From Patescibacteria group bacterium (GTDB lineage: Bacteria; Patescibacteriota; Patescibacteriia; JAGPKW01), in assembly GCA_021734125.1 (NCBI GenBank), contig JAIPJN010000002.1:1-57502 (forward strand): a stretch of DNA of 57,502 nucleotides, in the 5' to 3' direction. How positions within the stretch are numbered: the first letter of the stretch is position 1; each line of letters begins with the position of its first letter. The translations under genes and the position numbers were made by a program. Positions 1 to 57,502 of this stretch are shown piece after piece. Under the pieces are notes generated by a model, which made no database searches, was not told the DNA's origin, and saw only the letters and a list, made by a program, of their open reading frames with translations.

Positions 1-239
1 TAGAAGAAGTTAGAATGATGGTAGGTAGTACAGAACCTAAATCAGCAACTCCTGGGACAATAAGAGGAGATTTTGCGCATGTAAGTTATAATTATTCTAA
101 TAAAAAAGATATAGGAGTTAAAAATTTAATACATGCATCTGATTCAAAAGAAAACGCAGATAAAGAAATATATTTATGGTTTTCTATGAATGAAATATAT
201 TCATATAAAACAGTTAATGATGTTCATATATTAGAATAA
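1..239 (+). CDS. ndk: nucleoside-diphosphate kinase, C-terminal part (5' end outside window)
   Basis: Frame is open to base 1. Translation ...TPGTIRGDFA...NLIHASDS...EIYLWF matches the conserved NDK active-site region. Confidence 0.85.
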   Translation, partial: EEVRMMVGSTEPKSATPGTIRGDFAHVSYNYSNKKDIGVKNLIHASDSKENADKEIYLWFSMNEIYSYKTVNDVHILE

Positions 240-254
240 TCAGAATTTAAATAA

Positions 255-283
255 AATACCCTTGTATATAGGGTATTTTTTTA
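255..283 (+). terminator. intrinsic terminator after ndk
   Basis: aataccc-N9-gggtatt hairpin followed by a T-run, shortly after the ndk stop. Confidence 0.7.
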
Positions 284-935
284 TTAAATAAATATATGAA
301 CACAAAAATTATTCATATATAAAATAAGCCAATATTAGGTAATATTTATATATAAAATCTTTACAAAAGGTAAAAAAGGTGATATACTAAAGCTGTAACA
401 AACTTAAAAAGGGTTTAGTTACAGGGAAACAAAAATTTATAACCTGTATTAAAAATACGAGTTATAAGGAACAAAAAAATATCCTATTTAATATAAATGA
501 GATATTTAAAAAATAAATCACTAGTTATTTTACTAGAACAAAACAAAACGAAAACAATCGATATTAAATCAAATTAAAACAAAATCAAACATATTAATTA
601 TCGATTATAAAAAAGTAAAATAAATAGAGATTATATATAAATTATTAGTTCCTGTTGTTTCTTACAAGAGGATTTTATTTTATAAGAAGATTTTTAAAAC
701 TTCTAACTAACAAGTCGAATTAGTTTAATAAATAATAAAATAAATATTCTCAAAGAGTTCTTTTAAAAAAGAATAACGAAACAGGGAAAAATCTTAACTT
801 AAACATTAGAAAAGCTCTGAGGTTTAAAGGTTAGATAAAAGCAATTTATTTCGTGGTATATTTGATGAAAATGGTGAAAAATGATAGTTCATCAAACATA
901 TAAACCAGGGGATAAATTCAAAAAATTTATACCCT

Positions 936-1020
936 TCCTTGTTTCCTTCGGCAAGGATTTTATTTTATCTTATACAGTATGTAAGAGAATATATAAAAAT
1001 CTAGTCAGTGACTTAATCTA
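936..1020. repeat. dispersed repeat R1, copy A
   Basis: ccttg..caagg hairpin plus attttattttatcttatacagYatgYaaga...aatctag. Shared with 1402-1490, offset about 470 bp. Confidence 0.8.
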
Positions 1021-1164
1021 GTATTTCAACTTAATTTCTCACGAAAAAGAGTTTGTAATATGTAGTATATAGACCTTAATCAAGATATTTATATCAAAAA
1101 TTAAATCTATATATAAGTATAAACAATAAATCAGGATTTCAATCTAAAATTTAAAGTTTATATA

Positions 1165-1333
1165 ATGTGTAATTAAATATTTAATTAAGAGTCAAATCAA
1201 GATTAATGTTTAAAACATAATGTGGACTGAGTATTTAATCGAGAGTCAAATCAAAATTAATATTTAACTTCACAAAATGTAATTAAGTTCTTAATCAAGA
1301 GTCAAATCAAGATTAATACTTAAATATCACATA
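1165..1333. repeat. 3x tandem repeat of 55-57 bp (iteron-like)
   Basis: Three head-to-tail units (1165-1219, 1220-1276, 1277-1333). Each carries the core ttaatYRagagtcaaatcaaRattaat. A fourth gagtcaaat lies at about 1647. Confidence 0.85.
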
Positions 1334-1337
1334 ATAA

Positions 1338-1490
1338 GATTATATCAGGCTTCTTTACTAAATATTCATTAAATCTTACATCTGTTACCAAGATGAAATA
1401 ATTCCTTGACCGACAAAACGGCAAGGATTTTATTTTATCTTATACAGCATGCAAGACGAATATATGAGAATCTAGCTAATTGATTTAATC
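1338..1490. repeat. repeat R2 copy 1 (1338-1408) joined to repeat R1 copy B (1402-1490)
   Basis: gattatatcaggctt...ttcattaa(a)tcttRcatctg...tgaaataattccttg matches 1570-1636. The following hairpin plus T-run plus cttatacag segment matches 936-1020. Confidence 0.8.
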
Positions 1491-1569
1491 GCATAAATTC
1501 CCTTTATTTATTAAAGAGAAAATACAAATGCAAATTAACCAAAACAAAATGTAAATTAATTTGTATCAG

Positions 1570-1636
1570 GATTATATCAGGCTTTATGACTATATGTTCA
1601 TTAATCTTGCATCTGCAAAGGTGAAATAATTCCTTG
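1570..1636. repeat. repeat R2 copy 2
   Basis: Aligns with 1338-1408 with scattered substitutions and ends in the same aataattccttg. Confidence 0.75.
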
Positions 1637-1758
1637 CCAACAAATTTGAGTCAAATTTATTTAATTCTGCCAAATAAACTTCACTCAAAATATAAAAAAC
1701 ATAAACCTATGTATAAAAACATGAGTTTATAAAAAACAAAAACAAAAACAAAAAACAT

Positions 1759-3987
1759 ATGAAACAAAAAAAACAAAAAAATAACACAAATTTATTAAAA
1801 ATATTCTTAAGTTGTTTTTTAATAGTGTCAGTAAGTTCTTCAGTAATGAGATTTTTAGAAGAAGAATTTTTATATAAAAAAAATGTTTTAAATCAAAATG
1901 AAATAAATAAAATATCAGATGAAGATAGAGAATATAGTAATAAAATAATAGAAATAGTAGAAGGGATAAATGATAATAATATAAAAATAGAAGAAGATTT
2001 TAATATAGAAAAAGATTCATTACTAACATTATTTACAGTAAAAGATGCGGAAGCATCAGAATTAACATATCAAGAGTATAAAAATAATTTAATACAATTA
2101 GAAAAAGATTTAACAGTAAATATAGATGAAGTCTTATCAGAAGAGCTTTCAGGTAAAATATTAATACAAACAGAAAATTATGGAGCTGGATGGTATGTAT
2201 ATCCAGAAAATAATTCAAGGTATTATTTAGGAAACCCAGAAGATGCGTTTGAAATTATGAGAGAGCTAGGGTTAGGAGTTTCAGGAGCAGATTTTAATTC
2301 TTGGGGAGATACAGCTCCTAGCAAGCTTTCAGGTATGATATTACTTAATGTAGATGATCAAGGCAAATCATATTATATAGATCCAGAAAGTTTAGAAATG
2401 CATTATTTAGGAACACCAGAAGATGCATTTAATTTAATGAAAGAATTAGGGCTTGGTATAACAAACCAAGACATAAGGAAAATTAGAGTAGGTATAGTCG
2501 GTGAAGAAATAATTGTTGAGGTTGAAGAAGAACAAGTTATAGAAGAAGAAGATGTAAATCAAGAACCAGAACTTTCTGCAATAGATTATGTAAAAAAACA
2601 ATCAGATATAATAAACACAGAAGTAGAAAAAGTAGAATTTGAAAATTATCAAGAAGTATATAATACAAAAGACTTTGAGATATTAGATACAAAAACAGGT
2701 AATATTTTATCAAATATACCAGCTGATGAAAAAATACAAATAAGATATAGTATTCCAACAGAATCATATTTAGTAACTAAAAACGGTATGATATATGTTC
2801 AAAGTAAAAATGGAATTAAATTAAAAAATACAAATAATGGAGTATTTCATTTAGATAGTAATAGTATAGATAAAGATTATGTAACATTAATTCCAAAAAT
2901 AGAAGAAGCCGTAGTTACAGAACCTGTAGATAATAGTTCAGAAACAAATACCGATGATACAAATACTAATACAGACAATGAAACAAATATTGATGATACA
3001 AATACTGATGTGAATGATAATACTGAAAATAATGATACGATTATTAGTGAAAATAATATAGAGACAATAGAGGATATAGAATTTTATAATCATCCATATG
3101 TAACAGAAGAATTTAAAATAAAGGTCGGAGTTACATATAAAACAATGCCCGCTATAATACAAAGTACAAGACAGTTTAATGTAGAAAATGAAGCAGGAAA
3201 TATATATCTTGTAGTAAATGCAAATGAAGAAATTAAAATATATTTTGAAGAGAGTTCCGATAAATATATAGTGGAAAAAGAAGGTACTAAAATTGTAGAA
3301 ACAAATGATTATTTAAAATTTGTGAATAGCGATGATAGAGGAGTATTTGAAATAGTAAATTTTGAAAATAGACCATCTTGGAATCAATCATTAAATTATA
3401 ATAAATATAGAGGAGATTTAGAATTAAGACATAATGATGTATATGACAGAACATGGGTTGTAAATGAAGTATATATGTCAGATTATTTGAAAGGTTCTTC
3501 AGAAAGTTCAAATGGTAATGACATGGAATATTTAAAAACAATGGCTGTAGCACAAAGAACATATGCAACATATCACTATTTAACAGAACATAAAAATTAT
3601 AATAATGAACATTTTCATGTTTGGGCAACAACAATGGATCAAGCTTATTCAGGATATGAAAGAGAAATAAGACAACCAAATGTAGTTCAAGCAGTTGAAG
3701 ACACAAGAGGAATATATGTAATTTATGATGATAAAATTATAGAAGCCTTATATTCAGCAAACGCAGGAGGGGAAACAAGATTAGTTTCAGAAGTTTGGGG
3801 AGGAAGTGATGTTCCTTATTTACAAAAAATGGAAGATCCATATACAGCAGATGATACTAGATATGGACATGGAATAGGAGTTTCACAAGTTGGAGCAAAG
3901 GGGTTTATAACAAATGAAAATTACAATTTTATAGACGTTTTAACATATTATTATACAAATGTAACATTAAATAAATTATATAATTAA
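1759..3987 (+). CDS. membrane-anchored SpoIID/LytB-domain protein
   Basis: 742-aa ORF with an N-terminal hydrophobic anchor. C-terminal motifs AQRTYATYH, YSANAGGETR and GHGIGVSQVGA are typical of the SpoIID/LytB domain. Also has an internal duplicated ~60-aa module and a T/N/D-rich linker. Confidence 0.85.
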   Translation: MKQKKQKNNTNLLKIFLSCFLIVSVSSSVMRFLEEEFLYKKNVLNQNEINKISDEDREYSNKIIEIVEGINDNNIKIEEDFNIEKDSLLTLFTVKDAEASELTYQEYKNNLIQLEKDLTVNIDEVLSEELSGKILIQTENYGAGWYVYPENNSRYYLGNPEDAFEIMRELGLGVSGADFNSWGDTAPSKLSGMILLNVDDQGKSYYIDPESLEMHYLGTPEDAFNLMKELGLGITNQDIRKIRVGIVGEEIIVEVEEEQVIEEEDVNQEPELSAIDYVKKQSDIINTEVEKVEFENYQEVYNTKDFEILDTKTGNILSNIPADEKIQIRYSIPTESYLVTKNGMIYVQSKNGIKLKNTNNGVFHLDSNSIDKDYVTLIPKIEEAVVTEPVDNSSETNTDDTNTNTDNETNIDDTNTDVNDNTENNDTIISENNIETIEDIEFYNHPYVTEEFKIKVGVTYKTMPAIIQSTRQFNVENEAGNIYLVVNANEEIKIYFEESSDKYIVEKEGTKIVETNDYLKFVNSDDRGVFEIVNFENRPSWNQSLNYNKYRGDLELRHNDVYDRTWVVNEVYMSDYLKGSSESSNGNDMEYLKTMAVAQRTYATYHYLTEHKNYNNEHFHVWATTMDQAYSGYEREIRQPNVVQAVEDTRGIYVIYDDKIIEALYSANAGGETRLVSEVWGGSDVPYLQKMEDPYTADDTRYGHGIGVSQVGAKGFITNENYNFIDVLTYYYTNVTLNKLYN

Positions 3988-4023
3988 ATATTATAAAGGC
4001 AGAAAATAATATTTATGTATATT

Positions 4024-4050
4024 GGAACGCGTTTCGGCGCGTTCTTTTTA
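4024..4050 (+). terminator. GC-rich hairpin terminator after the SpoIID-like gene
   Basis: ggaacgcg-tttc-ggcgcgttc followed by ttttt. A relative of the ggaacgcgcc palindrome family. Confidence 0.65.
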
Positions 4051-4244
4051 TTTTATAAAATGCAAATTTTTTTATTTGTGTTTATGTATTACATATTACC
4101 AAATACAATTGAAAAAATATATTTAATTTGGTATTATTAAAATAATTTTGTAAAAAAACCAAGAAAGAATTGAATTTTTTCTTTTAAAAGGGAAGATTAA
4201 ATTACATTTCTTTTTGCGATTTATATAAAAATTAAATAAAATTA

Positions 4245-5129
4245 ATGCCTAAAAATAATATTATAACTAAGGCAATTATACCTGTAGGTGGTTTAGGAAC
4301 TAGATTTCTACCAGTTACAAAAGCGCAACCAAAAGAGATGTTGCCTATAATAGATAAACCAGTTATACAATATATAGTTGAAGAGGCAGTAAAATCAGGA
4401 ATAAAAGACATAATACTAGTAACAAACTATAATAAAAGAGCTATAGAAGATCATTTTTCTCCAAATCCAGATTTATTAAATAATTTGAGAGAAAGAAATA
4501 AAACAAAAAAACTTAAAGAAATAGAAAAAATAACAAAACTTGCTAATTTTATATATGTTAGACAAGATGGTCCTTATGGAACAGGGACCCCAATATTAAA
4601 CGCAGAACACTTAATAGGAGATGAACCTTTTGCTGTTTTATACGGGGACGATTTATTTTTATCGAAAAAACCAAGATTAAAGCAATTAATGGATGTTTAT
4701 TATAAATATAAAAGTCCAGTTCTTACAGCTTATGAAGTGGGAGATGAAGAAACAGAAAAATATGGAATTATAGAAGGAGAATCCCAGAAAAATGGTGTTA
4801 TAAAAGTAAATAAAATTTTAGAAAAACCAGGTCCTAAAAAAACTGAATCAAGAATAGCTTCACTTGGAGGATATATACTTACGCCAGAGATATTTCAAAT
4901 ACTTAAAAAAACACCTATTAATAAAAAAGCTAAAGAACTTTTTTTAACAGATGCTATATATGAATATATGAAGAAAAAAAATGTATATGCTTGTAAAATA
5001 GATGGAGAATATTTTGATACAGGAAATCCATTGGAATGGTTAAAAACAAATTTAGCATTTGCAAAGAATAAAGATGGAATGAAAAGAGATTTTAAGAAAA
5101 TAGTAAATGAAGTAATGAATATAAAATAA
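4245..5129 (+). CDS. galU: UTP--glucose-1-phosphate uridylyltransferase
   Basis: N-terminal KAIIPVGGLGTRFLPVTKAQPKEMLPI signature. 294 aa, typical length. Confidence 0.9.
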   Translation: MPKNNIITKAIIPVGGLGTRFLPVTKAQPKEMLPIIDKPVIQYIVEEAVKSGIKDIILVTNYNKRAIEDHFSPNPDLLNNLRERNKTKKLKEIEKITKLANFIYVRQDGPYGTGTPILNAEHLIGDEPFAVLYGDDLFLSKKPRLKQLMDVYYKYKSPVLTAYEVGDEETEKYGIIEGESQKNGVIKVNKILEKPGPKKTESRIASLGGYILTPEIFQILKKTPINKKAKELFLTDAIYEYMKKKNVYACKIDGEYFDTGNPLEWLKTNLAFAKNKDGMKRDFKKIVNEVMNIK

Positions 5130-5130
5130 A

Positions 5131-5155
5131 AATGAGCCCAAAAGGGCTCTTTTTA
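5131..5155. terminator. bidirectional terminator between convergent galU and murI
   Basis: gagccc-aaaa-gggctc flanked by an A-run and a T-run. Overlaps the murI stop. Confidence 0.7.
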
Positions 5156-5962
5156 ATATTTCTCAATGTTTATACTTTTGGTAGACTTTATGTTATTTAA
5201 AAATAAACTACTTATTTCTAAAAAATTATCTGCATTATCACTTGTATAATAAGAATATTTTGGTTTTTTATTGCTAATATTTAATAAATCTAAACTTTCA
5301 AGATCGAACCTTAATTTTTTAGCAATTTCAAACCCAGAATTAATGATATTGATATTTTTTCCAAAATATTCAGTAAAATAATTAAAAAGAATAGGATAAT
5401 GAGTACATCCAAGCATTAAAGTGTCTATAGATTTATCATCAAAAAATTTTAAATATTCAGAAATAATTTCTTTTATTATTTTTTTATTGGAAAAGCCTTC
5501 TTCAACAATAGGAACAAGCAATGGACAGGCTTTTTGATAAACATCTATATTATTATTTATATGTTTTATATAATTTGAATAAGAATTACTTTTTATAGTA
5601 GCATTAGTTGCTATAACACCTACTTTATTATTTTTAGTTTTAGAAACACAAGCAAAAGCACCTGTTTCTAACACTCCATATATTGGTATATTTTTTATTT
5701 TTTTTCTTAAAAAAGAAAGAGCATAAGAAGATGAGGTATTACAAGCAATAAGAATAACTTTTATATTTTTAGATAATAAAAAATTAGCATCTTGTAAGGA
5801 ATACTTTTTTATTAATTTACTAGATTTGTTTCCATAAGGAGTCCTAGCATTATCACCAAAATATATAATATTTTCATTTGGCATTTCTTTAATAATTTCA
5901 GACATAACAGTAAGACCGCCAAAACCTGAATCAAAAATACCAATAGCTTTTTTATTATTCAT
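5153..5962 (-). CDS. murI: glutamate racemase
   Basis: IGIFDSGFGGLTV, ACNTSS and GCTHYP motifs (the two catalytic Cys regions). Confidence 0.9.
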   Translation of the reverse strand: MNNKKAIGIFDSGFGGLTVMSEIIKEMPNENIIYFGDNARTPYGNKSSKLIKKYSLQDANFLLSKNIKVILIACNTSSSYALSFLRKKIKNIPIYGVLETGAFACVSKTKNNKVGVIATNATIKSNSYSNYIKHINNNIDVYQKACPLLVPIVEEGFSNKKIIKEIISEYLKFFDDKSIDTLMLGCTHYPILFNYFTEYFGKNINIINSGFEIAKKLRFDLESLDLLNISNKKPKYSYYTSDNADNFLEISSLFLNNIKSTKSINIEKY

Positions 5963-6096
5963 TTATTTATATTTAATAAATACGATTTAATTATAACAAT
6001 TTTAATAAAAACACGCCACGACATGTTTTTGTATGTTTGCTGTTTATACAAAATCATTATATAATAAGCCACAAAGCAATTTTAATCAAATATACC

Positions 6097-7500
6097 ATGA
6101 GAAAAACCAAAATAATAGCTACAATAGGTCCTAAAACAGATACAGAAGAAATGATGGAGAAATTAATAAAAAATGGAGCTGATGTATTCAGATTCAATAT
6201 GAAGCATGGAAGTGTTGAATGGCATAAAGAAAGAATTCAAAGAGCTAGAAATATTGCAAAAAAATTAAACGAAACAATAGGCATTTTTATAGATTTACAA
6301 GGTCCTGAAATTAGAATAGAGACTAAAAATGAAGAATGTTTATGCATTAGAAAAGGTGCAGAGTTTTTGTTGTCAGATAAATTTTATGATCATATTCCAA
6401 CTGTAAAAGTAAGTGATCCAATTATTTTTAAATCATTAGAAGCAGGAGATCAAGTATTAATAGATGATGGTTTTCAAGAATTTAAAGTAATAGAAAAAAA
6501 TAATAAAGGATTAATATTAAAAGCTAGAGAAAATTATGTAATAGAGCATAGAAAAGGCTTGAATTTACCTGGGAAAAAAATAAAGCTACCTTCTTTAATA
6601 GATGATGATTATGAAAAATTAAAAATGGCAAAAGAAGTTGAGGTAGATTTTGTTGCACTTTCTTTTTGTAGAAACAAAGAAGATATTGATATATTAAAAA
6701 AAGAAATAAAGAAATTAGGACTAGAATTAGGTATAATAGCAAAAATAGAAAACAAAGAATCACTTGAAAATATAGATGAAATTATAAAAAACGTTGATTC
6801 TATAATGATAGCAAGAGGAGATTTAGGAATAGAAAATCCAATAGAAGAAATAGCATATATACAAAAAGAAATAATAGAAAAATGTAGAGAAAAAAATGTT
6901 TCCGTTATAGTAGCAACTCAAATGCTTCAATCTATGGTAAAAAATTCTAGGCCAACAAGAGCAGAAGCTACGGATGTAGCTAATGCAGTTTTTAATGAAA
7001 CTGATGCAATAATGCTTTCTGGGGAAACCGCAATGGGGGATCATCCTATAAGAGCAGTACAAACTATGAATAAAATTGTTGTATTTAATGAAGATAAAAA
7101 AGAAAAACACTTTAGAAATAAAATTTCTTTTGATAATCATACAGAATTGATTATAGAAACAACAGCAAATATATTAAACTCTGATAGAAGTAATAAAATA
7201 GATAAAACAATAGTAATAACAGATAGTGGTTATACAGCAAGAGCTATTTCAAGTCATAGATTAGAAAAAGAAATAATAGCTATAACAAAAAATGAATTAA
7301 CAAGAAATATGCTTAAATTATCTTTTGGTATAGTGAGTCATTTTATAGACTATGAAGATAAAAAAAATAAAATAAAACATCTAATTAATGAGTTGAAAAA
7401 AGCTCAAATAATAGAAAAAGGAAATTCAATATTACTTATTAGTGGGAGTAAATTAGATATTAAAAATGTAGAGAATTCTATAAAAATTTTGAATATATAA
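6097..7500 (+). CDS. pyk: pyruvate kinase
   Basis: The conserved N-terminus MRKTKIIATIGP starts at ATG 6097; the ORF-track start 6037 is a non-ATG upstream extension. Also has the MIARGDLGIE motif. Confidence 0.9.
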   Translation: MRKTKIIATIGPKTDTEEMMEKLIKNGADVFRFNMKHGSVEWHKERIQRARNIAKKLNETIGIFIDLQGPEIRIETKNEECLCIRKGAEFLLSDKFYDHIPTVKVSDPIIFKSLEAGDQVLIDDGFQEFKVIEKNNKGLILKARENYVIEHRKGLNLPGKKIKLPSLIDDDYEKLKMAKEVEVDFVALSFCRNKEDIDILKKEIKKLGLELGIIAKIENKESLENIDEIIKNVDSIMIARGDLGIENPIEEIAYIQKEIIEKCREKNVSVIVATQMLQSMVKNSRPTRAEATDVANAVFNETDAIMLSGETAMGDHPIRAVQTMNKIVVFNEDKKEKHFRNKISFDNHTELIIETTANILNSDRSNKIDKTIVITDSGYTARAISSHRLEKEIIAITKNELTRNMLKLSFGIVSHFIDYEDKKNKIKHLINELKKAQIIEKGNSILLISGSKLDIKNVENSIKILNI

Positions 7501-7504
7501 AGAA

Positions 7505-8179
7505 CTAAACCCCATTTCCAATATAATAACCAATGCCTCTTTTGTTTTTTATAAAACTTTTTCCAGTTTCTTTTTTTAATTTATTTTTTATTTTACTTAT
7601 ATAAACTTCAACTATATTTGAAAAAGGATCAAGATTCATATCCCATATTTTTTCAATTAATAAATCTTTTGATATAACAATATCTTTATTAATTACCAAA
7701 AAATATAATATAGAAAATTCTTTTTTCGTTAGGTCAATTTTTTTAGTTAAATAATAAAGCTGTTTAGAATTATTATTTAAAACCATTTCTTCATGTTTTA
7801 CTATTTTATCTAAAAAAATTTTAGGCCTTCTAGATAAAACATTTACTTTTTCAATTAATTCTGAATTAGAGAAAGGTTTTTTCATATATTCATCGCAACC
7901 AATTCTCAAACAATCTAGTTTATCTTTTAAATCATTTTTTATAGTTAAAAACATTATATAAGAATTTATATTAATACTTCTTAAATCTCTACATATTTCA
8001 TATCCATTTTTGCAGGGGAGGTTATAATCTAATATAATTAAGTCATATATATTTAAGCGAGCTTTTTCAAAAGCATTTTGACCGTTTATACAAGTATCAA
8101 CAGCATGGCCTTCTTTCTTAAGTATAGTGGAGACGAATTTTAATATCTCCTGGTTATCTTCTACGCATAAAATTTTCAT
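7505..8179 (-). CDS. OmpR-family response regulator (receiver + winged helix), no adjacent kinase
   Basis: MKILCVEDN...LIILDYNLP receiver motifs. C-terminal ...RGIGYYI winged-helix ending. Confidence 0.85.
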   Translation of the reverse strand: MKILCVEDNQEILKFVSTILKKEGHAVDTCINGQNAFEKARLNIYDLIILDYNLPCKNGYEICRDLRSININSYIMFLTIKNDLKDKLDCLRIGCDEYMKKPFSNSELIEKVNVLSRRPKIFLDKIVKHEEMVLNNNSKQLYYLTKKIDLTKKEFSILYFLVINKDIVISKDLLIEKIWDMNLDPFSNIVEVYISKIKNKLKKETGKSFIKNKRGIGYYIGNGV

Positions 8180-8293
8180 GTTATATATTATTAATTAATT
8201 AAATTATTTTTTATATATATTATATAAAATAAAAAACTATATAAAAAATTAATTTTTCCTAAAAAATAGCTAAATTTTTAAAAAAATAAACAA

Positions 8294-8488
8294 ATGGAAT
8301 TTAATAAAAAGACTAAACTTAGTGAAATTTTACAAAACCCTAAAGGTAATGAAGTTTTACACAGGAACGGAGTTCCATGCGTTACATGCCCAATGGCACA
8401 ATTTGAAATGGAATCTTTAGAAATAGGTCAAATTTGTGAAATGTATGGAATAGATTTAGAAAAAATATTAAAAGAATTAAATGAATAA
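8294..8488 (+). CDS. DUF1858-type small protein (hybrid-cluster-protein-associated redox disulfide domain)
   Basis: 64 aa. The pattern KLSEIL...VPCVTCPMAQFEMESLEIGQICEMYGIDLEKILKELN resembles the DUF1858 family. Confidence 0.6.
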   Translation: MEFNKKTKLSEILQNPKGNEVLHRNGVPCVTCPMAQFEMESLEIGQICEMYGIDLEKILKELNE

Positions 8489-9266
8489 AAAAATAAAAGG
8501 TAGTGGTCAACGATCGTTGACCAAGCGATCGCTGATCAGTACAAATCAACGATCTTTGACCAAGCGATCTCTGATCAGTACAAAGCAAAAATTGTTGACC
8601 ACAAAATTAACGGACAATGAAGAAAATATTTTATTAGTTAATAAACCAAAAGGAATTACGTCTTTTGATGTTATAAGAATATTAAGAAAAGAATTAGGAA
8701 TAAGGAAAATGGGGCATTCAGGAACTCTAGATCCAATGGCAACAGGCCTTATTTTAATTGGTGTAAATAAAGGAACTAAAAAATTAAAAGATTTGATAGG
8801 ACTTGATAAAATTTATGAAGCTGAGATTACTTTTGGGAAAAAGACTGATAGTTATGATTTAGATGGAAAAATTTTAGAGAAAAAAGAATTAAATAAAGAA
8901 AATATTAATAAAATTGATAAAAATATAGATAAAATTCTAATTGAATTAACTGGAGAATTGGAAATAGAGGTGCCAATATATTCTGCTATAAAAAGAAATG
9001 GTAAAAAATTATATGAATATGCAAGATCTGGAAAAGAAATTGATTTACCAAAGAAAAAAATGATAATTTATTATATTAAAAAAATAAATAAAATAAAAAA
9101 AGAAGATAAATATATTCTAAATTTAGAATTAAAAGTATCTTCTGGAACTTACATAAGATCTATTGTTAATGAAATAAATAAAAAAACAGGAATTCCTTGT
9201 GTACTTTCAGCTTTAAATAGGACTCAAATAGGGGGATATAAATTAAAAGATGCAATAGAATTATAA
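8481..9266 (+). CDS. truB: tRNA pseudouridine(55) synthase
   Basis: ILLVNKPKGITSFDV...HSGTLDPMATGL catalytic-Asp motif. Start is uncertain: ATG 8481 reads through the repeat, and in-frame TTG codons at 8592/8595 are alternatives. Confidence 0.85.
   Translation: MNKKIKGSGQRSLTKRSLISTNQRSLTKRSLISTKQKLLTTKLTDNEENILLVNKPKGITSFDVIRILRKELGIRKMGHSGTLDPMATGLILIGVNKGTKKLKDLIGLDKIYEAEITFGKKTDSYDLDGKILEKKELNKENINKIDKNIDKILIELTGELEIEVPIYSAIKRNGKKLYEYARSGKEIDLPKKKMIIYYIKKINKIKKEDKYILNLELKVSSGTYIRSIVNEINKKTGIPCVLSALNRTQIGGYKLKDAIEL
8505..8585. repeat. palindrome ggtcaacgatcgttgacc plus 2x 39-bp tandem repeat
   Basis: Units 8508-8546 and 8547-8585 differ at 3 positions. In frame with the truB ORF, giving QRSLTKRSLIST twice. 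Confidence 0.9.
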
Positions 9267-9279
9267 TAAATCAGAATCT

Positions 9280-10503
9280 TTAATTTATCGCATTTGCTGT
9301 TGTCCAACAAACTTGTAAATTATAACCACCTGTTGGTCCATTTATATCTAAAACTTCTCCTGCAAAATATAAATTATCTATTATTTTTGATTTCATATTT
9401 TTTGGGTCAACTTCTTTTAAATCAACACCACCAGAGGTAATTATAGCTTTTTCAAAACCGTCTAATTTTAAAATATTAAATTCACATTCTTTCAATAAGT
9501 GAATCAATTTATTTCTTTCTTCTTTTGTTACAGAATTTACTTTTTTATCAGGATCTATTCCTGATTTTTTTATTACAAAAGGAATTAATTTTTGAGGTAA
9601 TAATTTATTTAAACTATTTTTAAAATCTTTATTATTTAATTTTTCAAAATCTCTTAAAATTCTATCATCTAACTTTTTGAAGTCTAAAGCAGGCTTGAAG
9701 TCTATCTTTAATCTAATGTTTAGATATTTATCTAAGTATTCAGAGATTTTTTCACTCATATCTAATATTATAGGCCCACTCATTCCTTCTCTTGTAAAAA
9801 TTGCTTCTCCAAAATTATCTATTAATTTTTTATTTTCAAAATATATAGAAATATTTACATTTTTTAAACTTAATCCTTCTAATTCTTTTATATTTTCTTT
9901 AAGAATAATAGAGCAAAGAGCAGGTTTTGGCTCTATAATTTTATGTCCTAATTTTTCTGCAAATTTATAACCATCTCCCGTTGATCCTGTTAGTGGATAT
10001 GATTTTCCACCTGTTGTTATTACAAAATTTTCTGCTTCTATTTCTTTTTTATTTTCTAAAATAATTTTTTCTATTTTATTTTTATTTTTCACAATATCCA
10101 AAACGGGCGAATTTTTTAATACTTCCACTTTATATTTTTCTAAATTTCTTTTTAGTATTTGAAGCACATCTTTTGCATTTCCTGTTTTTGGAAAAATTCT
10201 ATTTCCTCTTTCATTTTCTGTTTTTAATCCATTTTCTTCAAAAAAAGAAACAATATCGAAATTATTGAATTTAGAAAAAGATGAAAATAAAAATTTTCCA
10301 TTATTTCCATATTTTGAAATAAATTCACGAAAATCAGGCTCAGAATTAGTTATATTACATCTACCTTTTCCTGTAATTAATAATTTAATTCCAATTTTAG
10401 AATTTTTTTCTATCAAAATTACAGATTTTCCAGATTCAGCTAAAGAAATTGCAGAAAATATTCCAGCGGGACCAGCACCAATAATACAAAAATCGTAAAT
10501 CAT
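9280..10503 (-). CDS. NAD(P)/FAD-dependent oxidoreductase, HI0933/YhiN/BaiN family
   Basis: N-terminal YDFCIIGAGPAGIFSA dinucleotide fold. C-terminal ...YFAGEVLDINGPTGGYNLQ is typical of this family. Confidence 0.85.
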   Translation of the reverse strand: MIYDFCIIGAGPAGIFSAISLAESGKSVILIEKNSKIGIKLLITGKGRCNITNSEPDFREFISKYGNNGKFLFSSFSKFNNFDIVSFFEENGLKTENERGNRIFPKTGNAKDVLQILKRNLEKYKVEVLKNSPVLDIVKNKNKIEKIILENKKEIEAENFVITTGGKSYPLTGSTGDGYKFAEKLGHKIIEPKPALCSIILKENIKELEGLSLKNVNISIYFENKKLIDNFGEAIFTREGMSGPIILDMSEKISEYLDKYLNIRLKIDFKPALDFKKLDDRILRDFEKLNNKDFKNSLNKLLPQKLIPFVIKKSGIDPDKKVNSVTKEERNKLIHLLKECEFNILKLDGFEKAIITSGGVDLKEVDPKNMKSKIIDNLYFAGEVLDINGPTGGYNLQVCWTTANAIN

Positions 10504-10586
10504 AAAAAATTAATTAAAATATTAAGTTTATTATATATTATTCAACATAAACACGCCAATAAATGGGTTATTTTATAAACAACGTA

Positions 10587-10886
10587 GGAACGCGCCGTGG
10601 CGCGTTCCATCCATTTTAATATTAACGAATTATTCACAAAAATATATTGTAGTGGCCAGCCATGGCTGGCCATGCACATTGTTCGCCCGTTTTATTTCAA
10701 AATAATAAATAAAAAAATAATATTATTTTATAAAATAATGTAGTGGCCAACCATGGTTGGCCATTGAAAATTATGCGTCCATTTTATATTATGTGCCCGT
10801 TTTGTTTAAATATAAAATTAAACAAATATTGTGGGAACGCGCCGTGGCGCGTTCCCATATGATTTATAAAATAATCACAAATATTT
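10587..10886. repeat. cluster of four GC-rich palindromes (B, A, A', B) with conserved flanks
   Basis: ggaacgcgccgtggcgcgttcc at 10587-10608 and 10834-10855. tggccagccatggctggcca at 10653-10672. tggccaaccatggttggcca at 10743-10762. 26-bp tail at 10861-10886. Confidence 0.9.
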
Positions 10887-11147
10887 ATACAAATCGTGTT
10901 TTCCTATTGATATAAATAATATATCTCCATTTTTCATTCTTTCAAAAATAATCCTATATCCAGAAGTTATAGAAATAGACCAAATACCTTGAAATTTTCC
11001 ATGTAACTCATGAAGCCTTAAAGATGGATGTAAAGGATTATCTTTAAAAATTATTTCTTTTTTAATTGCTATATTAAGAATATTTTCAGGTAAATTTTTT
11101 AATTCTTTAACAAATTTTTTTGAATATAAAATTTTATTTATAATCAT
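10875..11147 (-). CDS. type II toxin, RelE/StbE family
   Basis: 90 aa. HELHGKFQGIWSISITSGYRIIF...ISIGKHDLY matches the RelE/ParE-superfamily pattern. Overlaps the upstream antitoxin gene by 4 nt. Confidence 0.75.
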   Translation of the reverse strand: MIINKILYSKKFVKELKNLPENILNIAIKKEIIFKDNPLHPSLRLHELHGKFQGIWSISITSGYRIIFERMKNGDILFISIGKHDLYKYL

Positions 11148-11371
11148 AAAAGTTCAGATAAAGAATTTGCAGATATAGATTCACCTTTTTTATATTCCTC
11201 TCTAGAAGATTTAATAGTTTTTAATAACTCATCTTCAGAAATTAAATCATTATCTAAAGAAAATAAATATTTTACATATGAAGAAACAGAATCAAAATTT
11301 CTTTTTTTTGATTTTTTTTTGATATCTTCAAGAATTTCAGAGGGAAGAGATATGCTTAGGACTTTTCTCAT
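11144..11371 (-). CDS. RHH/CopG-like antitoxin
   Basis: 75 aa. N-terminal VLSISLPSEILEDIKKKSKKRNFDSVSSYVKYL is ribbon-helix-helix-like. Position upstream of and overlapping the toxin. Confidence 0.6.
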   Translation of the reverse strand: MRKVLSISLPSEILEDIKKKSKKRNFDSVSSYVKYLFSLDNDLISEDELLKTIKSSREEYKKGESISANSLSELL

Positions 11372-11404
11372 AATTTTTTATATAAATTTTATTATAATAA
11401 TTAA

Positions 11405-11434
11405 ATTGTATTACATTTGTATTACAGATGTCAA
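11405..11434 (-). promoter_or_regulatory. candidate TA promoter with overlapping direct-repeat operator
   Basis: On the minus strand: TTGACA (11434-11429), an 18-nt spacer, then TACAAT (11410-11405). ttgtattaca is repeated at 11406-11415 and 11417-11426, an 11-bp period. Confidence 0.5.
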
Positions 11435-11483
11435 ATTAATATTCGCTCATTTTGAATAAAAATAAATATCAATAAAATATTTT

Positions 11484-11738
11484 TTGACACAATTTTTTTT
11501 GAATGATATTATAAATCTGCAATTAAAAATGCAAAATTTTAAGATTGAGGTATTTCTTTTTGAAATGCCTCTTTTCTTTTTATTTAATTTTTTTGCACAT
11601 ATTAATAACAATACATATTTTTTTTGCAAAAATAAACATAAAGGGTTAAAATAAAGTTGTTTTAAGCCCAATATTGAGCTTAGAATTAATGGATGTTTTT
11701 TGTATAGAGCATCCAAAAAAGGATGCTTAATTTTTTTA
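11484..11738 (+). promoter_or_regulatory. near-consensus promoter followed by two terminator-like hairpins upstream of hsdM
   Basis: TTGACA 11484-11489, 17 nt, tgaTATTAT 11507-11512. Hairpin gaggtatttc/gaaatgcctc 11547-11571 plus T-run. Hairpin agcatcc/ggatgct 11708-11727 plus T-run ending 16 nt before the hsdM ATG. Confidence 0.5.
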
Positions 11739-11753
11739 TGTTATATAAATAAA

Positions 11754-13265
11754 ATGAATGATAATAAAAATTTAAATTTTGAAACTCAGCTTTTTAAAGC
11801 GGCTGATAAACTTCGTAAAAATATTGATGCTGCAGAATACAAAAATGTAGTTCTTGGACTCATTTTTCTAAAATATATTTCTGAATCTTTTCAAGAACTC
11901 TATGATAAGCTAGCTCAAGATGAATTTTCTGATCCAGAAGATAGGGATGAATATAAAGCAGAAAATATATTTTTCGTACCAGAACAAGCAAGATGGAGAA
12001 ATTTACAGGCCAAGGCAAAACTCCCAACTATAGGACAAGAACTTGATGGTGCAATGGAATCTATAGAAAAAGAAAATTCAGAACTTCGTAATGTACTGCC
12101 AAAAGTTTTTGGAAAACCAAACTTAGATAAAACATCGCTTGGTCAACTTATAGATTTAATTTCAAATACAGAACTTAAAGCAACGAGTGAAAATTCAAAA
12201 GATCTTTTTGGTCGTGTTTATGAATATTTTCTAGGAGAATTTGCTAATGCAGAAGGTAAAAAAGGAGGGCAATTTTATACTCCAAAATCTATAGTAAAAC
12301 TAATGGTAGAAATGATTGAACCATATAAAGGAAAGGTTTATGACCCTGCTTGTGGTTCTGGTGGTATGTTTGTAATGAGTGAAAAATTTGTTTTAGGACA
12401 CCAAGGTAGTATTAAAGATATAAATATTTATGGGCAAGAATCTAATCAAACAACTTGGAAATTATCTAAAATGAATCTTGCTATTCGTAATTTATATTCG
12501 AAAGAAGTTGTTTGGAATACTGAAGGTAGTTTTTTAAAAGACGCTCATCCTGATTTAAAAGCAGATTTTGTATTAGCAAATCCTCCATTTAATCAATCAG
12601 ATTGGGGGCAAGAGTATTTGCAAGAAGATGCAAGATGGAAATATGGATTACCACCTGCCGGAAATGCAAATTTTGCTTGGATACAACATATGCTTTATCA
12701 TTTAGCACCACATGGAATAATGGCAACAGTTCTTGCAAATGGGTCACTTAGTTCCAATACATCAGGAGAAGGAGAAATTAGAAAAAATTTAATACAAAAT
12801 TATTTGGTAGAATGTATAGTTGCTCTTCCAAAACAACTTTTTTATAATACAGGAATTCCAGCCTGTATTTGGTTTTTAAGAAAAGAAAAACAAAGTAAAA
12901 GCAAAGAAATACTTTTTATAGATTCTTCAGAAATGGGATTTATGAAAGACAGAGTACATAGAGAGTTTGTAGATGAAGATATAAATAAAATTTCAGAAAC
13001 TTATCATAATTGGAGAAAAAATTCTGAAAAATATAAAGATATTAAGGGATTTTGTAAATCAGCGAGACAGGGAGAAGTAGAAAAAAATGGATTTGTATTA
13101 ACTCCTGGACGTTATGTAGGGATAGTTGATGCAATAGATGATGGTATTCTTTTTGAAGAAAAAATGGAAAAATTAACAACTACTCTAAAAGAACAGATGG
13201 ATAAAGAAAAAGAAATGAATGAGGAAATAAAAAAACAGTTAGAGAAAATAGGATTTAAGATTTAA
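11754..13265 (+). CDS. hsdM: type I restriction-modification methyltransferase subunit
   Basis: HsdM N-terminal domain (LFKAADKLRKNIDAAEYKNVVLGLIFLKYISE), motif I DPACGSGGM and motif IV LANPPFN. ATG 11754 preferred over the non-ATG start at 11700. Confidence 0.92.
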   Translation: MNDNKNLNFETQLFKAADKLRKNIDAAEYKNVVLGLIFLKYISESFQELYDKLAQDEFSDPEDRDEYKAENIFFVPEQARWRNLQAKAKLPTIGQELDGAMESIEKENSELRNVLPKVFGKPNLDKTSLGQLIDLISNTELKATSENSKDLFGRVYEYFLGEFANAEGKKGGQFYTPKSIVKLMVEMIEPYKGKVYDPACGSGGMFVMSEKFVLGHQGSIKDINIYGQESNQTTWKLSKMNLAIRNLYSKEVVWNTEGSFLKDAHPDLKADFVLANPPFNQSDWGQEYLQEDARWKYGLPPAGNANFAWIQHMLYHLAPHGIMATVLANGSLSSNTSGEGEIRKNLIQNYLVECIVALPKQLFYNTGIPACIWFLRKEKQSKSKEILFIDSSEMGFMKDRVHREFVDEDINKISETYHNWRKNSEKYKDIKGFCKSARQGEVEKNGFVLTPGRYVGIVDAIDDGILFEEKMEKLTTTLKEQMDKEKEMNEEIKKQLEKIGFKI

Positions 13266-13267
13266 AA
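13210..13267 (+). repeat. 58-bp direct repeat, copy 1 (the true 3' end of hsdM)
   Basis: aagaaatgaatgAGgaaataaaaaaacagttagagaaaataggatttaagatttaaaa. Matches 14510-14567 except for 2 nt, exactly 1300 bp apart. Confidence 0.95.
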
Positions 13268-13272
13268 GATAC

Positions 13273-13310
13273 TTGACATAATTGACATAATGTCAACTAA
13301 ATAGTAAAAT
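13273..13310 (+). promoter_or_regulatory. candidate fic promoter overlapping a 15-bp perfect palindrome
   Basis: ttgacataa (13273-13281), then TTGACATAATGTCAA (13282-13296). 17 nt after its TTGACA comes TAAAAT (13305-13310). A related split half-site pair lies at 13313-13337. Confidence 0.5.
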
Positions 13311-13344
13311 AATGGACATAATCGATATAATGTAAACTAATTTT

Positions 13345-14475
13345 ATGGAAAATATTCAGATAGGTAAATATATACAACAACCTAATGATTATAGGGCGTT
13401 TATCCCGAATAATTTTCCGGTGCCTGAAATGCTTAAAATTCCACAAGAATTATTAAATAAAGCAGTTTTAGCTGAAAGGTTATTAGGAAAGTTAGACGGA
13501 GTAACTCAAACTTTACCAGATATTGATTTTTTTATAAGAATGTTTAGTTATAAAGATGCCACTAATTCTTCTCAAATAGAAGGCACTCAAGCTACTATGG
13601 CGGATGCTTTGGAATTATCAGTTAAAATAAATGATAAAGAAACTGATGCAAATGATATTATTTTTTATATAAAAGCATTAGATTACGGTTTAAAAAAAAT
13701 ACAAGAAATACCATTATCCTTAAGATTTATTAAAGAAATTCATAAAGAATTAATGTATGGGGCTAGATCTACTCATTATTCTGCTCCTGGGGAATTTAGA
13801 GCTTCACAAAATTGGTTAGGAGGAGTGACTATAAAACAAGCTTCTTTTATCCCTATTCCTCATGATCAAATGTATGAAAAACTATCTGATTTAGAAAAAT
13901 TTTTACATAATAAAACTTTAACTTTACCAATTATAAATATTGCATATTCTCATGCTCAATTTGAAACAATCCATCCATTTTTAGATGGTAATGGAAGAGT
14001 TGGAAGACTTCTAATAACTTTTTTATTACAATATAATAAAACACTAGAAAAACCAGTTTTATTTTTATCTTCATTTTTTAAAAAACATCAAAAATTGTAT
14101 TATCAAAAATTAAATAATTATCATAATGGAGAAGTTTTTGAGTGGTTAGAATTTTTTTTAGATGGAGTTATTGAAACGGCTAAAGAATCTATTGAAATAT
14201 CTCAAAATGTAAGGAAAATAAAGGAAAAAGATATGACAAAAATTCAATTATTAGGTAAAAGAGAATCAAAAAGTACAATGAAAGTTTTATTTTATTTATT
14301 TTCTAATCCTATTATTACAAATTCTAAAATTGCTGAAGTTACTAATTTATCAAGACAGGGCTCAGTAAATATGAGTAATAGATTAAAAGAATTAGGGATA
14401 TTAAATGAAATACCATCAAAAACCAATTATGATAAAAAATATATTTATACGGAATATTTTAATACTTTTGTTTAA
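13345..14475 (+). CDS. Fic-family protein (Fic core with C-terminal wHTH-like tail)
   Basis: Canonical Fic motif HPFLDGNGRVGR, with SSQIEGT upstream of it as in long Fic proteins. The C-terminus ...SKIAEVTNLSRQGSVNMSNRLKELGIL is HTH-like. Confidence 0.9.
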   Translation: MENIQIGKYIQQPNDYRAFIPNNFPVPEMLKIPQELLNKAVLAERLLGKLDGVTQTLPDIDFFIRMFSYKDATNSSQIEGTQATMADALELSVKINDKETDANDIIFYIKALDYGLKKIQEIPLSLRFIKEIHKELMYGARSTHYSAPGEFRASQNWLGGVTIKQASFIPIPHDQMYEKLSDLEKFLHNKTLTLPIINIAYSHAQFETIHPFLDGNGRVGRLLITFLLQYNKTLEKPVLFLSSFFKKHQKLYYQKLNNYHNGEVFEWLEFFLDGVIETAKESIEISQNVRKIKEKDMTKIQLLGKRESKSTMKVLFYLFSNPIITNSKIAEVTNLSRQGSVNMSNRLKELGILNEIPSKTNYDKKYIYTEYFNTFV

Positions 14476-14509
14476 AAAAATATGTCTAATAGTAAAGAAA
14501 ATACAAATA

Positions 14510-14567
14510 AAGAAATGAATGCAGAAATAAAAAAACAGTTAGAGAAAATAGGATTTAAGATTTAAAA
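14510..14567 (+). repeat. 58-bp direct repeat, copy 2 (orphan copy of the hsdM 3' end)
   Basis: Same sequence as 13210-13267. With an upstream ATG (14482) it forms a 27-codon mini-ORF ending ...EMNAEIKKQLEKIGFKI, which mimics the HsdM C-terminus. Confidence 0.95.
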
Positions 14568-14569
14568 AT

Positions 14570-15022
14570 ATGGAAAAATATTTATTTAATTTAGTAAAAG
14601 ATAATATAGTTTGGTTTGTATTAGTTGCCTTATTTCTACTTTTTATTGTAATTCCCATACAAAGTATAAAAATATTTTCGAAATTAATTAAAAATAATAG
14701 AAAACCTGGGTATGGTGAACGTCTAGCAGATAGATATATTGATTTATATTTAAATAAAGAATCTAGAATTTTTAAGAAAAAAATGAATATTTCCATAAAT
14801 ACAAAATCAAGTATTTTAAGTTTTAATGTTAATGGAATGGGGCAAGTAGATAAAAAATTACAAGAATTAGATTTATTAGAAATAAAAGATAATAAAATTA
14901 TTTTTTCTAAAAATAAAAAAGATAGATTTAAAAATTATATAATTTTTAAATTAGTTAGATTTTATTTAATCAATTTTTTAGGAGATAAAAAAGATTTATA
15001 TAAAATAAATAAAAATGCCTAA
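14570..15022 (+). CDS. hypothetical protein, single N-terminal TM helix (ORF-A)
   Basis: 150 aa. Hydrophobic segment IVWFVLVALFLLFIVIPI. ATG lies 5 nt after the duplicated hsdM stop. Its stop overlaps the next ATG (ATGCCTAA). Confidence 0.6.
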   Translation: MEKYLFNLVKDNIVWFVLVALFLLFIVIPIQSIKIFSKLIKNNRKPGYGERLADRYIDLYLNKESRIFKKKMNISINTKSSILSFNVNGMGQVDKKLQELDLLEIKDNKIIFSKNKKDRFKNYIIFKLVRFYLINFLGDKKDLYKINKNA

Positions 15023-15731
15023 TATAGAAGAAAATACAACTAAAGGAATTAATACAGAAATTAAATATAATTGGCAATTATTTGCAGAAAGTTTTTTAAC
15101 TATTACAAAATGCGGTTGTGAAAAAATTTTGAATGATAATAAAATCGGTATGACAACTGAAGGTTTCGAAGACAGAAAATTAATTATTTCTACTGTATAT
15201 AATTTTAAACACTCTTTAGAAATTATATTAAAAACTTTAATTAAGAATTTTTATCCAGAAAAATTGAAAACTACTCATGATATAGAAAACGTTTTCAAAG
15301 ATATATATCCCACTATTTTTAATAATATTATTTTAAAATATAAATCTAAAAAGAAATTATTAAATAATAATAATTATGAAGATCTATTTGAAGTTACTGA
15401 ATTAACTGAAACCTCTTTAAAAGATAAATTTGTAAAATTACAAGAATTAGTAGACTATTATATTAATATTTCTTTTATAAAAAAAGAAATTATAAGTATA
15501 AAAGATGTAAAAAATACATTATTTAAATATCCAGAACAAAAAGATAAACAAGTATCTTTAGATTATTTACATTTTATGAGAAAAGAAAATTTTGAGGAAG
15601 TTAAGAATATTATTAAAAAAGTTAATAAAGATTGTGATGAATTACTGGGAATTATGAGATTAATTTTAATTATAAATATTTGGTTTAAAAAATTAGAAAA
15701 TTTATCAAATAATTCAGAAAATGAAAAATAA
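15015..15731 (+). CDS. hypothetical protein (ORF-B), no recognisable motif
   Basis: 238 aa. 8-nt overlap with ORF-A and 11-nt overlap with the hsdS start, so translationally coupled. No family signature I can name. Confidence 0.65.
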   Translation: MPNIEENTTKGINTEIKYNWQLFAESFLTITKCGCEKILNDNKIGMTTEGFEDRKLIISTVYNFKHSLEIILKTLIKNFYPEKLKTTHDIENVFKDIYPTIFNNIILKYKSKKKLLNNNNYEDLFEVTELTETSLKDKFVKLQELVDYYINISFIKKEIISIKDVKNTLFKYPEQKDKQVSLDYLHFMRKENFEEVKNIIKKVNKDCDELLGIMRLILIINIWFKKLENLSNNSENEK

Positions 15732-16956
15732 TAAATTTAAAATTCAAAATAAAAATTTCTCTCCAAGTGGTTGGGTGGAGACGACTTTGGGGGAGGTTTG
15801 CGAGATAAATCCAACAGAATCTTTACCAAAAGGAAAAATAGCAAAATGTGTCCCTATGGATTGTATTAATTCTTTCACAAGACAAATTTCAAGATTTGAA
15901 GAAAAAGAATTTAATGGAGGAATGAAATTTAGAAATGGAGATACTTTACTTGCAAGAATTACACCTTGTTTGGAAAATGGGAAAACTGCTTATGTAGATT
16001 TTTTAGATGAAAATGAAATTGGTTTTGGTTCTACTGAATATATTGTGATTAGAGAAAAACAAGGATTGAGTGATAAAAAATTTCTTTATTATCTAGCTGT
16101 ATCTCCAAGCTTTAAAGAAATTGCAATTAAAGCAATGACTGGAACTTCTGGAAGACAAAGGGTTCAAATTGATGTTTTGGTAAATAAAAACTTTCTTCTC
16201 CCGCCTCTCCCCGGACAACAAGCCATCGCTTCTGTTCTCTCGGCTTTTGATGATAAGATTGAATTATTAAGAGAAGAAAATAAAACGCTGGAAGAGACAG
16301 GACAAGTAATTTTTAAAGAATGGTTTGGAAAATATAGTGTAGATAAACCCGAAGAATTACCAGAAGGATGGAGAGTTGGGAAGTTGGGGGAAAAAAATTT
16401 TGCAGAAATTATTGGAAGTGGAATAAATGAATTTGATGGTGAAAAAATATATTTAGCAACAGCTAATGTTTCAGATTCAAATATTACAAATACAAATGAA
16501 AAAATAACATTTAAAGAAAGGCCTTCTCGTGCAAATATGCAACCGATAGAAAAAAGTATTTGGTTTGCAAAAATGCAAGATAGCAGAAAATTATTAATGT
16601 TTGATGATTATTCAGAATTTGAAATAGAAAATTTTATTTTATCAACAGGTTTTGCAGGAATTAAAACAACAGAAATTTCTCATTATTTTATGTGGTGTTT
16701 TATTTTAAGCAAAGAGTTTGATGAATTAAAAAATAATATGGCAAATGGTGCGGTTCAAATAGCAGTAAATAATACAAATTTAGAAAAAATTGAAATTCTA
16801 ATTCCAGATAATGAAACACTTGTAAAATTTAATGAATTAGCAAAACCAATATTTAAAAAAATTTACGATAACAATTCTCAAATCCAATCCCTCGCTTGTA
16901 GTCGTGATGAAATTTTGCCGAAACTCATGGCTGGGATGGTTAGAGTAAATTTTTAA
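15721..16956 (+). CDS. hsdS: type I restriction-modification specificity subunit
   Basis: 411 aa with two target-recognition halves. Conserved spacer region LPPLPGQQAIASVLSAFDDKIELL and C-terminal SLACSRDEILPKLMAGMVRV are typical of HsdS. Confidence 0.9.
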   Translation: MKNNKFKIQNKNFSPSGWVETTLGEVCEINPTESLPKGKIAKCVPMDCINSFTRQISRFEEKEFNGGMKFRNGDTLLARITPCLENGKTAYVDFLDENEIGFGSTEYIVIREKQGLSDKKFLYYLAVSPSFKEIAIKAMTGTSGRQRVQIDVLVNKNFLLPPLPGQQAIASVLSAFDDKIELLREENKTLEETGQVIFKEWFGKYSVDKPEELPEGWRVGKLGEKNFAEIIGSGINEFDGEKIYLATANVSDSNITNTNEKITFKERPSRANMQPIEKSIWFAKMQDSRKLLMFDDYSEFEIENFILSTGFAGIKTTEISHYFMWCFILSKEFDELKNNMANGAVQIAVNNTNLEKIEILIPDNETLVKFNELAKPIFKKIYDNNSQIQSLACSRDEILPKLMAGMVRVNF

Positions 16957-16974
16957 TTTTAACAAGGGAAAAAT

Positions 16975-17847
16975 ATGTCAATTGCTACTAAATTTGAAAA
17001 CCTTTGTAAAAATATACTAATAAGTCAAAATGATGCTGATAAAATTTCAAGTCGTTATAAGGCCATTACAAAAAGACTTAATAAAGATTTTTGGAATACA
17101 GAATCAGAAGAAAGTCATAGTTTATATGTTGGGTCATATGGAAGAGACACAGATATTCATGTAAGTGATGTGGATATGATTTTTCAACTACCGTATTCAG
17201 TGTATGAAACATACAACAATTATCTAGGGAATGGACAATCTTCATTATTACAAGCCGTAAGAACCTCTTTACAAAAAACATATTCAACAACACATATAAA
17301 AGGTGATGGTCAAATTATTGGTATAAATTGGGATGATGGTATTTGTTTTGAAATAGTCCCTTGTTTTATAAATAAAGATGATAGCTATACATTTCCTGAT
17401 AGTAATAATGGAGGTTCTTGGAAAACGACAAATCCTAAGCCAGAAATTAAAGCAATTAGAGAAAAAAATGTTGAATGCAATTATAATCTAAAAAGTCTTT
17501 GTAGAATGATTAGAGCATGGAAAGATAATTGTAGTGTTCCTCTCGGTGGTTTATTGATTGATACTTTTGCATATAATTTTTTGAGTAATTGGCAATATAA
17601 AGATAAATCGTTTTTATATTATGATTGGATGGTAAGAGATTTTTTTGAATACTTAAAAAATCAAAATGAAGATCAAGAATATTGGTTGGCTCCTGGAAGT
17701 AATCAGAGAGTAAATCGCAAAGGTAAATTTAATTACAAAGCAAAACTAGCATATAACACTATTTTGGAAGCTATGAAAGCAGAAGAATATAAATATGAGT
17801 ATACTGCCAATCAAAAATGGAAAGAAGTGTTTGGTTTAAAATTTTAA
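16975..17847 (+). CDS. SMODS-like (CD-NTase-related) pol-beta-fold nucleotidyltransferase
   Basis: GSYGRDTDIHVSDVDMIF (G-S...D-x-D) and a downstream acidic residue in CFEIVPCF. Size and layout match second-messenger oligonucleotide/dinucleotide synthetase domains. Confidence 0.75.
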   Translation: MSIATKFENLCKNILISQNDADKISSRYKAITKRLNKDFWNTESEESHSLYVGSYGRDTDIHVSDVDMIFQLPYSVYETYNNYLGNGQSSLLQAVRTSLQKTYSTTHIKGDGQIIGINWDDGICFEIVPCFINKDDSYTFPDSNNGGSWKTTNPKPEIKAIREKNVECNYNLKSLCRMIRAWKDNCSVPLGGLLIDTFAYNFLSNWQYKDKSFLYYDWMVRDFFEYLKNQNEDQEYWLAPGSNQRVNRKGKFNYKAKLAYNTILEAMKAEEYKYEYTANQKWKEVFGLKF

Positions 17848-17864
17848 TTTTTAAGGATAACAAT

Positions 17865-18419
17865 ATGGAAAAAAATAATTTATCAATTGTAAGACAACAA
17901 TTTGCACAGTGTGTTTTTAATCATAAGATGCACGAAAAAGCTTCTGATCGTTTAGATGCTTTGCAAGATAAAATAAAATGGATAAATATAATACTTTTGG
18001 CTTTGGTTATTGTGTTTCTTATATTACAAATATATTTTCCAGAACAAACTATATTTGGTGGTATTTCAACTGGCATAACTGTTTTTGAAATTTTATATGC
18101 TTTCTTTCAAAAAGAATTTTCTATTGAAGATAGAGCTAAAGAACACAAAAAAATAGCATTACAATATTTAGGGCTTAGAGATAAATATAAAAATTTTGTG
18201 ATTGATATAATGAATGATTTAGAAAGTGAAAAAATAGTATCAAAAAGAGATTTATTACAGGATCAATACCAAATTATAAATAGCCTGTCTCTTCAAACGA
18301 CATATGCAGACTATGAGAAAGCTCAATTAGATTTACTTGGAAAGACAAATAAGGACGAACAATTTACTTGGTCTGATACCGAGATAAATCGTTTTTTACC
18401 AAAAGATTTACATATTTAA
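17865..18419 (+). CDS. SLATT-domain 2TM protein
   Basis: 184 aa from ATG 17865 (ORF-track 17817 overlaps the previous gene). Helical N-terminus, then two adjacent TM helices (WINIILLALVIVFLILQIYF, IFGGISTGITVFEILYAFF), then a helical tail. Sits directly after the SMODS gene. Confidence 0.7.
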   Translation: MEKNNLSIVRQQFAQCVFNHKMHEKASDRLDALQDKIKWINIILLALVIVFLILQIYFPEQTIFGGISTGITVFEILYAFFQKEFSIEDRAKEHKKIALQYLGLRDKYKNFVIDIMNDLESEKIVSKRDLLQDQYQIINSLSLQTTYADYEKAQLDLLGKTNKDEQFTWSDTEINRFLPKDLHI

Positions 18420-18429
18420 AAATTTCACT

Positions 18430-21400
18430 ATGACTACACTAAACGAATCTAATATTGAACAAAACCTTATAGACCTTCTTATAAACCAAGGCTATGAGTA
18501 TTTTTATGGTCCAGACATTGCTCCATATTCTGCAAATCAGCAAAGAGAAAGATTTGATTCAGTAATTTTAGAAAATCATCTAAAAGCTTCTTTAAAAAGA
18601 TTAAATCCAAACATTCCAGAATCAGCAAGAGACGAAGCCTATCAAAATATTCTAAATTTAGGTTCACAGGATTTAATGGCAAATAATGAAAAATTTCATA
18701 ATTTTCTAACAAATGGAATAAATGTAGAATATTTTAATAATGGAAATACCGATAGTGTAAATGTAAAACTTTTTGATATAGAAAATATTGAAAATAATAG
18801 CTTTTGGGTAGTCAATCAATTTGTGATTAAAGAAAATAATAACGAAAAAAGGTTAGATGTCGTAATTTTTGTAAATGGATTGCCTTTAGTTGTTATAGAA
18901 TTAAAAAATGCAACAGATGAAAAGGCAACATTAGAAAGAGCTTTTACACAAATTCAAAATTATAAAAAAGCAGTGCCAAGTATTTTTTACTATAACTCAC
19001 TTTGTATTATTTCAGATGGAATAGATGCAAGAGTTTCTTCAATTTCCGCACAATTTAGTAGATTTCTCGCATGGAAATCACCAGAAAAAAGAGAAAATGG
19101 AAGATTACCAGAAATGCAAATTATGGTTGAAAGAATGTTTAATAAAAAAGTTTTACTTCATTTAATTAAATATAATACCGTTTTTGAACAGGAAGAAAAA
19201 AAAGATGAAAAGACAGGTTTATTATCTGTTGTAAAAATAAAAAAAGTTGCAGCATACCATCAATATTATGCAGTAGAAAAAGCTATAAAAGAAACATTAA
19301 GAGCAACAAAAGAAAAAGAAGGAAATAAAAAAATAGGAATAATTTGGCATACTCAAGGATCAGGAAAATCACTTTCAATGGTTTTTTATGCAGGGCAAAT
19401 AGTAATAGAACCAGAAATGAAAAACCCAACAATCGTAATTTTAACAGATAGAAATGATTTAGATGATCAACTTTTTAATACTTTTGGAAATTGTAAGCAA
19501 CTTCTTCGTCAAACTCCAGTTCAAGCAAAAAACAGAGAACATTTAAAAGAATTATTAAAAGTATCAAGCGGTGGAATTATTTTTACTACTATTCAAAAAT
19601 TTTCTCCAAGTGAAGGAAATATTTATGAAACATTATCAGAAAGATCAAATATTGTTGTAGTTGCAGATGAAGCCCATCGTAGTCAATATGGGTTTAAAGG
19701 AAGAGAGGTAGAGACAAAAGATGGTTCAGAAATAAGATATGGGAATGCAAAATATTTAAGAGATGCTTTACCAAAAGCTTCATTTATAGGATTTACAGGG
19801 ACACCAATCGAAAAAGAAGATAGATCAACAAGAGGAGTTTTTGGAGATGAAATAGATATTTATGATATTAGGCAATCAGTTGATGATGGCGCTACTGTTT
19901 TAATTAGTTATGAATCAAGATTAGTAAAAATTAGAATAGACCAGGAAGCAATAAGTAAAATTGATTATGCTGTAGATGAAATACAAGATGTTACTAAAGA
20001 ACAAATAGAAAAGGCGAAAAAGAAAAATTCAAAAATAGACGCAATCGTAGGACATCCTGATAGACTTAAAGATATTGCAAAAGATATTGTGGACCATTTT
20101 GAAGCAAGACAAAAAAGTTTTGAAGGGAAGGCAATGGTTGTTTGTATGACAAGACAAATAGCAGTAAATTTATATAAAGAGATTATTAATCTTTGCCCAG
20201 ATTGGCATAATGATGATTTAATGAAGGGAAATTTGAAAATTGTAATGACTTCAAGTAGTGATGATCCAGAAAGTTTTCAACCTCATCATACTAATAAGGA
20301 GGATAGAAAAAAACTTGCTCTAAGACTTAAAGATATAAATGATTCACTTAAAATGGTTATTGTTCAATCAATGTGGCTTACTGGTTTTGATGTTCCTTGT
20401 TTACATACCATGTATGTTGATAAAAAAATGCAAGGAGCAAATCTAATGCAAGCAATTGCCCGCGTAAATCGTGTTTATAAAGATAAACCAGGAGGATTAA
20501 TTGTTGATTATATTGGTATTGGACAAGATTTAAGAAATGCAATGAAAATTTATACTTCAAGCGGAGGAGAAGGTGAAGCTGTTCTTGATATTTCAGAAGT
20601 AATTGCAGGAATGAAAACAAAATTTGAAATAGTTGAACAAATGTTTTACGGATTTGATTATAAAGAATATTTTAAAGCAGAAAATAATGAAAAATTAACA
20701 ATCCTTCTTAATGCAACAAACTTTATACTACAAGATGAAAAATTAAAAAATAGATTTATTTCTGCAATTACTGCACTTTCAAAATTTTTTGCAATGGCAG
20801 TACCGAGTTTTGAATCAGAACAAATAAGAGATGAAGTTGCATTTTTTCAAGCAGTAAAAGCTCGTATTAATAAATTCACTCCAAGTGGTGGAAAATCAGA
20901 TAAACAAGTAGAAACGGCGATCAAGCAAATTGTTGAAGAAGCTTTAGCAAGTGATGGAGTTATAGATATCTTTAAAGCATCAGGAATTGAAACGCCTACT
21001 CTTGATATTTTATCAGAAGAGTTTTTGTTGGAGGTAAAAAATATGAAGCAAAAAAATATAGCTTTTGAATTACTTCGCAAACTTTTGAATGATGAAATAA
21101 AAATCAGAAAGATAAAAAATATGATACAAGGGAAAAAATTCTCTGAAATGTTAGAAAATATGATTAAAAAATACCACAATAATCAAATTGATACTGCACA
21201 AGTTATTCAAGAATTATGTGATATTGCTCGTGAAATGAAATTAGAAGATAAAAAAGCAGAAGATACTGGTCTTACTAAAGAAGAATATGCTTTTTATTCA
21301 ATATTAGCAGAAAATGAATCTACTAAATTTTTAGAAGATCAAAAAATGAAAGAATTAATACATATTATTGTAGATATAGTTCGTAAAAATGCTACTGTTG

Positions 21401-21558
21401 ATTGGGAAAAAAGAGAAGATGTAAGAGCAAAACTTAGAATAACAGTGAAAAAAATATTAATGAGATATGGATATCCACCAGATCTTGCAAGAATAGAAGC
21501 AGATAGAGTACTTGAACAAAGTGAATTATTAGCAAGTGAATTAACAAGTAATAATTAG
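18430..21558 (+). CDS. hsdR: type I restriction enzyme endonuclease subunit
   Basis: 1042 aa. N-terminal nuclease region (DVVIFVNGLPLVVIELK), helicase Walker A TQGSGKSLSM, VVADEAHRSQ DEAH box and a C-terminal HsdR domain. Confidence 0.93.
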   Translation: MTTLNESNIEQNLIDLLINQGYEYFYGPDIAPYSANQQRERFDSVILENHLKASLKRLNPNIPESARDEAYQNILNLGSQDLMANNEKFHNFLTNGINVEYFNNGNTDSVNVKLFDIENIENNSFWVVNQFVIKENNNEKRLDVVIFVNGLPLVVIELKNATDEKATLERAFTQIQNYKKAVPSIFYYNSLCIISDGIDARVSSISAQFSRFLAWKSPEKRENGRLPEMQIMVERMFNKKVLLHLIKYNTVFEQEEKKDEKTGLLSVVKIKKVAAYHQYYAVEKAIKETLRATKEKEGNKKIGIIWHTQGSGKSLSMVFYAGQIVIEPEMKNPTIVILTDRNDLDDQLFNTFGNCKQLLRQTPVQAKNREHLKELLKVSSGGIIFTTIQKFSPSEGNIYETLSERSNIVVVADEAHRSQYGFKGREVETKDGSEIRYGNAKYLRDALPKASFIGFTGTPIEKEDRSTRGVFGDEIDIYDIRQSVDDGATVLISYESRLVKIRIDQEAISKIDYAVDEIQDVTKEQIEKAKKKNSKIDAIVGHPDRLKDIAKDIVDHFEARQKSFEGKAMVVCMTRQIAVNLYKEIINLCPDWHNDDLMKGNLKIVMTSSSDDPESFQPHHTNKEDRKKLALRLKDINDSLKMVIVQSMWLTGFDVPCLHTMYVDKKMQGANLMQAIARVNRVYKDKPGGLIVDYIGIGQDLRNAMKIYTSSGGEGEAVLDISEVIAGMKTKFEIVEQMFYGFDYKEYFKAENNEKLTILLNATNFILQDEKLKNRFISAITALSKFFAMAVPSFESEQIRDEVAFFQAVKARINKFTPSGGKSDKQVETAIKQIVEEALASDGVIDIFKASGIETPTLDILSEEFLLEVKNMKQKNIAFELLRKLLNDEIKIRKIKNMIQGKKFSEMLENMIKKYHNNQIDTAQVIQELCDIAREMKLEDKKAEDTGLTKEEYAFYSILAENESTKFLEDQKMKELIHIIVDIVRKNATVDWEKREDVRAKLRITVKKILMRYGYPPDLARIEADRVLEQSELLASELTSNN

Positions 21559-21586
21559 TTTTATAAATAACTAAATCCTCAATCTA

Positions 21587-22213
21587 ATGAATAAACAAAT
21601 TCAAATCTTATATATTCACGGTGGGGGAACCTTTAAAAACAACGAAGAATACATAGAATATCTAAAAACAAAAGAAATAAAAATAGAAGAAACAGAAAGA
21701 TGGTCTGATGAATATTTTGATAAAAAATTATTAAAAAAATTCAAAATGATAAAACCAAAAATGCCATGCAAAGAAAATGCAAAATACGAAGAATGGAAAA
21801 TACAATTTGAAAGATATTTAGAAAAAATGGATCAAGATTTAGTGTTAATAGGAACATCACTCGGAGGAATATTCCTAGCAAAATATCTATCAGAAAATAA
21901 ATTAAATAAAAACATAATATCAACATATCTAATAGCACCACCATTTGATGCAAAATCAGTGAATGAAGAAGAAGTTTTTGGAGGATTCGAATTAAAAGAT
22001 AATCTAGAAAAAATAGAAGAAAATTGCAAAAAAGTAGTGTTCATGTTTTCAAAAAACGATAATGTAGTTAATATTTCAGCAAAAACAGGGTATCAAGAGA
22101 AATTAAAAAAATCAAAATTCATAGAATTTAAAGATAAAAATGGACATTTCAGAATATCAAAATTCCCAGAAATAATAGAAATGTTAAAAGAGGATTATAA
22201 AAATTTCAAATAA
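21587..22213 (+). CDS. alpha/beta hydrolase, YdeN/RBBP9-like serine hydrolase
   Basis: 208 aa. ILYIHGGG, nucleophile elbow GTSLGG, C-terminal ...NGHF. Lies 28 nt after hsdR with no terminator between. Confidence 0.65.
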   Translation: MNKQIQILYIHGGGTFKNNEEYIEYLKTKEIKIEETERWSDEYFDKKLLKKFKMIKPKMPCKENAKYEEWKIQFERYLEKMDQDLVLIGTSLGGIFLAKYLSENKLNKNIISTYLIAPPFDAKSVNEEEVFGGFELKDNLEKIEENCKKVVFMFSKNDNVVNISAKTGYQEKLKKSKFIEFKDKNGHFRISKFPEIIEMLKEDYKNFK

Positions 22214-22221
22214 ACATCGTA

Positions 22222-22322
22222 GGAACGCGCCGTGGCGCGTTCCACCCAAATAAAAAATAAAATAATGTAGGAACGCGCCGTGGCGCGTTCCTACGTGATT
22301 TATAAAATAATCACAAATATTT
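22222..22322. repeat. two ggaacgcgccgtggcgcgttcc palindromes plus 26-bp tail
   Basis: Palindromes at 22222-22243 and 22270-22291. The tail gatttataaaataatcacaaatattt at 22297-22322 is identical to 10861-10886. Confidence 0.9.
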
Positions 22323-22444
22323 TAAAAATAAAATAAATAAAAAATTAATCCAAATTTAACCTAAAATTAATCCAATTTTAATTATTAATTTATTTGTATT
22401 ATGGTAAAATTATATTAGATAAGGATTAATATATTTTATAGATT

Positions 22445-23278
22445 ATGAATAATAATGAAGTAGATAAAAACAATAAAATAGCTCTTTTTGAAAAAAAAGA
22501 AATCCGTAAAATTTGGCATAATAACGAATGGTATTTTTCAGTGGTTGATGTAGTAGGAATTTTGACTGATAGTTTAAATTATCAGTCCTCAAGAAAATAT
22601 TGGAATAAACTTTCTCAAAGGCTTCATGAAGAAAATAGTGAAGTGGTGACAAAATGTCACCAGTTAAAATTACTTGCTACAGATGGAAAAATGAGATTAA
22701 CAGATTGTGCTAATACAGAAGGAATATTAAGAATTATTCAATCTATTCCTTCTCCCAAAGCAGAACCGTTTAAAAGATGGCTTGCTAAAGTTGGATATGA
22801 AAGAATAGAAGAAATAGAAAATCCAGAATTAGCTCAGAAAAGAATGAAAAAAATTTATGAAGCTAAAGGCTATCCTGAAGATTGGATAGATAAAAGAATC
22901 CGAGGTATTTCTATTCGTCAAAATTTAACAGATGAATGGAGAAATAGGGGTTTTTCAAATCCAAGTGATTATTCAATTCTTACTGCTGAAATTAGTAAAG
23001 CTACATTTGGGATGACCCCTAGTGAATACAAAAAATTAAAAAATATTCCAGAAAAATCCAAAATAAATCTTAGAGATAATATGACAGACCTTGAATTAAT
23101 TTTTACCATGCTTGGAGAAAGAGTAACTACAGAAATTTCTAAAAAAGAAGAGCCCGATGGAATGGTAGAAAATAAAAAAGTTGCAAAAAGAGGTGGTAAA
23201 GTTGCTGGAGATGCAAGAAAAGGAACTGAAAAAGAAATAGGAGATACAATTATTAATAAGGGGAATTATTTAAATTAA
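22445..23278 (+). CDS. Bro-N domain protein (DinD / phage antirepressor-like)
   Basis: N-terminal FEKKEIRKIWHNNEWYFSVVDVVGILTDS is a Bro-N pattern. The C-terminal part resembles DinD-type proteins. Confidence 0.6.
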   Translation: MNNNEVDKNNKIALFEKKEIRKIWHNNEWYFSVVDVVGILTDSLNYQSSRKYWNKLSQRLHEENSEVVTKCHQLKLLATDGKMRLTDCANTEGILRIIQSIPSPKAEPFKRWLAKVGYERIEEIENPELAQKRMKKIYEAKGYPEDWIDKRIRGISIRQNLTDEWRNRGFSNPSDYSILTAEISKATFGMTPSEYKKLKNIPEKSKINLRDNMTDLELIFTMLGERVTTEISKKEEPDGMVENKKVAKRGGKVAGDARKGTEKEIGDTIINKGNYLN

Positions 23279-24486
23279 AAATACCCCCTTCCCCTTAATT
23301 TATCAGGCATATATTGTTGAGAAGAATCATCAGCTTCATGCGGATAAATATATCCTTTACCATAACCCATTTCAGAATCAAGATTAGTATTTGCATTTCT
23401 CAAATGCAATGGAACATCCAAATCACCAAAATTTCTAACATCAGAAATGGCAGAATTAATAGCATTATAACTGCTATTATCCTTTTTACTTTTAGCAAGA
23501 TAAGTAGCACATTCAGCCAAATTAATTCTACACTCAGGAAGACCAACAAAAGTTACAGCTTGCATAGTTTCATTAGCAAGAAGTAGGGCAGTAGGATTAG
23601 CAAGACCAACATCTTCTGATGCAAATATAATCATTCTTCTTGCTATAAATTTAGGATCCTCACCACCTTCTATCATTCTAGCAAGCCAATAAATAGAAGC
23701 ATTAGGATCAGAACCTCTCATACTTTTGATAAAAGCAGAAACGATATCATAATGATTACTACCTTTTTTATCGTAATTTAGGGATTTTTTTTGAACAACC
23801 TTTTTGATCAAATTTTCAGATATTTTATTACCATTTTTTAATTCATTCAATAATTTTTCTAAAACATTTATAGAAAATCTAGCATCTCCATTTGAAACAT
23901 CAGCAATATACTTAATATTTTTTTTAGTTAAATTCAATTTTAAATTTTTATATTCAGAAATTTTATTTATTTTCAAAACAGAATTTTCCAAAAGTTTTTC
24001 TATATCAGAATTTTCTAAAGCTTTTAAAGAAAAAACGCTACATCTAGAAAGTAGGGCAGAATTAACTTCATAGCTAGGATTTTCAGTTGTAGCACCAATT
24101 AAAATTACAGTTCCATCTTCAACAAATGGAAGTAAATAATCCTGTTGTTTTTTATTAAATCTATGAATTTCATCAATAAATAAAATAGTATCTTTGTTTA
24201 ATAATCCTTCTCTAGTTTCTTTAGCTTTTTTAATAATTTTTTTAAGATCAGCAATACCAGAAGAAACAGCATTTATTTGAACAAATTCTGATTCAGTAAT
24301 ATCAGCAATAACAGAAGCAATAGAAGTTTTACCGCACCCAGGAGGGCCAAATAAAATCATAGATGAAACTAAATCAGATTCAATAGACTTTCTAAAAAAA
24401 GAATCAGAGCTTGTCAAATTTTCTTGTCCAAAAATATCATCAAAATTTTTAGGCCTTAATTTGTATGCAAGTGGAATATAAGACAT
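23275..24486 (-). CDS. rarA: replication-associated recombination protein A (AAA+ ATPase)
   Basis: LRPKNFDDIFGQ, Walker A GPPGCGKTS, Walker B ILFIDEIHRFNK and a C-terminal MgsA domain (YWLARMIEGGEDP). Confidence 0.92.
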   Translation of the reverse strand: MSYIPLAYKLRPKNFDDIFGQENLTSSDSFFRKSIESDLVSSMILFGPPGCGKTSIASVIADITESEFVQINAVSSGIADLKKIIKKAKETREGLLNKDTILFIDEIHRFNKKQQDYLLPFVEDGTVILIGATTENPSYEVNSALLSRCSVFSLKALENSDIEKLLENSVLKINKISEYKNLKLNLTKKNIKYIADVSNGDARFSINVLEKLLNELKNGNKISENLIKKVVQKKSLNYDKKGSNHYDIVSAFIKSMRGSDPNASIYWLARMIEGGEDPKFIARRMIIFASEDVGLANPTALLLANETMQAVTFVGLPECRINLAECATYLAKSKKDNSSYNAINSAISDVRNFGDLDVPLHLRNANTNLDSEMGYGKGYIYPHEADDSSQQYMPDKLRGRGYF

Positions 24487-24581
24487 ATTTTAAGTATAAA
24501 CTCTATAGAATTTAATATCAATCTTTACAAAACATATAAAATATAGTATTATCCAGAACAGTTTTTATATAAGGGGGAAAA

Positions 24582-24878
24582 ATGAAAAAAAGTATGGATA
24601 GAAGTATGAAGTTTTTTGGGTATATAATAATTTGTGAAGATAAAGATAAAAATCTTTTCTATTTAAGAGAAAATTTTTTAAAAGGAGAATATTTTTTAAA
24701 AATATCTTTATATAAAGCTATTTATATTAACAAAAAAATTCATAAAATTAAAAAAGAGGAATTAAAAAAACATGTTATTTTCTGTGAAGAAGAATTAAAA
24801 TTAAAAATAAAAATTATTCTTCCTATATTCATTTCCGATGAAAAACCATTCATGGGAAAAATTGAAGTAAAAAAATAA
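24582..24878 (+). CDS. hypothetical protein
   Basis: 98-aa ORF with a GGGGG-type RBS 4 nt upstream, followed by a strong terminator. No recognisable motif. Confidence 0.45.
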   Translation: MKKSMDRSMKFFGYIIICEDKDKNLFYLRENFLKGEYFLKISLYKAIYINKKIHKIKKEELKKHVIFCEEELKLKIKIILPIFISDEKPFMGKIEVKK

Positions 24879-24879
24879 A

Positions 24880-24912
24880 AAAAAGCTAGTACATAATGTA
24901 CTAGCTTTTAAA
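24880..24912. terminator. bidirectional terminator
   Basis: agctagtaca-taa-tgtactagct flanked by an A-run and a T-run, between convergent genes. Confidence 0.75.
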
Positions 24913-24922
24913 TTTAATTAAA

Positions 24923-25663
24923 TTATTTTTTTCCGCTAAAAGACTTCAATATTTCTAAAGGAGTAGCAAATATAATAGTATTAGATTGATCCGAAGAAAC
25001 ATCATTTAAAGTTTGAAGAGTTCTAAGATGTAAAGCTCCATCTTCTGTAGATAAAACTTTAGCAGCTTTTGATAAATTTTCAGAAGCAACAACCTCACCT
25101 TGAGATTTAATAATAACAGCTCTTTTTTCTCTCTCTGCTTCTGCTTGTCTACCTATAACCCTCTTCATTTCTATTGGAAGATTTACATCTTTTAATTCTA
25201 CAGATTGAACAGCAATACCCCAAGCATCACTAGTTTTATCAACAACTTTTCTTATATTTTCAGCAATTTTATCTCTATTTCCTAGTAATTCATCTAAATC
25301 AACCTCTCCAACAGTATTTCTCATTGTAGTTTGAGCAAGTTGAGAAACAGCATGAAAGTAATTTTCAACTTCAAGTATAGCTTTTTCAGCGTTAGCTACT
25401 TTATAATATATAACAGCATTAACATTAACCGAAATATTATCTTTAGTAATAGCTTCTTGATCTGGAACGTCAACGGCCTTAACTCTCATATCAACCTTTT
25501 CATAACTTTGGAAAACTGGTATAACAAGCCTCCATCCAGGATTCATTATGCTTGTAAATTTACCAAAAGTAAATTTTAAACCAAGTTCATATTGATTTAT
25601 TTGTTTTATAGAAAATAAAATAACAATTGCAAAACCTATAAAAAACAATATTAAAAAATCCAT
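24923..25663 (-). CDS. SPFH/Band 7 (stomatin-like) membrane protein
   Basis: N-terminal TM helix followed by a Band 7 core (VDMRVKAVDVPDQEAITKDNISVNVNAVIYYKV...) and an AEAEREKRA coiled region. Confidence 0.88.
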   Translation of the reverse strand: MDFLILFFIGFAIVILFSIKQINQYELGLKFTFGKFTSIMNPGWRLVIPVFQSYEKVDMRVKAVDVPDQEAITKDNISVNVNAVIYYKVANAEKAILEVENYFHAVSQLAQTTMRNTVGEVDLDELLGNRDKIAENIRKVVDKTSDAWGIAVQSVELKDVNLPIEMKRVIGRQAEAEREKRAVIIKSQGEVVASENLSKAAKVLSTEDGALHLRTLQTLNDVSSDQSNTIIFATPLEILKSFSGKK

Positions 25664-25743
25664 ATATTTATAATTAAAGATTATAAATTTATTATAGCAT
25701 TTTTATTAATTAAAAGAATAATGTTTTATCTTTGATTTCTGTA

Positions 25744-25772
25744 GGAACAGGACGACAAAGTCGTCCTGTTCC
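25744..25772. repeat. GC-rich palindrome, family C
   Basis: ggaacaggacga-caaag-tcgtcctgttcc with a gtag 5' flank. Relatives at 31200-31228, 47398-47428 and a half copy at 56850-56861. Confidence 0.85.
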
Positions 25773-25897
25773 ACCCAATTTTATCCATTAACATTATTAA
25801 ATAAAATTGTACATTTTTATATAAAAATTTGCCATATATATTATGTACAACATTTATACCTATTGACAAATTAATATTTTAATAGTATTATGTCATT

Positions 25898-26020
25898 CAA
25901 ATAAAAGTGTATGATTTTAGATTAGCCTTTAAAAGAGCTTACTTTTAAAAAAGCTTAGCCAGGCTAATAAATTGTACACAAATTGTCTCGTATAAATAAT
26001 AATATACGAGACATTTTTTA
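25898..26020 (+). ncRNA. candidate ~120-nt small RNA (unassigned family)
   Basis: Promoter TTGACA 25863-25868, 17 nt, TATTAT 25886-25891. Nested helices 25907-11/25975-79, 25921-27/25962-68 and 25936-40/25951-55. Terminator gtctcgtata/tatacgagac 25985-26012 plus T-run. No ORF. Confidence 0.4.
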
Positions 26021-26073
26021 TTTTTAAATAAAGTTTAATAAGTGTAAACTTAACGCTGCAATATCACAAAAAA

Positions 26074-26102
26074 TTGACTAAAATAAGTTTTTTTGTTATA
26101 TA
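26074..26102 (+). promoter_or_regulatory. near-consensus promoter for the 26138 ORF
   Basis: TTGACT 26074-26079, 17 nt, tgtTATATA 26097-26102. Confidence 0.55.
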
Positions 26103-26137
26103 TTAGTATAATAAAATTTAATAAAAGGAGGTATATA

Positions 26138-26491
26138 ATGGTAATTATAAGTTTATATGGATTTTTACCAGAAGATTATGAAAAAATTAAAAAAATAATA
26201 AAAAAAGTCATTATAAAATTAAATCTTCTTAAAATAACAAGAATAAAATATTATAAGGGGACTTCGGAATTATTGTATTCTTTTAAAAAAGAAGGTTTTG
26301 AAACCGAGTATTCTTGTATAGTTGAATCTTGTTATGATGATTCTTTTTGTCCTTATATTAAAGTATCAGGACGGATTGACAGTGAAACTACCAATATAAT
26401 TAATTTACTCAGATGTAATGGTTTAAATGAAATAGATTTTCAAAAAGAAAATATTGGGATTAATGGTTTTATTAAAGGGGATAAAAAATGA
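26138..26491 (+). CDS. hypothetical protein
   Basis: ATG 26138 is preceded by aaaaGGAGGtatata (ORF-track start 26093 is a non-ATG extension). 117 aa, no recognisable motif. Confidence 0.6.
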   Translation: MVIISLYGFLPEDYEKIKKIIKKVIIKLNLLKITRIKYYKGTSELLYSFKKEGFETEYSCIVESCYDDSFCPYIKVSGRIDSETTNIINLLRCNGLNEIDFQKENIGINGFIKGDKK

Positions 26492-26512
26492 TTTTTTTCA
26501 TAATCAAAAGAT

Positions 26513-26552
26513 AAGCCTTAAATTGTAAAAAAAATGATTTAAGGCTTTTTTA
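26513..26552 (+). terminator. intrinsic terminator
   Basis: aagccttaaat..atttaaggctt hairpin followed by a T-run. Confidence 0.7.
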
Positions 26553-26643
26553 TAAAAAATAATTTTTTAAGTCTAAATTATTTTTGGGTTTTTTATTTAT
26601 AGTTAAAATGCTATTATATTAAAATAAAAAGTAAATAAAAAAT

Positions 26644-27690
26644 ATGGATATAGAAAAATTTTTAAATACAATATTTTTTGGGAATAGTGTAAAAGATATT
26701 TTAATATCAATAGGTATATTTTTGTTATTACTTGTAATTTTTTATATATTTAAAACAATAGCCATTCATAAAATAGAGAAAGTTGCAAAAAAAACAACAA
26801 ATAATATAGATAATGTTTTACTTGAACCAATAAAAAAGATCCCATTTATATTTTATGCCTTTATTTCTTTATTTTTAGGTTTAAAATATATAGATCTAAC
26901 AACAGATCTTAATAAAATATTGAATGTAATATTTTTAATATTTGTGACTTATGAAATATTATTATTTTCACAAAGAGTTTTTGAATATATTATAAAAAAC
27001 AAAGTTAAAAATAATAAAAAATATAATTCTACAGCAGTAACGGGTATAAATATAATAGTTAAAATAATATTATGGTCTGCTGGTTTACTTTTAGTTTTAT
27101 CAAATTTAGGAGTTAATATATCAGCTTTTGTAGCAAGTTTAGGAATAGGTGGTATAGCAGTTGCATTTGCATTACAAAATATTTTATCAGATATTTTTAG
27201 CTCATTTTCCATATATTTTGATAAACCATTCGAAGAAGAAGATTTTATAATTGTTGGAGAAGATATGGGGACTGTTAAAAAAATAGGTATTAAATCAACA
27301 AGAATAACATCAATAACAGGAGAAGAAATTGTTATTCCAAATAAAAATTTAACCTCTGAAAAAATTAAAAATTATAAACAAATGGAAAAAAGAAGGATTG
27401 TTTTTGAAATTGGTTTGATTTATAATACTCCTTCCGAAAGATTAAGAAAGGTTCCAAAAATTATAGAAGATATAATTAAAAAAGAGAAAAATATAGAATT
27501 TATATTTACTAGATTTAAGAATTTTGGAGATTTTAGTTTGGTATTTGAAAGTGCTTATTATATAAATTCAAGTGATTATAATGAATATGTAAAAACTCAA
27601 GAAAATATTAATTTTAATATAAAAGAAGAATTAGAGAAAGAAAAAATAGAAATGGCTTTTCCTACTCAAACTTTATATATTAAAAAATAA
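26644..27690 (+). CDS. mechanosensitive ion channel, MscS family
   Basis: Several N-terminal TM helices, then the MscS beta-domain pattern VGEDMGTVKKIGIKSTRITSITGEEIVIPNKNL. Confidence 0.85.
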   Translation: MDIEKFLNTIFFGNSVKDILISIGIFLLLLVIFYIFKTIAIHKIEKVAKKTTNNIDNVLLEPIKKIPFIFYAFISLFLGLKYIDLTTDLNKILNVIFLIFVTYEILLFSQRVFEYIIKNKVKNNKKYNSTAVTGINIIVKIILWSAGLLLVLSNLGVNISAFVASLGIGGIAVAFALQNILSDIFSSFSIYFDKPFEEEDFIIVGEDMGTVKKIGIKSTRITSITGEEIVIPNKNLTSEKIKNYKQMEKRRIVFEIGLIYNTPSERLRKVPKIIEDIIKKEKNIEFIFTRFKNFGDFSLVFESAYYINSSDYNEYVKTQENINFNIKEELEKEKIEMAFPTQTLYIKK

Positions 27691-27692
27691 TA

Positions 27693-27926
27693 TTATAAAG
27701 TTTCCATTTCTTCTAAAGAATTATCATTAAAATATAAGATTGAGATAGATATTATTATAAGTAATACAGATCTTATAGCGATATTGTTAGGTAATATATA
27801 CATAGAAACTAAGTCTGTAACGCCTTTCCATAAAAAGATAATAGCAAGACCTATTGTTACTGAATAAAAAACCGTTTTTTTATTTCTTCTTTTCAAAAAT
27901 TTTTTAAGAAATATTTTTGTATTCAT
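27693..27926 (-). CDS. small membrane protein (2 predicted TM)
   Basis: 77-aa ORF with a basic N-terminus and two hydrophobic stretches. Convergent with the mscS-like gene. Confidence 0.4.
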   Translation of the reverse strand: MNTKIFLKKFLKRRNKKTVFYSVTIGLAIIFLWKGVTDLVSMYILPNNIAIRSVLLIIISISILYFNDNSLEEMETL

Positions 27927-28032
27927 TGCTTTAAATTAATTTTTATTATATAAATAATATAGCATAATTATGAATATTTTTTTTGCACATATCCGTATTA
28001 AATAACAACAATACAATATAAGGAGATGAATT

Positions 28033-28203
28033 ATGATAATAGTTTGTGCTCATTGCGGTAAAATTTTAGGTGAAAAAGAGCCATATGATAATACAGATAT
28101 AACACACGGCTATTGCGAAAAATGTGTTCTTGATTTATATAAGATGGTAAAAGATAAAAAAGGTAATTATATATTAACTTCTGAAATTAAAGAATTATCT
28201 TAA
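28033..28203 (+). CDS. 56-aa zinc-ribbon-like small protein (below the ORF-track cutoff)
   Basis: ATG is preceded by taAGGAGatgaatt. MIIVCAHCGKILGEKEPYDNTDITHGYCEKCV has CxxC...CxxC. Followed by a hairpin terminator. Confidence 0.6.
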   Translation: MIIVCAHCGKILGEKEPYDNTDITHGYCEKCVLDLYKMVKDKKGNYILTSEIKELS

Positions 28204-28250
28204 AAAAGGAATAATAATAATTCCAAAAACATTATTAATTAATAATGTAG

Positions 28251-28316
28251 GGGTCAATCATAATTGACCCTATTTTATTTATAAAAAAATGTGGCCATCA
28301 TTTTTTTGGCCACATT
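28251..28316. terminator. two back-to-back hairpin terminators (palindrome-family relatives)
   Basis: gggtcaat..attgaccc 28251-28270 plus T-run serves the + strand gene. aatgtggcca..tggccacatt 28288-28316, with an A-run upstream, serves the minus-strand 28333 gene. Both carry the tgtag/tgtgg 5' flank. Confidence 0.65.
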
Positions 28317-28332
28317 CAATTCAACAAAATTC

Positions 28333-28536
28333 CTAATAAAAATCAGTTAATTTTGTTTGAACTTCAATACCGGGAGGGGATTTTACCCCAGCTAATGGTT
28401 TAAATCTTCCATTTGGAAGATTGAGACCAAAATCTCTTTGTATAGGATCAGTAGAACCAAATTTATGGATCTTATGCCCTCTAGAGAAATGATCACGACC
28501 ATATCCGAAAGTTGTTTGAAATTCATTATTTTTCAT
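28333..28536 (-). CDS. hypothetical 67-aa protein, G/H/R/K/D-rich
   Basis: AGGAGG (28549-28544) 7 nt upstream of the ATG. Has its own promoter and terminator. No recognisable family. Confidence 0.6.
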   Translation of the reverse strand: MKNNEFQTTFGYGRDHFSRGHKIHKFGSTDPIQRDFGLNLPNGRFKPLAGVKSPPGIEVQTKLTDFY

Positions 28537-28557
28537 AATATCACCTCCTTAATATAA

Positions 28558-28586
28558 AATATAATAAATATATTATAGGATGTCAA
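28558..28586 (-). promoter_or_regulatory. near-consensus promoter for the 28536 ORF
   Basis: Minus strand: TTGACA (28586-28581), 17 nt, TATATT (28563-28558). Confidence 0.55.
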
Positions 28587-28722
28587 TATTGGCATTAACC
28601 AAAAAGAAAATGATTGCTATATCTTATTCAGATAGCAATTACCCCTCAAATCACCAATAATTTGGTGGTTTTTTATTTATAAAAAAAGACCAAATTATTA
28701 TTAAAATGGTCTTATTAAATTT

Positions 28723-28929
28723 TTAATTTGAAAAAAGAAGAAATCCAGCTTTACAAACATTTGATGCAAATCCAGTTTTTTCCATTACAAACATAATATT
28801 TTTTTGTTTTTTTAAAAACTGTATTGCATATTCACAAAAATCTGGATCAAATTCATTTTCCTTCATAATAGAAATATAATCTTCATCTGATTTACAAGAG
28901 TCAAAAAGATTTAAAATATTTGATTCCAT
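28723..28929 (-). CDS. hypothetical 68-aa protein
   Basis: AGGAGG-type RBS (ttaaggaggatagtATG). Hairpin aagacca..tggtctt (28686-28714) plus T-run downstream. Acidic, Cys-containing. Confidence 0.55.
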   Translation of the reverse strand: MESNILNLFDSCKSDEDYISIMKENEFDPDFCEYAIQFLKKQKNIMFVMEKTGFASNVCKAGFLLFSN

Positions 28930-28993
28930 ACTATCCTCCTTAATATTTTATTTTAACTATTTTTTAACATAAAAATAGAAGAAAGTAAAATAG

Positions 28994-29071
28994 TAGTGAT
29001 CAACGATCGTTGGTCACTACAATATATGTCCATATAAAAATATTATTATGTAGTGGTAACGGTCTTTTACC
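28994..29071. repeat. palindrome tagtgatcaacgatcgttggtcacta plus a degenerate neighbour
   Basis: 26-bp near-perfect palindrome 28994-29019 (core CGATCG). tgtagtggtaacggtcttttacc at 29049-29071 is a decayed relative. Confidence 0.8.
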
Positions 29072-29150
29072 CTATTTTTATAATATAAAATTTGTTAAAT
29101 AATTCAAAAAATAATAAAATAAAATATAATATAATTCTAAATAAAAAATA

Positions 29151-30005
29151 GTGAAAAATATTTATTTTCAAGATCAAAAAAAATTAAGACAAAAAATTAA
29201 TATCTTTAAAAAAGAGGGTTTTAATAAACTTCATGTTATTTCAGATTTTGATGGAACTTTAAGTAAAAAATTTATAAATAATAAAAAAATACCTTCCATA
29301 ATTTCTATACTAAGAGAAGATAATAAATATTTAGGTAAAGATTATGCTGATAGAGCTAAAGAATTATTCAAATTTTATCAAAAATATGAAAATAATACTT
29401 CTATAACAAAAAAAGAAAAAAAGAAAAAAATGGAAGAGTGGTGGTCTAATCATTTCAAATTACTTATAGAAAAAGGATTAAATAAAAAACATTTAAATTC
29501 TATTTTAGAATCAAATTGTATAATTCTTAGAAAAAATGTAGAAAATTTTCTAGATTTTTTAAATAATAAAAATATTCCCATAATAATAGTTTCAGCATCA
29601 GGATTAGGTGATTTAATTCCAGCATATTTTCAAAAAAAGAAATTTAATCATCAAAATATAAATTATATTATTAATTCTTTTGAATATGATAAAAATAATT
29701 TCGCAAAAAAATATAACAATAATATAATTCATTCTTTAAATAAAGATGAAACTATATTAGAGAATTTTCCAAAAATTTATAAAAAAATAAAAAATAAAAA
29801 AAATGTCATACTTTTGGGTAATAGTTTAGGAGATACTGGTATGATAGATGGTTTTAAGTTTGATAATTTAATAAAAATAGGATTTTTAGACAAAAAAGAT
29901 GAAGAATTTGATAAAAAAATAAAAGAATATATTAATTTATATGATGTTGTAATTACAAATGATGATTATGATTTTATAAATAAAGAAATATTTTCATTGA
30001 AGTAA
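29151..30005 (+). CDS. HAD-superfamily pyrimidine 5'-nucleotidase-like protein (UMPH-1 type)
   Basis: GTG start. Motifs VISDFDGTLSK, IIIVSASGLGDLI, IHSLNK and LLGNSLGDTGM occur in the order and spacing typical of the cytosolic 5'-nucleotidase III family. Confidence 0.6.
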   Translation: MKNIYFQDQKKLRQKINIFKKEGFNKLHVISDFDGTLSKKFINNKKIPSIISILREDNKYLGKDYADRAKELFKFYQKYENNTSITKKEKKKKMEEWWSNHFKLLIEKGLNKKHLNSILESNCIILRKNVENFLDFLNNKNIPIIIVSASGLGDLIPAYFQKKKFNHQNINYIINSFEYDKNNFAKKYNNNIIHSLNKDETILENFPKIYKKIKNKKNVILLGNSLGDTGMIDGFKFDNLIKIGFLDKKDEEFDKKIKEYINLYDVVITNDDYDFINKEIFSLK

Positions 30006-30051
30006 TTTTTAATATGGAGCAGGATATTAATTGAAAAATATAAAATCAAAA

Positions 30052-30079
30052 TTGACATAATTGAATTAATTGTTATAAT
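30052..30079 (+). promoter_or_regulatory. near-consensus promoter for the 30108 ORF
   Basis: TTGACA 30052-30057, 16 nt, tgtTATAAT 30074-30079. Confidence 0.6.
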
Positions 30080-30107
30080 AGAGGAAAATATTTTTTAGGA
30101 GGATATT

Positions 30108-30302
30108 ATGGGAAAATTAAATGGAACAAAGGTCAGCACTCATAATCCTAGTAAAAATGAAGTGCCTCATGCAGATGTAATGGTACCAATTCCTGGTATG
30201 GATGGAACTCTTAATGGAGCAATTCAAACCAGAATCGATGAAAATGGTCAAGTTATAGACTCACGAGCTCACATCAAGGGTGGACAAAAAAAAGATCTTT
30301 AA
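30108..30302 (+). CDS. hypothetical 64-aa protein (P1)
   Basis: AGGAGG at 30097-30102, with its own promoter and terminator. Hydrophilic, G/D/H/K-rich. Confidence 0.6.
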   Translation: MGKLNGTKVSTHNPSKNEVPHADVMVPIPGMDGTLNGAIQTRIDENGQVIDSRAHIKGGQKKDL

Positions 30303-30311
30303 AAGATCTCT

Positions 30312-30342
30312 AGGAGTTCTTATAATTAGAACTCCTTTTTTA
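30312..30342 (+). terminator. intrinsic terminator
   Basis: aggagttct-N7-agaactcct followed by a T-run. Confidence 0.75.
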
Positions 30343-30416
30343 TTTTTAAAAATCTAAAAAAATTTTAATTATTAAATAATAAAAAAATACGCAAATTAAT
30401 GCGTATTTTTCTAATA

Positions 30417-30491
30417 TGGAGCGGGTAAGGGGGATCGAACCCCTATCAACGGCTTGGAAGGCCGTGGTAATAGCCATTATACGATACCCGC
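30417..30491 (-). tRNA. tRNA-Gly (anticodon UCC)
   Basis: The reverse complement folds as a cloverleaf: acceptor GCGGGTA/TACCCGC, anticodon stem ACGGC/GCCGT, loop CTTCCAA, T-arm AGGGG-TTCGATC-CCCCT, encoded CCA. Confidence 0.95.
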
Positions 30492-30583
30492 AAAATCTAA
30501 ACTTATAGATATATTCTAGAAAAAATAAAAGAAAGAGTCAAGAGGCAGAATTAATATTAATTAAAACCACCCCTTTAATTAGA

Positions 30584-30784
30584 TTATATTAAGCCCTGAC
30601 TTCTTAAGTGCTTATAATGAGCACAACCAAAATGTGAATAAGATCTACATTTTTTAGGATTCATGTCTTTGTAAGGACATAATTTACTAATTTCAGAATT
30701 ACCAGATAATACAATAGGACAAATTTTAGCTTCCTCCTTTTTTCTAAAATCTGCTTCCATTTTTCTTTTTAATTTTTTCTTCAA
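30584..30784 (-). CDS. hypothetical 66-aa basic, 4-Cys protein
   Basis: TTG start 5 nt after AGGAGG. The Cys residues are spread out (CPIV...CPYK...CRSY...CAHY). Confidence 0.45.
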   Translation of the reverse strand: MKKKLKRKMEADFRKKEEAKICPIVLSGNSEISKLCPYKDMNPKKCRSYSHFGCAHYKHLRSQGLI

Positions 30785-30896
30785 AATTTCCTCCTAAAGA
30801 TTTATTTTTAACAAAGCATTATGGATAATACAATAAAAATGTAATAAAATCAAGAAATATTATTGATTATAGAATATTTAATATAAATTATATTGT

Positions 30897-31228
30897 AGTG
30901 ACCAACCATGGTTGGTCACTGCATGCCATTAAAAATTATGTGCCCACAATATAATTCATTATTATTTGGACAAAAATGTATTATTTTTTAGATCAAATGG
31001 AACGCGCCGCGGCGCGTTCCCACATGAATTATAAATAAAACATTGTTATTTAAATTAAATGCACATTAAATTACGTGCAATTTTATTTAATAATATTAAT
31101 CGATAAATTTTATTAAAATGCATTATTTTTTAAATCAATATATATATTAAATAAATGTGTAAATTTATAATATAATTATAATTTAAATATAAAACGTTAA
31201 GAACAGGACAACTTTGTCGTCCTGTTCC
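30897..31228. repeat. mosaic repeat cluster (modules A, E, B, D, C)
   Basis: agtgaccaaccatggttggtcact 30897-30920. Perfect 22-bp ggaacgcgccgcggcgcgttcc 30999-31020. atgcacattaaattacgtgcaatttta 31059-31085. gaacaggaca..tgtcgtcctgttc 31200-31228. Confidence 0.9.
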
Positions 31229-31271
31229 TACGGAGATAATAAATAAAAATATATTATTATTTATTATCCTT

Positions 31272-32021
31272 CTAAACATATTCTTGTATAATTCTATCTA
31301 AATCTTCAAAATTCATTAAATAATCAAAATTTTCATCTGGTAAAAATCTAGAATGACAAACAAAATTTCTTAAACTAGATAATTCATTTAATTTTAATAA
31401 ATTTTCTTTATCATAATTAAAAATTCTACCTAAAATACTCCAGTTATAAGAAATAATTTTTTTCAAATCTATAAAATTTGAATAAAATAAGAAATGAAAT
31501 TTGTAATGATCAGATTTATATCTATTTTTACATAATTTAGAAATATCGGAAGGAACTTTATTATCCCACCAACTCTCTCCAAATTCTTTAAACATTAAAA
31601 TAAAAATAGTAAATCTTAATTTATTTTCATAAACGGAAAAGTTTTTAAAAAAATTATGATTTAAACTTATTAAATAATCAGAATAAAAATAAAAAATATT
31701 GTTAAAAATTTTATTTATATTTTCTCTTATATTATCTATAACAGTATTATCCGAGTAATTTATTACAATAAAAATTAATTTATTATTTTTATGATTTATT
31801 TTTTCTTTTTTTAAAATAATTTTAGCAGAAAATAAGTTATTATTTATAATATAAAAAGTTTTATTTTTATTAATTCTATTAATAGATAAATTATTAATAT
31901 TAGTAATATTTAATATAAATTTAGACAAATCGCTTTTATAATCATCATCTAAATTATAAATAAGAAAAATATCTCTAAAGACAAAGTCTTGAGTTTTATA
32001 ATCAAAAAATATATCAGACAT
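31272..32021 (-). CDS. Swt1-like HEPN-domain protein with an unknown N-terminal domain
   Basis: The C-terminal half has FGESWWDNKVPSDISKLC...IISYNWSILGRIF...LSSLRNFVCHSR, the Swt1-HEPN layout ending in the R-x4-H motif. The ATG overlaps the radC-like stop (ATGTCTGA). Confidence 0.7.
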   Translation of the reverse strand: MSDIFFDYKTQDFVFRDIFLIYNLDDDYKSDLSKFILNITNINNLSINRINKNKTFYIINNNLFSAKIILKKEKINHKNNKLIFIVINYSDNTVIDNIRENINKIFNNIFYFYSDYLISLNHNFFKNFSVYENKLRFTIFILMFKEFGESWWDNKVPSDISKLCKNRYKSDHYKFHFLFYSNFIDLKKIISYNWSILGRIFNYDKENLLKLNELSSLRNFVCHSRFLPDENFDYLMNFEDLDRIIQEYV

Positions 32022-32670
32022 AAATTTTATTTTTTAAACTAATAAAATCATTATCAGAAATTATTAAATGATCTAAAATATCTATACCAATAATTTTAGA
32101 TACTTCTTGTAATTTTTGATAATTTACTAAATCATTTTTGGAGGGGATACACTCTCCAGAAGGATAATTTTGAACAAGAATAATGAAACTAGCAGAATAT
32201 TCTATAGCAGGTTTAAAAACTTCTCTAGCATGAATTATATTTTGGTTTATACTTCCTATAGATATAATTTCTTCATAAATTAATTTATTTCTAGAATTTA
32301 AATATAAACCAATTAATTTTTCTTTTTTTATTTTATTTAAATCTTTTAAATACATAAAAACCTTTTTGGGATTATTAAAAATTTTTTTATCATCAAATTC
32401 TTCAGAAAATAATCTTCTACCAAACTCAATAACAGAGATTAATTGAGAAGATTTATATACAGGTAAATCGTATAAATTAAAAACATCTTCTATTTTTCTA
32501 ATTTTTCTTAAATTATTTTCACCATATTCACTAACAATTTCTTTAGAAAGATCCAAAACAGACTTATTTTTAACGCCAGTGTTAAAAATAATTGATAATA
32601 ATTCATAATTCTTTAACTTTTGTATGCCAAATTTTATTAATTTTTCTCTTGGTAAAATTTCTTTTTTCAT
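32014..32670 (-). CDS. radC: RadC-family (JAB/MPN fold) protein with degenerate metal-binding motif
   Basis: N-terminal LPREKLIKFGIQKLKNYELLSIIF (HhH part). The C-terminal FIILVQNYPSGECIPSKNDL aligns with the canonical xxHNHPSGxxxPSxxD, with H to Q and H to Y. ATG 32670 is used; the longer ORF-track start overlaps the pilin gene. Confidence 0.8.
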   Translation of the reverse strand: MKKEILPREKLIKFGIQKLKNYELLSIIFNTGVKNKSVLDLSKEIVSEYGENNLRKIRKIEDVFNLYDLPVYKSSQLISVIEFGRRLFSEEFDDKKIFNNPKKVFMYLKDLNKIKKEKLIGLYLNSRNKLIYEEIISIGSINQNIIHAREVFKPAIEYSASFIILVQNYPSGECIPSKNDLVNYQKLQEVSKIIGIDILDHLIISDNDFISLKNKIYV

Positions 32671-32785
32671 AATTAAAGAATATATCCAAAAAATTAAAAT
32701 AAAATTAAAATAAGATAAAAATACGATTATTTTTTCAAAACATTGACAAAAAACAAAGAATATGTTAAAAAAATAGATTATAAAA

Positions 32786-33220
32786 ATGAATTTTATGTCT
32801 AAAAATAGTAAAAATAACAAAGGATTCACACTTCCAGAACTTATGGTAAGTATGAGTATAATTGGTACAATAGGTGTTATGTCTGCAGATAAATTAGATT
32901 CACTTATCCCTACAGCAAGAGACACACAAAGACAAGCCAATATTAGACAAGTGCAAACAGCTCTTGAGATTTATCATTTGTATAATAATAAATATCCAGA
33001 AACGGGATTTTGTAATAAACCTACAGAAAAAGGATGGGATATTTTAGAAAAAAAATTAAGCAACAATTCATCATCTAAAGAAGTTTATATACCAAAATTT
33101 CCAGACGATCCATTAGATGATAATAAATATTATTTTTCTTATTGTAGTGATGGAGAAATATATAAAATCTCTTATAAATTAGAAGCAACAGGTGATAAAG
33201 TTATAGAACAAGGGTTGTAA
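32786..33220 (+). CDS. type IV pilin-like / pseudopilin protein
   Basis: Prepilin signal KGFTLPELMVSMSIIGTIGV. Start is ATG 32786 or 32795. TTGACA at 32743-32748 upstream. Confidence 0.8.
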   Translation: MNFMSKNSKNNKGFTLPELMVSMSIIGTIGVMSADKLDSLIPTARDTQRQANIRQVQTALEIYHLYNNKYPETGFCNKPTEKGWDILEKKLSNNSSSKEVYIPKFPDDPLDDNKYYFSYCSDGEIYKISYKLEATGDKVIEQGL

Positions 33221-33238
33221 ACATGATATAATTTATTC

Positions 33239-34450
33239 ATGGAAAAAAGAAAAAAAAGGTTAAAAGTTAATAAAAATTTATTTAATTTATTTTTATTATC
33301 ACAACTTCATACAATAGGCCAAAGTTTAGTTGGAATATTTGGAGTTATTTTTATTTATGAAAAATATAATTTTTCTTTAGAATTAGTTCTTGTATATTAT
33401 TTTTTATTTCATTTAGTTGCTTTCTTAATAATACCAATAGGCTCAATTTTTATAAATAGATTTGGAATTAAAAAATCAATAATATTAGGAAAAATATTAC
33501 TGCTTATTTATTATTTAATGTTTATATTTTTTCAACCATATAATATATTTTTTCTATTAACATTTTTCTCAGTAGGGGCATTCGGAACAGCTTTCTATTG
33601 GGTCCCTTATCATGTTAATTTTGCGAAATTAACAGACAAAAATACAAGAGGAACTCAAATAGGAATGCTAGGAAGTATGATTGCTATTATTAGTATAGTA
33701 ATTCCAGTTTCAGCTGCTTTAATAATTACAAAACTTGGGTATAATTATCTTTTTATAACAACAGCTATTTTTTATTTATTATCGATAATTCCAATTTTAA
33801 AAATAGACCATGCAAATGAAAATTATTCATTTAAATATTTTGAAACTTTTTCCAAATTATTTGATGAAAAATATAGAAAAGATTTTTTAATATATATATT
33901 AGAAGGAGCAGAAAGTATTATTGCAGCTATAATTTGGCCAATAATGATATTTTTATTATTAAATAAAGAATATCAAGCAGTAGGAATAACAACTTCTTTG
34001 ATAGTTTTAGGAACTGTTATATTAAATATTCTATTAGGAAAAGCTACAGATAAATTTGAAAAAAATAAAATGATAAAAATAGCATCTTTTCTAAATGCTA
34101 TTGGCTGGTTTTTAAAAATATTTGTTCATACAGCATTTGATATTTTTATAACCTCTGTTTATCATGATTTTTCAAGAATATTTTTAAAAGTGCCATACCA
34201 AACTTTTTATTATGAAAAATGGGCTGATAATGGCCATTTTGTAGATGAATTTACAGTTATAAGAGAAGAGGGGTTAAGAGTTGGTAGAATTATAATGGTA
34301 GCATTTATATTATTTGTAATTACAACATTTGAAATAGATCTAAAATATATATTAATATTTGGAATATTAATATTTTATTTTTTAGGAACAATAATACAAG
34401 ATAAAACCAAACTATTGAGATTAAAAGGTGGAACTATTATAAAAACTTAA
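33239..34450 (+). CDS. multi-pass membrane transporter, probably MFS
   Basis: 403 aa, about 10-12 hydrophobic helices in two halves. No specific substrate motif recognised. Confidence 0.5.
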   Translation: MEKRKKRLKVNKNLFNLFLLSQLHTIGQSLVGIFGVIFIYEKYNFSLELVLVYYFLFHLVAFLIIPIGSIFINRFGIKKSIILGKILLLIYYLMFIFFQPYNIFFLLTFFSVGAFGTAFYWVPYHVNFAKLTDKNTRGTQIGMLGSMIAIISIVIPVSAALIITKLGYNYLFITTAIFYLLSIIPILKIDHANENYSFKYFETFSKLFDEKYRKDFLIYILEGAESIIAAIIWPIMIFLLLNKEYQAVGITTSLIVLGTVILNILLGKATDKFEKNKMIKIASFLNAIGWFLKIFVHTAFDIFITSVYHDFSRIFLKVPYQTFYYEKWADNGHFVDEFTVIREEGLRVGRIIMVAFILFVITTFEIDLKYILIFGILIFYFLGTIIQDKTKLLRLKGGTIIKT

Positions 34451-34451
34451 A

Positions 34452-35411
34452 TTAACTTTTAAGCAGAGCAGAAATAAGTAAATTTTCTGCTTTTTTCTTT
34501 GTTAAACCCTTAGACATTAAACTTTCAAGTTTTTTATTATTAACTCCACCTAAACTGGCTTCATGAGTTATTCTAGATGAGCTATCAGCAACTTTTATAC
34601 AAGGATAAGCTGAAACTTCACCTTTATTTTGCAATATTTCATGACATTCAATATGTCCTAAATTATTTTTACCGGTAGATTCCATATAATTAAAAACCTT
34701 TGCAGTAGAATTATCAAAACTAGCAATTTTAGAAAGTAAAACAGCTTTAGAATTATTTTCATTCATAAAAACATTTTCTTTTATATTCGCAGTATCTTTA
34801 CCACTCATTTTCAAAGCTACACTAGCATCACAGGTAGCATTTTCCATCAACCTCATTTTATAATCAATTTTTAAATTTCCAACATATCCTTTTAAAACTT
34901 CAAATTTAGTTATAAATTTTGCATTTTTAGATACTAAAATATTACTTTTTGGATTTATATTTAAATTAGTATTATTTTCATTATGAGTATGTTTTTCAAT
35001 ATATTCTAAAGTAGAATTTTCTCCAATTTTTATATTTCCATTCATAATATGAAAAGCGCCATCAGCATTTGGAAATATACAAAAAGAATAAACTTTTATA
35101 TAAGAATTTTTTCCGATATTAAATTTTATTTTTAAATTTTGATTAAAATTTTTATTTAAAGATCCAAAACAAAAATCAACAGGATTTTTTATAATAGTAT
35201 TATCCAAAACGTTTATATTAAGCATTAAACTATCTTTTTTTTCAGTAAAAGATAATTCAAGTCCTTCAACTTTTCTTGAAAAATTAACTTTATTTTCAGA
35301 AACAATTACAGTAGCAACATCTGTATTTTTTATTTCTTCATGTATTTCAGCTATTTTAGTTATATCTGTATTATTTTTTCCGGTGTGTTTTTGTGACTGC
35401 ATTTTATACAC
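34452..35411 (-). CDS. SufB/SufD-family Fe-S assembly protein
   Basis: C-terminal ...SSRITHEASLGGVNNKKLESLMSKGLTKKKAENLLISALL matches the SufB/D tail. Sits directly downstream of the sufC-like gene. Confidence 0.75.
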   Translation of the reverse strand: MYKMQSQKHTGKNNTDITKIAEIHEEIKNTDVATVIVSENKVNFSRKVEGLELSFTEKKDSLMLNINVLDNTIIKNPVDFCFGSLNKNFNQNLKIKFNIGKNSYIKVYSFCIFPNADGAFHIMNGNIKIGENSTLEYIEKHTHNENNTNLNINPKSNILVSKNAKFITKFEVLKGYVGNLKIDYKMRLMENATCDASVALKMSGKDTANIKENVFMNENNSKAVLLSKIASFDNSTAKVFNYMESTGKNNLGHIECHEILQNKGEVSAYPCIKVADSSSRITHEASLGGVNNKKLESLMSKGLTKKKAENLLISALLKS

Positions 35412-36088
35412 TTATTTTTAAAATATTTATTTATATATTTACTTTCACCAAAATCAACTAAATTTCCATTACATACTAAATACGAATAATCTGTTTTTTC
35501 TAATATTTCAATATTATGAGTTATTACTATAACTATAGAATGCATTTTCTGAAATTCACGAAGCATTTTTGAAATAAAATCTATAGAATTTATATCAATT
35601 CCAGAATCAGGCTCATCTAATATAATTACTTTGGGTTTCATAAGAAGAATACTAGCAAATTCAACTCTTTTTCTCTCTCCACCTGATAAAGTTTCATCTA
35701 AATTTCTTTCTAAATATAATTCTGAATCTAAGCCAACTTTTTCCAAACATTTTTTTTGTTTTAAAATATCAGAATCATTTATAGACAAATAATCATTTAT
35801 ACTTATTCCAGAGTATCTAACAGGTTCTTGTAAAGTCATAGTTATTCCTAAATTAACTCTTTTTGTTATATTTAAATTTTTTATAGATTTATTATTAAAA
35901 ATAACATCACCATCAAATTTATTATAACCAGAAAAACCCATAATTAATTTTCCAATAGTAGATTTTCCTGCACCATTTGGACCAACTAAGGAATAAACTT
36001 TTTTACTATCAAAATTTAAAGATAAGTTATTTATAATTATTTTATTATCTTTGATAAATTTTATATTTTGAAATTCAAGTTTATTCAT
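35360..36088 (-). CDS. sufC: Fe-S assembly ATPase SufC-like (ABC ATPase)
   Basis: Walker A GPNGAGKST, signature LSGGERKRVE, Walker B IILDEPDSGID. 4-nt overlap with xth. Confidence 0.8.
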   Translation of the reverse strand: MNKLEFQNIKFIKDNKIIINNLSLNFDSKKVYSLVGPNGAGKSTIGKLIMGFSGYNKFDGDVIFNNKSIKNLNITKRVNLGITMTLQEPVRYSGISINDYLSINDSDILKQKKCLEKVGLDSELYLERNLDETLSGGERKRVEFASILLMKPKVIILDEPDSGIDINSIDFISKMLREFQKMHSIVIVITHNIEILEKTDYSYLVCNGNLVDFGESKYINKYFKNKCIKCSHKNTPEKIIQI

Positions 36089-36864
36089 ATATTTATTTTT
36101 ATACCAATAGGGCAGTGATCAGACCCAAAAACATTACTTAACATAAATGCATCTTCTAAACTATCCTTTAATATACTAGAAATACAAAAATAATCAATTC
36201 TCCAACCACTATTATTTTTTCTAGCATTAAACATATAACTCCACCAAGAATATTTTATTTCAGTAGGATATAAATATCTAAAAGTATCAATAAGTCCAGA
36301 ATTTAAAAATTTAGAAAAATTATTTCTTTCAGTATCAGTAAAACCAGCGTTTCCAGGCTTTGTTTTTGTAGTTTTATTAGATTGAGGATTTTTTAGATCA
36401 ATTTCAGTATGAGCAACATTTAAATCTCCAGAGATAATAACAGGTTTAGATTTTTCTAATTTTTTTACATATTGTAGAAATTTTTTATCCCAAATTTTTC
36501 TAAATTCCAATCTTTTTAAATCTCTTCCAGAATTAGGGGTATAGACGTTTATTAAATAAAAATTTTCAAATTCTAAAGTTATAACCCTACCTTCTTTATC
36601 AAGTTCAGGAGTTTTAAGATTATAGATAATTTTTAAAGGTTTTATCTTAGAATAAATAGCAGTTCCACTATAGCCCTTCTTTTCTGCTGAATTCATATAA
36701 AAATTATAGCCTTTTATATTTTTTAATTCTTTTGGGTATGTATCTTCTTGAGCTTTTATTTCTTGTAAACATAAAATATCTGGATTTTCATTTTTAAAAA
36801 AATCTAAAAAGCCATTTTTGAAAGAAGCCCTTATCCCATTAACATTCCAAGATATAAATTTCAT
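36085..36864 (-). CDS. xth: exodeoxyribonuclease III
   Basis: MKFISWNVNGIRA...LCLQE...GDLNVAH...SDHCPI, the EEP nuclease motifs. Confidence 0.92.
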   Translation of the reverse strand: MKFISWNVNGIRASFKNGFLDFFKNENPDILCLQEIKAQEDTYPKELKNIKGYNFYMNSAEKKGYSGTAIYSKIKPLKIIYNLKTPELDKEGRVITLEFENFYLINVYTPNSGRDLKRLEFRKIWDKKFLQYVKKLEKSKPVIISGDLNVAHTEIDLKNPQSNKTTKTKPGNAGFTDTERNNFSKFLNSGLIDTFRYLYPTEIKYSWWSYMFNARKNNSGWRIDYFCISSILKDSLEDAFMLSNVFGSDHCPIGIKINI

Positions 36865-36943
36865 ATATTTATTTTAGTCTATATAAACAAGATTAACACA
36901 TAAAATATCATTTTAAAAATAAAATATATATTAAAATCTGTAG

Positions 36944-36963
36944 GGGCTAGCCATGGCTAGCCC
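36944..36963. repeat. 20-bp perfect palindrome gggctagccatggctagccc
   Basis: Preceded by ctgtag. CCATGG core as in module A. Confidence 0.85.
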
Positions 36964-37049
36964 TAAATTTTATATTAAATTAATAATAAACAATTTGACA
37001 AATTAACAACATTACTTTAATATTTAGATAACTATCTAAATAAAAACAT

Positions 37050-37307
37050 ATGAATGAAATATTTTTAGCGCTATCAGATCCAAATAGGAGGAAAATATTG
37101 CAGATATTAAAAAAAAGAGATATGTCTGCGGGGGAAATATTAAAATATTTTGATATAAGAGGATCCTCTTTATCACATCACTTGGATGTGTTAAAAAAAG
37201 CAGAACTTGTTACATCTCAAAAAAAAGGAAAATATATTTTTTACTCTTTAAATGCTTCATTTTTAGAAAGAGTTTTAACAAAATTTTTTAATAATTTAAA
37301 AAAATAA
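37050..37307 (+). CDS. ArsR/SdpR-type transcriptional regulator
   Basis: LSDPNRRKILQIL...SAGEI...SSLSHHLDVLKKAELV is a winged-HTH ArsR pattern. Confidence 0.85.
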   Translation: MNEIFLALSDPNRRKILQILKKRDMSAGEILKYFDIRGSSLSHHLDVLKKAELVTSQKKGKYIFYSLNASFLERVLTKFFNNLKK

Positions 37308-37308
37308 T

Positions 37309-37956
37309 ATGAGAAAAATAAATAAAATAATGATTGCAGAATTTTCTTTATTATTAATTGTATTATTAATAACAATATTTTTATGGAATGATCTTCCTGA
37401 TAGAATCCCAATGCATTGGAATATTAATGGAGAAGTAGATAAATATAGCAATAAATTAAATGGATTATTAGGCTTATTTTCAATACCCTTACTTTTTTCT
37501 ATACTTTATCCTATTTTTAGAAAAATTGATCCAAAAAATAAAAAATATGAACAATTTGAAAAAACTTGGAAAATACTTAATATAACAATATTTTCATTTT
37601 TCATATATTTATATTTAATAACAATTTTTTTAACATTAAATCCGCAATATAGTATAGAGCCATTTATTTTAGGAGGTATAGGGACTATGTTTATTATTAT
37701 GGGGAATTATATGTCTAAAATAAAACAAAATTATTTTATTGGAGTAAAAACTCCATGGGCTATAGAAAATGAAGATAATTGGAATAAAACTCATAGATTA
37801 GCGGGAATATGTTTTATAATTTCAGGTTTATTATTTATAATTGAAATATTTTTAAGTGTAAGTCCAATTTATATATTAATACCAGTAATAGTAGCTTGTG
37901 CTATAATTCCAATATTATACTCTTACATTTTATATAAAAAAAATAAGAAAAAATAA
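37309..37956 (+). CDS. SdpI/YhfL-family membrane protein
   Basis: N-terminal LPDRIPMHWNINGEVDKY (DUF1648 pattern), then GNYMSKIKQNYFIGVKTPW...WNKTHRLAG (SdpI pattern). Starts 2 nt after arsR. Confidence 0.75.
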   Translation: MRKINKIMIAEFSLLLIVLLITIFLWNDLPDRIPMHWNINGEVDKYSNKLNGLLGLFSIPLLFSILYPIFRKIDPKNKKYEQFEKTWKILNITIFSFFIYLYLITIFLTLNPQYSIEPFILGGIGTMFIIMGNYMSKIKQNYFIGVKTPWAIENEDNWNKTHRLAGICFIISGLLFIIEIFLSVSPIYILIPVIVACAIIPILYSYILYKKNKKK

Positions 37957-38972
37957 TGATATTAAAAACTGCAGAATGCGTTACACCAAAACATCCAGAC
38001 AAAATGGCTGATAATATTTCAGATTCAATTTTAGATTATTTTTTGGAAAAGGATGAAAATTCTAGAGTTGCGATAGAAGTTTTAGGTGGTCATAAAAAAA
38101 TATATATTTGTGGAGAGATAACAACTAATGCTAATTATAAGAATGAAGAAATAGAGAAAATAGTAAAAAATATATATGCAAATGTAGAAGATATAGAAAT
38201 AAATATAGTAAAACAAAGCCCAGAAATAGCAAAAGGCGTAGATATAGGTGGAGCTGGGGATCAAGGAATAATGATTGGATATGCTTGTTTAGATAATGAA
38301 GAAAATATTCCTCAAGAATTATATCTTTCAAGAAGTCTATGTAAATTTATATATCAAAAATATCCATTTGATGGTAAAACTCAAATCACAATAAATAAAA
38401 ATAAAGAAATTCAATCAATTGTTTGTAGTTTTCAAAATGTTTTAACAAAAGATTTAGAAATTGAAATAAAAAAATGGTATAAAAAAGAATATAATAAAGA
38501 TTATATTAATAAATTATATATAAATCCTTGTGGTGATTGGAAAATTGGAGGATTTGATGCTGATACAGGTTTAACTGGTAGGAAAATAGCTGTAGATAAT
38601 TATGGACCTCAGGTTGAAATAGGTGGTGGATGTTTTTCTGGGAAAGATTATACAAAAGTAGATAGATCTGGAGCTTATAAGGCTAGACAAATAGCTTTAT
38701 ATTTCTTAAAAAATGCTAAAAATTTTGTAAAAGTTAAAATAGCCTATTCTATAGGAATAGAATATCCAGTGATGATTAGTCTAAATATAGATGGGAAAGA
38801 TATTGATTTAGAAAAAAAAGACAATGCTTTATATAAAAAATTATTAAAAGATTGCTCGGTAAAAAATATTGTAAAAGATTTAAAATTAAAAAATCCTATA
38901 TATAAAAACACATCAAAATGGGGACATTTTGGAAATAAAACTTTTAATTGGGAAAATACTAATTCTTTTTAA
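37956..38972 (+). CDS. metK: S-adenosylmethionine synthetase (compact form, 338 aa)
   Basis: KHPDKMADNISD, GAGDQGIMIGYA, GGGCFSGKDYTKVDRSGAYKAR, C-terminal WGHFG. The ATG overlaps the sdpI stop (TAATG). Confidence 0.88.
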   Translation: MILKTAECVTPKHPDKMADNISDSILDYFLEKDENSRVAIEVLGGHKKIYICGEITTNANYKNEEIEKIVKNIYANVEDIEINIVKQSPEIAKGVDIGGAGDQGIMIGYACLDNEENIPQELYLSRSLCKFIYQKYPFDGKTQITINKNKEIQSIVCSFQNVLTKDLEIEIKKWYKKEYNKDYINKLYINPCGDWKIGGFDADTGLTGRKIAVDNYGPQVEIGGGCFSGKDYTKVDRSGAYKARQIALYFLKNAKNFVKVKIAYSIGIEYPVMISLNIDGKDIDLEKKDNALYKKLLKDCSVKNIVKDLKLKNPIYKNTSKWGHFGNKTFNWENTNSF

Positions 38973-39531
38973 ATATTATTTTATAATAATTTAGATGCCA
39001 GAATATATGTATTATAGATATAATACTCATAGCTATGCCTAAATTCACATGAGGTTTTATTAATTGAAGATAGGGGATAGTAATTCCATAATTTATTCCA
39101 AAAGCTAAAATTAATCCAGAAATTCCAGAAATCAAAAAAGTTACTAAAAGTAAAATATTCCAAATTCTTTTATGAGTTATCAATTTTATTTTATTTTTCT
39201 TTTGTAAAATCCAGGTTAAAAAATATAATAATATTGGACTAAAAAACCATAATATAAAATTATAAGGTCTTTCTGTCTCAATTTTTTCTTCAGTTTTAAT
39301 TTCAAAATTATCAATAATATCTTTATCTTTTAAATCTGTATATAAAATATTTTTTTCTTCTATATTTTCTTCTATTAAATTATCACATTCTCCATCTCCA
39401 TTTTCATCAACATATAAAGGACAAGGATGATCACATTCGGTTTTACCTTTTGGACAATCTAATGCAAAAGTAGTATTTATATAAAATAATGTTATTAAGA
39501 TAATAAAAAAAGAAGAAATAATTTTTCTCAT
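38959..39531 (-). CDS. membrane protein with Cys/Asp-rich extracytoplasmic N-terminus
   Basis: Signal-like N-terminus, DCPKGKTECDHPCPLYVDENGDGECD, then about 4 TM helices. 14-nt convergent overlap with the metK 3' end. Confidence 0.5.
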   Translation of the reverse strand: MRKIISSFFIILITLFYINTTFALDCPKGKTECDHPCPLYVDENGDGECDNLIEENIEEKNILYTDLKDKDIIDNFEIKTEEKIETERPYNFILWFFSPILLYFLTWILQKKNKIKLITHKRIWNILLLVTFLISGISGLILAFGINYGITIPYLQLIKPHVNLGIAMSIISIIHIFWHLNYYKIIFKKN

Positions 39532-39662
39532 AATTTAATTTAATACTTATATAGGTATTACTAAATTATATACAAAATATATTCAAAATAAAAAACGGGT
39601 TTCTATTATAGAAACCCGAAAAAGATAATAAAAAGGTGTAAGATATTATCTTTTAAGAGAAA

Positions 39663-39857
39663 TTAATCAATTTTTGTACTGATGTTACCATCTCTATCGA
39701 CAGACGTTATAACATGAACATTAACGGGATCAGGTCCTTTATCGAGATGATCGACAATATCAGCCCTATCTCCTTTATGTTGAACTTGCGTTAGATGGTC
39801 TTTACTTCCAATATTGAAAGTCTGTCCTGGATTTACAACTCCACTAATTTTACTCAT
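39663..39857 (-). CDS. hypothetical 64-aa protein (P2)
   Basis: AGGAGG (39869-39864) upstream of the ATG. Promoter TTGCAA (39916-39911), 17 nt, TATATA (39893-39888). Hairpin cgggtttc..gaaacccg at 39597-39619 acts as terminator. Confidence 0.6.
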
Positions 39858-39972
39858 ATTGATCCTCCTTAAATTGAATATATAATATATATAACAAAGA
39901 ATTAAAATAATTGCAAATCTGAATAAAAAGTATTAGAGTGTAAATAACAAAAATATATGGAGGAAAAAAAAT

Positions 39973-41280
39973 ATGGAAGAAGATCGCATTATTAAAAATT
40001 ACATTCTTGATACAAATGTTTTAATTCATGATCCCGATTCATTATTTTCTTTTGAGAATAACAATGTATATATTCCATTTATTGTTATTCAAGAATTAGA
40101 TGGATTGAAGAAAGAAGAAGGAGAAGTTGGAAGAAATGCAAGGGAGGCAATACGAAATATAGATTCAATTGGAATTGATAATAAAATAACTGAAGAAAAA
40201 GGTTTTTTATTAATTATCAATGTCGAAGGCATAAATAAATTAAAAGGAGATATTAAAAAAAATGATGATATTATAATTTCTTCAGCTATAATTTTGAAAG
40301 AAGATCTTAAAAAAAAATCAATTAATCAAGAAATAATATTAATTAGTAAAGATCAAGCAGTTAGAATAAAGGCAGAGATACATAAAGTAGAAACTGAAGA
40401 TTATAAAAAAGATAAAACAGATAGATTTGAGAATTATGGTATAATTTTTCCAGAAAATGAAGATTATACAAATGGTATAAGATCTGTTAGATATCAAATT
40501 GATGAAAAAGATGGGTTTGCGTATAAAAAAATTTGGGGAGAAAATGAAAAACAACTTTTAAGAAAAGTTAAACCTATTTATGGGATATTTCCAAAAAATA
40601 TGGAGCAAGAATGTTCTATGTTAGCTTTAATGGATAAATCTATAGACATTGTAGCTTTAACTGGAAAAGCCGGAACTGGAAAAACTTTTATTGCTATTTT
40701 ACTTGCTATGCTTGAAAGGGAATTGAATAATTATGAACAAATCATAATTACAAGACCTAATATTCCGATAAACAGATCTTATGAGTTGGGATTTAAGCCT
40801 GGTGATACTGGTGAAAAAATGCAAGAATGGACGGAACCTATAATAGATAATATTAAAATTATATTGAGATATTGTCTTAAAAGAAAAAAAGAAAATACTC
40901 AAGTTAATAAAAGGAACTTTTCTGGGAAATCTATATATTCTACAAAAAAATTTGAGGGCTTAATAAAAGAAGAGTTAATAATTGTTCAACCTTTAGAATC
41001 AATAAGGGGAAGAAGCCTTTCTAACAAATTCTTTATAATAGACGAAGCTCAAAATTTAACACCAAAAGATATGAAAACTATCATAACTAGGTGTGGAGAA
41101 GGAACTAAAGTTGTTTTAACTGGGGATTTAGATCAAATTGATTCTAGATTTTTAGATAAAACTTCTAATGGCCTTGCTTATTTGATTGATAAATTTTTGG
41201 ATGAAGAAAATTTTTGTTTTATTAATCTTACAGAGATTTTAAGATCAAAATTAGCTAATCAAGCTGCAAATTTGCTTTAA
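39973..41280 (+). CDS. PIN-domain + PhoH-like ATPase (PhoH2/YlaK type)
   Basis: N-terminal YILDTNVLIHDP...IPFIVIQELD (PIN). Walker A GKAGTGKT and IIDEAQNLT in the PhoH part. Confidence 0.88.
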   Translation: MEEDRIIKNYILDTNVLIHDPDSLFSFENNNVYIPFIVIQELDGLKKEEGEVGRNAREAIRNIDSIGIDNKITEEKGFLLIINVEGINKLKGDIKKNDDIIISSAIILKEDLKKKSINQEIILISKDQAVRIKAEIHKVETEDYKKDKTDRFENYGIIFPENEDYTNGIRSVRYQIDEKDGFAYKKIWGENEKQLLRKVKPIYGIFPKNMEQECSMLALMDKSIDIVALTGKAGTGKTFIAILLAMLERELNNYEQIIITRPNIPINRSYELGFKPGDTGEKMQEWTEPIIDNIKIILRYCLKRKKENTQVNKRNFSGKSIYSTKKFEGLIKEELIIVQPLESIRGRSLSNKFFIIDEAQNLTPKDMKTIITRCGEGTKVVLTGDLDQIDSRFLDKTSNGLAYLIDKFLDEENFCFINLTEILRSKLANQAANLL

Positions 41281-41287
41281 AAATAAA

Positions 41288-41318
41288 AACCATGTAAGTA
41301 ATTTACATGGTTTTTTTA
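41288..41318 (+). terminator. intrinsic terminator
   Basis: aaccatgtaa-N5-ttacatggtt followed by a T-run. Confidence 0.75.
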
Positions 41319-41340
41319 TTTTGTTCGGAAATAGTCAATT

Positions 41341-41417
41341 TGGGGTGGTATATGGGGCTCGAACCCATGACAACCGGGACCACAACCCGATGCTCTACCA
41401 ACTGAGCTAATACCACC
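41341..41417 (-). tRNA. tRNA-His (anticodon GUG) with encoded G-1
   Basis: The reverse complement is G(-1)-GTGGTAT...anticodon loop TTGTGGT...ATACCAC-C-CCA. The extra 5' G opposite discriminator C is the His identity element. Confidence 0.95.
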
Positions 41418-41531
41418 ATAAAATATAGAAAAATAATAACATTATATAACCCAAAAGTCAATTTTAAAAAATAAAAAATAAAAACGAAATATTGTGAATA
41501 TAAAATAATTTATTAATTTTAAAAAATGTAG

Positions 41532-41551
41532 TGGCCAACCATGGTTGGCCA
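41532..41551. repeat. module A palindrome tggccaaccatggttggcca
   Basis: Identical to 10743-10762, with the same tgtag 5' flank. Confidence 0.9.
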
Positions 41552-41701
41552 TAATAAATATAATTTATAATATTATAAAATAATACAATAATTTATTAAT
41601 CAAACATCAAAAATTTACCAAAAATTTGACAAAAAAACAATAAAATATTATTCTTAAAACAAGATTAGTATAAGATGCATAAATAATTTATTCAGTATCT
41701 T

Positions 41702-42106
41702 ATGCATAAATATAATACAATACAAAACTCAGATAATCCAACATATTTAGAAAAAAGACACACTCCACAAATAAAAAAAATTTCAGATTATGAAATAGAA
41801 GTTAGTGTTGATTTTAAATTTGTTACAGACAGAAAAAAGAAAAGAAAAAAGTTTCTATATTTGTGTGATGCCAATGGGTGTATTATAGAAGAAAGAAAAT
41901 TAAAAAAATTAGAAGATTACAAAGAAGGAAAAATAGTTGAAATATTTAATATTAATGAAATAAATAAAAGAGAAAAAGAAGAAGCAGAAATAGATGATAG
42001 GGAAGAAATACCACATTACAGAGATATAGAAGATGAATATCATGCAATATTTCATTGTGATATACATGGAGATTGGGTAGATAAAGATTTTCCAATGTTA
42101 TATTAG
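41702..42106 (+). CDS. hypothetical protein
   Basis: 134-aa ORF, very K/E-rich in the middle. TTGACA at 41626-41631 upstream. Only weak local resemblance to superoxide reductase motifs (see rejected list). Confidence 0.5.
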   Translation: MHKYNTIQNSDNPTYLEKRHTPQIKKISDYEIEVSVDFKFVTDRKKKRKKFLYLCDANGCIIEERKLKKLEDYKEGKIVEIFNINEINKREKEEAEIDDREEIPHYRDIEDEYHAIFHCDIHGDWVDKDFPMLY

Positions 42107-42265
42107 ATAAATCTCTCTAAAAAAGAGAGATTTTTTATTTTAATATCATAAGGGTGTTATTCCGGTAATAAAAATAATTAATAAGAATAAATAAAAATTT
42201 GTAATATTAAACAAATTTTGTTAAAATTTAGGTAAATATTACCAAGTTATAGGAGGTATTTAATT

Positions 42266-42379
42266 ATGAGTAAAGGCGGTGGTCAAGGTGGTCATGGTAC
42301 TGGAAATGCAGGCTCCGGAGGACAATCTGGAGGAGGTGGTGGTTCCGCTGGTGGAGGAACTGGAGGAAGAGGAAAATAA
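42266..42379 (+). CDS. 37-aa glycine-rich peptide (below the ORF-track cutoff)
   Basis: AGGAGG at 42251-42256. MSKGGGQGGHGTGNAGSGGQSGGGGGSAGGGTGGRGK. Terminator directly downstream. The 60-aa minus-strand ORF here is its shadow. Confidence 0.55.
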   Translation: MSKGGGQGGHGTGNAGSGGQSGGGGGSAGGGTGGRGK

Positions 42380-42396
42380 ATTTTCTCAACACATTA

Positions 42397-42424
42397 AGCC
42401 CTCTCATAAAACAGAGGGCTTTTA
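42397..42424 (+). terminator. hairpin between the Gly-rich peptide gene and the M16 peptidase gene
   Basis: agccctct-N8-agagggct followed by ttt, then the peptidase ATG 12 nt later. Confidence 0.6.
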
Positions 42425-42435
42425 ATCTATTTTTT

Positions 42436-43644
42436 ATGCAACACAATATTCAAGAAATAAAATTAAAATCAGGAGTACCTTTAATTCACATTAAAGGAGA
42501 TTTTGATTTTTCTATTTGCTCTTTTAATATTAAGTCCGGATTTTCAAGTGATGAAAAAACAAAAAATGGAACAGCACATTTATTAGAACATTTATTTGAT
42601 AAAAATAATTCATTTAAAACAGAAAATGATAAGCATTTATTTTTAGATAAGAATTTGATTGAATATTATGCTTACACATATCCTAAATTTACCTCATATT
42701 ATACTATTAATCCTAATTCAAACTTTAATATAGCTCTAAATTTTTTAATAGATTCAATAAATAACTTGTTCATTTCTAGAGAAAATTTAAAAAAAGAAAA
42801 AGATATAATATTATCAGAATTATCAGAAAATAATTCAAACGTAAATCAATATTATTGGCAGTTAATATACAAAAATTTATTCAAAAATCACTCATTAGCT
42901 AATAATGTTTTTGGGGATAATGAATCTATAAAAAAAATAAAATCTATAGATTTAATAAACTTTAAAAATAAATTTTATACATTAGATAATATATATTTTT
43001 TAACAGCTGGGAATTTTAATATAGAAAGAATAAAAGATCTTTTGGAAAACAAAGAATTAAAATTAAATAAAAAAAGTGAAAATAAAAAAAGACTTCCAAA
43101 AGAAATAAATCATTATAAAAAATATAAAAAAAATTTAGAAAATACAATATTATTAATTTCTTTTAGATTAAATAATATAGGAGAAGATTTTATAACAACT
43201 GATTTTATTAAAGAATATTTATGTTCCTCATATACATCTGCTTTAATACAAAGATTTAGAGTTCAAGAAGGAATTACATATTGGCCAGAATCTGAAGTAG
43301 GTTATTTAGAGGATACTGGATATATAAGTTTTAAATTTAATATAAATATAAAAAATCAACAAAAAATATTAAATGGATTTAAAGAAGAAATAGAAAAATT
43401 AAAAAAGATAAAACAAAAAGATTTAGAACATTTTAAAAAATCTTTCATTATTAATAATAAAAGATATTATTCAGATTTAGAAAGATTAATAAATTTTTAT
43501 ATAGTTCAATACAGAAATAATAATAAAATAATTCATTTAGATGAATATTTTAATAAAATATCAAATATAAAAGCAGAAGATATTTCAAATTTTGCTAAAA
43601 AATATTTTATAGAAGAAAATTTCTCAGTAGTAGAAATTGAATAA
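42436..43644 (+). CDS. M16-family (pitrilysin/insulinase-like) zinc peptidase
   Basis: Inverted zinc motif GTAHLLEHLF (HxxEH) near the N-terminus. 402 aa, two-lobed size. Confidence 0.8.
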   Translation: MQHNIQEIKLKSGVPLIHIKGDFDFSICSFNIKSGFSSDEKTKNGTAHLLEHLFDKNNSFKTENDKHLFLDKNLIEYYAYTYPKFTSYYTINPNSNFNIALNFLIDSINNLFISRENLKKEKDIILSELSENNSNVNQYYWQLIYKNLFKNHSLANNVFGDNESIKKIKSIDLINFKNKFYTLDNIYFLTAGNFNIERIKDLLENKELKLNKKSENKKRLPKEINHYKKYKKNLENTILLISFRLNNIGEDFITTDFIKEYLCSSYTSALIQRFRVQEGITYWPESEVGYLEDTGYISFKFNINIKNQQKILNGFKEEIEKLKKIKQKDLEHFKKSFIINNKRYYSDLERLINFYIVQYRNNNKIIHLDEYFNKISNIKAEDISNFAKKYFIEENFSVVEIE

Positions 43645-43649
43645 AAAAA

Positions 43650-43676
43650 CAGTAAGATTAACACTTACTGTTTTTT
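43650..43676 (+). terminator. intrinsic terminator
   Basis: cagtaag-N7-cttactg followed by tttttt. Confidence 0.7.
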
Positions 43677-43690
43677 AGGAATGTTATTTT

Positions 43691-43850
43691 TCGCTCTTCG
43701 AGCTATAAATAACATACTTTGCTTCAATTACTCATCTATAAATGGCTGTGCCATCCAAAGCTCGGAAGAGCGAAGGGTGGCTGTGTCATCCAAAGCTCGG
43801 AAGAGCGAAGGGTGGCTGTGCCATTCGTAGCTTCGTAAGAAGCGAAGAAT
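43691..43850 (-). repeat. tRNA-trailer repeat block (53-bp unique part + 3x 35-37 bp hairpin units)
   Basis: Units at 43744-43778, 43779-43813 and 43814-43850. The block aligns with 51641-51773 and abuts the tRNA CCA end. Confidence 0.9.
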
Positions 43851-43924
43851 GGTACACCTGCTAGGAATCGAACCTAGATCTAAAGCTTAGAAGGCTCTTG
43901 TTCTATCCGTTGAACTACAGGTGC
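43850..43924 (-). tRNA. tRNA-Arg (anticodon UCU)
   Basis: The reverse complement forms a cloverleaf: acceptor GCACCTG/CAGGTGT (G1-U72), anticodon loop CTTCTAA, T-arm CTAGG-TTCGATT-CCTAG, encoded CCA. Confidence 0.93.
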
Positions 43925-43991
43925 GTTTTTATAAGAAAAATTATATCAATTTTTAAGTAAAAAGTCAAAATATGATATAATATAGCAATAG

Positions 43992-44067
43992 GCCACTATA
44001 GCTCAGTTGGTAGAGCGACTCCCTCGTAAAGAGTAGGTCACAGGTTCGATTCCTGTTAGTGGCTCCA
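43992..44067 (+). tRNA. tRNA-Thr (anticodon CGU)
   Basis: Acceptor GCCACTA/TAGTGGC, D-arm GCTC-AGTTGGTA-GAGC, anticodon loop CTCGTAA, T-arm ACAGG-TTCGATT-CCTGT, encoded CCA. tgaTATAAT promoter at 43970-43978. Confidence 0.93.
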
Positions 44068-44170
44068 TTCTACACTCTTAGCGAACAAGGTGAGCTTTAG
44101 CGAAGAATTACTATTCAAATTACGAAGAGCTACGAATAGCAAAGCCACCCTTCGCTTCTTGCGAAGCTAC
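44068..44170 (+). repeat. tRNA-trailer repeat, diverged copy
   Basis: Contains gccacccttcgcttcttgcgaagctaca and cgaagagctacgaata. These are the same motifs as the two Arg trailers and sit in the same orientation relative to the tRNA. Confidence 0.7.
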
Positions 44171-44227
44171 AAAAACATTTAAAACTTTGGAGAAGACTTA
44201 AAAAATATAATTAAATATAATAAAAGT

Positions 44228-44542
44228 ATGAAAGATAAAAATATAAACAACAAAGAAAGAGCAGAAATAGAAGAAGAACAAAATAATTATTCAATAAAAA
44301 ACTTATTGAATAAAAAACAAGAAAGACATGATGAATTAATGAGTGAAATACTAAAAGTAAAAAAAGAAGTAAAAAAAATTAGAAAATTAATGATACTCAA
44401 CAAAGTCATTATATTTGTAATAGTAATTATAATAGCATTAGGAATTCAAATAGGAATAAAGTTTTTACAACCAGTATTTGAAGATTATACAAGAAGTTTT
44501 AATTCTACAATGGAAGCAATAAATGGAATTTCTAATAATTAA
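44228..44542 (+). CDS. small membrane protein (charged N-terminus + 1 TM)
   Basis: 104 aa. K/E-rich N-terminal part, then LMILNKVIIFVIVIIIALGIQIGI. Confidence 0.5.
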   Translation: MKDKNINNKERAEIEEEQNNYSIKNLLNKKQERHDELMSEILKVKKEVKKIRKLMILNKVIIFVIVIIIALGIQIGIKFLQPVFEDYTRSFNSTMEAINGISNN

Positions 44543-45456
44543 TTAGAATGATTTTTCTTATAAATATCTTTTAACCTCTTATTCGTTATATGAGTATAAA
44601 CTTGAGTTGTTGTGATACTAGAATGTCCTAACATCTCTTGCACAGACCTTATATCGGCTCCATTATATAATAAATCAGTAGCAAAAGAATGCCTTATAGT
44701 ATGAGGAGTAACGTTTTTTGTTATTCCCGCTATTTTAGAATATTTTTTAACTAATCTTTGTATACTTCTTGTTGTTAAATTTTTAGTTTCATTTTTTGCA
44801 AGGTCAATATCATGCCTAATAAAAAGATATGGATAAACATCAGTTCTTTTATCTAAATATTGTTTTAATATATATTTTGCTCTATCTGACAAAAAAACAA
44901 TTCTTATTTTTCCTCCTTTACCCCTAATAGTAAACTCTTCTTTATTAAAATTGATATCTTCTTTTTTTAAACTACAAATTTCTGAAACACGAAGACCAGT
45001 AGAAAATAAAACTTCTAAAATAGCATTATCTCTTAATTTTATAATTTCAGAAGATTTTGTATCATAAGGCGCATTCATTATTTTTTCAAGCTCATCTTTT
45101 TCTAAAAATTCTACTTGTCTACTTTCTTGTTTTGCTAATTCAATTTTATCAGGAGCAAGTGAATTAACATCATTTTTTGCAAGATATTTAAGAAACATTC
45201 TAATAGCAATTAAATGATAATTTCTAGTTGATGTTTTAGTTTTATTTTCATTACTTCCTTTAGATCTTCTTAAATCTAAAATAAAATTATCAACATGATT
45301 TTTAGTTAGTTCAGAAATTTTTTTTATATCAATAGAATTAAAAAATCTATTTAAATATCTTCTGTAATTTTCTACAGTTTTTAAGCTTCTATTTTTAGTA
45401 ACTTCTAAATATAGAATAAAATCATCTATTAACTTTTGTATTTCAGTAGTTATCAT
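44539..45456 (-). CDS. tyrosine site-specific recombinase, XerC/XerD type
   Basis: N-terminal SAM-like domain, then catalytic ...TGLRVSE...HTIRHSFATDLL...LGHSSITTTQVYTH. Confidence 0.88.
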   Translation of the reverse strand: MITTEIQKLIDDFILYLEVTKNRSLKTVENYRRYLNRFFNSIDIKKISELTKNHVDNFILDLRRSKGSNENKTKTSTRNYHLIAIRMFLKYLAKNDVNSLAPDKIELAKQESRQVEFLEKDELEKIMNAPYDTKSSEIIKLRDNAILEVLFSTGLRVSEICSLKKEDINFNKEEFTIRGKGGKIRIVFLSDRAKYILKQYLDKRTDVYPYLFIRHDIDLAKNETKNLTTRSIQRLVKKYSKIAGITKNVTPHTIRHSFATDLLYNGADIRSVQEMLGHSSITTTQVYTHITNKRLKDIYKKNHSN

Positions 45457-45496
45457 AATATAATTAAAAAATACTTATACTTCCATTATACAACAA

Positions 45497-46021
45497 ATGA
45501 AAAAAATATTTTATACAAAATCAAAAAAATCAAAATATTATTCAATAAGAATTGATAATAACGAAGATATAATAGTTACAATACCAAGATTAGGAAATAA
45601 AAAATTTGCTGATAATTTTTTAAAACAAAAAAAAGAGTGGATAGATAAAAAAATAGAACAAAAAAAAGATAAACCAATAAATTTATCAAAAAAAACTAAA
45701 GAAGATTATAAAAAAAATAAAAACATAGCACTTTCTGAAATAAAAAAAATAATAAAAAAATTAAATATTGAAATAAAATATAAAAATATTTATATAAAAA
45801 ATCAAAAAACAATATGGGGGAGCTGTTCTAGTAATAAAAATTTAAATTTTAATTATAAAGTGATATATATTCCAGAAGAATTAAGAGAATATATAGTTGT
45901 ACACGAATTTTGTCATTTAAAAGAAATGAATCATTCAAAAAATTTTTGGCATGAGGTAGAAAAAATAATTCCAGATTATAAAGAAAGAAGAAAAAAAATT
46001 AAAAATATGGTACAATTATAA
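45497..46021 (+). CDS. YgjP-like (DUF45/M48-related) metallopeptidase
   Basis: WGSCSS...VVHEFCHLKEMNHSKNFW carries the HExxH motif in the YgjP context. Confidence 0.8.
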   Translation: MKKIFYTKSKKSKYYSIRIDNNEDIIVTIPRLGNKKFADNFLKQKKEWIDKKIEQKKDKPINLSKKTKEDYKKNKNIALSEIKKIIKKLNIEIKYKNIYIKNQKTIWGSCSSNKNLNFNYKVIYIPEELREYIVVHEFCHLKEMNHSKNFWHEVEKIIPDYKERRKKIKNMVQL

Positions 46022-46054
46022 AAAATAAAAGGTTAATTTTTAATTATTTAATTT

Positions 46055-47380
46055 ATGAAAAAAAATAAGTTTCTAAAAATAGGGGCTTTGTTTTTTGCTA
46101 TAGTTTTAATATTTGTTGGTGTATTTTCTTTTACGAAAGTTCAAGCAAATGATAATTATACTTTATTGAAGGAAAATGAGATTGTAGAATCTTCATATTT
46201 TGCAAAAAGTGAAGTTATTGATTTACAAGGTATTATAAATGGAGATGCATTTATAATAGGGACAGATATAAAAATATCAGGAGAAATAAATGGTAATTTA
46301 TATGTTATAGGAAATTCAGTAGAATTAACAGGTAAAATATCTGGAACTATACTTGCTATTTCTAATAATTTAGATGTAGTAACAAAAGAAAGAGCAAATT
46401 CTATATTATCAGTTGGAAATATAGTGAATATAGATACTGGTTCAAAAAATAGCACCTATATAGTATCAAATGAAGCAAATATAAACGGATTAATAGGTAA
46501 AGATTTATACGTTACAAGTACAAATACAAGTTTAAATAATATAGTATTTAGAAATTTTGTTTTAGCGGGAGAAAAATTATATTTTGGAGAATCAGCAGAT
46601 GTAAATCAAAATTTAAAATATAGTATAAATACAAAAACGAATCTTAATCCAGAAAACATCAAAGCTGAAATAACAAAATACAATCCTGTTATAAATCATT
46701 TTAATTTTAATAAAGAATCAAGAGATATAAGAAATTTTTTAAATGGGATCACAATAGCTAATGTATTAATAAGCTTTTCAACTTTATTACTTTTAGGTTT
46801 TCTTTTTGCAAGATATGCAAAAAATATAGGGAAAAAAGTTTCTGAAAAATATATGAATGAATTTGGTGATAATTTACTTGTAGGATTTTTAACATTATTA
46901 CTATTTCCTATTGCCTTCATATTATTAGCTTTAAGTATATTTGGAATAAATATAGCATTATTTTTACTTTTAAGTTTTGTTTTTCTTTTCATATTTGCTT
47001 ATATATTTTCTGCCATTGCTATAGGATTATTTATAGAAAAAATGTTATTTGATGATGATAATTTATACATAGCTGCATTTATTGGTGCAATATTATTTCC
47101 AATGATTGGATTTTTACCAATAATAGGAAAAATAGCAGAATTAGTTTTAATATTAGTTGGAGTGGGTTGTATTATAAGATATGACAAAGAAACAGTTGAT
47201 AAAATGAATGAAGATTTAGAACCAAAAAAGAAAAAAACTTTTTTTAAAAAAATAAAAAATAAAACAAAGAATAAAAAAACAAAGAAAGAAGAAAAATCAA
47301 AAACTAAAAAAACAAAGAAAGAAGAAAGCAAAGAACAGCCAAAGAAAAAAAGAGGTAGACCAAGAAAAAATGAAAAATAA
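46055..47380 (+). CDS. membrane protein with a bactofilin-like repeat region and a lysine-rich tail ending in an AT-hook
   Basis: TM1, then repeats IINGDAFIIGTDIKISGEINGNLYVIGNSVELTGKISGTILAI, about 5 TM helices and the tail ...KKKRGRPRKNEK. Confidence 0.7.
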   Translation: MKKNKFLKIGALFFAIVLIFVGVFSFTKVQANDNYTLLKENEIVESSYFAKSEVIDLQGIINGDAFIIGTDIKISGEINGNLYVIGNSVELTGKISGTILAISNNLDVVTKERANSILSVGNIVNIDTGSKNSTYIVSNEANINGLIGKDLYVTSTNTSLNNIVFRNFVLAGEKLYFGESADVNQNLKYSINTKTNLNPENIKAEITKYNPVINHFNFNKESRDIRNFLNGITIANVLISFSTLLLLGFLFARYAKNIGKKVSEKYMNEFGDNLLVGFLTLLLFPIAFILLALSIFGINIALFLLLSFVFLFIFAYIFSAIAIGLFIEKMLFDDDNLYIAAFIGAILFPMIGFLPIIGKIAELVLILVGVGCIIRYDKETVDKMNEDLEPKKKKTFFKKIKNKTKNKKTKKEEKSKTKKTKKEESKEQPKKKRGRPRKNEK

Positions 47381-47397
47381 AAATATATTTTAATGTA

Positions 47398-47433
47398 AGA
47401 ATAGGACGATTAAAAGTCGTCCTGTTCTTTTTT
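47398..47433 (+). terminator. family C palindrome acting as terminator
   Basis: agaataggacga-ttaaaag-tcgtcctgttct followed by a T-run, 18 nt after the stop. Confidence 0.75.
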
Positions 47434-47523
47434 AATCAAATTATAAACATTAAAAAATAGTTTGATATTTTTAATAAAATATGATAAAAATAAGGTTATA
47501 CTTAAAAAATAAAAATTTTAAAA

Positions 47524-48840
47524 ATGTCTATTCAAGTTAATAAAAAGCAAGAAAAAACTGAATTAATTTTAAATATCACTGTACCTTACGAAGATTATAA
47601 AAAATATATTGAAAAATCAGCTGAAAATTTTTCAAAAAATATTGAAATAAAAGGGTTCCGAAAAGGAGAAGCTCCTTATGATGTTGTTTCAAAACAAGTA
47701 GGAGAAATGAATATATATGAAAATTCTTTAGAAGAAATAGTACAAAATTCATATTATGAAGCAGTGAAAGAAATAGGAGATGATGTTAAATTTTTTGTAG
47801 AGCCAGAAATAAAAATTGAAAAAATGGTTCCAAATAATCCTATAGAATATACAGCTAAGCTCATGCTTGTTCCGAAAATAGAGCTTGGAAAATACAAAAA
47901 TTTAGATTTTAAAATAAAAAATTCATATAAAGAAGAAGAAATAAAAGAAAAATCAAAAAAATCTATTGATGAACTTTTAGAAATGAGATCAAAAGAAAGT
48001 GTTCAAGATAAACCTATAGAAAAAGGAAATAAAGCTACAATGAATTTAGAATTATCTCAAAATGGAGTTATTTTAGAAGATGGTCAAATAAATGATTTTA
48101 ATTCTGTTTGTGAAGAAGAAAAATTTATTCCTGGATTTTTTGATAATATAAAAGGAATGAAAGCAGGAGAGACTAAAAATTTTGAATTAGAATTTCCTAA
48201 AGATTATTTTGAAAGTAAATTAGCAGGTAAAAAAATAAATTTTAAATGTGAAATTAAAACTGTTTATAAAAGAGAAATACCAGAATTAAATGATGAATTT
48301 GTAAAAACTTTAGGAAATTTTAAAAATAAAGAAGAGTTTATAAAACAAATAGAAGAAAATGTAACTAAAGAAGGGTTAGAGAAAGGAAAAGAAAAAACAA
48401 CAATAGAATTGTTAGATGAAATAAAAAATAAATCAAAAATTTCAGAAATTCCAGAAAGATTAATAAAACTTGAAACAAAGAAAATGCTAGAAGAATTAAA
48501 AAATTCTGTTTCACAAAGTGGAATGGAATGGGATTCATACAAAGATTCAATAAAAAAATCTGATGAAGATTTAGAAAAAGAATTTGAACCAAAAGCAAAA
48601 GAAAGAGTTATATCAAGTTTAATATTAGAAAAAATAGGTGAAGAAGAAAAAATAAAAGTAGATCCAGAAGAATTAAAAGAAGAAATAGAACAAACTAAAA
48701 AAACTTATGCTTCTCATCCAGAGTATGAAACTATAGAAAAAAATTTAAAAGATCCAAGATATATATCAAACTTAGAAAGGGTAATGAAAAACAGAAAAAC
48801 AATAGAATTATTACAAAAAGAAAATATAACAAATCTATGA
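47524..48840 (+). CDS. tig: trigger factor
   Basis: N-terminal ribosome-binding signature GFRKGEAP, a central PPIase-like region and a C-terminal helical arm. 438 aa. Confidence 0.88.
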   Translation: MSIQVNKKQEKTELILNITVPYEDYKKYIEKSAENFSKNIEIKGFRKGEAPYDVVSKQVGEMNIYENSLEEIVQNSYYEAVKEIGDDVKFFVEPEIKIEKMVPNNPIEYTAKLMLVPKIELGKYKNLDFKIKNSYKEEEIKEKSKKSIDELLEMRSKESVQDKPIEKGNKATMNLELSQNGVILEDGQINDFNSVCEEEKFIPGFFDNIKGMKAGETKNFELEFPKDYFESKLAGKKINFKCEIKTVYKREIPELNDEFVKTLGNFKNKEEFIKQIEENVTKEGLEKGKEKTTIELLDEIKNKSKISEIPERLIKLETKKMLEELKNSVSQSGMEWDSYKDSIKKSDEDLEKEFEPKAKERVISSLILEKIGEEEKIKVDPEELKEEIEQTKKTYASHPEYETIEKNLKDPRYISNLERVMKNRKTIELLQKENITNL

Positions 48841-49058
48841 TATTAGAGGTAAAAGTAATACCTAACTCAAAAGAAGAAAAAATATATCAAGAAAATGGAA
48901 TATATAAAATAAAAATAAAAAAACCTGCAATAGAAGGTAAGGCAAATTTAGATTTAATTAAATTTTTAGCAAAAGAATTTAAAGTAAAAAAAAGAAATAT
49001 AAAAATATTAAAAGGTGAAAAAACAAGAAATAAAATTATAGAAATTAATGAATTTTGA
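48837..49058 (+). CDS. DUF167 (YggU-like) protein
   Basis: EVKVIPNSK...GKANLDLIKFLAKEFKVKKRNIKILKGEKTRNKIIEI matches the YggU pattern. 4-nt overlap with tig. Confidence 0.75.
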   Translation: MILEVKVIPNSKEEKIYQENGIYKIKIKKPAIEGKANLDLIKFLAKEFKVKKRNIKILKGEKTRNKIIEINEF

Positions 49059-50322
49059 AATAACAGAAAAAATTCAATATGCTATAGATTTAATTAAAAA
49101 CTCTAATAAAAATATATTCATAACAGGAAGAGCAGGAACAGGAAAATCAACCTTACTTGAATATCTAAGAGATAATATAAAAAAAAATCTAGTAGTATTA
49201 GCTCCAACAGGAGTTGCTGCTTTAAATGTAAAAGGACAAACAATACATTCTTTTTTTGGTTTTAAGCCTAATATAACAATAGATAAAATTAAAAAAGGGA
49301 AAAATAATAAAATATATAAAAATTTAGAGCTCATTATAATAGATGAAGTATCAATGGTAAGATCTGATTTATTAGATTGTATTGATAAATTTTTAAAATT
49401 ATCAAGAAATAATGAAAAACCATTTGGTGGGATACAAATTGTTTTTGTTGGAGATTTATATCAACTACCACCAGTAGTTACATATGAAGATAAAAAAATA
49501 TTAAATTATTTTTTATATAAAACTCCATATTTTTTTTCAGCTTATGTTATGTCTCAAGTAGATCTTGCGATAATAGAATTAAAAAAAATATATAGACAAA
49601 AAGATAATGATTTTATAAATTTATTAAATTTAATCAGAAATAAAAAAATTGATCAAGAAAATTTAAATTCAATAAATAAAAGGTATTTAAATGTAGAATT
49701 TGATAATGAATTATATATAACTCTAACAAGTACGAATAAATTAGCTGAAAATATAAATAAAGAAAAATTATCAGAAATAAAAGGTAGAAAATATAATTAT
49801 AAGGCAGAAATAGAAGGTAAATTTGATTCAAAATATTATCCTACATCTGAAGCTTTAAATGTGAAAATAGGTTCTCAAGTTATGTTGATTAATAATGATT
49901 CTAAGAAAAGATGGGTTAATGGAAGTATAGGAAAAATTATAGATATAAAAGAGAATTTTGTAACAAAAAATGATATAATAATAATTAAGTTGGATAGCGG
50001 TAATATAGTAAATGTAGAGCCAAATAAATGGGATATATATACTTATGTTTTTAATGAAACAGAGAATAAAATTAATCAAAAAATATCAGGCTCTTTTATC
50101 CAATATCCAATAAAACTTTCTTGGGCAATAACAATACATAAAAGTCAGGGAAAGACTTTTGATAAGGTTATAATAGATACAGGAAGAGGTTGTTTTACTC
50201 ATGGGCAAATGTATGTAGCATTATCAAGATGCACATCACTAGAAGGTATAGTATTAAAAAAACCAGTATATAAAAGTGATATAATTTTTGATTTTAGAAT
50301 TGAAAAATTTTTAAGTAAATAA
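49048..50322 (+). CDS. Pif1/RecD-like SF1B DNA helicase
   Basis: Walker A GRAGTGKST, Walker B IIIDEVSM, GDLYQLPPV, and C-terminal ITIHKSQGKTF...YVALSRC. Confidence 0.85.
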   Translation: MNFEITEKIQYAIDLIKNSNKNIFITGRAGTGKSTLLEYLRDNIKKNLVVLAPTGVAALNVKGQTIHSFFGFKPNITIDKIKKGKNNKIYKNLELIIIDEVSMVRSDLLDCIDKFLKLSRNNEKPFGGIQIVFVGDLYQLPPVVTYEDKKILNYFLYKTPYFFSAYVMSQVDLAIIELKKIYRQKDNDFINLLNLIRNKKIDQENLNSINKRYLNVEFDNELYITLTSTNKLAENINKEKLSEIKGRKYNYKAEIEGKFDSKYYPTSEALNVKIGSQVMLINNDSKKRWVNGSIGKIIDIKENFVTKNDIIIIKLDSGNIVNVEPNKWDIYTYVFNETENKINQKISGSFIQYPIKLSWAITIHKSQGKTFDKVIIDTGRGCFTHGQMYVALSRCTSLEGIVLKKPVYKSDIIFDFRIEKFLSK

Positions 50323-50324
50323 AT

Positions 50325-51092
50325 ATGACATTATTTCAAGCTTTTATTTTAGGAATAACTCAAGGAATAACGGAATGGCTACCCATTTCTTCTTCTGGAC
50401 ATTTAGTTATTTTAGAATATTTATTTGGAATGAAAGAAACATTAAGTTTTAATATAGCATTACATTTTGCTAGTGTTATAGTTATATTTATAGTTTTTTG
50501 GAAAGATATAAAGAAATTAATTATTGGAGTTCTAAAAAGAGACAAAAAAGCTTTAAAAATGTTTTTTTATTATTTTTTAGCATCAATTCCAGCAGCTATA
50601 TTTGGAATATTATTAAAAGATTCTTTAGAAATAGTAAATCAAAATTTATTTTTAATAGGAATATTTTTAATAATTACTAGTTTTGTTCTTTTTGTAACTA
50701 AATTTGCTAAAAAAATTAATACAAAAATTAATACAAAAAATTCAACACTTATAGGATTAGCTCAAGCTTGTGCTATTTTACCTGGAATATCTAGATCAGG
50801 AATGACTGTTTCAATGGGGTTGGTAAGAGGTATCGATAAAAAAGAAGTAGCTAAATTTTCTTTTATATTAGCTATTCCTGCAATATTAGGTGCTACACTT
50901 CTTGATATAAGAAATTTACAATCAATACAAAATGTAGAAGCTGTAATAATAGGAATGATAGTTTGTTTAATAATTGGAGTTCTTTCTTTAAAATTTTTAT
51001 TAAATATTATAAAGAAAAATAGTTTATACAAATTTTCCCCATATTGTTTAATATTAGGAATATTTTCTATATTAATATTTTTCTTTTATTAA
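50325..51092 (+). CDS. uppP: undecaprenyl-diphosphate phosphatase
   Basis: ITEWLPISSSGHL and PGISRSGMT motifs. 8 predicted TM helices. Confidence 0.92.
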   Translation: MTLFQAFILGITQGITEWLPISSSGHLVILEYLFGMKETLSFNIALHFASVIVIFIVFWKDIKKLIIGVLKRDKKALKMFFYYFLASIPAAIFGILLKDSLEIVNQNLFLIGIFLIITSFVLFVTKFAKKINTKINTKNSTLIGLAQACAILPGISRSGMTVSMGLVRGIDKKEVAKFSFILAIPAILGATLLDIRNLQSIQNVEAVIIGMIVCLIIGVLSLKFLLNIIKKNSLYKFSPYCLILGIFSILIFFFY

Positions 51093-51107
51093 AAAAGAGC
51101 TATTAAA

Positions 51108-51500
51108 TTAAAAATAACCCTTTAAAGTTTTTTTACCTCTAAAATTAAATTTTAATAATTCTTCTTTTATTTTAATAAAATCTTTTTTGGAATAAGTTAT
51201 CCAAAGTATTCTATCAGTTTGATCTGCTTCTAATATATCAAATAATACAGAAAGAATAACCTTCATTAATTTTTTATTATTAATAATATTACTATTTTCA
51301 ATATATTTTTTAAAATAAGAAGCTCCGAAGAAAATTAAAATAGAATTTAATTTTTTATTTGTAGGATTTTTTTCTTTTATAGATTTTAATTCTGAAATAA
51401 AATCTAAAGAGATAAGATAATTATAAATTTCATTATAACTTTTTCTTATGCTTTCAATCATTAAAGCATGTTCCTTACTAGGTAAATATTTTTCCCTCAT
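51108..51500 (-). CDS. hypothetical protein
   Basis: 130 aa. AGGAGG 6 nt upstream of the ATG. No recognisable motif. Confidence 0.55.
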   Translation of the reverse strand: MREKYLPSKEHALMIESIRKSYNEIYNYLISLDFISELKSIKEKNPTNKKLNSILIFFGASYFKKYIENSNIINNKKLMKVILSVLFDILEADQTDRILWITYSKKDFIKIKEELLKFNFRGKKTLKGYF

Positions 51501-51640
51501 TTTTTCCTCCTTTATATTTTTACAATCATCCTTTGTCCTAGGGGATTACGAAGGATAATTATACTCTAAAATTATTGTTGCGCCTTTCTAAACTTTTTAA
51601 AAAAAGTTTCATAAAGTATATTCACTTAGCTTTATAATAG

Positions 51641-51773
51641 TCATTCTTCGCTCTTCGAGCTACGAATAACATACTTCGCTTCAATTACTCATCTATAAAT
51701 GGACATGCCATTTGTAGCTTTGTAAGAAGCGAAGAAAGGCGTGCCATTTGTAGCTTCGTAAGAAGCGAAGAAT
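51641..51773 (-). repeat. tRNA-trailer repeat block (unique part + 2x 36-37 bp hairpin units)
   Basis: Units at 51701-51737 and 51738-51773. The unique part tcttcgctcttcgagctaYRaataacatactt..attactcatctataaatgg is shared with 43691-43743. Confidence 0.9.
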
Positions 51774-51849
51774 GGTACTCCCTGTAGGATTTGAACCCAC
51801 AACCTACTGGTCCGAAGCCAGTCGCTCTATCCAATTGAGCTAAGGGAGT
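51773..51849 (-). tRNA. tRNA-Arg (anticodon UCG)
   Basis: The reverse complement has acceptor ACTCCCT/AGGGAGT, anticodon stem ACTGG/CCAGT, loop CTTCGGA, T-arm GTGGG-TTCAAAT-CCTAC and an encoded CCA. Confidence 0.9.
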
Positions 51850-51940
51850 CTAAATATCTTTTAAATTATACCATTTTATAGCATATTTTAACAAAAAAAT
51901 CAATAAATTATGGTAATATACATAAATATATGATGGTTTT

Positions 51941-52135
51941 TTATATAAAAATGTTAATTAATAAACATATTGTAGTAGGAACGCGCCGTGGCGCGTTCCC
52001 ACAGAAATGATAAAATAAAACATTATTTTACAAATAAAATACATGTTAAAATTAAGTGCAATTTTATATAAAAATGTTAATTAATAAACATATTGTAGTG
52101 GCCAGCCATGGCTGGCCATTCACATTGTGCGCCCG
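51941..52135. repeat. mosaic repeat cluster (flank+B, D', flank+A, E)
   Basis: The 36-nt ttatataaaaatgttaattaataaacatattgtagt occurs at 51941-51976 and 52064-52099. The first leads into ggaacgcgccgtggcgcgttcc (51978-51999), the second into tggccagccatggctggcca (52099-52118). Confidence 0.92.
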
Positions 52136-52249
52136 CAAAAATTCATGCAAAAATAATAAAACAAAACATTAAACAAATTACATTAAACAAATTACATTAA
52201 AAAAAATAAAAAATTGTATAATAAAGACAAATATTATAATATAAATGAA

Positions 52250-54013
52250 ATGGATAATGTTGAAGAAATAAAATTAAAGATAGACATTGTAGATATTATA
52301 GCTGAATATCTAGAATTAAAGAAAGCAGGAATGGGCTCATATAAAGCTTGTTGTCCTTTTCATAATGAAAAAACTCCTTCATTTGTAGTTTCTCAAGACA
52401 AACAAATATTTCATTGTTTTGGTTGTGGTAAAGGTGGAGACGCTTTTACGTTTATACAAGAAATTGAAGGAATAGATTTTAAAGAAGCTTTAAAAATTTT
52501 AGCACAAAAAGCTGGAGTAGAATTAAAAACCAATAACTATACAAAAAAAGAACAAAGTAAAAGAGAAAAAATATTAGAAATATTAAATTTATCATCTAAA
52601 TATTATCAAAAATTATTAACACTAAAACAAGGTGAAAATGCTTTAGAGTATATAAAAAATAGGGGATTAAAAAACGAAACAATAAAAAAGTTTAAAATTG
52701 GATATTCTCCAAATAATTGGGACAATCTTTACAGATTTCTAAAAAATAAAGGATATCAAGATATGGATTTAGTTTTATCTGGAATGGTAATTAAAAAAGA
52801 TAATGGAGGATATTATGATAGATTTAGGAATAGAGTTATGTTTCCAATATCAGATCTGTATGGAAATGTTGTTGCATTTACTGCAAGAACTTTAGAAAAA
52901 GACTCAAAACAAGCAAAATATATTAATTCTCCACAAACTGAAATTTATGATAAAAGTTCTATTCTTTTTGGATTAGATATAGCAAAATCAAAAATAAAAC
53001 AAAAAGATTTTGTAATTATTGTTGAAGGACAAATGGATCTTATAACAGCAGTAGAATTTGGAACAGAAAATATAATAGCTAGTTCTGGGACAGCACTAAC
53101 AGAAAAACAAATAAAAATATTAAAAAGATATATTAAAAATTTACATTTTTGTTTTGATAAAGATAAGGCAGGTGAAAATGCAACGGAAAGAGCTATAGAA
53201 ATAGCTCTCAAAGAAGATATGAATATTAATATAATATCTCTTGAAGAAAAATATAAAGATCCTGATGAATGTATAAGAAAAGATAAAAATTCTTGGGAAG
53301 AATCAATAAAAAATTCAAAACCCTATATAGATTTTTATTTTGAAAAATTAATAGAAGAAACAAAAAATAAAGATATAAAAATTATTAAAGAAAAATTACA
53401 AAAATTTCTTTATAAAATAAATAAATTAAATTCAGAGATAGAAAAGGATTTATGGATAAAAAAAATAATGAAACATTTTATGTTTCCTCAAAATACAATA
53501 AAAGAAGAGTTAGAAAAGATAAAAAGTAATGAACAAAATAATTATACACCACAAAAAAAAGATGAAATTAAGCCAAAAAACAAATATGAATTATCAGAAT
53601 TAGTAATTTCTATTTTTATAAATAAAAAAGAGACAATAAAAATATTAGAAAAAATAAATTTAAATATTTTAATAAATAAAAAACTAATAAATATTGCAGA
53701 AAGTATACTCAAATGGTACAATACTGATGTAAAATCTAATATTACTGAATTTCTTATAAATGAAGGATTCGAAAAGAATTATATTAGTTATTTAGCAATA
53801 CTTAGTGAGAAAGAAATTTCTGACTCAAAGTTTGATTATAATAAAGAAATACAAAAATATATTTCTAAATTATATAAAGATCTTATAAATAAACAAATAA
53901 ATTTACTAAAAAATAAAATAAAAGAAGCTGAAAATAAAGCAAATAAAAAAGAACTCCAAGAATTAGAGGGGGTATTAATTAAAAAAATTCAACAACTTTC
54001 AAAAATAAAATAA
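52250..54013 (+). CDS. dnaG: DNA primase
   Basis: Zinc-binding [14 protein letters not shown]...[30 protein letters not shown] 52250 is preferred to the non-ATG start at 52214. Confidence 0.9.
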
Positions 54014-55161
54014 TGTCAAATCAAATAAATTTAAAATCTATTTCTTCAGAGAATCCTTATTGGGATATAGAAGTTATTAATAAACTTATACAAAGAGGTA
54101 AATCTAGAGGCTTCATAACTGAAGACGAAATTTTATATTCTATAAAAAATATAGAAGAATGTGTTTTAGAATATGAAATATTTTTAGAAAATTTAGAAAG
54201 CTTAGGAATAGAAGTATTAGAAACAAAAGAATCAATGTTACTTTCTAAGAAAGAAAGAACTAAAAAAGAAGATTTAGAAAAAACTCCAAAAAAGAAAGGT
54301 AGAAAATCTTTGCTTGAAAAAGCAGAGCTTATATCTTCTGACTCTATACAAATGTATTTAAAAGAAATAGGAAATGTAGATCTTTTAACTTTTCAGGAAG
54401 AAATAGCACTTGCTAAAAGAAAAGATAAAGGAGAAAGATTGGCAAAACAAAAATTAATAGAAGCAAATTTAAGATTAGTAGTATCTATTGCTAAAAAATT
54501 TACAGGAAGAAAATTATCTTTACTTGATTTAATACAAGAAGGTAATGTTGGGCTTTTTAGAGCCGTAGAAAAATTTGATTATAGAAGAGGATATAAATTT
54601 TCTACATATGCAACATGGTGGATTAGACAAGCTATAACTAGAGCATTAGCAGATCAATCAAGAACTATTAGAATACCAGTTCATATGGTTGAAACTATAA
54701 ATAAATTTCAACAAAAACAAAGATTATTACTTCAAGAATTAGGAAGAGAGCCAGCACCAGAAGAAATAGCATCAGAAATGGATGAAGATATAAAAAAAAT
54801 AAGACACATAATAGACATTTCTCAAGATACAGTGTCAATAGAAACTTCAGTTGGAAATAAAGGAGATGATAAAGACTCTACTTTAGCGGATTTTATAGAA
54901 GATAAAAAAACAGCTTCTCCAGAAAAAATCATAAAACAAGGATTATTAAAAGATCATGTAAATGAAATTATAGATGAACTTCAACCTAGAGAAAAGAAAA
55001 TATTAGAAATGAGATTTGGTATCATAGATGGAATAACTCATACCCTAGAAGAAGTTGGACAAGAATTTGGTGTAACTAGAGAAAGAATTAGACAAATAGA
55101 AGCAAAAGCTCTAGAAAAAATTAGAAAAAATTTAAAAATAGAAAAATTAAGAGATTATTAA
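54013..55161 (+). CDS. rpoD: RNA polymerase sigma-70 (primary-type) factor
   Basis: Region 2 [40 protein letters not shown], plus regions 3 and 4 ([24 protein letters not shown]). Start overlaps the dnaG stop (TAATG). Confidence 0.93.
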
Positions 55162-55179
55162 AAAATATAAAAAAGGTTT

Positions 55180-56529
55180 ATGAAAATAAAATTTCACGGA
55201 GCTGCCTCATGCGTTACAGGTTCTTGTCATCATATTATTTTAAATTCAGGAAAAGAATATTTAGTAGATTGTGGAATGTTTCAAGGAGGTGAAAGATCTG
55301 AAAGAAAGAATTTAGAAGATTTTACTTTTGATGCTTCTAAAATAGAAGCAGTTTTTTTGACGCATTCTCATATAGACCATAGTGGATTATTACCAAAACT
55401 TTATTTAAAAGGTTTTTCAGGAAAAATATATACAACAGCACCCTCAAAAGACATCTGTTCATTATTATTTAAAGATTCTGCAAATATACAATTATCGCAA
55501 TATTTACAAACTGGTAGATTACCAGCTTATGAAAGAGAAGATGCTGTAGGGTGTATGGATTTATTTGAAGCAGTTAAATATGATACAGAAATAGATTTAG
55601 GTGAAATAAAATTTATATTTAAAGATGCTGGCCATATATTAGGGTCATCTATAGTAGAGATCTTTGCAGAGGGCAAAAAATTGGTTTTTTCAGGAGATCT
55701 TGGAAATTACCCAGTTCCTATAGTTAGGCACCCAAAATTTATAGATGAAGCTGATTATGTTTTTATAGAGACTACATATGGAGGGATTATCCATGAAGAT
55801 TCAAAAAATAGATTGCAAAAATTAAAACAAATTATTTATAATGTATATAATAATAAAAGTACGCTTTTAATACCTTCATTTTCGCTTGAAAGAACTCAAG
55901 AACTATTATTTGAAATAAATCATATGGTAGAAAATGGAGAAATAGCTCCATTTCCAGTATTTTTAGATTCGCCACTTTCAATAAAAATTACAAATGTTTT
56001 TAGGAAATATGAAAGGCTTTATGATAAAGAAACAATGGCTATAATAAAAAGTGGAGATGATATATTTAAATTCGAAGGTTTAAAATTTACAGAAACGGTA
56101 CAAGAATCAAAGAAAATAAATTCTATAAATGGTCCTAAAATAATAATAGCAGGTTCTGGAATGTGTACTGGAGGTAGAATATTAAAACACTTAAAAAGAT
56201 ATGTAGAAGATCCAAATAATTATTTATTATTTATTGGATATCAGGTAGAAGGAACATTAGGAAGGGCTTTATACGAAATGGAAGAAAAAGTTATGATAGA
56301 AGGTTCTTATTACAATAGAAATATACAGGTAAAAGCAATAGGAGGATATTCAGCACATACAGATCAACCTAAAACAATGGCATGGATAAGACATTTTTCT
56401 AAAAGACCTAAAAAAATATTTTTAATTCATGGAGAAAGGCATAAAGCAGAATTTTTACAAAACGCTATAAAAGATGAATTCAACATTGAAAGTTATATAC
56501 CAGAAATAGAAGATGAAATTGAAATATAA
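55180..56529 (+). CDS. MBL-fold beta-CASP ribonuclease (CPSF/RNase J-like)
   Basis: HSHIDHSG metallo-beta-lactamase motif, beta-CASP motifs downstream, C-terminal ...IHGE. Confidence 0.85.
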   Translation: MKIKFHGAASCVTGSCHHIILNSGKEYLVDCGMFQGGERSERKNLEDFTFDASKIEAVFLTHSHIDHSGLLPKLYLKGFSGKIYTTAPSKDICSLLFKDSANIQLSQYLQTGRLPAYEREDAVGCMDLFEAVKYDTEIDLGEIKFIFKDAGHILGSSIVEIFAEGKKLVFSGDLGNYPVPIVRHPKFIDEADYVFIETTYGGIIHEDSKNRLQKLKQIIYNVYNNKSTLLIPSFSLERTQELLFEINHMVENGEIAPFPVFLDSPLSIKITNVFRKYERLYDKETMAIIKSGDDIFKFEGLKFTETVQESKKINSINGPKIIIAGSGMCTGGRILKHLKRYVEDPNNYLLFIGYQVEGTLGRALYEMEEKVMIEGSYYNRNIQVKAIGGYSAHTDQPKTMAWIRHFSKRPKKIFLIHGERHKAEFLQNAIKDEFNIESYIPEIEDEIEI

Positions 56530-56538
56530 TTTATGTAG

Positions 56539-56861
56539 TGGCCAGCCATGGCTGGCCATTTTTTAATTTTGTAATAATAAATTTGATTATGTATTAACCA
56601 ACGATCGTTGGTCCGTACATATGCGCCTCGGCGCGTTCCACCCAAATTATAAAATAAACAATATTTAAATATAATTTATAAAAAAATGCACGTTGGATTA
56701 CGTGCGATTTATAAAATAATATTAATTACAAAAATTATGCATCCGATGAATAAAACAATATTTTTTTAATATAATTTATAAAAAAATGCACGTTGTTGGA
56801 TTACGTGCAATTTTATGATTTATTTTATGATGTAAAATATCAAACTTTAGGAACAGGACGA
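56539..56861. repeat. mosaic repeat cluster (A, CGATCG palindrome, half B, 2x D, half C)
   Basis: tggccagccatggctggcca 56539-56558. accaacgatcgttggt 56597-56612. gcgcctcggcgcgttcc 56623-56639. atgcacgtt..attacgtgc units 100 bp apart. ggaacaggacga 56850-56861 lacks its right arm. Confidence 0.9.
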
Positions 56862-56914
56862 TTTTATCATTCTATTTTTAACTATCAATGTTGGTCGTTT
56901 ATAAAATCAAAATA

Positions 56915-56955
56915 AAAACAGGCAGTGTGTATTTGATTTAACTGCCTGTGGTTTT
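56915..56955. terminator. bidirectional hairpin terminator after the HD-domain gene
   Basis: acaggcagt-N14-actgcctgt flanked by an A-run and a T-run. Confidence 0.7.
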
Positions 56956-57502
56956 TAAAGAGCTTTTTCAAAAATTAAATCACATTTTCTTTTTAATAAA
57001 TCTCTTATGTCTAAAATCTTTTTTTGCCCTGAATCTGGTAAAATATAAAGAAAATCAAGAATAATATCTTCAAAAATAGAATCTCTGCCTTTATTTAATA
57101 TAGCATCATTAGGAAAGTCTAGCATAGTTATTTGAGCTTCCATTTTATCAACTATTTTTATAAAAATATCGGCATCAGATTTTAAAGTTTCATAAGAAAG
57201 AAATATTTCTTCTAATCTACTTCCGCAGTTTATAGGAAAATATCCTAATATTTGATTAACCGCAGATAATTCTCTTTGAAATTTTTCAGTTTCATTATTT
57301 TTATTACCTAAATAAGAACAAAGAATAGTATCTCCTGCAATAATTTCAACATCATCATGATGTATCCATTTTTCTACAATAATAGGGAACAATTCTTTGT
57401 GAATATAAGGTCTCAATAATTCTAAAAAATGTAATCCATTCCAAACATGATCAAAATCAGTTTGCTCAAATGGAAGATTCCAACTATTCCATCTTTTAAC
57501 TG
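56955..57502 (-). CDS. HD-domain hydrolase, YfbR-like 5'-deoxynucleotidase type (5' end outside window)
   Basis: WIHHDDVEIIAGD matches the HD...GD motif. The frame stays open upstream of the ORF-track TTG start to the window edge (...KRWNSWNLPFEQTDFDHVWNGLHF...). Confidence 0.65.
   Translation of the reverse strand, partial: VKRWNSWNLPFEQTDFDHVWNGLHFLELLRPYIHKELFPIIVEKWIHHDDVEIIAGDTILCSYLGNKNNETEKFQRELSAVNQILGYFPINCGSRLEEIFLSYETLKSDADIFIKIVDKMEAQITMLDFPNDAILNKGRDSIFEDIILDFLYILPDSGQKKILDIRDLLKRKCDLIFEKAL

What the first reader, a model, noticed from the sequence alone, without database searches (positions are those of the whole stretch)
11754..22213. Type I R-M operon in which every subunit junction carries an inserted conflict-type cassette
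There are nine same-strand genes. Gaps between them are at most 30 nt or they overlap. The exception is the stretch around fic: about 80 nt between hsdM and fic, and about 95 nt after fic that holds the orphan hsdM-tail copy. The order is hsdM | Fic | ORF-A (TM) | ORF-B | hsdS | SMODS NTase | SLATT 2TM | hsdR | alpha/beta hydrolase.

Single inserts inside type I R-M loci are known (for example the PrrC/RloC anticodon nucleases, and Fic/Doc genes). Here three different cassettes split M from S and S from R, and a fourth gene trails R. All sit behind one promoter region and end at a palindrome cluster. This architecture suggests a layered system. The R-M complex would provide first-line restriction. 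A nucleotide-signal plus membrane effector pair, an AMPylase-type enzyme and an unknown pair would be co-expressed, possibly guarding or being licensed by the R-M complex. I am not aware of this exact composite having been described, but I cannot search to confirm that.
Basis: partly seen in the sequence, partly recalled or inferred. Interest (0 to 1): 0.8.

Follow-up and report, generated by a model that had tools for sequence, protein, structure and literature searches.

The report
Defence genes nested inside a restriction operon
An intact type I restriction-modification operon carries other anti-phage modules between all of its subunit genes, which is a new and dense example of a published kind of nesting, and its cyclic-nucleotide signalling pair belongs to a lineage found mostly inside restriction operons.

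Summary
Nine same-strand, tightly packed genes read hsdM | Fic | ORF-A | ORF-B | hsdS | CD-NTase | SLATT_4 | hsdR | serine hydrolase. All catalytic motifs I checked are intact.

Corrections:
- SLATT starts at 17865.
- fic has its own promoter-like site.
- The terminal palindromes belong to a repeat family scattered across the window, not to this operon.

Nesting of defence genes inside type I R-M operons is published (Payne et al. 2024 'guilt-by-embedding'; PrrC; TgvAB; Campylobacter rlo genes). Two-junction occupancy recurs in at least seven other loci I recovered, including an Arcobacter plasmid and Synechocystis pSYSX. The locus is therefore a new member of a known kind.

New points:
- The CD-NTase/SLATT_4 pair belongs to a clade found inside R-M operons in 11 of 16 sampled loci, on unrelated hsd backbones.
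- In an orthologous locus (L067) the pair is much younger than its hsd flanks: 92% identical codons against 55-61%. The M|S slot there holds GmrSD instead.
- fic sits between two copies of the hsdM 3' end, which marks a recombinational insertion.
- ORF-B founds a family of about 99 distant, weakly HEPN-like proteins that are not linked to hsd genes.
- ORF-A and the hydrolase show no recurrent linkage.

PrrC-like coupling to the R-M complex remains untested.

The parts
10875..11371 (-). Divergent RelE-type toxin (10875-11147) and a small upstream partner (11144-11371), forming the left edge of the defence island
   Evidence: PHROGs RelE-like toxin 3.6e-8; ORFs overlap by 4 nt
11484..11512 (+). 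Best sigma-70-like promoter match for the operon (TTGACA-17-TATTAT with TG)
   Evidence: 11 of 12 match; consensus match only
11518..11753 (+). Structured 5' leader with two terminator-like hairpins (11547-11571, 11707-11728)
   Evidence: Terminator scan; fold z-score -4.8; no Rfam family; not conserved upstream of hsdM in L067
11754..13265 (+). hsdM, type I methyltransferase subunit
   Evidence: N6_Mtase 1.5e-109, HsdM_N 7e-25; PADLOC MTase_I 1e-200; DPACGSGG and NPPF motifs are in the translation
13201..13267 (+). Left copy of the 67-nt direct repeat (the functional hsdM 3' end)
   Evidence: family D1
13282..13310 (+). Promoter-like site of the fic cassette, within GACATAAT repeats
   Evidence: 11 of 12 match; sequence
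13345..14475 (+). SoFic-like class II Fic AMPylase with a C-terminal wHTH
   Evidence: Fic_N, Fic, HTH_24; PADLOC SoFic 3.3e-103; motifs HPFLDGNGRVGR and SSQIEG in the translation; below the NCBIfam SoFic equivalog cut-off
14481..14567 (+). Right copy of the hsdM tail (14501-14567), read by a 27-codon remnant ORF (14481-14564) whose start resembles the ORF-B start
   Evidence: 93% identity, spacing 1300 (D1); 82% over 60 nt to 15006-15065 (D2); the MNAEIKK variant matches the L067 hsdM tail
14570..15022 (+). ORF-A, 150 aa with one N-terminal transmembrane helix; no homologue found
   Evidence: Hydropathy; no Pfam, PADLOC, NCBIfam or PHROGs family; no relative in IMG/VR or in 83 fetched loci; AF2 pLDDT 62
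15015..15731 (+). ORF-B, 238 aa, all-helical; founding member of a distant, weakly HEPN-like family
   Evidence: 99 distant relatives; invariant H66 E69 K73 H88 D164 N167 P173; 20 of 60 relatives hit PF05168 HEPN weakly; AF2 pLDDT 84
15721..16956 (+). hsdS, specificity subunit with two target-recognition domains
   Evidence: Methylase_S 2.8e-18; full-length PADLOC Specificity_I matches
16975..17847 (+). CD-NTase (SMODS), CdnD-like minimal cyclase
   Evidence: SMODS 4.6e-54; PADLOC Cyclase 5e-139; profile against PDB matches CdnD 6p8u/6p82 at E 1e-17 over the full length; invariant G53 S54 D65 D67 E126
17865..18419 (+). SLATT_4 two-TM effector
   Evidence: SLATT_4 1.7e-31; PADLOC 2TM effector 3.8e-37; hydrophobic segments; start set by homologues
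18430..21558 (+). hsdR, restriction/translocase subunit (T1RH-like_C family)
   Evidence: HSDR_N, SWI2_SNF2, T1R_D3-like, T1RH-like_C; TIGR00348 603 bits against a cut-off of 285; the DEAH box and D..ELK are in the translation
21587..22213 (+). Trailing serine hydrolase (PF06821, YdeN/RBBP9-like), in the post-hsdR slot
   Evidence: Ser_hydrolase 6e-8, 33 bits against a cut-off of 22; GTSLG nucleophile elbow in the translation; no PADLOC hit; only distant archaeal and actinobacterial plasmid relatives
22222..22291 (.). Two copies of the GC-rich palindrome GGAACGCGCCGTGGCGCGTTCC, a REP-like genome-wide repeat that ends the operon
   Evidence: 7 copies in the window, 0 expected; terminator-like only on the - strand
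22445..23278 (+). Bro-N protein (PADLOC candidate PDC-S13), adjacent to the operon and outside it
   Evidence: PDC-S13 5.8e-118; Bro-N 5e-14; a 44% identical relative lies between hsdS and hsdR in L023

Best explanation
This is a nested defence island. An intact type I R-M operon (hsdM, hsdS, hsdR) has captured autonomous second-line modules in the gaps between its subunit genes.

The captured modules:
- M|S slot: a SoFic-like Fic AMPylase with its own promoter-like site, then an uncharacterised pair made of a 1-TM protein and a weakly HEPN-like helical protein.
- S|R slot: a minimal type I CBASS, made of a CdnD-like CD-NTase and a SLATT_4 two-TM effector.
- After hsdR: a serine hydrolase.

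Shown:
- Gene identities and intact catalytic motifs.
- Operon-like packing, with no convincing internal + strand terminator.
- Turnover of cassettes on a conserved backbone.
- A recombination scar around fic.
- Preferential residence of this CBASS clade inside R-M operons.

Inferred:
- The R-M enzyme restricts unmodified DNA first.
- Phages that escape are met by modules that each sense infection on their own and stop the cell. The CD-NTase would make a cyclic oligonucleotide that opens the SLATT membrane effector. Fic would AMPylate a target. ORF-A/B would act as a membrane-linked toxic pair.
- Nesting links their transcription and their horizontal transfer to that of the R-M genes. It does not require physical coupling.
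- Cassettes enter by recombination at or near hsd gene ends.
For: - Identities.
- Motifs: (GS...DVD...E in the cyclase, HPFLDGNGRVGR in Fic, NPPF in HsdM, DEAH in HsdR). Cyclase catalytic residues are invariant in 27 relatives, and the closest solved proteins are CD-NTases.
- Packing and terminators.
- Cassette turnover: L067 has HsdM 85%, HsdR 84%, SMODS 90% and SLATT 88% identity. It carries GmrSD in the M|S slot and an extra 270-aa gene in the S|R slot.
- Recent exchange of the CBASS pair: identical-codon fraction is 92% and 85% for the pair, against 61% (hsdM) and 55% (hsdR).
- fic scar: 67-nt duplicate of the hsdM tail, spacing 1300 nt. The orphan copy carries the L067-like variant.
- Clade association: all six hsd-embedded cyclases of the first two scans form one NJ clade. 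In total, 10 type I and 1 type II R-M contexts against 5 others among relatives of at least 59% identity. The comparison group is 0 of 8 among relatives of 56% identity or less with long flanks; Fisher p = 0.002.
- Unrelated backbones: HsdM 27-40% and HsdR 24-33% identity; EcoR124_C against T1RH-like_C HsdR families.
- Same design in isolates: Arcobacter CP146529.1, Aeromonas NZ_CP136591.1, Synechocystis pSYSX.
- Autonomy: members of the same clade stand alone in L019, L021, L074 and L075. Fic relatives stand alone on plasmids and in viral contigs.
- The published framework fits: embedded genes share the host system's orientation in 96.7% of cases (bioRxiv 10.1101/2024.01.29.577857).
Against: - No expression or phenotype data exist. 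Co-transcription rests on spacing and consensus scans only.
- A strongly structured leader with two terminator-like hairpins precedes hsdM, so expression may be conditional.
- ORF-A has no homologues at all.
- ORF-B's HEPN assignment is weak. ORF-B itself hits no Pfam model, no Rx4-6H motif is conserved, and Foldseek finds nothing significant.
- The hydrolase has no defence annotation and no recurrent linkage.
- The clade-level preference for R-M operons on unrelated backbones is more than a neutral 'genomic sink' readily predicts. It leaves room for functional coupling.
Confidence: 0.62

Rival explanations
1. PrrC-like guard. The R-M-embedded CD-NTase/SLATT_4 lineage, and possibly other inserts, is functionally coupled to the R-M enzyme. 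It would be held silent by the R-M complex, or use it as a sensor. It would fire when a phage anti-restriction protein (Ocr, ArdA or Stp type) disables the complex, or when restriction produces DNA ends.
For: - The clade is inside R-M operons in 11 of 16 sampled loci, on hsd backbones only 24-40% identical, and once inside a type II R-M pair.
- Homologous recombination with flanking hsd sequence cannot explain that spread across unrelated backbones.
- The pair has no promoter-sized gap of its own.
- It occupies the S|R slot. From my own knowledge, prrC occupies the same slot in the EcoprrI locus.
- The pair was recently re-acquired in the same slot in two diverged orthologous loci.
- PrrC is almost exclusively embedded in type I R-M systems and is unleashed by Stp (bioRxiv 10.1101/2024.01.29.577857).
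Against: - Members of the same clade, 65-69% identical, sit alone next to integrases, a T4SS or an HTH gene (L074, L075; also L019 and L021). They presumably work without an R-M partner.
- The position varies between M|S and S|R, and the R-M type varies between I and II. That argues against a fixed protein-protein interface.
- The proteins have no extra domain beyond SMODS and SLATT_4.
- No interaction could be computed with the tools at hand.
Confidence: 0.2
2. Neutral sink with passengers. The hsd junctions simply tolerate insertions. Some inserts (ORF-A/B, the hydrolase) are not defence genes at all. They could be passengers, decaying remnants, or accessories of the R-M enzyme itself. For example, the hydrolase could fill the slot that YgjP/SprT-like peptidases fill after hsdR elsewhere.
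For: - ORF-A and the hydrolase have no defence-family hit and no recurrent hsd linkage.
- ORF-B relatives in Parcubacteria lie in variable neighbourhoods without hsd genes.
- The post-hsdR slot holds a YgjP/SprT metallopeptidase in L023, L071, L072, L076, L077, L078 and L080, and NERD in L020.
- The 'genomic sink' idea is the published default.
Against: - ORF-A/B overlap by 8 nt and ORF-B overlaps hsdS by 11 nt, and both are intact.
- ORF-B belongs to a family with invariant polar residues, so it is under selection.
- ORF-B relatives sit near Fic, Bro-N, RelB, GIY-YIG and DUF559 genes.
- The hydrolase keeps its nucleophile elbow.
- Most embedded genes in surveyed systems are defence-related or unknown rather than housekeeping.
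Confidence: 0.15

Closest known systems
Defence systems 'embedded' in type I R-M, BREX, DISARM and Hma operons (Payne, Hughes, Fineran, Jackson 2024, bioRxiv 10.1101/2024.01.29.577857)
   Same: Same-strand cassettes of one to three genes sit between the subunit genes of a multi-gene defence system. A mix of known systems and unknowns is found there. The PADLOC candidate families that hit this window (PDC-S13 for the Bro-N protein, PDC-S04 weakly for Fic) are listed under the PDC prefix that this paper introduced.
   Different: This locus has three different cassettes plus a trailing gene in one operon. ORF-A/B are not in PADLOC. The paper's main text and its 11 held supplementary files do not mention CBASS or SoFic, so the clade-level R-M association of this CD-NTase/SLATT_4 lineage is not stated there.
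PrrC in the EcoprrI type I R-M locus (and RloC)
   Same: An abortive-infection effector is nested in a type I operon. PrrC is almost exclusively found embedded. From my own knowledge, prrC lies between hsdS and hsdR, as the CBASS pair does here.
   Different: No ABC-ATPase/anticodon-nuclease gene is present here. Physical masking by the R-M complex is shown for PrrC and untested here.
TgvAB, a GmrSD-like type IV system embedded in the Vibrio cholerae VPI-2 type I R-M operon (PMC11411939), and the Campylobacter jejuni rlo genes cited there
   Same: A two-gene module sits between hsd genes, protects on its own, and protects better with the whole cluster. The orthologous locus L067 carries a GmrSD gene in the M|S slot.
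   Different: The window carries Fic plus ORF-A/B in that slot, and a signalling system in the other.
Type I CBASS (CD-NTase plus two-TM effector, no accessory genes)
   Same: A SMODS cyclase closest to CdnD structures is followed by a SLATT_4 two-TM protein. There are no Cap2/Cap3 or HORMA/TRIP13 genes.
   Different: It has no promoter-sized gap of its own and sits inside an hsd operon. Its clade is mostly R-M-embedded, whereas more distant relatives on plasmids stand alone.
SoFic (PADLOC model PDLC03963)
   Same: Full-length match at 3e-103. Fic motif and N-terminal inhibitory motif are present.
   Different: 147 bits against the 550-bit cut-off of NCBIfam's SoFic equivalog, so it is a family relative, not an equivalog.
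Annotated but, as far as I found, undescribed loci: Arcobacter sp. AZ-2023 plasmid CP146529.1, Aeromonas veronii pAV1812-2 NZ_CP136591.1, Synechocystis PCC 6803 pSYSX NC_005232.1
   Same: hsdM | (RhuM/Fic) | hsdS | cyclase | SLATT | ... | hsdR | trailing peptidase, or M|hyp|S|Fic|HigB|regulator|R|SprT. Both junctions are filled.
   Different: Their cyclases are only 44-46% identical and carry an extra C-terminal domain. Their Fic is of the RhuM type or lies on the opposite strand. Their trailing gene is a SprT/YgjP metallopeptidase, not a serine hydrolase.

Membership tests
Type I restriction-modification system | HsdM: gamma-class N6-adenine methyltransferase with an AdoMet motif and NPPF | tested here: met
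   N6_Mtase 1.5e-109 and HsdM_N; DPACGSGG and LANPPFN in the translation
Type I restriction-modification system | HsdS with two target-recognition domains | tested here: met
   Methylase_S; full-length matches to several PADLOC Specificity_I profiles, for example residues 22-408
Type I restriction-modification system | HsdR with an N-terminal nuclease, an SF2 motor and a C-terminal domain | tested here: met
   HSDR_N, SWI2_SNF2, T1R_D3-like, T1RH-like_C; TIGR00348 603 bits, above the cut-off
Type I restriction-modification system | Methylation of a bipartite site and restriction of unmodified DNA | not testable with these tools
   Needs methylome sequencing and transformation or phage assays
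CBASS type I | CD-NTase fold with the GS...DxD...[DE] catalytic residues | tested here: met
   SMODS 4.6e-54; G53 S54 D65 D67 E126 invariant in 27 relatives; profile matches CdnD structures at E 1e-17 over the full length
CBASS type I | Adjacent effector gene and no Cap2/Cap3 or HORMA/TRIP13 accessory genes | tested here: met
   SLATT_4 starts 17 nt downstream; no such accessory domains in the locus
CBASS type I | Infection-triggered cyclic oligonucleotide that activates the effector | not testable with these tools
   Needs biochemistry. No solved relative of this SLATT_4 protein exists
SoFic (Fic AMPylase defence gene) | Fic motif HxFx(D/E)GNGRxxR and inhibitory motif (S/T)xxxE(G/N) | tested here: met
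   HPFLDGNGRVGR and SSQIEG; PADLOC SoFic 3.3e-103
SoFic (Fic AMPylase defence gene) | Score above NCBIfam's equivalog cut-off (NF046030, 550 bits) | tested here: not met
   146.9 bits
HEPN superfamily (for ORF-B) | Match to a HEPN profile | tested here: inconclusive
   ORF-B itself has no Pfam hit. 20 of 60 family members hit PF05168 at E up to 1, best 3.8e-5. Foldseek: HEPN-MNT toxin 7bxo_F at rank 30 with E 1.1
HEPN superfamily (for ORF-B) | Conserved Rx4-6H RNase motif | tested here: not met
   Invariant residues are H66 E69 K73 H88 D164 N167 P173. No invariant Arg 4-6 residues before a His
PrrC/RloC-type R-M-guarding anticodon nuclease | ABC-type ATPase fused to an anticodon-nuclease domain, nested in hsd genes | tested here: not met
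   No ATPase or AAA_13 domain in any window gene of the locus. AAA_13 genes do occupy the S|R slot in L020 and L068
Hailong (HalB nucleotidyltransferase plus HalA channel, inhibitory DNA signal) | Sequence relationship to the HalB/HalA proteins whose structures were reported in 2025 | tested here: not met
   Single-sequence and profile searches of the PDB return only CD-NTases for the cyclase and nothing for SLATT. I could not confirm that the HalA/HalB entries are in the PDB copy. The primary paper was not held
Embedded defence cassette (sense of Payne et al. 2024) | Genes lying between the genes of a multi-gene defence system, on the same strand | tested here: met
   Five genes between hsdM, hsdS and hsdR, all on the + strand

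The most novel reading that the evidence does not exclude
The CD-NTase/SLATT_4 lineage found here is a CBASS specialised for life inside R-M operons and works as a PrrC-like guard. It would be triggered by phage inhibition of the restriction complex, or by the complex's activity on invading DNA. That would make the R-M enzyme the infection sensor of a nucleotide-signalling system.
Probability: 0.2. Interest if true: 0.8.

Novelty: new member of a known kind. Interest (0 to 1): 0.45.

Why it matters
How type I CBASS cyclases sense infection is largely open. A lineage that sits persistently inside R-M operons on unrelated backbones is a natural place to test whether restriction activity, or its inhibition, is the trigger.

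The locus and its orthologue L067 give a clean natural experiment in cassette turnover. The backbone is the same, the M|S cargo differs, and the CBASS pair was exchanged recently.

By the published guilt-by-embedding logic, ORF-A/ORF-B is a testable candidate for a new two-gene defence module. ORF-B's roughly 99-member family has conserved His, Asp, Glu and Lys residues that could be mutated.

If the modules turn out to be merely co-located, the locus is one more, unusually dense, example of a known pattern.

Tried and rejected
- **Hailong instead of CBASS:** rejected. PDB searches with the cyclase alone and as a 27-sequence profile return only CD-NTases. SLATT returns nothing.
- **PrrC/RloC-type gene in the window:** none present.
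- **ORF-B related to the DUF4145 proteins that precede the cyclase in L023/L024:** hhalign probability 0.2. Rejected.
- **ORF-B fold:** the AF2 model is good (pLDDT 84), but Foldseek against the PDB and BFVD gives only non-significant helical bundles. The profile against the PDB gives nothing.
- **ORF-A:** no family, no relatives, and a poor single-sequence model (pLDDT 62). I did not search with it.
- **k-mer-indexed homologue searches for ORF-B:** the single-sequence search returned only ORF-B itself. The profile search returned ORF-B and four others.
- **IMG/VR scans for the hydrolase and ORF-A:** nothing found.
- **Fic in IMG/VR:** 32 loci, none near hsd genes. This collection is biased to phages, so it says little about chromosomes.
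- **Rfam:** no family in the hsdM leader.
- **The terminal palindromes as an operon-specific feature:** rejected, because they are dispersed repeats.
- **The island as an insertion bracketed by direct repeats:** the copies at 10834 and 22270 share a 27-nt flank. Other copies have related flanks, so this may only reflect a repeat subfamily.
- **Source organism:** I did not identify it. The closest cyclase in the 185,579 representative genomes is only 68% identical.

Full report
**1. Observation**

The stretch 11754-22213 holds nine + strand ORFs. Pfam, PADLOC and NCBIfam assign them as follows.

| Gene | Coordinates | Evidence |
|---|---|---|
| hsdM | 11754-13265 | N6_Mtase 1.5e-109 |
| Fic | 13345-14475 | Fic_N, Fic and a wHTH; PADLOC SoFic 3.3e-103 |
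| ORF-A | 14570-15022 | no family |
| ORF-B | 15015-15731 | no family |
| hsdS | 15721-16956 | Methylase_S; full-length PADLOC Specificity_I |
| CD-NTase | 16975-17847 | SMODS 4.6e-54; PADLOC cyclase 5e-139 |
| SLATT_4 two-TM protein | 17865-18419 | SLATT_4 1.7e-31 |
| hsdR | 18430-21558 | TIGR00348, 603 bits |
| serine hydrolase | 21587-22213 | PF06821 6e-8 |

ORF-A has one N-terminal hydrophobic helix.

Catalytic motifs can be read directly in the translations. These are DPACGSGG and NPPF in HsdM, the DEAH box in HsdR, GS...DVD...E in the cyclase, HPFLDGNGRVGR plus SSQIEG in Fic, and GTSLG in the hydrolase.

The orphan copy of the hsdM tail is real. Positions 14501-14567 are 93% identical to 13201-13267, exactly 1300 nt apart.

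Three corrections apply:
- Every SLATT homologue starts M-[DE]-x-NNL, so the start is 17865.
- A second 11-of-12 promoter match lies just upstream of fic at 13282-13310.
- The terminal palindromes are copies of GGAACGCGCCGTGGCGCGTTCC. This sequence occurs seven times in the window against none expected.

**2. Surroundings**

The operon sits in a chromosome among housekeeping genes. Upstream are SpoIID-domain, pyruvate kinase, TruB and HI0933-like genes. Downstream are RarA, SPFH and MscS genes.

A RelE-type toxin pair lies divergently upstream. A Bro-N protein matching the PADLOC candidate PDC-S13 (5.8e-118) lies just downstream. The whole stretch from about 10.8 to 23.3 kb is therefore a defence island.

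The + strand scan finds no convincing terminator inside the operon. The 240-nt leader before hsdM folds unusually well (z = -4.8) and contains two terminator-like hairpins. It matches no Rfam family.

**3. The CBASS pair**

A 27-sequence profile of the cyclase matches CdnD structures over the full length (6p8u, 6p82; E 1e-17) and then other CD-NTases. Its catalytic residues are invariant. I found no match to Hailong proteins. With no Cap2/3 or HORMA/TRIP13 genes nearby, this is a minimal type I CBASS.

Scans of representative genomes and metagenomes gave 26 related loci. By tblastn and Pfam, the close relatives lie inside type I operons whose hsd genes are only 24-40% identical to those of the window:
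- L003: M-S-HATPase_c-cyclase-SLATT-R
- L020: M-cyclase-SLATT-S-AAA_13-R-NERD
- L023: S'-M-DUF4145-cyclase-SLATT-S-BroN-R-YgjP
- L024 and L018: M-(DUF4145)-cyclase

In an NJ tree these, together with the window, form one clade. Its sister (L019, L021) and all relatives of 56% identity or less are not next to hsd genes.

I then looked up nine further homologues, chosen for contig length.

| Locus | Identity to window cyclase | Context |
|---|---|---|
| L067 | 90% | M-GmrSD-S-cyclase-SLATT-270aa-R |
| L068 | 83% | RhuM/Fic-M-cyclase-SLATT-(S)-AAA_13-R, with an EcoR124_C-type HsdR |
| L069 (Sulfuricurvum) | 76% | between an NgoPII nuclease fragment and a C5 methylase |
| L071, L072 | 74%, 73% | S'-M-RhuM/Fic-S-cyclase-second cyclase-SLATT-R-YgjP |
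| L073 | 68% | same as L003 |
| L076 | 65% | M-cyclase-SLATT-S-R-YgjP |
| L074, L075 | 69%, 65% | stand-alone, on mobile elements |

The tally for relatives of at least 59% identity is 10 type I contexts, 1 type II context and 5 others. The comparison group is 0 of 8 among more distant relatives with long flanks (Fisher p = 0.002).

This test has limits. The sample is small, the threshold was set after seeing the data, and relatedness is not corrected for.

Annotated isolates show the same design with more distant cyclases. These are Arcobacter plasmid CP146529.1, Aeromonas veronii pAV1812-2, and a methylase/helicase pair on a Microcystis plasmid. Most other plasmid homologues stand alone.

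**4. Cassette turnover**

L067 is an orthologous backbone (HsdM 85%, HsdR 84%). It has different cargo in the M|S slot and a clean 835-bp extra gene after SLATT.

At DNA level hsdM and hsdR are 78-79% identical. The segment 16824-18419, which holds the hsdS 3' end, the cyclase and SLATT, is 90% identical.

Among identical residues the codon is also identical in these fractions:
- cyclase: 92%
- SLATT: 85%
- hsdM: 61%
- hsdR: 55%

The pair was therefore exchanged between these loci long after the backbones diverged, and it landed in the same slot.

The fic cassette carries its own scar. The orphan tail copy encodes MNAEIKK, as does the L067 hsdM tail. The functional tail encodes MNEEIKK. This suggests that fic arrived together with a foreign hsdM 3' end. 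The 27-codon remnant ORF at 14481-14564 begins like ORF-B (82% over 60 nt, D2). That hints at a junction formed by microhomology. This last step is inference.

**5. The other inserts**

Fic:
- Relatives of 40-43% identity are stand-alone on two plasmids.
- One relative is nested, on the opposite strand, in the multi-insert type I locus of Synechocystis pSYSX.
- 32 relatives in viral contigs are not near hsd genes.
- Fic is thus a facultative guest.

ORF-B:
- It has no close homologue among 5.8 billion proteins.
- A full HMMER search finds 99 distant, full-length relatives.
- These share NxKHxxExxxK...HD...DxxNTxF[RK]YPE.
- 20 of 60 relatives hit Pfam HEPN weakly.
- The AF2 model (pLDDT 84) is a helical bundle without significant structural neighbours.
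- Two relatives in Parcubacteria lie among Fic, Bro-N, RelB, GIY-YIG and DUF559 genes but not hsd genes, and have no ORF-A-like partner.

ORF-A and the hydrolase have no relatives in any collection I could search. The post-hsdR slot is usually filled by a YgjP/SprT metallopeptidase in the related loci.

**6. Interpretation**

The best reading is a nested defence island. First-line restriction is combined with autonomous second-line modules that share its transcription and its horizontal transfer. Cassettes are exchanged by recombination at hsd gene ends.

This matches the published description of embedding in type I R-M, BREX, DISARM and Hma systems, where embedded genes share the host orientation in 96.7% of cases (bioRxiv 10.1101/2024.01.29.577857). 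It also matches TgvAB in Vibrio cholerae (PMC11411939).

That remains possible for the CBASS pair because of its clade-level preference for R-M operons on unrelated backbones. Stand-alone clade members and the variable slot argue against an obligatory partnership. I put it at about 0.2.

**7. Verdict**

The locus is a new, dense member of a known kind.

The parts worth following up are:
- the R-M-resident CD-NTase/SLATT_4 lineage;
- the natural cassette swap with L067;
- ORF-A/ORF-B as an untested candidate module.

Noticed in passing
window 4024, 10587, 10834, 22222, 22270, 30999, 51978: A 22-nt GC-rich perfect palindrome (GGAACGCGCCGTGGCGCGTTCC) is dispersed in intergenic DNA of a 24% GC genome: 7 copies against 0 expected. 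It looks like a REP-like element family.
   Followed up: partly
window 10652, 10743, 30898, 41531, 52098, 56538: A second palindromic repeat family (GTGGCCARCCATGGYTGGCCA) has six sites, each read on both strands. It often lies within about 100 nt of the first family (10.6-10.8 kb, 30.9-31.0 kb, 52.0-52.1 kb), forming composite clusters.
   Followed up: partly
window 10834-10886 and 22270-22322: The palindrome copies that bracket the toxin pair plus the R-M operon share an exact 27-nt right flank (TGATTTATAAAATAATCACAAATATTT). This is either an island-flanking direct repeat or just one repeat subfamily.
   Followed up: partly
window 11518-11753: The 5' leader of hsdM is about 240 nt long, contains two terminator-like hairpins, and folds far better than shuffles (z = -4.8). 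It has no Rfam match and is not conserved upstream of hsdM in L067. It may be an attenuator.
   Followed up: partly
window 13268-13344: The fic upstream region carries repeated GACATAAT motifs and a partial palindrome overlapping the promoter-like site. Fic has a C-terminal wHTH, so autoregulation is conceivable.
   Followed up: no
L001 and L002 (Logan SRR12088348 and SRR12088349): Two independent short-read assemblies carry the identical locus. Both break 33 nt before ORF-A, inside the duplicated hsdM tail, as expected for a repeat-induced assembly break.
   Followed up: no
L069 9788-12500 (Sulfuricurvum sp. MAG JBAQON010000028.1): A 76% identical cyclase-SLATT pair sits between a 65-aa NgoPII-type nuclease fragment and a C5 DNA methylase. 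It is nested in a possibly decayed type II R-M pair.
   Followed up: no
L071 7001-9752 and L072 7001-9706: Two cyclases sit in tandem (a 292-aa SMODS, then a 440-aa SMODS-AGS_C) ahead of one SLATT effector, inside a type I operon. The effector is SLATT_6 in one contig and SLATT_4 in the other, on an otherwise identical backbone.
   Followed up: no
L079 4451-14343 (Microcystis aeruginosa NIES-2481 plasmid p1): A 58% identical NTase-SLATT pair lies between a 1124-aa N6 methylase and a helicase-related protein, followed by a MotA/ExbB-family gene. This is another nested arrangement in a non-type-I system.
   Followed up: no
L023 9717-10457, L071 13803-14459, L076 12510-13076, L077 16657-, L078 12979-13695, L080 1727-2425: A YgjP/SprT-like metallopeptidase gene follows hsdR, often overlapping it, in most related type I loci. 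The window has a serine hydrolase in that slot instead.
   Followed up: no
P0005: A 2694-aa protein matches residues 75-113 of ORF-B in 14 separate stretches. It may be a repeat protein built from that segment, or a low-complexity artefact.
   Followed up: no
L012 5670-10797 and L015 5916-8741 (Ca. Parcubacteria MAGs): ORF-B relatives in CPR bacteria lie near Fic, an SNF2 helicase, a Bro-N fragment, DUF559, RelB, GIY-YIG and an alpha/beta hydrolase. These look like small variable conflict-gene neighbourhoods in reduced genomes.
   Followed up: partly

Follow-up and report, generated by a model that had tools for sequence, protein, structure and literature searches.

In the analyzed stretch of DNA, 57,502 nucleotides in length and referred to below as the window, a gene of a CD-NTase and a gene of a SLATT_4 protein were found inside an intact type I restriction–modification (R-M) operon, and together they probably constitute an abortive-infection module of two genes, a type I CBASS, which this operon carries as cargo. 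The family membership of the proteins, the catalytic site, the fold, the architecture with two transmembrane helices (2TM), the packing of the genes and the recurrent embedding of the cassette in unrelated R-M operons are established here. The class itself, type I CBASS with a SLATT4 effector, is already recognized and abundant. A preceding sequence-only reading had placed both open reading frames and had set the pair between hsdS and hsdR; both points were confirmed, with the frames on the plus strand, and the flanking genes encode a Methylase_S protein and a protein with HsdR domains, respectively (Table 1).

Table 1. Features of the cassette and of the host operon in the window, with the evidence for each.
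Feature	Position	Strand	Evidence and remarks
Best promoter-like site ahead of hsdM	11484..11512	+	TTGACA-17-TATTAT with TG; consensus scan
hsdM, first gene of the host operon	11751..13265	+	Pfam N6_Mtase E 1.5e-109, HsdM_N E 7e-25; mechanical ORF from TTG 11700
Gene of SoFic-like Fic protein, cargo within the operon	13345-14475	+	PADLOC SoFic E 3.3e-103
orf150, cargo	14570-15022	+	N-terminal transmembrane helix
orf238, cargo	15015-15731	+	Weakly HEPN-related family, from its relatives
hsdS, directly upstream of the cyclase gene	15721..16956	+	Pfam Methylase_S E 2.8e-18
Ribosome-binding site of the cyclase gene, AAGGGA	16964..16969	+	5 nt ahead of the ATG; direct sequence reading
CD-NTase (SMODS-type CBASS cyclase) gene	16975..17847	+	290 aa; Pfam, PADLOC, fold model
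Catalytic codons, GS	17131-17136	+	
Catalytic codon, D65	17167-17169	+	
Catalytic codon, D67	17173-17175	+	
Catalytic codon, E126	17350-17352	+	
Ribosome-binding site of the SLATT4 gene, AAGGA	17853..17857	+	7 nt ahead of ATG 17865; direct sequence reading
SLATT_4 two-transmembrane effector gene	17865..18419	+	184 aa; Pfam, NCBIfam, PADLOC, hydropathy, AF2, 36-sequence alignment
SLATT4 TM1, residues 39-58	17979-18038	+	Kyte–Doolittle 2.8
SLATT4 TM2, residues 63-81	18051-18107	+	Kyte–Doolittle 1.6
hsdR	18430..21558	+	Pfam HSDR_N, SWI2_SNF2, ResIII, T1R_D3-like, T1RH-like_C, all strong
GC-rich palindrome GGAACGCGCCGTGGCGCGTTCC, two copies	22222..22291		Just past the last gene of the plus-strand block; terminator scan

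The protein encoded by the first gene of the pair matched the Pfam family SMODS with 183.5 bits (cut-off 26.5; E 4.6e-54) and, over its full length, the PADLOC family Cyclase PDLC00786 with 460.6 bits (E 5.3e-139), and its best NCBIfam match was a CBASS oligonucleotide cyclase model. Family-match E values for the two genes of the pair range from 1e-31 to 1e-139, far beyond chance. The equivalog cut-offs of NCBIfam were missed by the cyclase (110.7 bits against 200 for NF041117 and 45 against 200 for NF041116), which puts it in a subfamily outside those narrow models, while its membership in CBASS at the family level is unaffected.

A GS...DxD layout, located in the motif GSYGRDTDIHVSDVDM (residues 53-68), and a later acidic residue in FEIVP (residues 125-129) had been named as the signature of the enzyme, and this layout was borne out by an alignment of 25 relatives with 63-90% identity, in which G53, S54, D65 and D67 (D65-V-D67) and E126 are invariant. 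As read from this alignment, the pol-beta catalytic site (GS, [DE]x[DE] and the third acid) is intact. The cyclase family profile matched PaCdnD (6p8u) over the full length with E 3.6e-16; D65 and D67 are aligned with D62 and D64 of PaCdnD, and E126 with its third catalytic Asp. The AF2 model of the cyclase (pLDDT 89.7) gave a Foldseek match to PaCdnD with a TM score of 0.81-0.83 and E 4e-12, and the best 50 Foldseek matches were all CD-NTases. The identity of an antibiotic nucleotidyltransferase or an MNT antitoxin was considered for this protein and rejected, since all its matches were to CBASS cyclase families or to structures of CD-NTases and none to these alternatives. The profile searches and the fold thus uphold the earlier identification of a signaling nucleotidyltransferase of the SMODS/CD-NTase type.

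The second gene encodes a SLATT protein with two adjacent predicted transmembrane helices, as had been proposed, and the family can now be given as SLATT_4: the protein matched Pfam SLATT_4 (PF18186) with 110 bits (cut-off 27; E 1.3e-31), NCBIfam SLATT_4 NF033632 with 104.3 bits (cut-off 55) and PADLOC 2TM Effector PDLC00696 with E 1.2e-36. The Met corresponding to ATG 17865 is the common start of all 36 aligned SLATT4 homologs. An upstream start at ATG 17817, taken in the mechanical open reading frame and by some gene callers, would yield a protein of 200 aa overlapping the cyclase gene; it was rejected, since it is not preceded by a ribosome-binding site and the homologs begin at the Met equivalent to 17865. 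TM1 and TM2 are joined by a loop of 4 residues, and within TM2 lies the invariant residue Glu75 (nt 18087-18089). The AF2 model (pLDDT 90.1) is all-helical, with helices at residues 2-57, 63-84, 87-116, 121-141 and 147-158, and a cytoplasmic location is predicted for its conserved helical parts at both termini. A sequence search returned no solved structure akin to this protein, and the best Foldseek match, with E 0.44, is not meaningful; sequence and fold searches likewise gave no structural precedent for ligand binding or pore formation. SLATT_4 effectors are abundant, yet they are without a solved structure and with almost no biochemistry; this protein comes from a small, well-conserved family that is modeled with confidence, and has an invariant Glu in TM2 as well as a polar cytoplasmic domain that is conserved, which makes it a convenient entry point.

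Scans of seven neighbouring proteins with PADLOC, Pfam and NCBIfam found no Cap2/Cap3, HORMA/TRIP13 or other CBASS accessory families; the neighbouring open reading frames yielded only R-M genes, SoFic, PDC-S13 and a hydrolase. The lack of accessory-family matches in the neighbours assigns the pair to type I CBASS with a SLATT4 effector, and the minimal CBASS logic without Cap2/Cap3-type accessories, suggested earlier, agrees with the PADLOC scan of the neighbours. A SLATT4 homolog follows the cyclase gene in 146 of about 165 loci. Experimental support for such pairs had been described as limited, a statement that is outdated: SLATT4 and SLATT6 are listed classes of CBASS effectors (PMC12480259), type I CdnF-SLATT6 operons on their own restrict many coliphages in E. 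coli (bioRxiv 10.1101/2023.05.21.541620), and antiphage activity with an Abi-like phenotype has been confirmed for a lactococcal type I CBASS whose effector belongs to PF18186 (SLATT_4), this CBASS being active alone and not co-localized with other systems (PMC11381338).

The host operon is represented by hsdM, hsdS and hsdR, which are complete, lie on one strand and each encode the characteristic domains. Besides the cassette, it carries genes for a SoFic-like Fic protein and two further proteins, orf150 and orf238, neither of which matched a family in the Pfam, PADLOC and NCBIfam scans. A PDC-S13 homolog, detected by PADLOC, adjoins the operon from outside. The genes are closely packed: 18 nt lie between the stop of hsdS and the start of the cyclase gene, 17 nt between the cyclase stop and the SLATT4 gene, and hsdR starts 10 nt past the SLATT4 stop. 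The distance of 18 nt reported before for the pair is right as a start-to-stop offset, with 17 nt intervening.

No terminator-like site was found between hsdS and hsdR in the terminator scan, and the consensus scan gave no promoter-like match above 9/12 in 13311-21558 and none directly upstream of the cyclase start; promoter-like sites are as frequent in shuffled sequences, so the promoter scan is only suggestive. The palindromes past the last gene probably act as bidirectional terminators for the operon. Two matching copies were found upstream, at 10587-10608 and 10834-10855, and in total the window contains 7 copies of this palindrome against 0 expected. From gene spacing alone, we infer that the cyclase and SLATT4 genes are co-transcribed with the hsd genes.

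When evidence of transcription was sought, the window sequence was found only in runs of DNA, not of RNA, from a metagenome of lake water. Strain variants with an empty site in place of the cassette were sought and rejected: metagenome contigs from four runs are colinear with the window, and the reported contig ‘joints’, which on one side span no more than 20-24 nt of AT-rich sequence, were dismissed as chance matches.

A scheme can be proposed for the action of such a module. The cassette would be transcribed jointly with hsdM, hsdS and hsdR, and the CD-NTase would stay silent up to a late phase of infection, when it would meet a cue originating from the phage. Once activated, the enzyme would synthesize a cyclic di- or tri-nucleotide, which would bind the conserved cytoplasmic helical domain of SLATT_4; the effector may then oligomerize via its two-helix hairpin and permeabilize or depolarize the inner membrane, so that the infected cell would stop growing or die ahead of phage release. 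R-M would serve as the first line against unmodified DNA, with CBASS as an autonomous back-up against phages that have modified DNA or carry anti-restriction functions, and embedding would provide for the co-expression and co-transfer of CBASS with R-M. We infer in this way the cyclase product, the trigger, ligand binding by SLATT_4, pore formation and the defense phenotype, extrapolating the product, trigger and effector mechanism to this subfamily of a 290-aa cyclase with SLATT4.

The placement of the pair inside a type I R-M operon had been called unusual; for this lineage, that is incorrect. A set of 72 non-redundant homologous loci, each flanked by at least 3 kb on both sides and taken as informative, includes 18 located within a type I R-M operon and 8 adjacent to R-M genes. 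All five informative loci in the subclade of the window are embedded, and so are 14 of the 22 in the window-side clades, whereas none of 17 is in the sister clade, which has 43 loci and is the largest among the close homologs (Fisher p 2.5e-5); this sister clade served as an internal baseline, and no published baseline for the embedding of CBASS was found. The nearest neighbor of an embedded locus was itself embedded in 16 cases of 17, where 3.9 were expected. The host operons span at least 7 HsdM and at least 9 HsdR families, and the cassette occupies at least two insertion positions, between hsdM and hsdS (M|S) or between hsdS and hsdR (S|R). One of these operons, at the locus L084, also embeds a separate AAA_13 gene.

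The rate of embedding in the clades of the window is higher than loose clustering in defense islands would give; it speaks against the scheme above, in that it could reflect a functional link which the scheme leaves aside. That type I R-M operons harbor other defense genes is known in general from a survey by Payne et al., in which 96.7% of the embedded genes run in the same direction as their host system (bioRxiv 10.1101/2024.01.29.577857); CBASS is absent from the accessible main text and supplementary files of this survey. Cultured and sequenced carriers of the cassette include Aeromonas veronii, with pAV1812-2, and Arcobacter, with p121_Kiel_2759.

PrrC is held latent by the R-M complex. 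A comparable arrangement may be imagined for the cassette, in which the cyclase is silent while HsdR2M2S works and is freed by an anti-restriction protein (Ocr-, ArdA- or Stp-like), after which SLATT4 kills the cell; we regard this as unlikely. The cassette lies between hsdS and hsdR, which we take to be the position of prrC in EcoprrI as well. The persistence of embedding in the lineage, with the counts given above for the subclade, the window-side clades and the nearest neighbors, speaks in favor of such a guard, as does the recurrence in many HsdM and HsdR families, as if residence in a type I operon were selected. PrrC has a similar distribution, being almost exclusively embedded in type I R-M (Payne et al., bioRxiv 10.1101/2024.01.29.577857), and few triggers of type I CBASS cyclases are known.

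Against this stands the locus L084, where a cyclase 83% identical to that of the window is accompanied by HsdM and HsdR of only 28% and 24% identity, which argues against a specific protein–protein dependence on the R-M subunits. The cassette at this locus also occupies a different position; near-identical cassettes beside such divergent subunits, placed at M|S in one operon and at S|R in another, make a conserved physical interface unlikely. Embedding is absent from three close relatives (L005, L017 and L148) and from the entire clade of 43 loci, the family-wide share of embedded loci is only 18 of 72, and the type I CBASS operons already assayed work without an R-M partner. In neither protein did profile scans reveal homology to PrrC/RloC (AAA_13 ATPase and anticodon nuclease). 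Equally unlikely to us is the broader proposition of a type I CBASS lineage specialized as the partner of type I R-M, with a cyclase that is switched on by the loss or inhibition of R-M or by a by-product of restriction and thereby punishes anti-restriction. If true, a guard of this kind would be a CBASS analog of PrrC or PARIS and would reveal, for one family of type I CBASS cyclases, the cue for activation that has long been sought.

Signaling could also run in the inverse sense, as in Panoptes: the nucleotide of a constitutively active cyclase would hold SLATT4 closed, and its depletion by phage sponges or nucleases would open the effector. Inhibitory signaling is known from two-gene systems that pair a minimal cyclase with a 2TM effector, namely mCpol-2TMbeta of Panoptes (PMC12657230, PMC12657218) and minimal diadenylate cyclases (bioRxiv 10.64898/2026.08.10.743972); the window cyclase is likewise minimal and has no sensor domain, and whether a ligand activates or inhibits is not readable from sequence alone. 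The enzyme, however, belongs to the CD-NTases rather than to the Cas10-palm or DAC enzymes, and its effector is SLATT_4, which is all-helical, rather than 2TMbeta. The Panoptes paper itself calls inhibitory signaling an inversion of the currently known CBASS logic, and inducible SLATT6 type I CBASS operons can be expressed and scored for defense in E. coli (bioRxiv 10.1101/2023.05.21.541620). The inverse scheme is accordingly considered very unlikely. A role outside defense, in which the pair modulates R-M (for example, restriction alleviation after DNA damage) or is a decaying passenger, may be suggested by the location inside the operon but is highly improbable, since both genes are intact and their catalytic and transmembrane features are invariant at 40-90% identity in many phyla, which indicates purifying selection, while the pair is widespread without R-M and every family assignment is to CBASS.

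Read as a type I CBASS module carried as cargo, the cassette is, as it stands, a routine annotation: a further membrane-effector CBASS of type I, located in a defense-rich type I R-M operon, the carrier being an uncultured, very AT-rich lake-water bacterium. Certain lineages of the cassette are found almost only within type I R-M operons, which belong to many unrelated families; the pattern is like that of PrrC. The cassette is a clean case in which embedding as mere co-regulation or co-transfer can be set against a real coupling of restriction and abortive infection.

PaCdnD of P. aeruginosa ATCC27853, which pairs with the NucC nuclease, belongs to a type III CBASS regulated by HORMA and TRIP13, with HORMA needed for activation, whereas the window cassette is without HORMA/TRIP13 and has a membrane effector. 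Its structures (PDB 6P82/6P8U/6P8J) are the closest solved ones to the window cyclase; the two enzymes are of the same size (about 300 aa) and their GS and DxD motifs are aligned, but the identity is only about 20%, and the third acid is Asp in PaCdnD and Glu126 in the window. In Panoptes (mCpol and 2TMbeta), a minimal nucleotide cyclase and a small effector with two transmembrane helices are likewise encoded by two genes; the cyclase, however, is of a different fold family, the effector has a beta-barrel C-domain and signaling is inhibitory, while the window effector is an all-helical SLATT_4 protein.

With regard to position, the cassette resembles PrrC, whose gene lies inside the type IC ecoprrI locus (PMC12707154). 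In both cases a same-strand abortive-infection module lies in a type I R-M operon, and PrrC homologs are mostly embedded; PrrC is, however, an ABC-ATPase with anticodon nuclease, whereas the window pair consists of a CD-NTase and a 2TM protein, with no sequence or mechanistic homology to it. TgvAB of V. cholerae VPI-2, BrxU and the PADLOC ‘PDC’ candidates are also same-strand defense genes within type I R-M, BREX and DISARM operons, and their embedding provides layered, complementary defense, as is proposed for the window. Cargo of this type is mostly represented by nucleases against modified DNA, in contrast to the window cargo, which would be a signaling and membrane-suicide module.

In gene content, the cassette is similar to CdnF04/CdnF05-SLATT6 of E. 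coli and to the system of Lactococcus pUCCL631, in which a CD-NTase gene is likewise accompanied by a small SLATT gene, located before or after it, with no accessories. The E. coli effector is of the SLATT_6 family, unlike that of the window, while the 190-aa PF18186 effector of pUCCL631 belongs to the same Pfam family as the window effector; the CD-NTase of pUCCL631 carries an AGS-C extension, which is absent from the minimal 290-aa window cyclase. The E. coli and lactococcal systems, both of which are active against phages, stand alone, whereas the cassette of the window is located inside a type I R-M operon.

The genes of a nucleotidyltransferase (NTase) and a SLATT protein, which the sequence-only reading had placed between hsdS and hsdR, were found there by family matches and gene coordinates, within a tightly packed gene block on the + strand of the window. 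The gaps flanking and within the pair are 18, 17 and 10 nt; the terminator scan revealed no terminator-like site on the + strand between hsdS and hsdR; strong promoter-like sites occur only upstream of hsdM (11484-11512) and in the gap between hsdM and the Fic gene (13282-13310); GC-rich palindromes resembling bidirectional terminators lie 3' of the hydrolase gene. On gene spacing alone, these features suggest that the pair and the restriction–modification (R-M) genes are most probably co-transcribed; the sequencing runs containing this sequence are exclusively lake-water metagenome DNA. The hydrolase gene apparently belongs to the same transcription unit, since it starts 28 nt past hsdR and ahead of the terminator palindromes. 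In the plasmids L165 and L166, its slot is held by a gene of a SprT-family metalloprotease.

Genes of the type I R-M operon and adjoining genes in the window
Feature	Position	Strand	Matches and characteristics
YafQ/RelE/ParE-like toxin (89 aa) and overlapping upstream 75-aa antitoxin-size gene	10875-11371	-	
hsdM	11751-13265	+	HsdM_N + N6_Mtase
SoFic-like Fic/DOC protein, C-terminal winged-helix domain	13345-14475	+	PADLOC SoFic E 3.3e-103; Pfam Fic_N + Fic + HTH_24
orf150	14570-15022	+	N-terminal TM helix; no family match
orf238	15015-15731	+	no family match
hsdS	15721-16956	+	Methylase_S
290-aa NTase (cyclase)	16975-17847	+	SMODS / CBASS cyclase
184-aa SLATT_4 protein (SLATT4)	17865-18419	+	Pfam, NCBIfam, PADLOC
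hsdR	18430-21558	+	full set of characteristic domains
alpha/beta serine hydrolase	21587-22213	+	Pfam Ser_hydrolase E 6e-8
Bro-N domain protein	22445-23278	+	PADLOC PDC-S13 E 5.8e-118; phrog_15286 E 5e-100

The NTase matches Pfam SMODS across the whole domain (E 4.6e-54) and is covered end to end by the PADLOC CBASS cyclase model (E 5.3e-139); its top NCBIfam match is a CBASS oligonucleotide cyclase model, with a score below the narrow equivalog cut-off. A profile of 25 relatives matched PaCdnD, a CD-NTase of solved structure, over its full length (E 3.6e-16), and the AlphaFold model (pLDDT 89.7) resembles PaCdnD with TM 0.81-0.83, all 50 of its best 50 fold matches being CD-NTases. The proposed catalytic layout, GS...D-x-D with a later acidic residue in FEIVP, was borne out: G53-S54, D65-x-D67 and E126 are invariant among relatives, D65/D67 correspond in the alignment to D62/D64, catalytic residues of PaCdnD, and E126 to the third Asp of that enzyme. 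The cyclase has over 5,500 homologues at E < 1e-5, with identities of 50-90% across many phyla.

The second protein, read earlier as having the SLATT layout, indeed belongs to SLATT_4 (Pfam E 1.3e-31; NCBIfam above cut-off; PADLOC '2TM' CBASS effector E 1.2e-36). Its start, ATG 17865, is preceded by an AAGGA ribosome-binding site and is shared by every homologue. A four-residue loop connects its two hydrophobic helices (residues 39-58 and 63-81). Glu75 (18087-18089), in the middle of the second TM helix, is invariant in 36 homologues, down to 39% identity. An invariant acidic residue inside a TM segment is unusual, and Glu75 suggests itself for a role in ion conduction or helix–helix pairing. 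The helical N- and C-terminal regions are conserved, with numerous invariant polar residues, and are expected to face the cytoplasm. Sequence and fold searches revealed no solved structure resembling SLATT4.

As had been noted from the sequence, Cap2/Cap3-type genes are absent nearby; the PADLOC scan of the neighbours detected no HORMA/TRIP13 or other CBASS accessory genes either. Because of the cyclase and SLATT_4 matches and the absence of accessory genes nearby, the pair is classified, on sequence, as a type I CBASS whose effector is SLATT4, which bears out and sharpens the earlier functional assignment. Such SLATT-bearing type I systems are a very ordinary class: SLATT4 and SLATT6 are among the membrane effectors totalling over 40% of CBASS effectors (PMC12480259), and many coliphages are restricted by type I CBASS operons that have TM effectors, CdnF-SLATT6 among them (bioRxiv 10.1101/2023.05.21.541620). 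In Lactococcus, a plasmid-borne type I CBASS that pairs an AGS-C CD-NTase with a PF18186 (SLATT_4) effector of 190 aa is confirmed to act against phage, giving an Abi-like phenotype, and has no other systems co-localised with it (PMC11381338). The earlier statement that experimental support is limited thus does not hold for the class, validated by CdnF-SLATT6 and the lactococcal SLATT_4 system, but stands for the 290-aa cyclase/SLATT4 subfamily, for its product and trigger, and for the SLATT4 mechanism.

Related loci (164: 80 from genomes, 80 from metagenomes and 4 by exact look-up) were annotated with iterated HMMs for HsdM, HsdS, HsdR, cyclase and SLATT4, with genetic code 25 allowed for in three. 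The cyclase genes of these three (L004, L084 and L093), among the closest relatives of the window's cassette, contain in-frame TGA at invariant Gly positions (e.g. YV*SYGRD) and therefore derive from code-25 organisms of Gracilibacteria/Absconditabacteria type. Standard-code gene calling breaks these homologues; the window reads cleanly in code 11. After removal of duplicates, 146 loci remained, 72 of them informative (flanked by 3 kb or more on each side). Eighteen informative loci are embedded, lying between type I R-M genes of the same strand, 8 more abut R-M genes on one side and 40 have no R-M; an R-M gene lies within 100 nt on the same strand in 35 of the 146. Embedding is strongly clustered on the neighbour-joining tree. 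Clade boundaries are approximate, as the tree is without bootstrap. Embedded loci make up all five informative members of the window's subclade; in the window-side clades they number 14 of 22, versus 0 of 17 in the 43-member sister clade (Fisher p 2.5e-5). The nearest informative neighbour is also embedded for 16 of 17 embedded loci (3.9 expected by permutation). The initial view that placement inside a type I R-M operon is unusual is not supported for the window's lineage.

Embedding is not a single inherited super-operon. The hosts of embedded cassettes represent at least 7 HsdM and at least 9 HsdR clusters (45% identity threshold), and the cyclase–SLATT4 cassette [C-T] occurs as M-S-[C-T]-R (window), M-[C-T]-S-R, R-M-[C-T]-S and R-[C-T], where M, S and R are hsdM, hsdS and hsdR. 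In L084, identity to the window is 83% for the cyclase, 60% for SLATT4, 28% for HsdM and 24% for HsdR, and the cassette lies between hsdM and hsdS, versus between hsdS and hsdR in the window. Non-embedded window-side members adjoin other restriction genes: an integrase and type III R-M (L148), a C5 methylase (L100) and an Mrr-like nuclease (L005). By NCBI annotation, complete plasmids of cultured bacteria have the same layout with a related but longer cyclase: Aeromonas veronii pAV1812-2 has the order N6-MTase, S, [438-aa NTase, SLATT], HsdR, SprT, and Arcobacter p121_Kiel_2759 resembles it.

The cargo embedded alongside the cassette also varies between related operons. L083, with a cyclase 90% identical to the window's, contains GmrSD (2346-4130) and a 270-aa protein without assigned identity (6723-7535); L084, an AAA_13 (PrrC/RloC-family) protein (12659-13885); L085, a second, longer cyclase of 441 aa with a C-terminal extension (10843-12168); in L086, SLATT4 is replaced by a different multi-TM effector (3963-4553). 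Together, these differences reveal that modules are shuffled inside type I R-M operons. A Fic homologue fills the slot of the window's SoFic, between hsdM and hsdS, in the related operon L004; L084 has a RhuM/Fic gene ahead of hsdM.

Between the Fic gene and hsdS, orf150 and orf238 form a two-gene cassette, with orf238 overlapping both neighbours by a few nt; this region (14570-15731) has the lowest GC in the operon, about 18%. Neither gene product matched Pfam, PADLOC, NCBIfam or PHROG. For orf238, a word-indexed search of 5.8 billion proteins returned no homologues, and exhaustive HMMER search found about 99 distant relatives, with weak Pfam HEPN matches in 6 of 30 (best E 3.8e-5) and invariant H66, E69, K73, H88, D164 and N167. 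The two genes may encode a new HEPN-like abortive-infection pair. The toxin and antitoxin-size genes, which run on the other strand, lie directly upstream of the R-M operon; the Bro-N protein is encoded just outside it, and in L013 a homologue sits between hsdS and hsdR. A 22-nt GC-rich perfect palindrome, GGAACGCGCCGTGGCGCGTTCC, occurs in 7 copies (4024, 10587, 10834, 22222, 22270, 30999, 51978) in the 24%-GC window, versus 0 expected, with pairs flanking the R-M/defence block (10587 and 10834; 22222 and 22270); it resembles REP-like elements or bidirectional terminators.

The best-supported reading makes the pair a back-up that acts autonomously by abortive infection. A phage cue would activate the cyclase; its nucleotide would bind the cytoplasmic domain of SLATT4, whose 2TM hairpins would oligomerise and breach the membrane; embedding would provide co-expression and co-transfer with first-line R-M. 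Autonomy is supported by the never-embedded sister clade, by the stand-alone activity of tested relatives and by near-identical cassettes moving between unrelated R-M families. Given the last of these, the cyclase and SLATT4 are unlikely to contact Hsd subunits through a specific protein interface. Lineage-persistent, repeatedly re-established embedding nevertheless exceeds loose defence-island clustering and speaks for a PrrC-like role in which the embedded CBASS guards restriction, a reading that we consider improbable. Panoptes-like inverse signalling is also improbable: the enzyme and effector families of Panoptes differ from the window's cyclase and SLATT4, and the Panoptes paper itself calls inhibitory signalling an inversion of currently known CBASS logic.

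The pair has modest extra interest on two counts: it includes an uncharacterised effector, SLATT4, and some cyclase lineages reside almost obligately in type I R-M operons. Such residency was not found in the literature searched, and the original 2015 SMODS/SLATT description may mention it. That type I R-M, BREX and DISARM operons have defence genes embedded in them has been described as a general phenomenon; in the survey concerned, 96.7% of the cargo is co-oriented with the host system, and PrrC is the classic case of a system embedded almost always (bioRxiv 10.1101/2024.01.29.577857). Another case of embedding is V. cholerae TgvAB (PMC11411939). The window, whose operon also carries SoFic and the TM/HEPN-like pair and adjoins a PDC-S13 homologue, is an instance of such embedding in an R-M operon.
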